DNA of 32,000 nt. Origin: Candidatus Heimdallarchaeota archaeon. Its GTDB lineage: Archaea > Asgardarchaeota > Heimdallarchaeia > JABLTI01. Position numbers and translations under genes: made by a program. The notes beneath the pieces were generated by a model. That model was not told where the DNA came from. It saw nothing but the letters and a program-made list of their open reading frames with translations, and did no database searches. The DNA is taken from NCBI GenBank assembly GCA_030614005.1, contig JAUWKS010000035.1, positions 1-32,000 on the forward strand, in the 5' to 3' direction. This document shows, piece after piece, positions 1 to 32,000 of this stretch (position 1 is the stretch's first letter; every line of letters begins with the position of its first letter).

Positions 1-344
1 CTAAAGAAGTAGATATAATCATTCTGAACAATCATATTGCTGTAATCCCCTGTGAGATCTGTAGAATATTTAAAGGAATCAACAACTATAGGCTGATCCT
101 TTATGCTAACATCATAGATTTCGAATCCGGTATATTGCTCAAGGAGGTAAACATAACTTCTATTAGCAAAGATTGTAGAACCCCCTCTTGTTATTTCATT
201 ATTTGTTTCTAATTCCTTTCCCAATAAAGAATTACATTGTGCGTTTTGATACCCTACTGTTTTAGTAATAGGTATCAATCCAATCATCAGAATTATTAAA
301 GCAAAGTAGTAAATAGATAGTCTGCTTTTATTGTTTTTAATCAT
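1..344 (-). CDS. Secreted or surface protein with LVIVD-like beta-propeller repeat (5' part only, runs off the window start)
   Basis: Not in the ORF track. ATG at 344 on the minus strand is open to the window edge: MIKNNKSRLSIYYFALIILMIGLIPITKTVG... (signal-peptide-like), then YVYLLEQYTGFEIYDVSIKDQPIVV, which fits the LVIVD repeat pattern. Confidence 0.65.
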   Translation of the reverse strand, partial: MIKNNKSRLSIYYFALIILMIGLIPITKTVGYQNAQCNSLLGKELETNNEITRGGSTIFANRSYVYLLEQYTGFEIYDVSIKDQPIVVDSFKYSTDLTGDYSNMIVQNDYIYFF

Positions 345-592
345 TTTTTCGCCCTCAAATAAATATAACTCTTATTTATATTAGCTGAAAACGAGTATTT
401 TAACCTTTATTTTCACAGAATATCTTAAAAAAATATTTTCGCATTTTATTGGTTTTTGAGCGATTCTCAAGTATTTAGTTAGAAGTAATGAGCAATGGCG
501 TTATCAGAAAAGAGATGCTGCTGCAAGAAAATTTGGAACTATTTAAATATCAAATTAAATAATAACTAAATAGGTTAAGGGTAGAGATTGAT

Positions 593-1399
593 TTGAAATT
601 AACTTTTGAAAAGAGAGCTGAATTGCTTGATAAAATAAGAGATGGTAAAAAAGTAAAAATAAAATGGCTATCAACTGTTTGTATGGTTTCTGCTGAAGAA
701 ATACTTGAGTTAGCTAACGAATATAAATTGTTTATTGATAAAGATAATTTCATTTATGCTCCGGAAGATGAAGGTCTTAGTAACAAAATAGATGAGGAAA
801 TTGATAAAACGGAGAAAGAAGAACTACTAAATTATTTGCGCCAACCTACAATCTTGGAACATACATTAAATCATGATGAGATAATTAAATTAGAATCGAT
901 TTTTATTTCCGATGGTTTTAAATTCAAACGTGATAGGAAAGGAATAATTCTTCATGATATATTGACAATAGATAAAATTGGACTTAAAGTAAAAAATGGT
1001 AATAGTACTCTTTGCAACATAAAATGGGTTGATATGAAGAATATTAAACTAACAAGTCAAACAGAAAAAGAGTATACAAAGAAGAAGAAATACAAATCAA
1101 GATTAATTATCTCATTTGCCTATGCGCTAGATAGAGCAAGTGGAGTTCAATCTGCATTAAGGAATGTGGATAATTTGGATCTTAATCCTATAAGGGTTGA
1201 AGCTTCTATTAAAACTTTTAACACGATTTTAATCACATCAGAAAAACAAAAAGATATCCTGTTAAATACTGCAGGTTTTAAATTAACAGGAAAAGTGTCT
1301 TTTCCCAAAGAATTAGACAGTCTAATTTACATTTTAGAACATTTCTTCCACAAAATGAAAAGGGAGCAGCTTGTCCACAATTCAAAAGAAAATAAATGA
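593..1399 (+). CDS. Hypothetical protein, 268 aa (soluble, Lys-rich)
   Basis: Long open frame with a TTG start. No family motif was recognised. Confidence 0.75.
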   Translation: MKLTFEKRAELLDKIRDGKKVKIKWLSTVCMVSAEEILELANEYKLFIDKDNFIYAPEDEGLSNKIDEEIDKTEKEELLNYLRQPTILEHTLNHDEIIKLESIFISDGFKFKRDRKGIILHDILTIDKIGLKVKNGNSTLCNIKWVDMKNIKLTSQTEKEYTKKKKYKSRLIISFAYALDRASGVQSALRNVDNLDLNPIRVEASIKTFNTILITSEKQKDILLNTAGFKLTGKVSFPKELDSLIYILEHFFHKMKREQLVHNSKENK

Positions 1400-1586
1400 A
1401 GTGAATTTAGAAAAACAGAGGATTCCATTTATCTGTTTTTTGGTTTGGAAAACTCATATTGAAATGGATGGTATTAGTTTACCCTTTCTGGTATTTGGTA
1501 CTCAGGGTTCAGAAATAGATTTATTTGTTGTTTTGGCTTCTTTAGCAATTGTTCCTATTTTCATAAGAAAAAGAAAGAAGAAATAA
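1371..1586 (+). other. Short ORF ending in a C-terminal membrane anchor (hydrophobic helix plus RKRKKK), possibly a gene remnant
   Basis: The C-terminus GSEIDLFVVLASLAIVPIFIRKRKKK has the TM-plus-basic-tail layout of archaeal surface-protein sorting signals. The rest is short and overlaps the upstream gene by 29 nt. Confidence 0.35.
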
Positions 1587-1808
1587 CTAATTCATGAATA
1601 TCTCTTTCCTCTCTTTTTATCATTTGTTAATAAATTAACAAGTTACAAAATCCAATGATTTTTTGAGGTTCTGGCAACTTCAAATCTTCATTAAGATTGC
1701 CTTCTTTACATTAGTACTTGAAAACTTGACTATTTTGGATCTATTATCTGTAAGAAACAGAATTTTTAAATGATAAAAATAGTTGTGTAATAGACCTTAA
1801 AAAATGAG

Positions 1809-2312
1809 GTGGGTTATATATTGAAACTTACAAGTCTTTGTTTAATTCAGATGGGATTAAATGGATTGGAATTAGTTAAAGCTTTTCCAGCTGTTTTGAC
1901 GAAAAAAGAAATGAATAAAATCATTTTTCAAAGTATACCTTTTGGAGCAAACGACGGAGATTTTTTTACAAGAACTATAAATAAAAGAGTTATTTGTGGA
2001 TATGTTTTTAGTGTTCATAAAATTGAAAAACAAAGATCAAACATTGCTACAATAACTGCTGTATTTGATTCAATGGATTTCCAACCAATTTTCATTAAGA
2101 ATGTGTTTTCTTTGATTATTCAAGAACTAAAGAACAACAATATACTATCAATCAATTTAATCGAAGAAATACTTCCAAAGATTTACGATGGATTAATTAA
2201 AAAATCTTTTAAAATAAAAGTAAACTCTGATGTAACATTGGAATTTGATTTTCCTCAAAATGAGGAAACAACAAAAAAGCCTTTCCAAAACTTTAGTGAA
2301 GATGTTTGGTAG
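1809..2312 (+). CDS. uDENN/longin-like domain protein (true start possibly TTG 1821)
   Basis: LCLIQMGLNGLELVKAFPAVLTKKEMNKIIFQSIPFG..GD...GYVF resembles the N-terminal uDENN pattern of DENND6/AVL9-type proteins (hydrophobic strand, G, then YP/FP, LT..E...I...S.P, GD, GYV). A GAGGTG ribosome-binding site precedes TTG 1821. Confidence 0.6.
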   Translation: MGYILKLTSLCLIQMGLNGLELVKAFPAVLTKKEMNKIIFQSIPFGANDGDFFTRTINKRVICGYVFSVHKIEKQRSNIATITAVFDSMDFQPIFIKNVFSLIIQELKNNNILSINLIEEILPKIYDGLIKKSFKIKVNSDVTLEFDFPQNEETTKKPFQNFSEDVW

Positions 2313-2391
2313 AAAAGAAAATTTATTTAGAAGATTTCATTTAAATTTAAAGAGGCGGTAAGCTAATTGGTGTCCTATATATTAAATTTTT

Positions 2392-3300
2392 TTGGAGGAA
2401 AAAAATAACTTGGCAATTAGTAGTTTTGTATTATTAATGATAAGTGTAAGTGCTATTGTAGCTACAGGCTCTCTTATCTTTTCATTTATTATGGTATGGA
2501 ATTTCTTCAAAAAGAAAACTATGGGAACAGCACTTTTAGCTTTTTTTTATGGAGCTATCGCAATATATCATATAGTTCATTCAGTAATGATGAGTATAGC
2601 AGCGCAAAATCCTTTTTCTCTTCCACATAAAATACTCTTTATTATTTATGTAGCAACACTACTATTGTCATACTATTATTTGTACGTATTTGCTTGTAGA
2701 CATATTTTTAGAGATAATGATTTCGTAAAGTCTTCAATAACTATTATTATGCTCGCTGCGAATGCCGCAATTATTGGTATGATGGCATATGAACTCATAC
2801 TAGATGTACCATCTCCAATCTTTTATGTCATAGATCCTAAACCAGAGTGGAATATAAGCCATTACGTACCTGTACCTTTAGTTTTATTAACACTTTATTT
2901 GACATGCGTTTTATTTGTTGAAATAAGAATTATTTTTAGACTATCATTAACTTTAATCAAGAAAGAAGTTGAAAACGATATTCAAAGAAAAGGACTTCAG
3001 CAAATTCTTTTTGGAATCTTATCTTTATTTGCTTCAGTACTACTCACAATTATAATCTCTTTACCCAATATCAATAACACACTCTTTTCTATCTTATATA
3101 TTTTAAGAGGAATGCTTACATTGCTAGGTTTACTATTGAGTTATATAGGTTGGATTCTTCCTGAATGGTATGTCAGAAGAGTAAGAAAGACATGGATAGT
3201 GTCAAAAATAACAAATGATAATGAAATAGAAACACCAAATACAAACTCCAAAACTTTCAATACGGTCGCAGAAAAAAATGATGAAATTGATGCGATGTAA
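2392..3300 (+). CDS. Seven-transmembrane protein with a cytoplasmic tail (7TM sensor-like)
   Basis: About 7 hydrophobic segments (roughly aa 9-37, 45-68, 81-103, 116-136, 160-182, 201-224, 231-254), then GWILPEW and a hydrophilic tail. There is no Lys in TM7. Confidence 0.7.
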   Translation: MEEKNNLAISSFVLLMISVSAIVATGSLIFSFIMVWNFFKKKTMGTALLAFFYGAIAIYHIVHSVMMSIAAQNPFSLPHKILFIIYVATLLLSYYYLYVFACRHIFRDNDFVKSSITIIMLAANAAIIGMMAYELILDVPSPIFYVIDPKPEWNISHYVPVPLVLLTLYLTCVLFVEIRIIFRLSLTLIKKEVENDIQRKGLQQILFGILSLFASVLLTIIISLPNINNTLFSILYILRGMLTLLGLLLSYIGWILPEWYVRRVRKTWIVSKITNDNEIETPNTNSKTFNTVAEKNDEIDAM

Positions 3301-3395
3301 TTTTTTCTAAATAAATTTGGAGTAAAAACTCCAATAAATCTTTTTTGAGAAATCATTTTTGGATTTTTTCTCCCTGCTTATTTCATTTCAAAAGC

Positions 3396-3444
3396 TTTAA
3401 ATATAAATGAGTATTACTCAATTATAATTGAGCACTGCTCATTT
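3396..3444 (+). promoter_or_regulatory. TATA box (TTTAAATA 3396-3403) followed by a 40-bp inverted repeat made of two TGAG-N5-CTCA operator sites
   Basis: aaatgagtattactcaattataattgagcactgctcattt (3405-3444) is a near-perfect palindrome. Sub-sites are tgagtattactca (3408-3420) and tgagcactgctca (3429-3441). Confidence 0.8.
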
Positions 3445-3491
3445 AACAATATTTATTGAGCAATAACATAAGAAAAATTGGTGATAATAAA

Positions 3492-5063
3492 ATGGACGAA
3501 ACCGTAAATCAAATCAAATTTCAAGAAAAAATAAGAAAATTTTTCAGCAAGATAAAACGAGAAACAATTATAGATTATATCTACCTACTAATAGGTTGTT
3601 TCTTTTTTGTATTCCTTGGTTGGCGATGGAACATGCCATTTGCAGCTTGGATTTCCCCGATATTTCTAATGAGATTCTTTAGAAATCAAAAGAAGTTTTG
3701 GCCTACACTTCTAGTTCTGCCTTTCTTAGCTCTAATTACTTTTCTAAAAATGAGAGATGGTTGGGATATTCCGATTTTATTCCAAATTTTATTAAGTGTT
3801 TTTGTACCCGTTCTATTTGTAATGGTTCCTCTCTATATGGATCGTTTTATTGCTAAAAGATATGAGTCAATTTTAGGTTCTCTTGTTTACCCATCAGTAA
3901 TAGTAATTATTGAATACCTTATTGGATTAACCTTACTTGGTTCAACGCTTGTTGTAGGCGGTACGCAATTTCACTTTGGTGTATTTGTTCAATTATCCTC
4001 AATTACAAGTATTTGGGGATTATCATTTCTGATATCTTGGACAGCTTCAGTAATAAACACCTTTTGGGAAAAAGACTTTAAATTCGACTTTAAAAAACCG
4101 CCCAAACTAGCAAAAATCTATGGTGTGATCATTATATCTACAATGTTATTTGGTGCACTTCGAGTAGCAATTTCAGATCCATCTTCACCTACTGTCCGGG
4201 TTGGGTCGATGTCAGTTGAACATCAAAGAGATTACTGGGGTGAAATTGTAGATAAACAAACACCTGCAGATGAAGCTTCATTGTACCTCCCGGAATTTCA
4301 AGCGTTAGAAGATCAATTGTTTTCAATGTCTGAGCAAGCAGTAAATGGCGGTGCAAAAATTGTTTTCTGGTCAGAAGGTAATTGTCCTTATTATGAAGAT
4401 TATGAGCAAGAATTTTATAATCGATCAAAAACTTTTGCAATTGAACATAATATCTACTTTGCTCCAGGTGTAGTCAAGTTCTACTATGATTCTTACATCA
4501 GCGACAATAAAGTGGTTATGTTTGATCCAAATGGCACGCTTGTTCTAGAGTACATTAAAACCAAATCATGGTATGAGACGTATTCTGATGGAATAATCCC
4601 TTCTGTCGATACTCCCTATGGCAAACTTGCTGTTACAATTTGTTTTGATAATGATTTTCCTAATTTCATTCGTCAAGTAGGTAAAGCAAAAGTCGATATT
4701 CTCTTAATGCCTGCTTTTGATGTTGTAGCTATAAAGGAATTTCATGCTGAAACTTCATTAATAAGAGGGATTGAAAATGGCGTCAATGTTGTCAGGCATG
4801 TCAATACGGGTTGTTCTTATGCTATTGACTATTTGGGAAATGTTATCGCATATCAAGACCATTTTGATACTGTTGAACGGATTATGTATTCCGATGTACC
4901 TACAGAAAGAACATTCACACTTTATTCTATTTTAGGTGATTGGTTTGCGTATACTAATTTTGCTCTAATGGTTCTCATAATAGTTGATTTTGTTTTTCGA
5001 CAAACAAAAAAGAGACCACTATTTTCTAAGAAAAAAATTATTGAAAGTTCCGATTCTGTTTGA
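3492..5063 (+). CDS. lnt: Apolipoprotein N-acyltransferase-like protein (membrane domain plus nitrilase/CN-hydrolase domain)
   Basis: Multi-TM N-terminus including QLSSITSIWGLSFLI. Nitrilase triad: Glu (VFWSEG), Lys (EYIKTK), Cys (TICFDNDFP). C-terminal TLYSILGDWF plus a TM helix, as in Lnt. The ORF is open from 3456, and ATG 3492 is the likelier start. Confidence 0.8.
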   Translation: MDETVNQIKFQEKIRKFFSKIKRETIIDYIYLLIGCFFFVFLGWRWNMPFAAWISPIFLMRFFRNQKKFWPTLLVLPFLALITFLKMRDGWDIPILFQILLSVFVPVLFVMVPLYMDRFIAKRYESILGSLVYPSVIVIIEYLIGLTLLGSTLVVGGTQFHFGVFVQLSSITSIWGLSFLISWTASVINTFWEKDFKFDFKKPPKLAKIYGVIIISTMLFGALRVAISDPSSPTVRVGSMSVEHQRDYWGEIVDKQTPADEASLYLPEFQALEDQLFSMSEQAVNGGAKIVFWSEGNCPYYEDYEQEFYNRSKTFAIEHNIYFAPGVVKFYYDSYISDNKVVMFDPNGTLVLEYIKTKSWYETYSDGIIPSVDTPYGKLAVTICFDNDFPNFIRQVGKAKVDILLMPAFDVVAIKEFHAETSLIRGIENGVNVVRHVNTGCSYAIDYLGNVIAYQDHFDTVERIMYSDVPTERTFTLYSILGDWFAYTNFALMVLIIVDFVFRQTKKRPLFSKKKIIESSDSV

Positions 5064-5188
5064 AAGGAACTTTCCAACTTTTCTTTTTCAAACAAGATAA
5101 TCAATTTTACATTTAAACATCAAAAATTAGTAATTTTATACTCTTATAGTATGTGTTTAGAAGAAAAGAATGGAGAAAATTTAATTAA

Positions 5189-5201
5189 CGAGCATTACTC
5201 A
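5189..5201 (+). promoter_or_regulatory. Third copy of the operator (cgagcattactca), 8 nt upstream of the TetR start codon
   Basis: It matches the two sites at 3408-3420 and 3429-3441 (consensus YGAG-YAYTR-CTCA). Confidence 0.7.
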
Positions 5202-5209
5202 CTAACTAT

Positions 5210-5830
5210 ATGGACGATAATCAAGAACCAAAATTCCATCGAGATAAAGAAGGAAAAATTAAACTTATTATTGAAACATTTGTGAGATTAATAATAGAAA
5301 AGGGTTACACAAATGTTAGTACAAATCTCGTAGCAAAAGAAGCAGGTTTAAGTATCGGTACAATTTATAATTATTTCAAAAGCAAAGAAGATATTTTACA
5401 TTCGGCATTCCAAGGAACAATTGAAGATTTCATTGACTTTTCAGATATAATAAAAATATTAACAACATACGATTACAAGACAACAAAAATGCTCGTTAGT
5501 AAATATCTCGCTAATCACAAGGAATACTATCAACTCCACAAAGCCCAAGATCAAGCAATTGCTATAAATCAAGACGTTTTTCATAATTACCAAAAAAATA
5601 TCGAAGATTATATTCGAGCATTTTCAGAACAAGTCCGGCAAAGTGTTGTTCAACTAGCAAAAATTCCTGCAGAAACAATTTCAAACGCTATGATGTTAAG
5701 TACTAATTTACTGGATACACTTGTGCATCAGCATCTCTTTCGAGTCTCATTTTTTGAAAATGACGAAGAATTTGTTGATTATGTTACAAAATTGTTTATT
5801 TTTACTCTCAAGCTCTACCTCAAAGAGTAA
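5210..5830 (+). CDS. TetR/AcrR family transcriptional regulator
   Basis: Classic N-terminal HTH: IIETFVRLIIEKGYTNVSTNLVAKEAGLSIGTIYNYFKSKEDIL. Confidence 0.95.
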   Translation: MDDNQEPKFHRDKEGKIKLIIETFVRLIIEKGYTNVSTNLVAKEAGLSIGTIYNYFKSKEDILHSAFQGTIEDFIDFSDIIKILTTYDYKTTKMLVSKYLANHKEYYQLHKAQDQAIAINQDVFHNYQKNIEDYIRAFSEQVRQSVVQLAKIPAETISNAMMLSTNLLDTLVHQHLFRVSFFENDEEFVDYVTKLFIFTLKLYLKE

Positions 5831-6075
5831 ATTCAGTAAATCAATTTCATATTAAAATACGATTTAATTTGACGGATAAAAAACGCTATTATATTAGATC
5901 CATATGTCAAATAAACAGTGAGCAAGAATCCAATAGTATCTATCAATCTTTGATGGATTTATTGTTTCAGTTGTACAATATTGAGGTTATTACTCTATTT
6001 ACATCAAAACGCAGATAGAATTTTTGTTATCTTGGAAGTAAATCCAATGTTTCTCTCAATAACGAATATTTTTAA

Positions 6076-6093
6076 TATAAGTAACTGCTTATA
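6076..6093 (+). promoter_or_regulatory. Inverted repeat TATAAG-N6-CTTATA, likely ArsR autoregulatory operator
   Basis: tataag-taactg-cttata lies 7 nt upstream of the ArsR ATG. Confidence 0.65.
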
Positions 6094-6100
6094 GAATTAT

Positions 6101-6469
6101 ATGTCCCGACAAGCAGAATTAATAAAATTAGCAGAAATATTCAAAGTTTTAGCTGATCCTACAAGATTACGTTTGATACGGCTACTTGCATCTAATATGG
6201 AAGACAAACTTTGTGTAATAGATTTAGCTAAGAAATTAAAAATAACACAACCTGCTGCTTCTCAGCATCTTAAAGTTCTAAAGAGTGCTAATTTACTGTA
6301 CACTCATTTGGAGCGTCCTCGAAAATATTATTACTTAAATCTAGTTGAGTTGCGGAACCAAAAAGAAAATTTGGATAACCTATTCAAGCTTGCTTTTGTA
6401 AAATGCTCTCAGGATGGTCAATGCCAAGAATGTCCTTTCTTAGATTCTTGTGACGTTGCTAAAATTTGA
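6101..6469 (+). CDS. ArsR/SmtB family transcriptional regulator with a C-terminal four-Cys motif
   Basis: FKVLADPTRLRLIRLL...LCVIDLAKKLKITQPAASQHLKVLK is the ArsR winged-helix signature. The tail is CSQDGQCQECPFLDSC. Confidence 0.95.
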   Translation: MSRQAELIKLAEIFKVLADPTRLRLIRLLASNMEDKLCVIDLAKKLKITQPAASQHLKVLKSANLLYTHLERPRKYYYLNLVELRNQKENLDNLFKLAFVKCSQDGQCQECPFLDSCDVAKI

Positions 6470-6510
6470 TTTGTTGTTTTTTCAGCAATATTTTAGCTAA
6501 TCAAAATATA

Positions 6511-6528
6511 TATAAGTATATACGCATA
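6511..6528 (+). promoter_or_regulatory. Degenerate second ArsR-type operator (tataag-tatata-cgcata)
   Basis: The left half is identical to the site at 6076, the right half has 2 mismatches and the 6-nt spacer is the same. It lies about 21 nt upstream of ATG 6550. Confidence 0.45.
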
Positions 6529-6549
6529 CACTAATAGCTAGTGACGTTT

Positions 6550-7302
6550 ATGACTCAAATAACAAATATTGAAAAAAACGAGATTCAAAAGAAAAATAAC
6601 TGGTTATCGATTACAGCTTTAGTACTTATTGGAGTATTACTAATTCTAATTATTAGTTTTACCTTCATGAGAACTGCAGCAGAAATTACAGATATGATAC
6701 TTGAAGCAACATCTGCACTGAAAATATATTATATTGTAACCCATGCACTTTTCTTGGTTACACTAGCAGTTGGGTTTCCACTCAAAAGAATCAGGAAATA
6801 TATTTTCTTTGGATATATTTTGTTCCTATCAGTTTCGGCATTCATTGTATCAATAATATTTGTGATAGTACCAAATATTGTGATTTTTTCTTTATTTACA
6901 AGTCTAATTATTTATGCTTTTATAAACAAGAAAATAAATTTTGATTTGAAAGAAGTATCTATTGCGGGATGGATTTTCGGAATCATTGCGTTAATTTTTG
7001 GATTTTGGTATTTGCATTGGATAGACGATCCAATTTGGTTAAATGCTTTGTTATACTCTCCTCTCGGAGGTATTAACTGCCCAACAATGATTGCTGTATG
7101 CGGATTTTTGATACTGCAAAGTAAACCTAGATCTCATCTATTGGATTTTGTAATTGGATTCATAACCTGCTACTTTGGATTTTTCGGAGTTTTTCGATTA
7201 GCTGCTTATGTAGATATTTCTTTAATAATCTGTGGCGGTTTTTTGGTGGTAAGATCCATAATGGATATAATGAAATTTTGGAAAAAGCAAACTGATAATT
7301 AA
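6550..7302 (+). CDS. Multi-pass membrane protein with a CPT motif (DUF6064-like)
   Basis: About 8 hydrophobic helices. YSPLGGINCPTMIAVCGFL resembles the conserved CPT..x..G.L segment of DUF6064-type proteins. The ORF is open from 6541. Confidence 0.55.
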   Translation: MTQITNIEKNEIQKKNNWLSITALVLIGVLLILIISFTFMRTAAEITDMILEATSALKIYYIVTHALFLVTLAVGFPLKRIRKYIFFGYILFLSVSAFIVSIIFVIVPNIVIFSLFTSLIIYAFINKKINFDLKEVSIAGWIFGIIALIFGFWYLHWIDDPIWLNALLYSPLGGINCPTMIAVCGFLILQSKPRSHLLDFVIGFITCYFGFFGVFRLAAYVDISLIICGGFLVVRSIMDIMKFWKKQTDN

Positions 7303-7309
7303 AAATCAT

Positions 7310-7342
7310 GAGATTAATCATTTTAATCTCTTTATTTTTTTT
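7310..7342 (+). terminator. Hairpin plus U-rich tract after the membrane-protein gene
   Basis: gagattaa (7310-7317) pairs with ttaatctc (7323-7330) across a 5-nt loop and is followed by tttatttttttt. Confidence 0.55.
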
Positions 7343-7967
7343 CCCAAATAATTACATTTTGTTTATATTTTTAGAATGAATATAGTAAATATATTTAATT
7401 CTTGATTTTTAGAAATTATTATAGTTGCCTTGAGTGAGGAAAAATGCTTTTTGATACACCCTATATAATCGAAATAGAACTTTAAAGCTCTTTTTTCATT
7501 TTTTCTACTTCTTGTAAACTTTCCTTTTTTGGTCCTGAATCGAAATTTTCCTATTTTCAGAAATGTTTAAATATATGGATGTTCTATAACATCTACAGAG
7601 ATGTTTAATATCCTCTCTGGAGTGAAATAAAATGATTGACAAATACACTATCAAAAATACAAGACAGAATATGAGCAGAAAATACAACAAAATAAAAGAT
7701 AAAATAGCCAACAAGCTAGGAAGAAATCGTAATAAAAAAACGAGTTAGTTGTATAATAGCAAATGAAAATTTGAGAAATTAGAAAATTAAAACAATAATT
7801 CCTTCTAATTTTTCTTTTTTATATTTAAAATGGTAAAGGTATTTAATTAAGAAAATAAGAACTATATGAGGACACCTATAAAATAAATATATTAAATAAT
7901 TCTAAACTTAATATTATTGATTTATAGTGTAATAATGAAAGTGATGAGTATGATAAAGGAATCAAAC

Positions 7968-8372
7968 ATGGAAAAAATAACAATAAATTTACCACCTGTT
8001 GAAATCGCGAGAATAGATGTTCTTGTTGAAAACGGTCTTTACCCAAGCCGATCTGAATTTATTAGAACATCCATAAGAAAGACTCTTGATATACACAATG
8101 AAATTATTGAAAAGAAATTTAAAGATAAAAATTTTGGAATTGGCGTTTATCATATTAGTAAGAACCAAATTGTGAAAGCAATTTCTACAGGAAGGAAATT
8201 ATCTATCAAAGTTGCTGGATTATTAATTATTGGGAAAGATGTCACTGCAGATTTGGTCAAGAAAGGAGTTGAAAGTATTAAAGTTTATGGAATTATAAAG
8301 GGTTCATCTCAAGTGAAAAAAGAATTTAGCAAACTAAAATCCTTAGATATCCCAATAGAATTTGAAGATTAG
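7968..8372 (+). CDS. CopG/Arc-MetJ ribbon-helix-helix regulator with an extra C-terminal domain
   Basis: MEKITINLPPVEIARIDVLVENGLYPSRSEFIRTSIRK is an RHH signature. The ORF is open from 7917, and ATG 7968 fits the domain start. Confidence 0.85.
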   Translation: MEKITINLPPVEIARIDVLVENGLYPSRSEFIRTSIRKTLDIHNEIIEKKFKDKNFGIGVYHISKNQIVKAISTGRKLSIKVAGLLIIGKDVTADLVKKGVESIKVYGIIKGSSQVKKEFSKLKSLDIPIEFED

Positions 8373-8732
8373 ATTTAATTTTATATGAGAGTATAAATAG
8401 AAATCAGTATGGGAATTGAATGACAGATTAGTATATTCAAACTGAAAGGTGACAAAGGACTAGCCTCTAGGAACGATAATTGTGTTTGTATAAAGAAATG
8501 TCAGTTTTTATATCAATAAAGATGAAATATTGTTTATAATAGGGCGTCATCTGGAAATAGAAAAACAACGTTGGTAAAGATTTTCAGCGGTCTTAATCGT
8601 TCTTCAATGATTGTTATATCTGGTGTATTAAAGTTACAAAGTTATCCTAGGTTTCATCTATTAAATTTTGTAATTGGATTCGTAATTTTAATTTAATAGT
8701 TTCAATCTTATCTTAGTCTTTGCATAGGGATT

Positions 8733-8749
8733 GCAAAAAGGTTAAATAA
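8733..8749 (+). promoter_or_regulatory. BRE/TATA-like promoter positioned to start transcription at about 8771-8773
   Basis: gcaaaaag-gttaaataa: a purine-rich BRE-like stretch followed by a TTAAATAA box centred about 26 nt upstream of the first base of the RNA closing stem. Confidence 0.5.
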
Positions 8750-8771
8750 TATCAGCTAAAAATAAAAACTA

Positions 8772-9009
8772 CTGGAGTTGGACCAAATATGGGTTCGTAA
8801 CCTATATACCTGATCAATTACTAAATTGATAATTGTCTATCTCAGCACTAGACCTTGCTGGGTTTGTAGCCTTGATAGGTTAAATCCATTACCGAGCGCA
8901 AGCTGGTTAATGATGATATAGATTTAGAAAAATAAATGATAATTGTAAACATTTCTTGACTTAAAAAAGTCAAAAAGCGGTGGCTCATAACCGCGCTAAC
9001 CAACTCCAG
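8772..9009 (+). ncRNA. Unclassified ~240-nt multi-branched structured RNA (leader or independent ncRNA)
   Basis: Closing stem ctggagttgg (8772-8781) / ccaactccag (9000-9009) is a perfect 10 bp. It encloses six helical arms, including agc-GCAA-gct (GNRA tetraloop) and several G-U pairs. G+C is 89/240 (37%) in 8771-9010 versus 12/60 (20%) in an ordinary intergenic stretch (7741-7800). Confidence 0.75.
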
Positions 9010-9040
9010 CCAATTATACTCAATAGAGATGGTGATAAAA

Positions 9041-9703
9041 TTGAAAAAAACATTAGGAGACGCATTTGCACTTCGTAAAAAAATAGATAATGAACTGAAT
9101 ACCTGGATAAATCGATTAACATTAGCAAGTAAAAACACAGTACACTATAAGACAAAAGCAATTGAAGGAGATAAGAAATTCCAATCAATACCAGGTACTA
9201 AGAAAACTTACACAAGAAATTATACTATTGAAGAATGCCGAGAAAGAATTCAAAAGCTTATTGCTGAAGATCAAAAACTTGCATTGCAAATTTCCTTAAC
9301 AAACCAAAAGGCAAAAGCTACGGTAGTAGACCTAGATGGAAAAGAACAAGAATTAACTATTCCTGAATTACTTGTTCTTCGAAATGAAATTGCTCCAAAA
9401 GTTGAACGTGCTGCACGAGCAATACCAATTAGAGCTTCTGGTGTTGAGATTGTTGAGGATGGAAAAGATAAGATAGAATTCCGAGTAATAAAAACAAACT
9501 ATGTCAACAAGCAAACAATGAGCGAGAAAGGCAATGTGTTAACAAATAAGATCATTGAGGATTTCAATATAGAAGAAGTTATAGACTATGGATTAAAACA
9601 AAGAGAAGTCTTTGATTATATAGATGAAATTCATTCCTGGATGTTTCGAATCAAAGAAGCAATAAACATGGCAAATAAGACAGAATTAGAAGAATTAAAA
9701 TAA
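9041..9703 (+). CDS. DIP1984/DUF6847-like alpha-helical protein
   Basis: Three segments fit the recalled family pattern: TLGDAFALRKKI (like KLAEAL..R..L), QISLTNQKAKATV...LTIPELLVLRNEI (like RIN.TN..T.V...TLAEAL..RD.L) and IDEIHSWMFRIKEAINMANKTEL (like ID.L....R.L...IQ..NW.TEL). GGTGAT (9031-9036) precedes TTG 9041. The ORF track start is ATG 9029. Confidence 0.6.
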   Translation: MKKTLGDAFALRKKIDNELNTWINRLTLASKNTVHYKTKAIEGDKKFQSIPGTKKTYTRNYTIEECRERIQKLIAEDQKLALQISLTNQKAKATVVDLDGKEQELTIPELLVLRNEIAPKVERAARAIPIRASGVEIVEDGKDKIEFRVIKTNYVNKQTMSEKGNVLTNKIIEDFNIEEVIDYGLKQREVFDYIDEIHSWMFRIKEAINMANKTELEELK

Positions 9704-9848
9704 TTGATGAAAGTTCTAACGAACCATTATCTTTTTCTATTTTTAATGGTTGTATAATTATAGGAATTTCATTTCGTTTGTTTTTAGACCATTTTACCTC
9801 AAAGTAAATAATTAAAAGCGACAAAAACTATTGATTAATTGGTAAAAA

Positions 9849-11165
9849 ATGACTGTAAAAGACCTGAAAAAAGATTCTACTTCTTATAAAGAAACTCAAG
9901 AAGAATTAAAGAGATTAATGATGGCTGCAATTAATTACTACCAAAAAGGAGAATTCCAATCTGCTTTTATATATACAAAAAGATTGCAAAGACTTGCTCA
10001 TGAAATGAATGATGCATTGACTGAAGGTCAAGCATTATCAATGGATGGTAATATGCATTTTTCAATGGGAAATAATGAAAAAGCATTAGAAATTTCTAAA
10101 CAAATAATCAAGCAATTTCCAGATATTCCATATATTCAAGTTTCAGGATATAATTGTATTGGAATGATTAATCTGAAGGAAGGAAATATTAACGATGGTC
10201 TTAAGAATTTTAAAAAAGCATATAAAAACACAGAAAATGTGGATAATAAAGAAATTCATCGTATACGGATTCTAAGTAATATAGCAATAATCTATCGAAT
10301 AAAAGGTGATTTTAAAAATTCATTAGCAAACGTAAAGCAAAACCTTGAGCTTAGCAAACTAAATGAAGATCATTTTGGTTCTACTATATCATATGGAAAT
10401 GCTGGTCGATTATATATGGATTTTCTAAATTATAAGGACGCAATAATAAATTTTGAATCTTGTATATTCTATGCAAAAAAGATAGATGCCAAGATGTACA
10501 TTTTAGAACCTCAAATCCAAATCTGTGAATCTTTAATTATGTTAGGTGAATATGAACAAGCAGAAGTTGAGATGCGGAAAATGGAAAAAGTGTCTCAAAG
10601 TCTTAAAATTACTCAATTAATACCTGCTATAAAAACCACCACAGCTTTATGGATGTACAAAGCAAAAGGAGATCACAATGGTGCTCTGAGTCTTGTGAAG
10701 GAAGTAAACCAGCTTATCCAATCGTCCGAAAAATCATTCTTTTTTGAACATTTAGTTAAAAATTTAGCCGTAAAAATAATGATAGAACTTGATTTGGATA
10801 TGTTCCAGGAAGCGCTAGTTGATATTGAGGAAGCATTCGAAATAATTGAAAAGACAAATGCATTAGTTCAGTCTATTATCTTTTTAAATCTAAAAGGGTT
10901 ATTTAAATCTGCAGAATTTCAATTCGATGAAGCACAAAATCTACTTCAAAAAGCAATTAAACTTGCTACTGACTATGGTATAAAGAACCATTTAGAAAAA
11001 ACACAATCGAATTTAGACCTAATTCAAAACCTCGAAAGAGCCAATAATGCATATGATGTTGCTATTTCAGAACAACAGAAACAAGATAAAATGAACAAAG
11101 ATAAGATGGATTTGTTCTCATTTATCAAGGAATATGTTGAATATGCCCTTCCGAAGATACATTAA
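9849..11165 (+). CDS. Tetratricopeptide-repeat protein, 438 aa (paralog A)
   Basis: TPR-like helices (GYNCIGMINLKEGNINDGLKNFKKA, ILSNIAIIYRIKGDFKNSLA, SYGNAGRLY...YKDAI). Confidence 0.85.
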   Translation: MTVKDLKKDSTSYKETQEELKRLMMAAINYYQKGEFQSAFIYTKRLQRLAHEMNDALTEGQALSMDGNMHFSMGNNEKALEISKQIIKQFPDIPYIQVSGYNCIGMINLKEGNINDGLKNFKKAYKNTENVDNKEIHRIRILSNIAIIYRIKGDFKNSLANVKQNLELSKLNEDHFGSTISYGNAGRLYMDFLNYKDAIINFESCIFYAKKIDAKMYILEPQIQICESLIMLGEYEQAEVEMRKMEKVSQSLKITQLIPAIKTTTALWMYKAKGDHNGALSLVKEVNQLIQSSEKSFFFEHLVKNLAVKIMIELDLDMFQEALVDIEEAFEIIEKTNALVQSIIFLNLKGLFKSAEFQFDEAQNLLQKAIKLATDYGIKNHLEKTQSNLDLIQNLERANNAYDVAISEQQKQDKMNKDKMDLFSFIKEYVEYALPKIH

Positions 11166-11646
11166 TTCCTTTTTGTATATCGCTCTGCGTACGTTCTCCT
11201 ATTACAAACTTCTTTGATTCTTAATTATATCTAATACAGTTTTTGTATCGATTCTTTTGGTTCAAAAGTAAGTATTTTTTAAGTAATTTTTTCTCAATTA
11301 AGGAGCAATAATTGGAATTTTTACAAAACTAACGTAGAATAGAACCAATTTTACCTCTCTAATTATTTTTCCTATGTATAATCCTTTACTTCTACCATTA
11401 GTTATCACCTTACTGAATTCATTCTTATTCAGATACTTACGGACTGAGCAGCCCTCTTTATGCAATAACCTAGTTTAATGATACAGTTATTTGTGAATAG
11501 GTTCCTAATACATAATACCATGAAGCATTACTTTAATTTGAATTTCAATAAGTTAATTATGTCAATATCTCGCGTGTTTTTTTGGAAAATGATATCAAAA
11601 GTAATTTATAGTAATTGGTCATTTATTTGATTGGAGGATTTGCGTA

Positions 11647-14487
11647 TTGTATTACCATAATAAAACGATTGGAATTTTCTTCCTTTTTCTTCTATTTATT
11701 TCATCACAAACTTACATGATTGATAGTACTGCAGAAACGAATACTCAAGACAGCAATTTAGCTCCTAATTCTACATTTGCTTTTCTTTGGAATTTCACAC
11801 TTACTGATTATGTGGGTTATTTTCCTGTCATTGTTGATATAAATTCAGATGGAATATCTGAAGTGTTGGTAACTACAACCAATGGTTATTTATATTGTTT
11901 AGATAATTTAGGAAACATTCACTGGTCTGAAAACTTATATATTACTAGTAGGTGTTCTCCTACAGTAGTTGATATTAACAAAGATGGTTATCTTGAAATT
12001 CTAGTAACTTCTACTTCTTACCTTCTATGTATCAGTCATACTGGTCTAAAATTATGGGAAATACCTATTGGTTATAATGAGTATGATTCTCCTACGATTG
12101 CTGATTTAGATCAAGATGGTTATCTTGAAATTATTATACAAGCCAATGATAAAATTCGATGTATAAATTGGGATGGTACCAATAATTGGGAGTACACAAA
12201 TTCTGGTGTTACTGCCTCAGTTACTGTTGTAGCTGATCTAGATTCCGATGGTACTTTTGAGATTCTTTATAGTACTTTTGATAGTAAAATCATCTGTTTG
12301 AATCATTATGGTGTTAAAGAATGGGAGTATACAGTTGACATCGGAGTTATTCCTAATCTTGCAGTAGGCGATCTTGATGAGGATGGTACTAAAGAAGTAA
12401 TAATTGGTTCTGAAGATTCTATTTTACATTGTATTAATCATTTTGGAATTTTAGAATGGAAATATTTAACGAATGGGTCAATTTGTTCTGAACCTATAAT
12501 TGCTGATCTTGATAATGATGATCATTTAGAAATAATTTTTGGCTCTCTAGATTTCGGAATTTCCAGTAGTGTTTATTGCTTAAATCGTTTCGGTACATTT
12601 GAATGGAAATTTGTAAAGGATTATTCCATAAACGGGAAACTTCTTGTTGCTAACATAGATGGTGGTCATGATTTAGAAATTTTAGTACAATATAGTAATA
12701 ATAATTTATACTTGCTTAATTCCGCTGGTGCAGAGCAATTTTCTCAGGATCTTGGTGGTGAAATTCGCTTCATGTCATCTGGTTTTGTTAATGGCGATGA
12801 TGTAGCTGATCTAATTATTAGTAGAAAGTATGTAAAAGAATCTACTAATTATTATGAAATTAATTGCCTCACTTTTACTGGGATTAGTCAATCGGGTCCA
12901 CAACAATGGTATTGTTGTCGTGGTAGTTCTTTCCATACTGGTCAAATTGACTCTGATGGTGATTTCATTGATGATATGACTGAAGAGTTCTTTAACGGGA
13001 ATCCAAATCTTCAAGATACAGATTTTGATGATTTACCAGATGGTTGGGAAGTGTTTCATGGAACTAATCTGACAAATACAGATACAGATTTTGATGGTAT
13101 GCCTGATGGTTGGGAGGTTTATCATAACCTTAATCCTCGAGCTAATGATTCTTCTGTTGATAAGGATCTTGATGGACTAACTAATATCGAAGAATACAAT
13201 CTAGGAACAAGACCTGATTTAAAAGACTCAGATTTTGATGGTATGCCTGATGGTTGGGAAGTTCATAATAACTTAAATCCGCTAAGCAATGATTCAAACG
13301 AGGATTTAGATAATGATAATTTATCAAATAAAGCAGAATATGATGTTGAATCTGATCCAAATAATCCCGATACCGATTCTGATAATCTACTTGACGGTTT
13401 GGAAGTTCTCGGAATGTACTATCCATTAAACCCTGGTGCAAATACAGAAGGTTATGTTTATACCAATCCAATCTTAGCAGACTCGGATGATGACAATTAT
13501 AATGACGATGTAGAATTAGCTGCAAATACTGACCCAAATGACCCAAATGATCATCCAATAATGCCAGTGTGGTCTTGGTGGTTAACTGGTAGTTTAACAT
13601 TAGTAATATTTGCTATTATTATCATTTCTATTGCTATTTCGAATAAAAAGAGGAAAACACAAATAGTGGAAAATTCTGAACCGCTAGAGGAGGAGACGAA
13701 GGAAGCATTAAGCTATGAAGAAAAACAGGTAGAGGAAGAAAAACTAACGGAACTAATTAGACAAGAAGAACAAAAAATACGGACAGAAACAACAATAACT
13801 TTGCCTTCAAGTACAAGTAAAATTTCAGTTAAATTTTTAACAGACTTATTAAAAGCTAAATCTTTTATTATTATGGAAAACAGTGGCATTCCATTAATAT
13901 CACTTAATTTCACCCAAGATATTGATTCCACCCTTGCTTCAGGATTTCTCACAGCCATCACTAGTTTTGGTCAAGAAGTAATGTATAATGATCAACCTTC
14001 TAAAAGCAAATTTAGTCAAATGGGTCAAGAAGGAGGAATCTATTGGATTTTTGAGGGACGCAATGTGAGAGTTGCTCTATTATTTGAAAGTGAGCCCTCA
14101 AAAGAATTAAAGCGACATGTTTGGCAATTCTTGAAGCAATTTGAAAATGATTACCAAAAACAATTAGAAGCATTTACCGGGGAACTGTCGGTTTTTGAAA
14201 GTGCAAGAAACCTGCTAGAAGAGCATTTATTCATCAATTATTTGTACCCCATGAAATTAAATAGGCTAAAACTAACTGAAATCAGCTTAGATAACAACAT
14301 AGCAAAAGTGCTTGATAATTATCTTGAAAACTTCGATGATGAAGCTACATTAGATATTCATCAACTAATTGATAGGACATTTAAAGAGTTGAGAATTTTG
14401 TCTTTTGATGAGATTCTTCAACAAATAATTTACTATGTCGAAAATAACGTTCTTCTACCAATACCAATTACAATTACAGCCATGTAA
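11647..14487 (+). CDS. Single-pass surface protein: signal peptide, FG-GAP/VCBS-type propeller repeats, thrombospondin type-3-like Ca-binding repeats, TM helix, cytoplasmic longin/roadblock-like domain
   Basis: Repeated [AV]DLDxDGxxEI[IL]; repeated DTDFDGMPDGWEV; TM WSWWLTGSLTLVIFAIIIISIAIS followed by NKKRK; cytoplasmic SFIIMENSGIPLISLNF...DSTLASGFLTAITSFGQEV. A GGAGGA ribosome-binding site precedes the TTG. Confidence 0.8.
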   Translation: MYYHNKTIGIFFLFLLFISSQTYMIDSTAETNTQDSNLAPNSTFAFLWNFTLTDYVGYFPVIVDINSDGISEVLVTTTNGYLYCLDNLGNIHWSENLYITSRCSPTVVDINKDGYLEILVTSTSYLLCISHTGLKLWEIPIGYNEYDSPTIADLDQDGYLEIIIQANDKIRCINWDGTNNWEYTNSGVTASVTVVADLDSDGTFEILYSTFDSKIICLNHYGVKEWEYTVDIGVIPNLAVGDLDEDGTKEVIIGSEDSILHCINHFGILEWKYLTNGSICSEPIIADLDNDDHLEIIFGSLDFGISSSVYCLNRFGTFEWKFVKDYSINGKLLVANIDGGHDLEILVQYSNNNLYLLNSAGAEQFSQDLGGEIRFMSSGFVNGDDVADLIISRKYVKESTNYYEINCLTFTGISQSGPQQWYCCRGSSFHTGQIDSDGDFIDDMTEEFFNGNPNLQDTDFDDLPDGWEVFHGTNLTNTDTDFDGMPDGWEVYHNLNPRANDSSVDKDLDGLTNIEEYNLGTRPDLKDSDFDGMPDGWEVHNNLNPLSNDSNEDLDNDNLSNKAEYDVESDPNNPDTDSDNLLDGLEVLGMYYPLNPGANTEGYVYTNPILADSDDDNYNDDVELAANTDPNDPNDHPIMPVWSWWLTGSLTLVIFAIIIISIAISNKKRKTQIVENSEPLEEETKEALSYEEKQVEEEKLTELIRQEEQKIRTETTITLPSSTSKISVKFLTDLLKAKSFIIMENSGIPLISLNFTQDIDSTLASGFLTAITSFGQEVMYNDQPSKSKFSQMGQEGGIYWIFEGRNVRVALLFESEPSKELKRHVWQFLKQFENDYQKQLEAFTGELSVFESARNLLEEHLFINYLYPMKLNRLKLTEISLDNNIAKVLDNYLENFDDEATLDIHQLIDRTFKELRILSFDEILQQIIYYVENNVLLPIPITITAM
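13085..13259 (+). repeat. 31-nt exact direct repeat inside the Ca-binding repeat region
   Basis: cagattttgatggtatgcctgatggttggga occurs at 13085-13115 and 13229-13259 (spacing 144 nt = 48 codons), an intragenic repeat expansion. Confidence 0.85.
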
Positions 14488-14747
14488 ACTACTTGAAGAT
14501 GGATTGTAAACAAAGTTTACTATCCAAATCTATTTTTCTAATTTCCATAGAATAATATAATTAATTTAGAATAAATATGGATGTATATAATAATCTAAAT
14601 TTGATAACAAATTAAATGGATTAAAAAGTGATAATTTATTGTTGTTTTTCTATAACTTTTATTGCTTTTAAATAAACATTCTTAACGCCATAATAATAAT
14701 TCCTTAAGGTAAAAAAAAGAATCACTTGAAGAATTTTTTACATATAC

Positions 14748-16787
14748 TCATTTCTTTTCTTGAAGTTTATTTTCTAGGATTACCGCAAATAATTTTACAA
14801 TTGATTCGAAGAAATCTCGATCGTCTTTTGGGATTTCTTTTGGTTTTTGTGAGCCAAGTTGTAGAGTTCCTAAAAGATTTTTATTGGAATCAAGGATTAC
14901 AAGAGATATAAGAGACTGGGTGTTGAATACTGCTAAACGTTCCTTATATTTCTCTAATATTTTGCTCTTTGAAATATCAGGTGCAAAAATAGCTTTCTTA
15001 GTACTTGCTACTAAAGAAGGTATGGACTTTAGATCATCAACTGGCATTGGTAAGATCTTTCTTTTATCATCTTCACTGAAACCAGTTAATGCTACTGGTT
15101 CTAAAAGGCCTGAATCTTTATTGAAGTGTCTAATTGTTCCAAATTCAAATCCAAGCGTTTCGCTTACTCCTGCTATAAACAAATTGCACATTTCAAAAGG
15201 ATCATCTGCATTCATTGTTGATTCTGCAATAATACGAAAAGTATCTCTATCGCGTTTCAAAGTCGCTTTCACTTGTGTCCAAAGAAGTCTATCATCAAAT
15301 GAAGCTAAAATGCCTTTTACACAACCTTTTAGATCTTTTAAAGGAACTATCTTTAAATTTAGAACTGTTTTTTTTCCCCATTTTGAAATGTAAGTTCTTT
15401 CTGAAAAAATATCCTTACCAGTATCTATACACTGTTGAATATCATTTGATATACCAACTTCAACGAGAAGTGGGAAAGTCAATAAATTAATCTTTTTAGT
15501 CTCTTCTGCAGAAGGAGAACCAAGAATCGTTAAAGCCGTTTTATTTACACTTTGAATGTTTCCATTTAAATCACAGTTTAAAATACCAATAGGCGTTTCT
15601 TGAAACAATTTCATATATTCCTCTCTGCTTTTTCTTAAAGCTTCTTCAGCTTGCTTTCTCTCTGTTATATCTATAATCAAACCTTCCATATGTTTTTTCT
15701 CTTGATTTAAGCTTGCATGTTCTGCTCCCCAAAAAATGGAGCCATCTTTTCGAACTAATTTTACTTCATAATTATGAATGACTCCTACTTTTAGGAGCTT
15801 TCTAACAATTTTCTCTCTTGTTTTATCATTTTGATATAATAATTTTGCAGATATTTTTTTGAATTCTTCTACTGACGAGTAACCAAACATCTCAACTAGT
15901 CTAGAGTTTGCTTCTAAAATTTCTCCTGTATCTTGATTGGTCCTAAACAAACCTACAACAGCATTCTCAAACAAATTCATATAATTTAGTTCACTCTCTT
16001 TATTCTCTGTATTATCAATCATTACTGCTGATATTGATAATAGCTTTCCTTCAAGATTAAATGTACCAATGTTAAATTGTAACCACCATCGTTCTTCATC
16101 ATTTGCAGTTATTATCTTGTATTCAAGTGTCTTAGGAACAATTCCCTTTTGCATATCATTAAAATTCTTTAAGAAGTATTCATGGAAATCTGGATGAATA
16201 ATTTTTTCAATGAAATTTGGTGTTTCTTTCCAATCTCTAATTGAATACCCACTTAAGATTTCCAAGAATTTATCAACCAAAGTATATTTCCCAGAAGGGA
16301 GTTCCATTTTCAAAAAACCTCTGATTTTTTTTGAAAGTTCTTGGTAGTTTTCCTCAAATTCTTCTATCATTTGCTCTAGTTGAGTAACTTTGTGTTCTAA
16401 GTCTTTCTGATAAGTTCGTTTGTTCTTTTCTAATATTGCTCTCTTAATAATTGGGTTTAATCGTATTGATAAATCGGATTTAGGTATATAATCAACTGCA
16501 CCTTTCTTCAGAGCCTCAAGAGCTGCAGAATCATCAATCACTCCTGAGACTATAATAAATGGTGTTTCTGGGGATTCTACTATTGCGATTTCTAATGCTG
16601 CTAAACCATCAAAATTGGGTAAATGATAATCAGCTAAAATTAATTCAAAATCACCTTTTTGAAGAGCTTTAACAAAGTCCTCTCTAGTCTCGACATGCTG
16701 TACAGAACAATCACTACACTCATCAAGTAATATTTCTTTTAGAAGTTTATAATCATTTAAATTATCTTCTAAATAAAGTATCTTCAG
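14748..16787 (-). CDS. Response regulator receiver (REC) + PAS x3 + C-terminal GAF protein, with no kinase domain
   Basis: The frame is open 82 codons upstream of the track start (GTG 16541) and encodes a full receiver: LKILYLEDN...ELILADYHLPNFDG...FIIVSG...DYIPK. Candidate start is CTG 16787. PAS motifs include IIHPDF and FENAVVGLFRT/FQETPIGI, and the GAF has GTIRHFN...LLGTLQLGS. Confidence 0.85.
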   Translation of the reverse strand: MKILYLEDNLNDYKLLKEILLDECSDCSVQHVETREDFVKALQKGDFELILADYHLPNFDGLAALEIAIVESPETPFIIVSGVIDDSAALEALKKGAVDYIPKSDLSIRLNPIIKRAILEKNKRTYQKDLEHKVTQLEQMIEEFEENYQELSKKIRGFLKMELPSGKYTLVDKFLEILSGYSIRDWKETPNFIEKIIHPDFHEYFLKNFNDMQKGIVPKTLEYKIITANDEERWWLQFNIGTFNLEGKLLSISAVMIDNTENKESELNYMNLFENAVVGLFRTNQDTGEILEANSRLVEMFGYSSVEEFKKISAKLLYQNDKTREKIVRKLLKVGVIHNYEVKLVRKDGSIFWGAEHASLNQEKKHMEGLIIDITERKQAEEALRKSREEYMKLFQETPIGILNCDLNGNIQSVNKTALTILGSPSAEETKKINLLTFPLLVEVGISNDIQQCIDTGKDIFSERTYISKWGKKTVLNLKIVPLKDLKGCVKGILASFDDRLLWTQVKATLKRDRDTFRIIAESTMNADDPFEMCNLFIAGVSETLGFEFGTIRHFNKDSGLLEPVALTGFSEDDKRKILPMPVDDLKSIPSLVASTKKAIFAPDISKSKILEKYKERLAVFNTQSLISLVILDSNKNLLGTLQLGSQKPKEIPKDDRDFFESIVKLFAVILENKLQEKK

Positions 16788-17201
16788 GGGTGGCGCCTCA
16801 GGATGTTAATATTACCCTCGAAATTTTAGAATTTAAACCCATTTTCACTAGTAATTGTATAAATTACTTATAGAAGTTCTTATTGAAAAATAAATCTTCT
16901 GCTTTGTTGCTTAAAAAAACCAGAATTATTAACTTGTTCTTCTAATTAGTATCAAATTTTCACATTAGTATATTTCCAAGTCTGGAAGAAATGCTAAATT
17001 TAGATGTGTGTGCTACCTTATAGAAAAAAAAATTACTTGTCAAGTGTGTTGTTGTTGACCAAGAAAATATAGTTATTAAAACTTAAGAAATGACAAAAAG
17101 AACACTAAAATTTCAAATAGAAATCTCAAAATTTGCTTATTTGCAGAAGGCTAAAGTTATAATAATGAAATGGAGTAAGATAACTAAAGGAGAAACAACG
17201 A

Positions 17202-19382
17202 TTGAACGTACCCCGAGATTTCAAAGTCTCAGAAATTGAAAAACTCGTTTACAAAGGACTGTTTGATAAGGCAATAGATACGATTAGCAAAAAAATTACA
17301 AATAGAGATTTAACTATTGATGAAAAATTGAGATTACTTATTCTTAATAGTAATGTAACATACAGACAGGGGAGATATAAGGATTCATTAGTATTGGCAG
17401 AAGAAGCACTGGAAAAGTGTCAAAAGTATAATGATCCTTTACTCGAAACAGATGCATTAATTGAAGTAGCTTCTTCATTATATCGTCTTGGTCGTTTTGA
17501 CGAAAGTTTGGCAATTGTTGAGCGAGGTGAAGAAATTCTTCAAAAGCATGCTGATGTGGAAACTCTACCAGGTAACTCCAGAATGGGTGGGTTGATCAAT
17601 ACAAAAGCCTATATTTATCTTTATACGGGGCAAATAGATCAAGCTTTGAAATTCTATTTAAAACATATTCCAATTTTAGAAAAAAATGCTAACAAAGAAC
17701 ACATTGCTACTGCATTGATAAATATGGGGTTGATAAACAAGGCCAAAGGAAATCTAAAACGAGCACTGATCTATTGCGAAGAAGGGTTGAAATTGAGAGA
17801 AAAAATTGGCAATAAGCAGGATATTGCAGTTGCTTTGAATAATGCTGGGTTGGTTTTACTTTCAAAAGGTGAGTATGATCGTGCATTAGACTATTTCAGT
17901 AAAGGCTTGAAAACTTTCTAGTATACTAATAATAAACATCATATTGCTATGTCCCTAAATAATATTGGACTTATATTTTTGGAAAAGAGTAATTTTGACA
18001 ATGCATTCATTAATTTCAAAAAAGCACTTCTCGCTTTCACTGAAATAGGAAATAAACATAATATTGCTACAACAACAAATAATCTAGGTATTATCTGTCA
18101 TCAGAAAGGAGACTTTGATCAAGCATTAGAATATATGAAACAAAGTTTAGAAGTATTCAAAGAAATTAAGAATGAACAATTAACAGCTTATTTATTGTAT
18201 AATATCGGTTGTATTTACCATCAAAAAAGAAATTTGCCTTTATCTTTAGAATTTCTAAAAGAAAGTTTGGAAATAAAAGAAAAACTCAATAATAAAATTT
18301 CTATCTCTGAATCCCTATTTGAATTAATATATGTCTTTGTTGACATGAACTCCATTAATCAAGCAATGAAATATTTGAAGAAATTACAAGAGATCAATGA
18401 AGAAAACAAAAATAAACTGATTAACCAGTTAACTCTCGTTGGAGAAGGTTTGATACTAAAGAGTAGTAAACGAGCTCGTGATTTTGGAAGAGCCGAAGAA
18501 TTATTTGAACAAGTAGCCAATGACGAGATAATTAAACTAGAAATAACTATACTAGCAATGTTAAATCTTGGTGATTTATTTCTGAAGGAATTAACGCTCA
18601 ATAATGAAGAAGAAATATTTAATGATTTTAATTCCCTCGTTAAAAGATTGTATGAAATAGCAAAAGAACAAAAATCTCATTGGTTACAAGCAGAAACGTT
18701 ATGGTTAAAAGCGAAATTAAGATTAGTGAACTTGGAACCATTTGAAGCACAGAAACTATTAACACAAGCTGAACAAATCACCAAAGAAAGGGGATTAAAA
18801 AGATTAGCAATGAAAATCTCTAGTGAACTTGATGATATGCTTAAACAATATGATACGAAAGAGAAGATTGCGAAAAAAGAGATTTCATTGTCGCAAAGAA
18901 TGAAATCTGTTAATCTAGAAGGGCTAGTAAAGACAATGACTCGGATGGGTGATGTAGATGTTTCATCAAATAATATGGAAACACCAGTGCTTATGCTAAT
19001 AATGACAACAGATGGGTTAGCAATTTTCTCAAAGCAATTCGTCTCTGAGAAACTTGATGATTTGCAAATAGGGGGATTTTTATCATCAATGAATAGCTTT
19101 CTCCAAAGAACAATAGCACCTCTAGGAACAGTTGATCGAATTAAATATTTGAACTATACGTTGCTATTTAAGTCAATTGAGAATGTTCTCTTATGCTATA
19201 TCTTTAAAGGAGAATCATATTTTGCTCTCGAAAAAATTGATAATTTCTTGAAGGTTTTTCATGATTCATCACCAATTTGGCAATATATCAATGAATTCCT
19301 TCAAACAGGTCAACAATTCAATCCTGAAGCGACTTCAGTAGTGAATAATCTCATTGATGAAATTTTCCTAGCAAGTTCTTGA
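17202..19382 (+). pseudogene. TPR protein with C-terminal longin/roadblock-like domain, interrupted by one in-frame TAG at 17919-17921 (pseudogene, sequencing error or readthrough)
   Basis: Track ORFs 17202-17921 and 17949-19382 are in the same frame. Reading through gives YFSKGLKTF*YTNNKHHIAMSLNNIG, a continuous TPR repeat. C-terminal LMLIMTTDGLAIFSKQF...IGGFLSSMNSF is longin-like. Confidence 0.8.
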
Positions 19383-19509
19383 TGATATAAAAAGAGAAAA
19401 GGATTTGCTGGATTTCTACTTTCACTTAAACTTGTGTTGATTTTATTTATTATTTTACCATATTCTAAATAATTATAAACGACAAAAATAATCAATTAAT
19501 TGGTAAATA

Positions 19510-20826
19510 ATGACTGTAAAAGACTTGAAAAAAGAATCTTCTTCTAAAGAAGAAATCCATGAAGAAATGAAAAGATTGAAAAAAGCTGCTATTTCATCTT
19601 GCCAAAAAGGGGAGTTCCAATCAGCATTTGTATATACAAAAAGATTACAAAGACTTACTAATGAAACAAATAGTAAGACGCTTGAAGGACAAGCATATTT
19701 ACTTGATGCTCAAATTTATTTCACAATGGGTAATCATAAGAAAACGCTAGAACTGACTAAACAAATAATCAAGCAATTTTCAAAAATACCTGTTGTTAAA
19801 GCTTCCTGTTTTAATATAATTGGCTTAATACATTTAAATAGAGGAAATTTCAGTGAGAGTCAAAAATATTTTAAGAAAGCACTTAGAAAAATTAAAAGAG
19901 TTGAGAATTCACAGACTAATAGTTATCGGATTCTATGTAATGTATCAACTATTTATCGGATACAAGGTGATTTTGATAAATCATTATCTACTCTCAATAA
20001 AGTCATTGAGCTAAGTGTAAAAAAACAAGATGAACTTAGTTTACTTTTAGCCTATGGAAATACTGGCAATCTGTATTTGGACTTTCTTATGTATAAGGAA
20101 GCAATAGAAAATTTTCAATCCTGTATACACTATGCTGAAAAGATAAGTGCCCGAAAGCATATTTTAGAAGCTCTACCTCAACTATCTGAAGCTCTGATCA
20201 TGTTAGGTGACTATGAACAAGCTGAAAAAGAAATCAAAAAAGCAAAAACACTAGCTGAGGATCTTGGAATAACTCAATTAATAGCTCTTACAAAAACTAT
20301 CTCCGCTTTATGGTTATACAAAGCAAAAGGAGATCATAATGGTGCTCTAGCTATTGCAAATGAAGTAAATCAGCTTTTCCACACATCTGAAGAAATATTG
20401 GATTATGAATATTTAGTTAGAAATTTAGCGGTAAAAATTATGATAGAACTTGATTTGAATCTATTTCAAGAAGCATTAATTGATATTGAGGATGCATTAA
20501 AAATAATCACCAAATCAAATGCAATAGTCCAGACTATCATATTTTTAAATCTAAAAGGGTTAATTAAATCTTCAGAATTTAATTTTAAAGAAGCACAAAA
20601 AGTTTTACAAACAGCAATTCAGCTTGCAACTAAACATGGTATAAAAAACCATTTAGCAAAAACAAAATGTAATTTGGACTTAATTAAAAACATCGAAAAA
20701 GCTAATAAAGCATATGATGTTGCAATCTCAACTCAACAGAAAGAAGATAAGATGAACCTGGATAAAGTGGACTTACTCGTAATCATTAAGGATTATGTTG
20801 AATATGCTCTCCCAAAGATCAGTTAG
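19510..20826 (+). CDS. Tetratricopeptide-repeat protein, 438 aa (paralog B of 9849-11165)
   Basis: Same length as paralog A, with 40 of the first 60 aa identical by eye and a shared end (YVEYALPKI). The 58-nt upstream regions are also homologous. Confidence 0.9.
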   Translation: MTVKDLKKESSSKEEIHEEMKRLKKAAISSCQKGEFQSAFVYTKRLQRLTNETNSKTLEGQAYLLDAQIYFTMGNHKKTLELTKQIIKQFSKIPVVKASCFNIIGLIHLNRGNFSESQKYFKKALRKIKRVENSQTNSYRILCNVSTIYRIQGDFDKSLSTLNKVIELSVKKQDELSLLLAYGNTGNLYLDFLMYKEAIENFQSCIHYAEKISARKHILEALPQLSEALIMLGDYEQAEKEIKKAKTLAEDLGITQLIALTKTISALWLYKAKGDHNGALAIANEVNQLFHTSEEILDYEYLVRNLAVKIMIELDLNLFQEALIDIEDALKIITKSNAIVQTIIFLNLKGLIKSSEFNFKEAQKVLQTAIQLATKHGIKNHLAKTKCNLDLIKNIEKANKAYDVAISTQQKEDKMNLDKVDLLVIIKDYVEYALPKIS

Positions 20827-20932
20827 ATTCTTTTTTTATCTATCTAGTTTTTTTCTCTTTTTCTTCAATTCGATAGGTCCAGTTGTAGACTTCAAATTTC
20901 TTGAAAAAAATTCAACAATAAAGTCTCTAAAT

Positions 20933-21103
20933 AATCTGCTAGAAGAGCATTTATTCATCAACTATTTGTACCCCATGAAATTGAATAGAATAAAACTGAA
21001 TGAAATCAGCCTACAAGATAACAACGTTGCAAAAGTGCTTGATAATTACCTTGAAAACTTCGATGAAGAAGCTACATTAGATATTCATCAGCTAATTGCT
21101 AGG
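20933..21103 (+). pseudogene. Remnant copy of the 3' part of the 946-aa surface/longin gene
   Basis: Near-identical to 14209-14376 (LLEEHLFINYLYPMKLN...VLDNYLENFD.EATLDIHQLI). It lacks all upstream domains. Confidence 0.85.
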
Positions 21104-21247
21104 GCATGAATGAATGAACTACTTTTTCGAATTTTCAAAAGACTAGTTTAAACTAACCAAATAAAAAACAAATTTTACTTAAAAAGTGTTTATCCAAAAA
21201 GTATTTCAATAATTTAACAGTAACTGATGTTCAAGGACGAGTTTATA

Positions 21248-21601
21248 ATGACCAGGGTGCTAATAGTAGAAGATAATACAAATCTACGAATGATTTTTAA
21301 GATGATTCTAAGTGATGACTTCGAAACTTTCGAAGCAAAAAATGGACTAGAAGCAATTGAGCAATATAATCAACATTCCCCTGATTTAGTTTTAATGGAT
21401 ATCCTTATGCCTGAAATGGATGGCATTGAAGCAACAAAAGAGATAATGAAGATAAATTCTGAAGCAAAAATTGTCGCAATAACAGCTTATTCTTCAAGGT
21501 CGGACGAAATAATTCAAGCAGGGGCAATTGAAGTTCTTAAGAAACCGATTAGAAAGAATGTTCTTATTCAGAAAGTTAAGGAATTTGTCGGTACTGCTTA
21601 A
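21248..21601 (+). CDS. Single-domain response regulator (CheY-like)
   Basis: MTRVLIVEDN...DLVLMDILMPEMDG...AITA...VLKKP, with all conserved receiver residues present. The ORF is open from 21227. Confidence 0.95.
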   Translation: MTRVLIVEDNTNLRMIFKMILSDDFETFEAKNGLEAIEQYNQHSPDLVLMDILMPEMDGIEATKEIMKINSEAKIVAITAYSSRSDEIIQAGAIEVLKKPIRKNVLIQKVKEFVGTA

Positions 21602-21815
21602 ATTAGATAAATACTATCTATTAACCTTGTATTTCATGAAATATGTTTACAAACAACAATTTTACTGTTTGAGCTATAAGGTTTGGTTCAATAATTTATT
21701 CTTAGTATTAAACTATTATCTGAAGTTACTTTATTTGTTCTAAATTTGGTTAAAAGAATTTTTATACAACAATGAACTATTAAAGTTATTATTTACATAG
21801 ATAGGTGGAAGGTTA

Positions 21816-24800
21816 ATGAATGATAGTAATTTAGAATTAATTTTAGATGCTATGCCAGGTGGATTACAAATTCTAAATGAGAAAGGAAAATGTACGCATG
21901 TGAATAAAGTTTTTCTAAAAATGTTAGGAAGAAAAAAAGCTGATTTTATAGGGAAAGCATTTTGTGAAGTATCACCACCAATTACTAGTCCCAAATACAG
22001 CAAAACTATAGCTACGCAGATTAAAAAGCAATTAAAAACCGGAGAATCAAAATCCAGATTAGAAATTGATATTATTGACAGATCTGGTAAAAAAATATTT
22101 GTTCATTTTATTTCAAATGTGTTACAAGATGATAAAGGGAAAATTAGTGGAATTCTATGTGTTTTTCGCGATAGAACTGTAGAAAAACAGGCAACAGAAC
22201 ATCTCGAAGCTAGAACTAAAGAATTGGGCGAGTCTGAAGAGTGGTTATCTACAATGCTTAGGTGTATAGGAGATGCCATTATTGCTACGGACTCTAAAGG
22301 TAATGTTAGATTTTTAAATCCCGTGGCTGAAAGCCTAACAGGTTGGAAACAATCTGATGCAATAAAAAAACCGGTTCAAGAAATATTTAATATCATTAAT
22401 GAAAAATCTCGTGAAGAAGTGGAGAATCCTGTAGAAAGAGCTATACGCGAAGGTGTTGTCGTAGGCTTAGCTAATCATACAATCCTACTATCTAAAGATG
22501 GAAAGGAAATACCAATTGACGATAGTGGTGCGCCAATAAAAGATAAAGAAGGGAACATCACAGGCGCTGTTTTAATTTTTCGAGATATCACCGAGCGCAA
22601 GAAGGCAGAGGAAGAACTTAATATAAAAGATATTGCTTTCTGTGCTTCTCTTTCTGCTCAAAGCATAGCTGACAAAAATGGAATAATCTATCTTGTTAAT
22701 CCTGCATTTATAGAATTATGGGGTTATAGTTCATCTGAAGAAGCAATTGGAAATTCAGTTGGTAGTTTTTTCTTTAATTCTAACGATGCTGAACCAATCC
22801 TTAAAGCACTCACAGAAACAGGCCAATGGAAAGGAGAATTTTTAGCAAAGAAACAAGATGGATCTAAGTTTATTTCACAAGGTTTTGCCTCTGCTATTTA
22901 TAGCGATAAGGGAGAACACATTGGATTTCAATCTGCTAATCTCAATATTACTGAGCGCAAGAAAGTAGAGGAAGAACTTGAGCAGAAAACAATGGAGTTA
23001 AATGAACGGTATAAAGAACTTAATTGTCTCTATGGGATTTCCAAACTAAAATCCAAAGAGAATTTATCACTAGAAGATTTTATTATGAAATCAGTTGAGC
23101 TAATTCAACCTGCCTTACAATACCCAGAAATTACTTGTGCTAGAATTATTCTAGAAGAAAAAGAGTATAAAACAGCAAACTTTAAAGAAACTCAATGGTG
23201 TTTGAATGCTAGTATTATAACTCGCGAAAGGAAAATAGGACTTTTGGATATTTGTTATTTGGAAGAAAAACCGATTCTTTTCGAGGGGCCCTTTCTCAAA
23301 GAAGAAAGGAATTTGATTAATTCTTTAGCGATATTTATTGGTGATTACATAACCAATTTACAAGTTGATAAAGAGTTGAAAAAATATTCTGAACAACTGG
23401 AAGAAATGGTTGAAACTCGTTCAAAACAATTTATTGAAAGTGAGAATCGCTTAAATGAGTTTATCAACTCATCAACAGAAATATTTATTCTTTTGGATTC
23501 CGAATTGAATTTTAAAATGATTAATGATATAGGATTGAAATTTTATGGATTAACTCAAAAGGAATTTATAAATCGAAACATATCTGAGATAATTCCGGGA
23601 TTTAAACAAACAGCAAGATACAAAGAATATTACAATGTGATTAAAACAGGTATTTCTGTTTCATTTGATGATACTATCACTTTCAACAATAGAGAAATAG
23701 TTCTTAATATTAGAGCATTCAAAGTAGTCGAAGGGCTTGGTCTAATTTATACTGATATTACTGAGAAACATTTAGCTGAGGAAAAGCTTCGAAAAAGTGA
23801 AGCCAGTCTTTCTTTAGCCCAACGAATTGCTCATTTAGGTAGTTGGGATTTGGATATTATAAATAATATTTTGACTTGGTCTAATGAGGTTTATCGAATG
23901 TTTGATTTAACTCCCCAAGAGTTTGCAGCAACACATGAAGCATTTATGGAAAGGGTTCATCCCGATGATAGAGAAATAGTTCAAGCTGCTGTTGATAAAG
24001 CATGGGAGGATAAAGGGCTATATAGCATAGACCATCGGATTATATTAAAAGATGATTCAGAACGTTTTGTTCATGAACACGCCGAAATAATTTCTGATGA
24101 ACATGGTAATGCAATTAGGATGATTGGGACAGTTCAAGATATTACTGAGAAAAAATTGTTGGAAGAAAAAATCGCAAAACAAGAAAAGCTTGCTCTTCTT
24201 GGACGTTTAGTTGGTGGAATAGGTCACGAACTTCGCAACCCATTGGGTTCAATAAAGAACGCAGCATACTTCCTTAAACTGGTTATCGACGATGCGGATC
24301 CTGAAGTGAAAGAAACTCTAACGATACTAGAAAAAGAAGTTAATGCTAGTGAGAAAATCATTACTAACCTTCTCAGTTTCGCTAGCACAAAACCACTTGT
24401 TAAGGTAAAAATTAATATCAATGAAATTATCGAAAAAACCTTAGCACACATTGTAGTACCAAATAATATTAAAATTGAAACCCGGTTGAGCAAGAAGATA
24501 CCAATTGTTTATGCTGATCCAGATCAGCTCACTCAAGTTCTTCTAAACCTCATAAACAATGGTATCCAAGCAATAGAAAATGAAGGAAAATTAATCATAA
24601 AAACTTCTTCTAAAGATTCCGAATCAATTGTGATAGAAATATCGGATACTGGAATCGGTATGAGCAAGGAAGTTCAAAAAAGACTTTTCGAACCACTTTA
24701 TACTACTAAAGCCAAAGGTATTGGTCTTGGTTTAGTAATTACAAAAACGATTATTGAAAAGCATAATGGAAATATCCAAATTCAAAGTGAAGTGTCAAAA

Positions 24801-24851
24801 GGTAGTACATTCACAATAAACTTACCCATCGGTTTAAGTAAGAAGGGATAA
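21816..24851 (+). CDS. Multi-PAS/GAF sensor histidine kinase
   Basis: Several PAS/PAC repeats. H-box GHELRNPLGSI, N-box NLINNGIQA, G1 DTGIGM, F-box LFEPLYTTK, G2 GIGLGL. Confidence 0.95.
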   Translation: MNDSNLELILDAMPGGLQILNEKGKCTHVNKVFLKMLGRKKADFIGKAFCEVSPPITSPKYSKTIATQIKKQLKTGESKSRLEIDIIDRSGKKIFVHFISNVLQDDKGKISGILCVFRDRTVEKQATEHLEARTKELGESEEWLSTMLRCIGDAIIATDSKGNVRFLNPVAESLTGWKQSDAIKKPVQEIFNIINEKSREEVENPVERAIREGVVVGLANHTILLSKDGKEIPIDDSGAPIKDKEGNITGAVLIFRDITERKKAEEELNIKDIAFCASLSAQSIADKNGIIYLVNPAFIELWGYSSSEEAIGNSVGSFFFNSNDAEPILKALTETGQWKGEFLAKKQDGSKFISQGFASAIYSDKGEHIGFQSANLNITERKKVEEELEQKTMELNERYKELNCLYGISKLKSKENLSLEDFIMKSVELIQPALQYPEITCARIILEEKEYKTANFKETQWCLNASIITRERKIGLLDICYLEEKPILFEGPFLKEERNLINSLAIFIGDYITNLQVDKELKKYSEQLEEMVETRSKQFIESENRLNEFINSSTEIFILLDSELNFKMINDIGLKFYGLTQKEFINRNISEIIPGFKQTARYKEYYNVIKTGISVSFDDTITFNNREIVLNIRAFKVVEGLGLIYTDITEKHLAEEKLRKSEASLSLAQRIAHLGSWDLDIINNILTWSNEVYRMFDLTPQEFAATHEAFMERVHPDDREIVQAAVDKAWEDKGLYSIDHRIILKDDSERFVHEHAEIISDEHGNAIRMIGTVQDITEKKLLEEKIAKQEKLALLGRLVGGIGHELRNPLGSIKNAAYFLKLVIDDADPEVKETLTILEKEVNASEKIITNLLSFASTKPLVKVKININEIIEKTLAHIVVPNNIKIETRLSKKIPIVYADPDQLTQVLLNLINNGIQAIENEGKLIIKTSSKDSESIVIEISDTGIGMSKEVQKRLFEPLYTTKAKGIGLGLVITKTIIEKHNGNIQIQSEVSKGSTFTINLPIGLSKKG

Positions 24852-24855
24852 TACA

Positions 24856-25599
24856 ATGTCAAATACGAACATTCTGATAGTAGATGATAACATAAATCTC
24901 TCTAAAACCCTGGCTTTTATCTTGCAAAAGAAAGGTTATTCTATAGATACTGCTGAAAGTGGTGCTGAAGCTATTGCAAAAATCAAAGAAAAAAGCTATT
25001 ATCTAATCTTTCTCGATATCAAAATGAATGTAATGAACGGTGTTGAAGCTTTTAAGAAAATTAAGGAAATCGATTCTAATGTCGTTGTAATAATGATGAC
25101 AGCTTATGCTGTTGAAGATTTAATCCAAGAAGCGTTGAAGGAAGGAGCATTTGGAATTCTATACAAACCGTTGAATTTCAATAAATTAATCTCTCTTATT
25201 GAAAAATCTAAGGAAGAACAAGCTAGCATCCTCATCAGTATAATAGATGATAGTGAAGGAATAAGAACTACCTTAGAAAACATCTTTAATAAAAAAGGCT
25301 ATAAAACTACAGTTGCTGAAACAGGAGAAGAAGCTATAGCTTTTGCAAAGACAAATCAATGCGATGTATTTATCATCGATATGAAACTTCCAACAATAAA
25401 TGGACTGGAAACTTACTTAGCTCTTAAATATATTTGTCCAAAAGCAGTTGCTATACTAATATCTGGTCATAGTCAAGAAATGGATGACTTGATAAATTCA
25501 GCTCTAAGTCAAACTGCCTATACCTGTTTGCAGAAACCGCTTGACATGGAAGTTCTTTTGCAAATTGTTGATGGAATTCGCACCGATTTAAAAAATTGA
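24856..25599 (+). CDS. Tandem double-receiver response regulator (REC-REC)
   Basis: ILIVDDN...IFLDIKM...MMTA...LYKP, then ISIIDDS...FIIDMKLP...LISG...LQKP. It starts 4 nt after the kinase stop. Confidence 0.95.
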   Translation: MSNTNILIVDDNINLSKTLAFILQKKGYSIDTAESGAEAIAKIKEKSYYLIFLDIKMNVMNGVEAFKKIKEIDSNVVVIMMTAYAVEDLIQEALKEGAFGILYKPLNFNKLISLIEKSKEEQASILISIIDDSEGIRTTLENIFNKKGYKTTVAETGEEAIAFAKTNQCDVFIIDMKLPTINGLETYLALKYICPKAVAILISGHSQEMDDLINSALSQTAYTCLQKPLDMEVLLQIVDGIRTDLKN

Positions 25600-25892
25600 A
25601 ATTTGTCTTGTATTTTTATGGTAAATTAGATATTAAGCAAATATTGTTATCAAAAACTGATTTGAGAAATTAGCTTATATTTTAATTTACCTATTGTAAA
25701 TGAACAATTATACTTAGATAAAAATGAAATTTCATTATGAGATATAGATAATGTTCCAAAACAAACTTTTATTATTAAAAATATCTATTATAATAATTTA
25801 AAGAGATGAGATAATATCTGAATGAACCAATAAAAATCTAATTTGTATTCATTTCGATAATAAGCAATGTTTTCCTATTAAACAATAGCTTT

Positions 25893-28589
25893 ATGGGTGT
25901 TCAAAGAATGAATGAAAAAAAGAGCAAGAAAGTAGATATTCTGATAATAGATGATGATGAAAGTTTTTCTAAATCGCTTTCATTTACTCTGAGAAAAAAA
26001 GGGTACAATGTGGAATTCGCCTTTACTTTTGATGAGGCTCTCGAAAAAGCAAATGAAAATCATTACAACATTGCTTTAGTGGATATTAAATTACAAGACA
26101 AGAGCGGTGTTGAATTAGTAGATTATTTGAAAGAAATTGATCCTGAAATAGCAATAATGATGATTACAGGGCATGCATCGGTGTCAACTGCAATAGAATC
26201 AGTTAATCTCGAAATATCAGCTTATTTCACAAAACCGGTAGATATGAATGTACTCCTAAAAACAATTAGTGAAGCTTTGGAAAAGCAAGAATTGCTAATT
26301 AGAAATAAGGAATTAATCATACAAGTGCAAAAAGAACTTGAAGAACGTAAACTAGCAGAAGAGAAATACCGGATGTTAGTTGAAACATCACCAAATGCTA
26401 TTTTATTGTTAGATATCGAAGGGAAAATCATTTTTGTTAATAAACAATTTTTAGCTGTGAGAGGTTACGAAAATGATGATGAAATTATTGGGCACAGTAT
26501 AGCAGATTTTTCTCACAGGGATCAAAATAAACTTACTAAAATTATTAATGAATTATTATCTAATAAAGAAACTAAACGAGAACATGAAATTACTTTATTT
26601 AAAAAAGATGGAACTACCTTTCAAGCAGAATGCACTACTTCCGTTGTATTGAATCAACAAGGTGAACCTGTGTTCTTTACTGCAATTCAAAAAGACGTTA
26701 CTGAAAGAAAGAAACAAGAGAAGGAATTAGCACTCAGAAACCAAATTAGTCATCTCTTTGCTACAATACCCGATAAAGAAATCTACAGTGAAATATTGAA
26801 TGCCGTTTTAAAAGCTATGAGTAGCAAAAAAGGTATTTTTGGTTATATTAATCCAAAAGGAGATTTAATCTGTCCCTCAATAGCAGGAGAAATTTGGGAT
26901 GAATGTCAAATTCCTGAAAAGTCGATAGTCTTCCCTCGGAAATCTTGGGGAGATAATCTTTGGACTAGAGCTCTTACAGATAGAGAAGTAGTTTATTCGA
27001 ATGAACAACCAACAAAACTCCCAAAGGGGCATATACCAATAGAACGACATCTTCCTGCTCCAATTGTTTATCAAGGAGAGACAATTGGTCTACTTTACAT
27101 TGCTAACAAGGAATCTAATTACACAAATGATGACATTCTTCTAATGAAAATGATTACAAAACACATTGCCCCAATACTATCTTCAAAACTACAGACGAAT
27201 ATTGAAGAGGATCAACGAAAGAAAGCCGAGTGGGAACGAGAAGATGCAATTAAAGATTTGGAAAAAATGTTTCAGTATTCACCTGCATTTCAATTTACAA
27301 CAAGCCTGGATGGTTATTTCAAACGGATAAATCCTATTTTCTGCAAAACTTTTGGTTATTCGGAAAGTGAATTGTTAGCTTCATCATTTATTGATTATGT
27401 TCATCCTGATGATCTTGAGGATTCTTTACCAAATATTGGAACACTGAGAAGCGGGTTAAAAACAATCAAGTTCATAAATCGTTTCCGCTGCAAAAATGGT
27501 GATTATAGATGGATTGAATGTATTTCAAATCCAATAGTTAGCGATGATAACATTTTCTCTATTGCTCAAGATATAACTGCTCGAAAGAAAGCAGAGGAAG
27601 AGATCGAAGAAAGTGAATTAAGATATCGAACTATTTTCAAAGCAGCATTTGATTCAATAATGATAATTAAGGATGATAAATTTGTTGATTGTAATGATGT
27701 ACTTGTTGAAAAGTATGGATTTAAGAATAAGGATGAGTTTCTAGGTCTATCTCCTTGGGATATATCACCCCCACTACAACCAGATGGCACATCATCAAAA
27801 GAAAAAGGAATGGCGTTATTGGAAGCTACATTAGCAGGTGTACCTCAACAATTTTACTGGGTCCATGAATTTAAAGGTAGAACACCATTTGAGGTTAACG
27901 TTTCATTGAGTAGCTTTGAAATGCATGGGGAGAAATATATTTTAGCTATGTGGTTTGATTTAACAGAAAGCAAAAAGGCAGCATTAGATTTAAAACATTC
28001 AGAGGAATTATATCGAACTGTTTTTGACACTACTGGTACAGCAATGTTACTTACTGAAAATCGAAAAGTAGTTGTTTGTAATAAGAGATTCTTTGAGCTA
28101 TTTGGATATACACGAGAGGAAATTGAAGGAGAGGTTTGGACAAAATGGATTTTTGAATCTGACCATGAAAAAATGTTAGCAATATATTCTAACTATCAGA
28201 AGAATCCAAATCTTTTTCCAATGGAAACTGAATTTAGAATTATTCGAAATGATGGAGAAATTAGAACTGTTTTTGCAATTATTGATCTTATTCCTGGAAC
28301 AGTAAGAACTGTAGCTTCTATACAAGATATTACCACGAAAAAGAATCTTGAAGAAGTTAGAAGTCAAGTATATGAACAGCTTGAAAGAAATATGGAACAA
28401 TTCGCGATACTAGTTGATAGCATACGTAATCCTCTAGCAGTCATTGTAGGTTTTGCTGATATTTATCCTGAAGATGTTACTGATAAAATCATTAAGCAGG
28501 TCAAGTTAGTTGATGATATTATTTCAGAACTTGATTTGCGATTCCTAGAGTCAGAAAACGTTCGGAATTTCTTAAAAAAACACACATAA
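25893..28589 (+). CDS. REC-PAS-GAF-PAS-PAS-PAS protein ending in a degenerate HisKA-like helix, without an ATPase domain
   Basis: Receiver ILIIDDD...ALVDIKL...MITG...FTKP. C-terminal LVDSIRNPLAVIVG has Asp where the H-box His is expected, and the protein stops about 40 aa later. ATG 25908 is an alternative start. Confidence 0.9.
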   Translation: MGVQRMNEKKSKKVDILIIDDDESFSKSLSFTLRKKGYNVEFAFTFDEALEKANENHYNIALVDIKLQDKSGVELVDYLKEIDPEIAIMMITGHASVSTAIESVNLEISAYFTKPVDMNVLLKTISEALEKQELLIRNKELIIQVQKELEERKLAEEKYRMLVETSPNAILLLDIEGKIIFVNKQFLAVRGYENDDEIIGHSIADFSHRDQNKLTKIINELLSNKETKREHEITLFKKDGTTFQAECTTSVVLNQQGEPVFFTAIQKDVTERKKQEKELALRNQISHLFATIPDKEIYSEILNAVLKAMSSKKGIFGYINPKGDLICPSIAGEIWDECQIPEKSIVFPRKSWGDNLWTRALTDREVVYSNEQPTKLPKGHIPIERHLPAPIVYQGETIGLLYIANKESNYTNDDILLMKMITKHIAPILSSKLQTNIEEDQRKKAEWEREDAIKDLEKMFQYSPAFQFTTSLDGYFKRINPIFCKTFGYSESELLASSFIDYVHPDDLEDSLPNIGTLRSGLKTIKFINRFRCKNGDYRWIECISNPIVSDDNIFSIAQDITARKKAEEEIEESELRYRTIFKAAFDSIMIIKDDKFVDCNDVLVEKYGFKNKDEFLGLSPWDISPPLQPDGTSSKEKGMALLEATLAGVPQQFYWVHEFKGRTPFEVNVSLSSFEMHGEKYILAMWFDLTESKKAALDLKHSEELYRTVFDTTGTAMLLTENRKVVVCNKRFFELFGYTREEIEGEVWTKWIFESDHEKMLAIYSNYQKNPNLFPMETEFRIIRNDGEIRTVFAIIDLIPGTVRTVASIQDITTKKNLEEVRSQVYEQLERNMEQFAILVDSIRNPLAVIVGFADIYPEDVTDKIIKQVKLVDDIISELDLRFLESENVRNFLKKHT

Positions 28590-28635
28590 TTGGGAAAAAA
28601 AAAGAAAAAAATAGGCTTGAAAAATACAAGCCATA

Positions 28636-29970
28636 TTAGTTATTTGGTACAAAAATATCGTAGATGTATACTAATAAGTCGATTTCGAAATCACCTATCT
28701 GAATAAAGAGGTGTCCTCCAATAATATCTACGTATAATTGATTCTTAAGAAAATATTCATCATTGAAACGTATGGCTTGTTCGATATTATTGTCTGAGAA
28801 TGAAACAGTTTCTTCTTTGAATCCCAATGGATCGAGTTCAATAGGTGCCGAAGACCAATTAAGATCTAATGGTGTTATTGGTATCATAGTATCCGCAGGG
28901 AAATTCCAAGTACCTGCTAACGGAATGAAGAGGTTTGCACCATCTGCATCATTATAAGTTAGATTGCCATAGAATCCTGTAAGGTTAATTTCAATATCCA
29001 TTGGATTGGTTATTGTAATAACCGTATCTACTTGATAACTAACAGTTGTAGGTAGACCACTGATATCTAAAGAAATCATTTCTACTTCAACCGATAGAAG
29101 ATCTGTTTGTGCTCCTTCAAATTCAATCGTAAAGTAGTCTTTGCCTATCTCTAAATTATCTAATTCATCTATTGTAATTGTATAGTTAACCCACAATGTG
29201 GTGTTAAACGAGCTTATATAATCACCAATTATATTTGCCAAGTCAGTTTTAGGACCATCTAACCAAGTGTCTAATTGAAGATAATTGGTTCCAGTCTGTA
29301 TAAGGAAATTATTTTTAGTAATATTTCCAATATGACTCATATTAAAATTCTTTAAATCTGAATAAAGTGATGAGATTTCCACCTCTACTGGACTTGGATT
29401 ATAAATCTTAGCGACTATTTCAAGAAGGATTGCGTCATCTTCAACATCCACTAACTCAAATGATTGTAAACTGAAATCAAGATCACCAAGACCATTCATT
29501 TCCAAAGACTTGGATATTGTTTTTTGTCCCAAAGCTGCTAGAGCTCCTTCAAACTCTATCACAATATCGATATCAACGGCTATTGTTTTATGATTTGAAA
29601 AATCATCAACGAAATCTGCAAATGCGACTTCATCAGTTATATTTAAAGTGAAATCTGTGGTATGATTTGCTTGTTGAGTTGAGAAAGAAGATGTTAATAC
29701 AGTCCCTTCTCCTAAAACATGATCGCTATAACTAACATTGAGTGTAACTATTATGAACGTAGCATCTACTACTGTTGGTTCACTAATTGTGAAATTAACA
29801 GTTCCTGCAAGGCTACCATCCGTTAAATCATTTATAACGAAGGCATCAATGGTGACTTCAGTATTGTCTATTCGGTTTTGAGAATAGAAATAGACACCTA
29901 AGAAGATAGATGGTACCGCAATAACAACTATCGAACCAATAACTATCAGAATAATATATATTTTTTTCAT
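28636..29970 (-). CDS. Membrane-anchored protein with tandem LEA_2/WHy (DUF3712-like) beta domains
   Basis: The ORF track labels this +, but the protein MKKIYIILIVIG... reads from CAT at 29968-29970 on the reverse strand to TAA at 28638-28636. It has an N-terminal signal anchor and repeated [IV]xNP motifs (IYNPSPVEVEISSL, ITNPMDIEINLTGF). Confidence 0.7.
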   Translation of the reverse strand: MKKIYIILIVIGSIVVIAVPSIFLGVYFYSQNRIDNTEVTIDAFVINDLTDGSLAGTVNFTISEPTVVDATFIIVTLNVSYSDHVLGEGTVLTSSFSTQQANHTTDFTLNITDEVAFADFVDDFSNHKTIAVDIDIVIEFEGALAALGQKTISKSLEMNGLGDLDFSLQSFELVDVEDDAILLEIVAKIYNPSPVEVEISSLYSDLKNFNMSHIGNITKNNFLIQTGTNYLQLDTWLDGPKTDLANIIGDYISSFNTTLWVNYTITIDELDNLEIGKDYFTIEFEGAQTDLLSVEVEMISLDISGLPTTVSYQVDTVITITNPMDIEINLTGFYGNLTYNDADGANLFIPLAGTWNFPADTMIPITPLDLNWSSAPIELDPLGFKEETVSFSDNNIEQAIRFNDEYFLKNQLYVDIIGGHLFIQIGDFEIDLLVYIYDIFVPNN

Positions 29971-30290
29971 GAATTTATTTTATTGATATAATTTAAAAAG
30001 TCTATTTTTGTGGCAGATATGTGACTGATTGTCTTTAAGAAAAGTTTGAACGTATTATCTCCATAACAATTTGCATAGTTGCGTCCTAACCCCTTCTTCT
30101 GGTGATAGTTTTTATTATCATTTAAAGAATTACAGAATCAGTATTTTAGAAATGTCCTCAAGTAGGATACTTTTTGCCCATACTGCTAATTTAAAATATC
30201 AATATCATCAATATTTTACTCCAAGAAGAACCCATATCATAATTTTAACTATTCTATGATATAAGTTAACTTGGAGTGAGATAATTTAAA

Positions 30291-32000
30291 ATGCAAATAT
30301 CTAAAATATTGTTGATTGATAATGATAATAAAGTCAAAAGAATTTTATTAGAAAAACTAAGAAATTCAATTGAAGATTTAGATATTTATTTACTTAAAAA
30401 GAAGAAAGATTTAGATGTAATTATAAAAAAAATGAATGCTAAAATCGTTTTAGTTAATTGTGATTTGAAGTGGGCCGATTCTTTTAAATTGCTTAAAGAA
30501 CTTGGTGAAAATTACCCATTTATTGGCAAGATTGTTTTCAGCACTAAAAACGTCAACATAATGGTTAAGGGACAAGAGAATATTGCTGATGGAATTATTA
30601 ACAATATAGATGATAAAGTGTTAGAACAATTGCATTTTGCTTTAGGATGTGCGTACAATAGAGCTTTTGAACGTCAAGAATTAGATTTCACAAGAAGAGA
30701 GTATCAGCAATTGTTAGATAACGTCCCAATAGGAATATATCAAACCGATTATAAAGGGACGATACTGTCCTGTAATAAGATGTTTGCTCAAATTTTGGGC
30801 TATGAACATGAAAAAGAGCTTGTAAATACTCAAATCCAAGACTATCTTTTGAAAAAGGGTACTCGTTTAGAGAGTCTTTCAGCTTTTATTTCAGGAACAC
30901 CATTCGCTAGTGGTAAAAAACAATTGATAAGAAAAGATAGCAAAATTATTTGGGTTGAATTAAATACTAAAGCGACCTTTACTGAAGATAATATATTACT
31001 TAGATTGAATGGAAGTATCAAAGATATTACTGATGAAATGTCGTTGAAAGAAGAGATCAAAAAAAGTCACAATTTGATGGACTTGTATATGGATTCAGCT
31101 GATTCTTACTTTGTTATTGTAAATAAGGACGAAACTGTCGCATTAGTTAATACAAAACTGGCGAAATTTTTTGGTTATACAGCAAATGAAATGATTGGAA
31201 TAAACTGGATTGACTTAATAAGAAACAAAGAACGAAGGGAAAAAACTAGAGAAAAATTTAAAGCTACTTTTTATGATGATGTTCAAGAACTGAATATTGG
31301 AGAAGTAGAAATTAAAGGAGAAGATGGAATCACAAAATATTTCACTTGGAAAAATACAATCATAAAAAATGATAAAGGAGAAAAAGAAGCTCTTATTAGT
31401 GCAGGAACAGATATTACTGAAAGAATAAAAATGGAAAAACTCTTGCGTGAAAATGAAGAAAAATACCGAAAATTATTTGAAACTTCACCCAATGCAATTC
31501 TTTATACTGACCTTAATGGTGATATTCTTGTTGTGAATCAGCAGTTTTTAAGGATGCATGGTTTTGATAACAGTGATGAAATCATTGGTAAGAATATTAG
31601 TTCTCTAATATCTGATTTGAAGCTCAAAAAGGTTTTTAATCGTATTGATGTACGACAGCTTATCGGAGATTCTGGTAAAAAAGAACATCTTTTGATAAGA
31701 AAAAATGGTTCAACATTTCCTGCTGATGTTACTAGCTCCTTTGTTTTAAATGATCTCGGAGAACCAATCGGTGTAATTGTAATAGCACGTGATATTTCCG
31801 ACAAAAAGCACTTTCAAAAAGCACTTGAAAATTCCGAAAGATTGTACAGAACGATTTTCGAAAATACTGGAACAAATATGCTAGTTGTCGATTCAAATTT
31901 TAGAATTGTTCTTTGTAATTCACTTTTTGAAAAGTTTGTTGGAATTACAAAAGATGAGATTATAGACACTAGTTGGAAATCTCTTATACATCCTAATGAT
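30291..32000 (+). CDS. Atypical receiver + multi-PAS protein (5' part, runs off the window end)
   Basis: Not in the ORF track. ATG 30291: MQISKILLIDND...IVLVNCDLKW...IVFST, then PAS repeats (LLDNVPIGIYQTD, LFETSPNAILYTD, IFENTGTNMLVVD...WKSLIHPND). The last PAS motif ends in frame at 32000. Confidence 0.85.
   Translation, partial: MQISKILLIDNDNKVKRILLEKLRNSIEDLDIYLLKKKKDLDVIIKKMNAKIVLVNCDLKWADSFKLLKELGENYPFIGKIVFSTKNVNIMVKGQENIADGIINNIDDKVLEQLHFALGCAYNRAFERQELDFTRREYQQLLDNVPIGIYQTDYKGTILSCNKMFAQILGYEHEKELVNTQIQDYLLKKGTRLESLSAFISGTPFASGKKQLIRKDSKIIWVELNTKATFTEDNILLRLNGSIKDITDEMSLKEEIKKSHNLMDLYMDSADSYFVIVNKDETVALVNTKLAKFFGYTANEMIGINWIDLIRNKERREKTREKFKATFYDDVQELNIGEVEIKGEDGITKYFTWKNTIIKNDKGEKEALISAGTDITERIKMEKLLRENEEKYRKLFETSPNAILYTDLNGDILVVNQQFLRMHGFDNSDEIIGKNISSLISDLKLKKVFNRIDVRQLIGDSGKKEHLLIRKNGSTFPADVTSSFVLNDLGEPIGVIVIARDISDKKHFQKALENSERLYRTIFENTGTNMLVVDSNFRIVLCNSLFEKFVGITKDEIIDTSWKSLIHPND

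Follow-up and report, generated by a model that had tools for sequence, protein, structure and literature searches.

The window analysed here is a stretch of 32,000 nucleotides from the genome of a Candidatus Heimdallarchaeota archaeon (contig JAUWKS010000035.1, positions 1 to 32,000), and two co-oriented genes lie close together near its left end. The first open reading frame spans 1809-2312 (+; 167 aa from a GTG start) and the second 2392-3300 (+; 302 aa from a TTG start), which confirms the coordinates and the 79-nt gap given in an earlier note on this DNA. For both genes a start further downstream is likelier: TTG 1821 for the first, giving 163 aa and accompanied by a ribosome-site-like GAGGTG at 1806-1811, and TTG 2410 for the second, giving 296 aa, with a similar site, GGAGG, at 2394-2398. 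Close homologs in the databases are called at exactly these lengths, and with the likelier starts the gap becomes 97 nt. As judged from its structural model and fold matches, the first gene (1821..2312, +) would encode a longin protein of the NPRL2/FLCN/SMCR8 type; the second (2410..3300, +) is predicted from model and loop charges to encode an orphan seven-helix membrane protein, here called the 7TM. The spacer between them (2313..2409, +) is the place where three-gene copies of this arrangement carry a gene of about 180 codons for an Arf-family GTPase. We looked for a remnant of such a gene in the spacer and detected none. A 19-codon frame at 2302-2361 resembles an Arf N-terminal helix and was rejected as chance: two orthologous spacers differ there, with frames of 22 and 7 codons and other residues. 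Directly after the 7TM stop codon lies a terminator-like hairpin (3317..3334, +), a consensus match only, from a scan that gave 3 sites against 0.5 expected. Promoter matches stayed below chance level, and an Rfam search of window positions 1-6000 returned no match.

The surroundings of the pair can be described briefly. Downstream, 3456-5063 (+) encodes a membrane protein that ends in a carbon-nitrogen hydrolase domain (Pfam E 4.6e-16), in the architecture of an apolipoprotein N-acyltransferase; at the orthologous locus L042 this gene likewise comes after the pair. Upstream, a 268-aa frame without Pfam match (593-1399, +) is absent from the same position in both orthologous loci examined (L012, L042). 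Further away the window holds PAS/GAF sensor proteins, a histidine kinase and receiver proteins (14748-16541 and 21227-32000), with no sign of a tie to the pair, as well as several TPR-repeat genes (9849-11165 and 17202-20826), of which the adjacent frames 17202-17921 and 17949-19382 may be a single split gene.

The model of the small protein (pLDDT 85) has five strands and three helices in longin order, to which a short hairpin and a loose tail are added. The closest folds are the NPRL2 chains of GATOR1 and SEA (Foldseek E 4e-7; VIA Z 14.9-15.4, rmsd 3.2-3.5 over 152-162 residues), followed by an Asgard longin (Z 13.3) and folliculin, FLCN (Z 11.4-11.9). DENN chains score lower than NPRL2 and FLCN, at Z 9.7-10.1 (DENND1A 9.7, DENND10 10.1). 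An Atlas feature match carries PF06218 (NPR2) on 19% of its members. Pfam and PDB sequence and profile searches gave no sequence-level link of the longin to NPRL2 or DENN, and neither the longin nor 34 relatives matched a DENN, uDENN or AVL9 profile in Pfam. The earlier note had assigned this protein to uDENN by a DENND6/AVL9 pattern. A longin fold of the uDENN-like kind is indeed what the model predicts; the DENND6/AVL9 label itself is not confirmed, as Pfam gave no such match and NPRL2 and FLCN lie closer by fold. The model consists of a longin and a short extension only, and all 36 cassette homologs measure 161-183 aa. A search for longer fused forms found none, which is weak evidence. Because the central and downstream DENN lobes are missing, we place the longin outside the DENN GEF family.

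Could a receptor nevertheless use it as a DENN-type GEF, switching on a Rab-like GTPase as had been proposed? The fold is shared with uDENN at the Z scores given above, and many longin proteins are GEF subunits (PMC12290439). However, a protein of 163 aa without the other DENN lobes, without a Pfam DENN match, about 5 Z units nearer to NPRL2 and bearing an invariant arginine at the presumed finger position is not what such a GEF would be expected to look like. Moreover, the GTPase linked to this family is of the Arf type and not Rab-like. We therefore consider this reading quite improbable; a role as GEF and the choice of Rab both appear to have been mistaken, since fold and arginine point to the GAP-type longins NPRL2, FLCN and SMCR8, and the GTPase of the family, lost from the window copy, is an Arf.

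The arginine in question, Arg72 (2034..2036, +), is invariant in 35 of 35 aligned cassette longins, including all 10 copies whose locus has no Arf gene, and in the model it sits in the loop between strands 4 and 5. Arg78 of NPRL2 lies in the corresponding loop. Arg72 may accordingly be regarded as a candidate arginine finger, matched by its position in the fold and not by residue-level superposition. GAP-type longins are defined by an arginine finger together with a GP motif at strand 2, and proteins of this kind have been reported in Asgard archaea (PMC12290439). Half of that motif is kept here: by alignment, Gly15-Leu16 (1863..1868, +) stands at the GP position at the start of strand 2, where Gly15 is conserved and the proline is replaced by leucine in the subfamily of the window. 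Distant family members have G-P in the same alignment columns plus the arginine, and one close ortholog has arginine in place of Gly15. From these features we infer that the protein would act as a GAP-type longin. Stand-alone longin paralogs with acidic tails have lost the conserved arginine. One of them is the sixth longin paralog of this genome, on contig C21 (L006:1393-1953, -); it stands alone and ends in a long acidic tail after a Trp. Similar copies lie not far from a gene for an HtrA-like protease in several genomes (L022, L048, L053). The C21 protein is a candidate for a non-catalytic partner in the manner of NPRL3 or C9orf72.

The model of the membrane protein (pLDDT 85) shows seven helices and a C-terminal helix 8, and the outer loop that joins helices 4 and 5 forms a beta-hairpin. 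From its loop charges, with loops 1, 3 and 5 and the C-tail following the positive-inside rule, the N-terminus should lie outside and helix 8 inside. The best 50 fold matches are all GPCRs, GPCR-like designs or rhodopsins: GPCRs of several classes reach Z 13-16.6 (the best with rmsd 3.8 over 222 aligned residues) and the microbial rhodopsin KR2 reaches Z 14.3. Top shape matches in the Atlas are HisKA_7TM clusters (TM 0.63-0.67; feature lead 0.86), and PF16927 gave no Pfam match. A Pfam profile search with 20 members of the 7TM family found nothing, nor was there a PDB sequence match. The sequence has neither a DRY nor an NPxxY motif, helix 7 has no lysine that could bind retinal, and no kinase, cyclase or hydrolase output domain is fused to the protein. 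The GPCR topology without kinase or cyclase output described earlier is thus borne out. When 1.84 billion representatives were searched with the 7TM profile, the matches listed (n=150) were at most 398 aa long; in the three longest the additional segment is a low-complexity tail, part of a second 7TM or a tail without assignment, and none of them shows an output domain or a recognisable longin. The invariant positions are concentrated in the cytoplasmic loops and helix ends, and between paralogs the outer loops diverge and the inner face is conserved; the cytoplasmic motifs persist after loss of the Arf gene. Judged from the model, the 7TM is an orphan with a GPCR/rhodopsin fold and appears receptor-shaped, a shape that says nothing of function.

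Longins of adaptor complexes bind membrane cargo, and the 7TM might be no receptor at all: it might be a membrane anchor, a carrier or a cargo that is regulated or sorted by the longin and the Arf. A eukaryotic precedent is PQLC2, a seven-helix transporter that recruits the C9orf72-SMCR8 Arf GAP (PMC8213707). PQ-loop transporters are not among the fold matches listed for the 7TM, although they may still be related. The uniform composition of the best 50 matches and the combination of diverged outer loops with a conserved inner face, a pattern of receptor families, both stand against this explanation, which we hold to be improbable.

Conservation of the gene neighbourhood supports the pairing of the two genes. 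Five of the six longin paralogs of this genome are followed by a 7TM paralog, all five 7TMs are paired in this way, and relatives show the same linkage. The longin-7TM linkage exceeds chance. Three of the five pairs have an Arf-family GTPase gene (~180 aa) between longin and 7TM, and among 36 cassettes across relatives the Arf is intact in 24, broken in 2 and missing in 10. Hence the earlier suggestion of a tie to small-GTPase regulation stands, since most copies hold an Arf-family gene between the two. The cassette GTPases match Pfam Arf at E 4e-37 to 4e-43, show weak Pfam G-alpha matches and begin with an amphipathic-looking helix. Members of the close family turned up in two families of the class, in a search set with many incomplete genomes. 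Gene trees of longin, Arf and 7TM largely agree, and therefore the cassette was copied as a block. A pattern scan of metagenomes gave no match. In other families of the class, most distant 7TM homologs are immediately preceded by a longin-like gene of another, classical type, and no GTPase gene is present.

Several further loci resemble the cassette in part. Three loci of a sister family (L023, L033, L072) have a GP-motif longin followed by two membrane proteins and no GTPase, the second membrane protein being a distant homolog of the window 7TM where scored (L023, L072). Contig C123 of this genome (27537-29652, -) encodes a 156-aa soluble protein ending in Trp and then two paralogous membrane proteins, both distant homologs of the window 7TM. 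Two further Arf-like GTPase genes of this genome are clustered with a multi-pass membrane protein on contig C119 (1311-6218), together with two soluble proteins of ~300-360 aa that, judged by eye, resemble DENN or longin proteins. On contig C16 a GTPase with an inserted segment (13827-14579, -) lies 1.5 kb upstream of the other Arf-less pair of this genome; it is encoded on the opposite strand, and a nitroreductase-like gene separates the two. Two stand-alone Arf-like genes (C9:70311 and C73:19161) were considered as the displaced partner of the window pair and were rejected; they fall outside the cassette GTPase clade and have long branches.

The rooted 7TM tree places the clade of the window copy and that of its C16 paralog together as sisters (96/89) inside a group of Arf-bearing cassettes. 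Next to them, as sister group, stand one locus with an intact Arf and one in which the Arf is stopped at the P-loop lysine. A second Arf-less clade lies elsewhere in the tree, and a single origin of the Arf-less copies is rejected (p-AU 1.8e-10); the GTPase has therefore been lost at least twice. In the lineage of the window the Arf was lost once and the two-gene pair was then duplicated. The window pair is a two-gene form, still maintained, that derives from a cassette of longin, Arf GTPase and 7TM in Heimdall-group Asgard archaea.

Has the pair simply been left behind by a dead cassette, as a decaying remnant? Broken members of the family do exist: the Arf of L014 (2021-2557, +) has a TAA at the P-loop Lys codon and that of L050 has two stops, the 7TM of L055 has two stops, the 7TM of L043 ends at 112 aa, and the longin of L051 is interrupted. 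These cases represent decay or assembly error. Both window genes are intact, however, the Arf-less layout persists across 7TM copies that are only ~35% identical, and it was duplicated. In Arf-less pairs dN/dS amounts to 0.14-0.26 for the longin and 0.16-0.26 for the 7TM; both genes are still under purifying selection, which largely refutes decay and leaves it very improbable.

Arf-bearing pairs give dN/dS values of 0.05-0.09 for the longin and 0.18-0.38 for the 7TM (all values by simple codon counting, with some dS near saturation). We also compared longin and 7TM protein distances, using independent pairs with no branch in common. For 4 Arf-less pairs the longin/7TM ratio is 0.95-1.63, and for 10 Arf-bearing pairs it is 0.23-0.80; the two ranges do not overlap (p=0.001), and without the Arf the longin evolves ~2.6-fold faster relative to the 7TM. 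The constraint imposed by an Arf in cis is thus seen on the longin and not on the 7TM, which fits a contact between longin and Arf. Relaxed selection on the longin after Arf loss could also mean that its contact with the GTPase is fading, and not that it has been redirected.

This last point leads to a module that works independently of any GTPase, in which the longin, after loss of the Arf, would serve only as the soluble adaptor or output of the 7TM, perhaps as in the operons of classical longin and 7TM. The relaxation just described is in line with it, as are the two independent losses that were tolerated, one of them followed by duplication, and the fact that longin-7TM operons without GTPase are common in the class. 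Yet Arg72, Asn74, Glu17, Pro23 and Pro40 are retained in all 10 Arf-less copies, whereas the stand-alone paralogs with acidic tails have lost the arginine. We regard such a module as unlikely.

The selection data bear also on a wiring of the GPCR kind, where the 7TM would bind the Arf and promote nucleotide exchange while the longin served as a separate off-switch; the window would then hold an extra receptor and GAP that share their G protein in trans. G-alpha is related to the Arf family, and the weak G-alpha matches of the cassette GTPases recall this kinship. The GPCR-like fold with helix 8 (Z up to 16.6), the conserved cytoplasmic face and the translational closeness of the Arf gene to the 7TM in 24 cassettes can be counted in its favour too. 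However, loss of the Arf in cis relaxes the longin and leaves the dN/dS of the 7TM unchanged, and at the loci of distant 7TM homologs a longin-like gene is the partner, with no GTPase present. As matches to the 7TM, microbial rhodopsins (Z 14.3) and HisKA_7TM (TM 0.67) are about as good as GPCRs, and DRY and NPxxY are absent. Such wiring seems to us rather doubtful.

A second tie between longin and 7TM may be found at the end of the longin, which closes with Asp-Val-Trp-stop (2301..2312, +). A Trp within the last 6 residues occurs in 41 of 42 NPRL2-type longins adjoining a 7TM vs 1 of 17 standing alone, in 11 of 11 classical longin-like proteins before a 7TM and in 6% of like-sized open reading frames; the kin counted are not independent and the independent lineages few, and the counts describe a tendency without testing it. 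A Trp codon next to a stop can also have a role in an overlapping start codon or a ribosome site. The Trp is still present where the next gene begins ~95-140 nt away. By sequence the Asp-x-Trp tail is a candidate docking motif for the 7TM. A complex prediction for 7TM and longin from paired alignments of 35 rows scored 0.12 vs a mark of 0.32 and counts neither for nor against such docking.

The best reading of these data, with a probability of about 0.45 by our estimate, is that the 7TM is a sensor and recruits the longin, which in turn would act as a GAP-type protein on paralogous Arfs in trans. The 7TM would sense a signal from outside or from the membrane through its variable outer loops, and its conserved cytoplasmic face would bind the longin, probably through the terminal Asp-x-Trp tail. 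As a GAP-type regulator the longin would act through Arg72. Having no GTPase of its own, it might act on the Arfs of the three intact cassettes or on stand-alone Arf genes; supply in trans is proposed because the genome has those three cassette Arfs and several stand-alone Arf-like genes besides. The window pair would thus add a further input to a shared Arf switch. It might even be possible that longin and 7TM form the core of an Asgard signalling unit, with the tail docking a GPCR-fold receptor whose ligand controls an arginine-finger Arf GAP, but this wider proposal is doubtful.

Comparison with known systems sets the pair into context. Like GATOR1 (NPRL2-NPRL3), FLCN-FNIP and C9orf72-SMCR8-WDR41, the window locus has a longin with its fold nearest NPRL2, a conserved arginine at the presumed finger position and the glycine of the GP motif, and like these eukaryotic longin GAP complexes the cassette ties the longin to an Arf-family GTPase and a seven-helix membrane protein. 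Eukaryotic longin GAPs work as heterodimers, and C9orf72-SMCR8-WDR41 is an Arf GAP recruited by PQLC2 (PMC8213707). In contrast, the window longin is a single domain of 163 aa with no DENN lobes, GL in place of GP and no second longin subunit in the window operon; and PQLC2 is a transporter, whereas the fold search assigns the window 7TM a GPCR/rhodopsin fold. The longin belongs to the same structural class as the GP-motif/arginine-finger longins (PMC12290439) and the NPRL2-like longins (bioRxiv 10.1101/2020.10.19.343400) of Asgard archaea. These two studies name no such partner genes, whereas here gene order and selection point to Arf; the question which GTPases such longins serve, ArfR or Rag, has been raised (PMC12290439). 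The middle gene of the three-gene copies is of the Arf family, as are Asgard ArfR (bioRxiv 10.1101/2024.02.28.582541) and AArf (PMC11914678), for which operons, neighbours and transmembrane partners are not mentioned in those reports; the window copy differs in having no GTPase. With GPCRs, rhodopsins and HisKA_7TM the 7TM shares the seven helices, the predicted outside N-terminus, a helix 8 and the beta-hairpin in the second outer loop, but unlike them it has no sequence match, DRY/NPxxY, retinal lysine or fused kinase or cyclase, and its partner is a longin. Unlike a GPCR with a heterotrimeric G protein, only a monomeric Arf-type GTPase is linked, and even that is absent from the window copy. 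Finally, the Asgard operon of roadblock, Rab-like GTPase and DENN (bioRxiv 10.1101/2020.10.19.343400) likewise links a small GTPase to eukaryote-like regulators, although with another GTPase class, a true DENN protein and no membrane protein.

In conclusion, Asgard Arf GTPases, Asgard NPRL2-like longins and a eukaryotic Arf GAP with a 7TM recruiter have each been published separately, and a search of the literature accessible without subscription found no paper on a longin / Arf / 7TM cassette. The contribution of the window is a lineage without the Arf, together with its history, the contrast in selection and the pattern of Trp tails. Native partners of Asgard Arfs and GAP-like longins are unpublished, and the cassette supplies matched sets of longin, Arf and 7TM as testable partners. 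The Arf-less copies amount to a natural deletion experiment: the longin is relaxed, the membrane protein is not, and the pair is kept together. This contrast supports a longin-Arf contact and a separate tie between longin and 7TM. If the wider proposal of a ligand-controlled Arf GAP were true, these archaea would possess a prokaryotic receptor-controlled regulator of a eukaryote-type Arf switch, and Arf-less copies would feed extra signals into a shared GTPase. Control by a ligand, if shown, would bear on the origin of receptor control of small GTPases before eukaryotes.

Follow-up and report, generated by a model that had tools for sequence, protein, structure and literature searches.

The 32,000-nucleotide stretch of Asgard archaeal DNA analysed here (the window) carries, at positions 8772–9009 of the + strand, a real, strongly conserved and pseudoknotted non-coding RNA (ncRNA) of a family that is absent from Rfam 15. 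The 238-nt element, the letters of which are as earlier described, is bounded by the 5′ and 3′ strands of a closing helix, P1, and both the sequence and the fold of its core are conserved across Asgard archaea, Actinomycetota, Myxococcota and Planctomycetota. The element is a free-standing ncRNA gene linked to a single protein, more than a 5′-UTR switch: because it occurs upstream, downstream and on the opposite strand relative to its partner gene, and also as orphan and tandem copies, it is not merely a UTR. The RNA and the adjacent 220-aa protein probably constitute an undescribed RNA–protein pair; judging from sequence comparisons, the prospect that the two make up a dedicated, putative ribonucleoprotein (RNP) particle is evenly balanced.

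The element and its surroundings comprise the following features, where L164, L165 and L166 are the loci of close relatives.

8733–8741, + strand: purine-rich BRE-like stretch, preceding the TATA box
8742–8752, + strand: TATA box TTAAATAATAT, starting 30 nt 5′ of P1; conserved in L164 and L166
8772–8781, + strand: 5′ strand of P1, pairing with 9000–9009; double changes in 10/10 pairs, with about 97–97.5% of cells paired in 44 sequences
8782–8788, + strand: junction ACCAAAU, family consensus A-Y-C-R-A-A-K; near-invariant in archaeal and bacterial copies
8789–8794, + strand: 5′ strand of the pseudoknot, AUGGGU, pairing with 8983–8988; double changes in 6/6 pairs, 88–92% paired; overlaps the 5′ strand of P2
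8793–8800, + strand: G-U-Y-(N)-G-U-A-A motif GUUCGUAA in the loop of P2; GUUGUAAA, GUUCGUAA or GUUUGUAA in every clade
8813–8830, + strand: P3 hairpin, clade-specific; retained in L164, L165 and L166 despite changes such as C-G to U-G, unalignable in other clades
8835–8841, + strand: conserved block GUCUAUC, (near-)identical in Asgard, Actinomycetota and Myxococcota copies
8842–8861, + strand: hairpin Pb, which is the inner P4, UCAGCA/UGCUGG; double changes in 5/5 pairs, 87% of cells paired
8862–8868, + strand: conserved block GUUUGUA 3′ of Pb; UUGACGUA, GUUCGUA or UUUGUUGUA at the same position in all clades
8881–8926, + strand: variable insertion, the P5 hairpin capped by a GCAA tetraloop; L164 and L166 show compensatory changes, other clades a different hairpin or none
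8956–8973, + strand: P6 hairpin, optional; present in L164, L165, L166, GC-rich Asgard copies and L030, missing in most Loki-type copies
8977–8994, + strand: P7 hairpin, 8977–8981/8990–8994, 99% paired, double changes in 3/5 pairs; its loop GCUCAU (8983–8988) is the 3′ strand of the pseudoknot
9000–9009, + strand: 3′ strand of P1, pairing with 8772–8781; covariation as for the 5′ strand
9010–9040, + strand: short A-rich leader with Shine-Dalgarno sequence GGUGA at 9031–9035 and no T run
9041–9703, + strand: partner gene, start TTG at 9041, encoding the 220-aa protein, at most a remote DUF7873 relative

The preliminary description had proposed a discrete folded RNA on the + strand, and this is borne out both by folding energy and by covariation in about 130 loci. 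The minimum free energy (MFE) of 8772–9009 is −72.6 kcal/mol versus −45.4 ± 4.3 kcal/mol in 200 dinucleotide shuffles, none of which is equally stable (0/200; z = −6.34); the − strand has a fold z of −4.74. The MFE structure recovers P1, P2, P3, the inner helix of P4, P5, P6 and P7, and the covariance model of the family (R1) scores the element at 116.3 bits. The raised G+C content also stands, at 37%, although the nearby background is about 27–30% and not the 20% that had been given. Within its own 3.6-Mb genome the element is single-copy, with one covariance-model match and the remaining matches, of at most 46 nt, attributable to chance.

The description had left the class of the RNA unnamed, and it keeps that status against Rfam 15. 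The covariance models give no match at the gathering score in the whole 32-kb window; at E ≤ 10, the interval 8600–9150 returns chance-level matches only, the best scoring 23.8 bits against a 59-bit cut-off, and a partial tmRNA match of 7 bits there is noise. Likewise, nine archaeal loci searched at E ≤ 0.1 and 15 loci, bacterial or archaeal, searched at E ≤ 0.01 have no match, and in six family loci none overlaps the RNA at E ≤ 10. The earlier exclusion of RNase P RNA, SRP RNA and tRNA is upheld: the genome has its own SRP RNA (G000:C30:13260-13566; 105.4 bits) and its own RNase P RNA (G000:C82:11342-11674; 125.3 bits), both on other contigs and both above the cut-off, and for tRNA and tmRNA, ARAGORN predicts 0 genes in the window and the Rfam tRNA model has no match at E ≤ 10. 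A MITE or other repeat is out, there being one copy in this genome. The DNA datasets that carry the window sequence are cold-seep and marine-sediment metagenomes; in two look-ups, no RNA dataset was among those listed as carrying it.

Homologues of the RNA were reached via homologues of the neighbouring protein and not through an RNA sequence search; BLAST of the RNA against 60 relatives gave short chance matches only. Copies trimmed to the ends of P1 were aligned with MAFFT and folded with RNAalifold (untrimmed input misaligned P1 and gave P7 alone), bacterial copies were searched with nhmmer profiles, and covariation was scored on 44 sequences. In these, 93.6% of cells are paired, versus 59.5% when shuffled and 30–47% with slid partners. 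Family-wide covariation is seen for P1, the inner P4 (8842–8847/8856–8861), P7 and the pseudoknot, so that the conservation and covariation looked for in homologous loci, as well as the perfect 10-bp P1, are supported. The pseudoknot between 8789–8794 and the P7 loop covaries although it lies outside R1, which was built without it, and it is also recovered by an HMM-based all-against-all covariation scan.

The remaining helices of the original model require revision. Among its six arms, P7 and the inner P4 are family-wide, whereas P3, P5 and P6 are clade-specific: the close relatives L164, L165 and L166 alone retain them, with compensatory changes, and other clades have different hairpins there. 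The outer part of P4 (8836–8841/8874–8879) is not conserved as a helix; what is conserved is its sequence, as part of the GUCUAUC block. P2 (8787–8793/8801–8807) is indeed present in the MFE structure but competes with the covarying pseudoknot, which had been missed, and in the window the RNA can form either P2 (−6.6 kcal/mol) or the pseudoknot (−4.2 kcal/mol), not both. Across the family the RNA measures about 190–240 nt, and no canonical T arm or D arm is present in the alignments of about 110 copies. Several further pairings were considered and dropped: a three-pair candidate from the same scan, joining UYG of GUYGUAA with UGR 3′ of P7, was weak and varied on one side; the by-eye helix Pa (CUUAGG/CCUAAG) was confined to the Loki clade; and two others found by eye, GUCNA/UNGAC and CGUC/GACG, were inconsistent between clades.

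The suggestion that the RNA has its own promoter and starts at P1 is likewise corroborated, as a promoter element lies at a fixed distance in both domains. In the window, TTAAATAA at 8742–8749 is the box 30 nt ahead of P1, and 16 of 28 unique archaeal copies have a TATA-like box at −32 to −28. Of 48 unique bacterial copies, 38 have a TANNNT box whose first base lies between −19 and −12, with none elsewhere in the upstream 50 nt, giving a −10 box about 14 nt ahead of P1. The spacing of these boxes places the predicted transcription start at P1, whatever the gene arrangement. At the 3′ end, T or U runs follow P1 in downstream and orphan copies.

Beyond the preliminary description, the RNA proves to be tied to the neighbouring gene in bacteria too, in three arrangements. 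It adjoins a homologue of the 9041–9703 gene, its sole conserved neighbour, in at least 126 of 139 loci (∼90%): in 35 it is upstream on the same strand (Asgard archaea), in 68 downstream on the same strand (Actinomycetota and others) and in 23 downstream but on the opposite strand (Myxococcota). One orphan copy (L171) has a TATA box and a T run with no gene behind, and L026 has a tandem pair. Thirteen loci that have enough flanking sequence on either side gave no RNA match, although in two of them a divergent copy is discernible by eye. The gene is present in 16 of the 399 Asgard species genomes searched, and an RNA copy was found in 16/16 of these, adjacent by model in 14; in another (G048/L184), the adjacent copy is divergent and recognised by eye only, and in G174, where the upstream flank of the gene is cut off, the sole copy found is on another contig.

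The protein itself offers few clues. Its Asgard and bacterial homologues share 45–92% identity, and a profile search of 1.84 billion proteins gave a family of about 60 representative clusters, without reaching canonical DUF7873 members. The family spans pI values from 5.6 to 8.9, the AF2 model of the window protein has a pLDDT of 85.6, and E69, E80, D81, E126, E183, D186 and D199 are conserved acidic residues. No recognised RNA-binding domain is present, HMM searches gave no nuclease, recombinase or reverse-transcriptase domain, and, beyond borderline DUF7873, there is no match in Pfam, NCBIfam, PADLOC or PHROGs. Fold searches (Foldseek against PDB and BFVD, VIA-align wide, AFDB clusters and Atlas) gave no informative match, returning unnamed proteins of phages or bacteria, helical hairpins and Rogdi at a TM of ∼0.3. 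RNase HII, from a PDB sequence profile (E ∼ 0.8), was treated as noise, and a likeness to DIP1984/DUF6847, suggested earlier, has no HMM support, its sole sign being an Atlas feature score of 0.80.

We propose that the RNA, a molecule of about 190–240 nt, is transcribed independently. The 10-bp P1 closes it, and the long-range pseudoknot, formed by the 5′ junction and the loop of the last hairpin, locks it. Its dedicated partner would be the 220-aa protein encoded alongside, with which it would assemble into a putative RNP as scaffold or cofactor. Adjacency of genes alone is no proof of physical binding, and we infer the binding, as well as any processing and the function, from what is observed, namely the conservation and structure of the RNA, the placement of its promoter and its linkage to the gene. 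In the Asgard arrangement, the RNA is directly upstream of the gene with no terminator between them, and the spacing of 15–62 nt leaves little space for a second promoter; one primary transcript therefore probably has the folded RNA as its 5′ domain with the mRNA behind, and in the window the RNA probably also serves as an mRNA leader. Such a shared transcript would couple synthesis of the protein with production of the RNA and could permit assembly or autoregulation in cis.

The distribution of the pair bears on a different reading, in which it is a horizontally spread toxin–antitoxin-like or defence module, with the RNA neutralising the protein or sensing for it by type III-like logic. We consider this unlikely. 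It is indeed a two-part module in variable surroundings: archaeal synteny is limited to the RNA and gene, the flanking genes differing (the window neighbours are RHH_8, TPR and FG-GAP proteins), and no neighbour family occurs in more than 7 of 48 bacterial loci, where ORF clustering is noisy in the GC-rich DNA. Moreover, its occurrence in Asgard archaea is patchy, including 0 of 10 same-genus genomes, archaeal and bacterial homologues still share 45–50% identity, most look-alikes by fold or feature come from phages, and one archaeal copy (L120) is located between tRNA sequences. However, the gene occurs across many Nocardiopsaceae and Myxococcota species in a manner that looks vertical, it is single-copy, PADLOC, PHROG and NCBIfam give no match, and tblastn of the protein against plasmid and phage collections gave nothing. 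Additionally, type III systems have tandem short RNA repeats 5′ of an endoribonuclease toxin, whereas the window RNA is a single complex fold with no repeat array, and its protein has no PADLOC match.

Equally, we are disinclined to view the RNA chiefly as a cis-regulatory 5′ leader, either a riboswitch or an autoregulatory element bound by protein, through which Asgard archaea would control translation of the downstream gene or read-through into it; its expression platform would be the P2/pseudoknot alternative together with the ACC or CACC found 3′ of P1 in most upstream archaeal loci, which is complementary to the GGUG Shine-Dalgarno sequence. The 35 upstream archaeal loci accord with such a role. 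There, the RNA lies 15–62 nt from the gene on the same strand; a T run of five or more is seen in 0/27 of the intervening leaders, and GGUG or AGGAG in 21/27. Variants 3′ of P1 seem, by eye, to remain complementary to the Shine-Dalgarno region (CUUCAA/UUGAGG in L030 and UCCUAC/GUAGGA in L165), P2 and the pseudoknot exclude each other, the pseudoknot and the conserved bases left unpaired are reminiscent of a ligand pocket, and tandem copies, as in L026, are known for some riboswitches. Nevertheless, the 68 downstream and 23 opposite-strand copies have their own −10 box, and the RNA therefore cannot be a 5′ leader in those loci; furthermore, the orphan L171 has no gene to regulate behind it, and the downstream archaeal copies L120 and L152 terminate in T runs.

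The DUF7873 proteins (Pfam PF25283; membership cut-off 27 bits) raise a further possibility, namely that the RNA is a degenerate, one-headed tRNA mimic of the YrlA/Y-RNA kind, of canonical DUF7873 type, mimicking tRNA for tRNA-handling enzymes. Two bacterial homologues of the window protein, P0077 and P0086, reach that cut-off with 27.2 and 27.9 bits, which would allow for remote kinship between the protein families. In L189, a canonical DUF7873 gene likewise has its own structured RNA behind it, of another, tRNA-like kind; this case also offers an analogy for the RNP reading. The AYCRAAK junction and the GUUYGUAA loop appear, from their letters, to resemble T-loop sequence, and the long closing terminal stem recalls Y RNAs. 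A tRNA mimic is nonetheless improbable: the RNA has neither T arm nor D arm, nor an acceptor stem capped by a loop, ARAGORN gives no prediction, and neither the tRNA model nor that of YrlA (RF02553) has a match at E ≤ 10, the latter in the window or in six family loci. The window protein itself misses DUF7873 (no match at E ≤ 1, and none in a six-frame search), hhalign between its family and the canonical DUF7873 alignment gives a probability of 0.2, and R1 scores at best 8.4 bits on the L189 RNA.

Like the window family, canonical DUF7873 loci combine a small, highly conserved protein with a dedicated structured RNA that has a long terminal stem, and do so without Ro60. However, the canonical RNA is 330–400 nt and has a D arm as well as T arms of textbook form (GGTTCGAATCC), whereas the window RNA is 190–240 nt, has neither and is centred on a pseudoknot; similarly, the canonical protein family exceeds 5300 members, whereas that of the window, with its ∼60 representative clusters, also reaches Asgard archaea. 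By analogy, this suggests a DUF7873-like superfamily that may be specialised in partnering dedicated RNAs. A tentative and broader proposal, which we place a little short of an even prospect, is that Asgard archaea share an undescribed RNP system with three or more bacterial phyla. In it, a small protein would depend on a pseudoknotted, ∼200-nt RNA with a cross-domain core as its obligate scaffold, cofactor or catalytic subunit, and the protein would come from a DUF7873-like superfamily whose branches may each have recruited a different RNA.

A self-cleaving or catalytic RNA, or a mobile-element guide RNA that lies 5′ or 3′ of its protein gene by lineage, is highly improbable: the variable gene order, the pseudoknotted fold with its highly conserved core and the acidic residues, which could be catalytic, are set against a single-copy element with no terminal repeats, a protein without nuclease, recombinase or reverse-transcriptase domain, and no match to an Rfam ribozyme family.

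Among known systems, the ω-RNAs of IscB/TnpB and the bridge RNAs of IS110/IS1111 are likewise found either 5′ or 3′ of the protein gene. They resemble the window RNA as structured RNAs of about 150–250 nt that change sides by lineage, and differ from it in that the window has no transposase or nuclease domain and no element ends, and no match to the Rfam HEARO model. OLE RNA is about 600 nt, confined to Bacillota, represented in Rfam and assembled into an RNP with the membrane protein partners OapA and OapB; the likeness lies in a large, highly conserved structured ncRNA adjoining a partner gene, the differences in the size, host range and membrane partners of OLE and in the lack of any Rfam match for the window RNA. 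With riboswitches and leaders, the window RNA shares its position between promoter and Shine-Dalgarno sequence with no terminator, its pseudoknotted core and its conserved unpaired nucleotides, but most other lineages place the RNA beyond the 3′ end of the gene or on the other strand, under a promoter of its own. A literature search on Asgard riboswitches gave no report of a comparable structured RNA, and others on DUF7873, DUF6847 and Nocardiopsis RNA motifs found nothing.

YrlA and other Y RNAs, which partner Ro60 (Rsr), are similarly ncRNAs closed by pairing of their 5′ and 3′ ends and encoded beside their protein partner. The tRNA-like domain of YrlA is ordered V, T arm, acceptor stem-loop and D arm, and its junction motif is GNCGAAN0-1G (Chen et al. 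2014, PMC4201824). The CGAA within this motif, 3′ of the terminal stem, is reminiscent of AYCRAAK in the window family; in contrast, the family is without the tRNA-like T, acceptor and D modules, no TROVE/Ro60 gene is adjacent, and the partner protein is unrelated to Ro60.

The pair would give Asgard archaea an additional family of structured RNA and constitutes a well-defined two-component system, for which culturable carriers such as Nocardiopsis (N. mangrovi CGMCC 4.7119), Murinocardiopsis (M. flavida DSM 45312) and Streptomonospora (S. mangrovi) make direct tests feasible. Large, highly conserved ncRNAs without a known function are rare, and RNase P, SRP, tmRNA, OLE, Y, ω- and bridge RNAs have each opened a field. 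Alongside these, the window family presents an unusual combination of cross-domain conservation, a covarying long-range pseudoknot, its own predicted promoter in both domains and linkage to one and the same protein in about 90% of loci, whatever the gene order or strand.

The sequence between 8772 and 9009 on the + strand matches the preliminary description of a multi-branched structured RNA. Its minimum free energy is −72.6 kcal/mol, as against −45.4 ± 4.3 kcal/mol for 200 dinucleotide shuffles (z = −6.34), the − strand giving a weaker fold (z = −4.74), and helices P1, P2, P3, inner P4, P5, P6 and P7 are all present in the predicted structure. The G+C content is indeed raised (37%), albeit over a background of 27–30% rather than the 20% originally proposed. 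The main features of the locus are:

8742–8749, + strand: TATA-like box, TTAAATAA
8772–9009, + strand: structured RNA, 238 nt
8772–8781 with 9000–9009, + strand: closing helix, P1
8789–8794 with 8983–8988, + strand: pseudoknot, AUGGGU with GCUCAU
8793–8800, + strand: conserved single-stranded block, GUUYGUAA
8842–8847 with 8856–8861, + strand: inner P4 hairpin (Pb)
8862–8868, + strand: conserved single-stranded block, GUUUGUA
8977–8981 with 8990–8994, + strand: P7
9041–9703, + strand: partner ORF, 220 aa

A DNA search with the RNA found nothing in 60 related genomes; homologues were therefore sought through the downstream ORF, the start of which is most likely TTG 9041, given that its homologues begin M-x-x-TLGD. 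These share 45–92% identity and occur in Asgard archaea (Heimdall-, Loki-, Hel-, Hermod- and Hodarchaeota, as named), Actinomycetota (Nocardiopsis, Murinocardiopsis, Streptomonospora and other Streptosporangiales), Myxococcota and Planctomycetota. In the archaeal loci, a homologous RNA is seen by eye directly 5′ of the gene, and in the three closest relatives it aligns base by base with compensatory changes; the upstream regions, a comparison of which had been proposed, thus hold both homologous RNA and covariation. Synteny in these loci is limited to RNA and gene, and the flanks differ. Of 399 Asgard species genomes, just 16 carry the gene, and it is missing from all 10 congeneric genomes. 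The RNA is encoded in each of the 16 as well: in 14, it adjoins the gene according to the model, in G048 a divergent copy is recognizable by eye, and in G174 an orphan is the sole copy found. The latter (L171:1501–1690, − strand, on G174:C123) lies between two convergent genes with no protein gene behind it; a TATA-like box precedes it by ~30 nt, and P1 is followed by a T run. The protein gene of this genome lies where another contig, C117, breaks off.

A covariance model built from archaeal copies (R1) also matches bacterial loci, where the RNA lies directly 3′ of the gene.

Arrangement of RNA and protein gene, from iterated nhmmer profiles over 139 loci
RNA upstream, same strand: 35 loci, all archaeal-type, 15–62 nt from the gene
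RNA downstream, same strand: 68 loci; Actinomycetota, some Myxococcota, Planctomycetota and two AT-rich archaeal-type contigs
RNA downstream, opposite strand: 23 loci, mainly Myxococcota
No RNA match: 21 loci, 8 without flank and 2 with divergent copies by eye

One Helarchaeota genome carries tandem copies upstream of the gene (L026:2440–2629, 90.4 bits, and 2761–2960, 134.6 bits; = L173). At L120, on an AT-rich contig, the succession of gene, RNA and T8 run is flanked by a tRNA gene on one side and a fragment resembling a tRNA T arm on the other (1170–1260, 2460–2495), which hints at an integrated element.

Relative to the start of P1, 16/28 archaeal copies have a TATA-like box at −32 to −28. 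In 38/48 unique bacterial copies, opposite-strand ones included, a hexamer TANNNT (usually TAGACT or TAGGCT) begins between −19 and −12, most often at −14, and has no other placement in the 50 nt upstream. In both domains, the boxes predict that transcription begins with, or right beside, the first P1 base, as had been suggested for the window. The −10 box of the Actinomycetota copies, TAGACT, shares bases with the final codons and the stop of the protein gene (CTA GAC TGA; e.g. L133:650–690 and L104:2140–2178), so that the RNA promoter may constrain the C-terminal Leu-Asp. Since the RNA works from either side of the gene, on either strand and with its own promoter, its general role cannot be that of a purely cis-acting leader; what remains is an independent non-coding RNA gene functionally bound to one protein gene.

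Downstream and orphan copies have T/U runs a few bases after P1. In the upstream arrangement, T runs of five or more are missing from all 27 leaders, despite the AT-rich DNA, and 21/27 carry a GGUG or AGGAG Shine-Dalgarno sequence; the 15–62 nt leader leaves little room for a second promoter and a leadered start. For these reasons, the window RNA most likely doubles as the 5′ domain of an mRNA. A role as cis-regulatory leader or riboswitch confined to this lineage is improbable. By eye, the ACC/CACC that comes straight after P1 could pair with the GGUG Shine-Dalgarno (window 9010–9040 and archaeal leaders), and variants appear to keep this complementarity (L030, CUUCAA/UUGAGG; L165, UCCUAC/GUAGGA; L084, GCAUC/GGUGU).

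An all-column-pair scan of 22 archaeal copies trimmed to the P1 ends recovers P1, Pb, P7 and a new pairing, a pseudoknot in which the six bases 3′ of a conserved junction, A-Y-C-R-A-A-K, pair with six bases in the loop of P7. Its variants include GAAGG/CCUUC, AUGAG/CUCAU, UUGAG/CUCAA, GUAAG/CUUAC, GUGGG/CCCGC, AAAUGG/CCAUUU and UGAUGG/CCAUCA. In this alignment, 92.3% of cells are paired, compared with 65.1% when shuffled and 30–49% with slid partners; in a 44-copy model-derived alignment that includes bacteria, the figures are 93.6% versus 59.5%, and double changes are found in 10/10 pairs of P1, 6/6 of the pseudoknot, 5/5 of Pb and 3/5 of P7. The pseudoknot count is free of alignment-method bias, as this pairing is absent from the covariance model. 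Of the arms first proposed, P1, inner P4 and P7 are thus family-wide, whereas P3, P5 and P6 are clade-specific hairpins and outer P4 lacks conservation as a helix, with its 5′ strand falling within a block, GUCUAUC, that is near-identical between archaea and bacteria. P2-like hairpins occur in some clades only; in the window, P2 (−6.6 kcal/mol, versus −4.2 kcal/mol for the pseudoknot duplex) uses the same 5′ strand as the pseudoknot, and the two are mutually exclusive. Bacterial copies (e.g. L104:2178–2373) also display about ten GUA/GGUA triplets (GGUAAC, GGUAAA, UGUAA, GGUAC, AGUAAG and others), some of which cap hairpins as GUAA or GUAAA loops. The RNA first described is a real finding, and its scope is larger than was then envisaged.

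The AlphaFold2 model of the protein is confident (pLDDT 85.6) and has four long helices with β-sheet inserts. Structure libraries gave no informative match, the best being phage and bacterial proteins without a name. With 60 representative clusters among 1.84 billion proteins, the family is small. The most economical mechanism is a putative ribonucleoprotein with the adjacent protein, a reading that is, in our judgement, about as likely as not. In Asgard archaea, co-transcription may add cis effects, for example assembly on the nascent transcript, or occlusion of the Shine-Dalgarno by the ACC/CACC after P1. No family in NCBIfam, PADLOC or PHROG matches the protein, and plasmid and phage collections do not contain it; we consider a toxin–antitoxin or defence-like pair unlikely.

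Rfam 15 has no family at gathering score anywhere in the window, and nothing meaningful at E ≤ 10 over 8600–9150; a ribozyme or guide RNA is very improbable. As the preliminary description held, the RNA is neither SRP RNA nor RNase P RNA, the genome's own copies of which lie on other contigs, above cut-off. It is not a MITE, as it is single-copy in its Asgard genome bin (3.6 Mb, 126 contigs). A box C-like AAUGAUGA (window 8905–8972) gave weak C/D snoRNA matches (19.5 bits, E 0.48), probably by chance, since it is not kept in L164 or L166 (AAUGAAGA). To the extent covered by Rfam 15 and the literature search, the RNA is undescribed.

ARAGORN finds no tRNA or tmRNA in the window, in line with the first description, and tRNA and YrlA models do not match the RNA; a degenerate tRNA mimic is quite improbable. 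The protein family bears some likeness to DUF7873 (PF25283): bacterial members barely reach the Pfam cut-off (27–28 bits), and the window protein falls below it. In a Myxococcales genome where the present module also occurs (L053), a canonical DUF7873 gene (337.8 bits) precedes an RNA (L189:1000–1470, − strand, G401:C14) that has textbook T arms, GGAGG-TTCGAAT-CCTCC and CCGG-TTCGAAT-CCGG, as well as a D-arm-like GCG-AAATGGTAGA-CGC, whereas the window RNA has none of these. The L189 RNA matches neither R1 (best 8.4 bits) nor Rfam. Some motifs of the two protein families can be aligned, but profile–profile comparison finds no significant similarity between them (probability 0.2). Consequently, the window RNA differs from that of L189, and its protein is at most a remote cousin of DUF7873.
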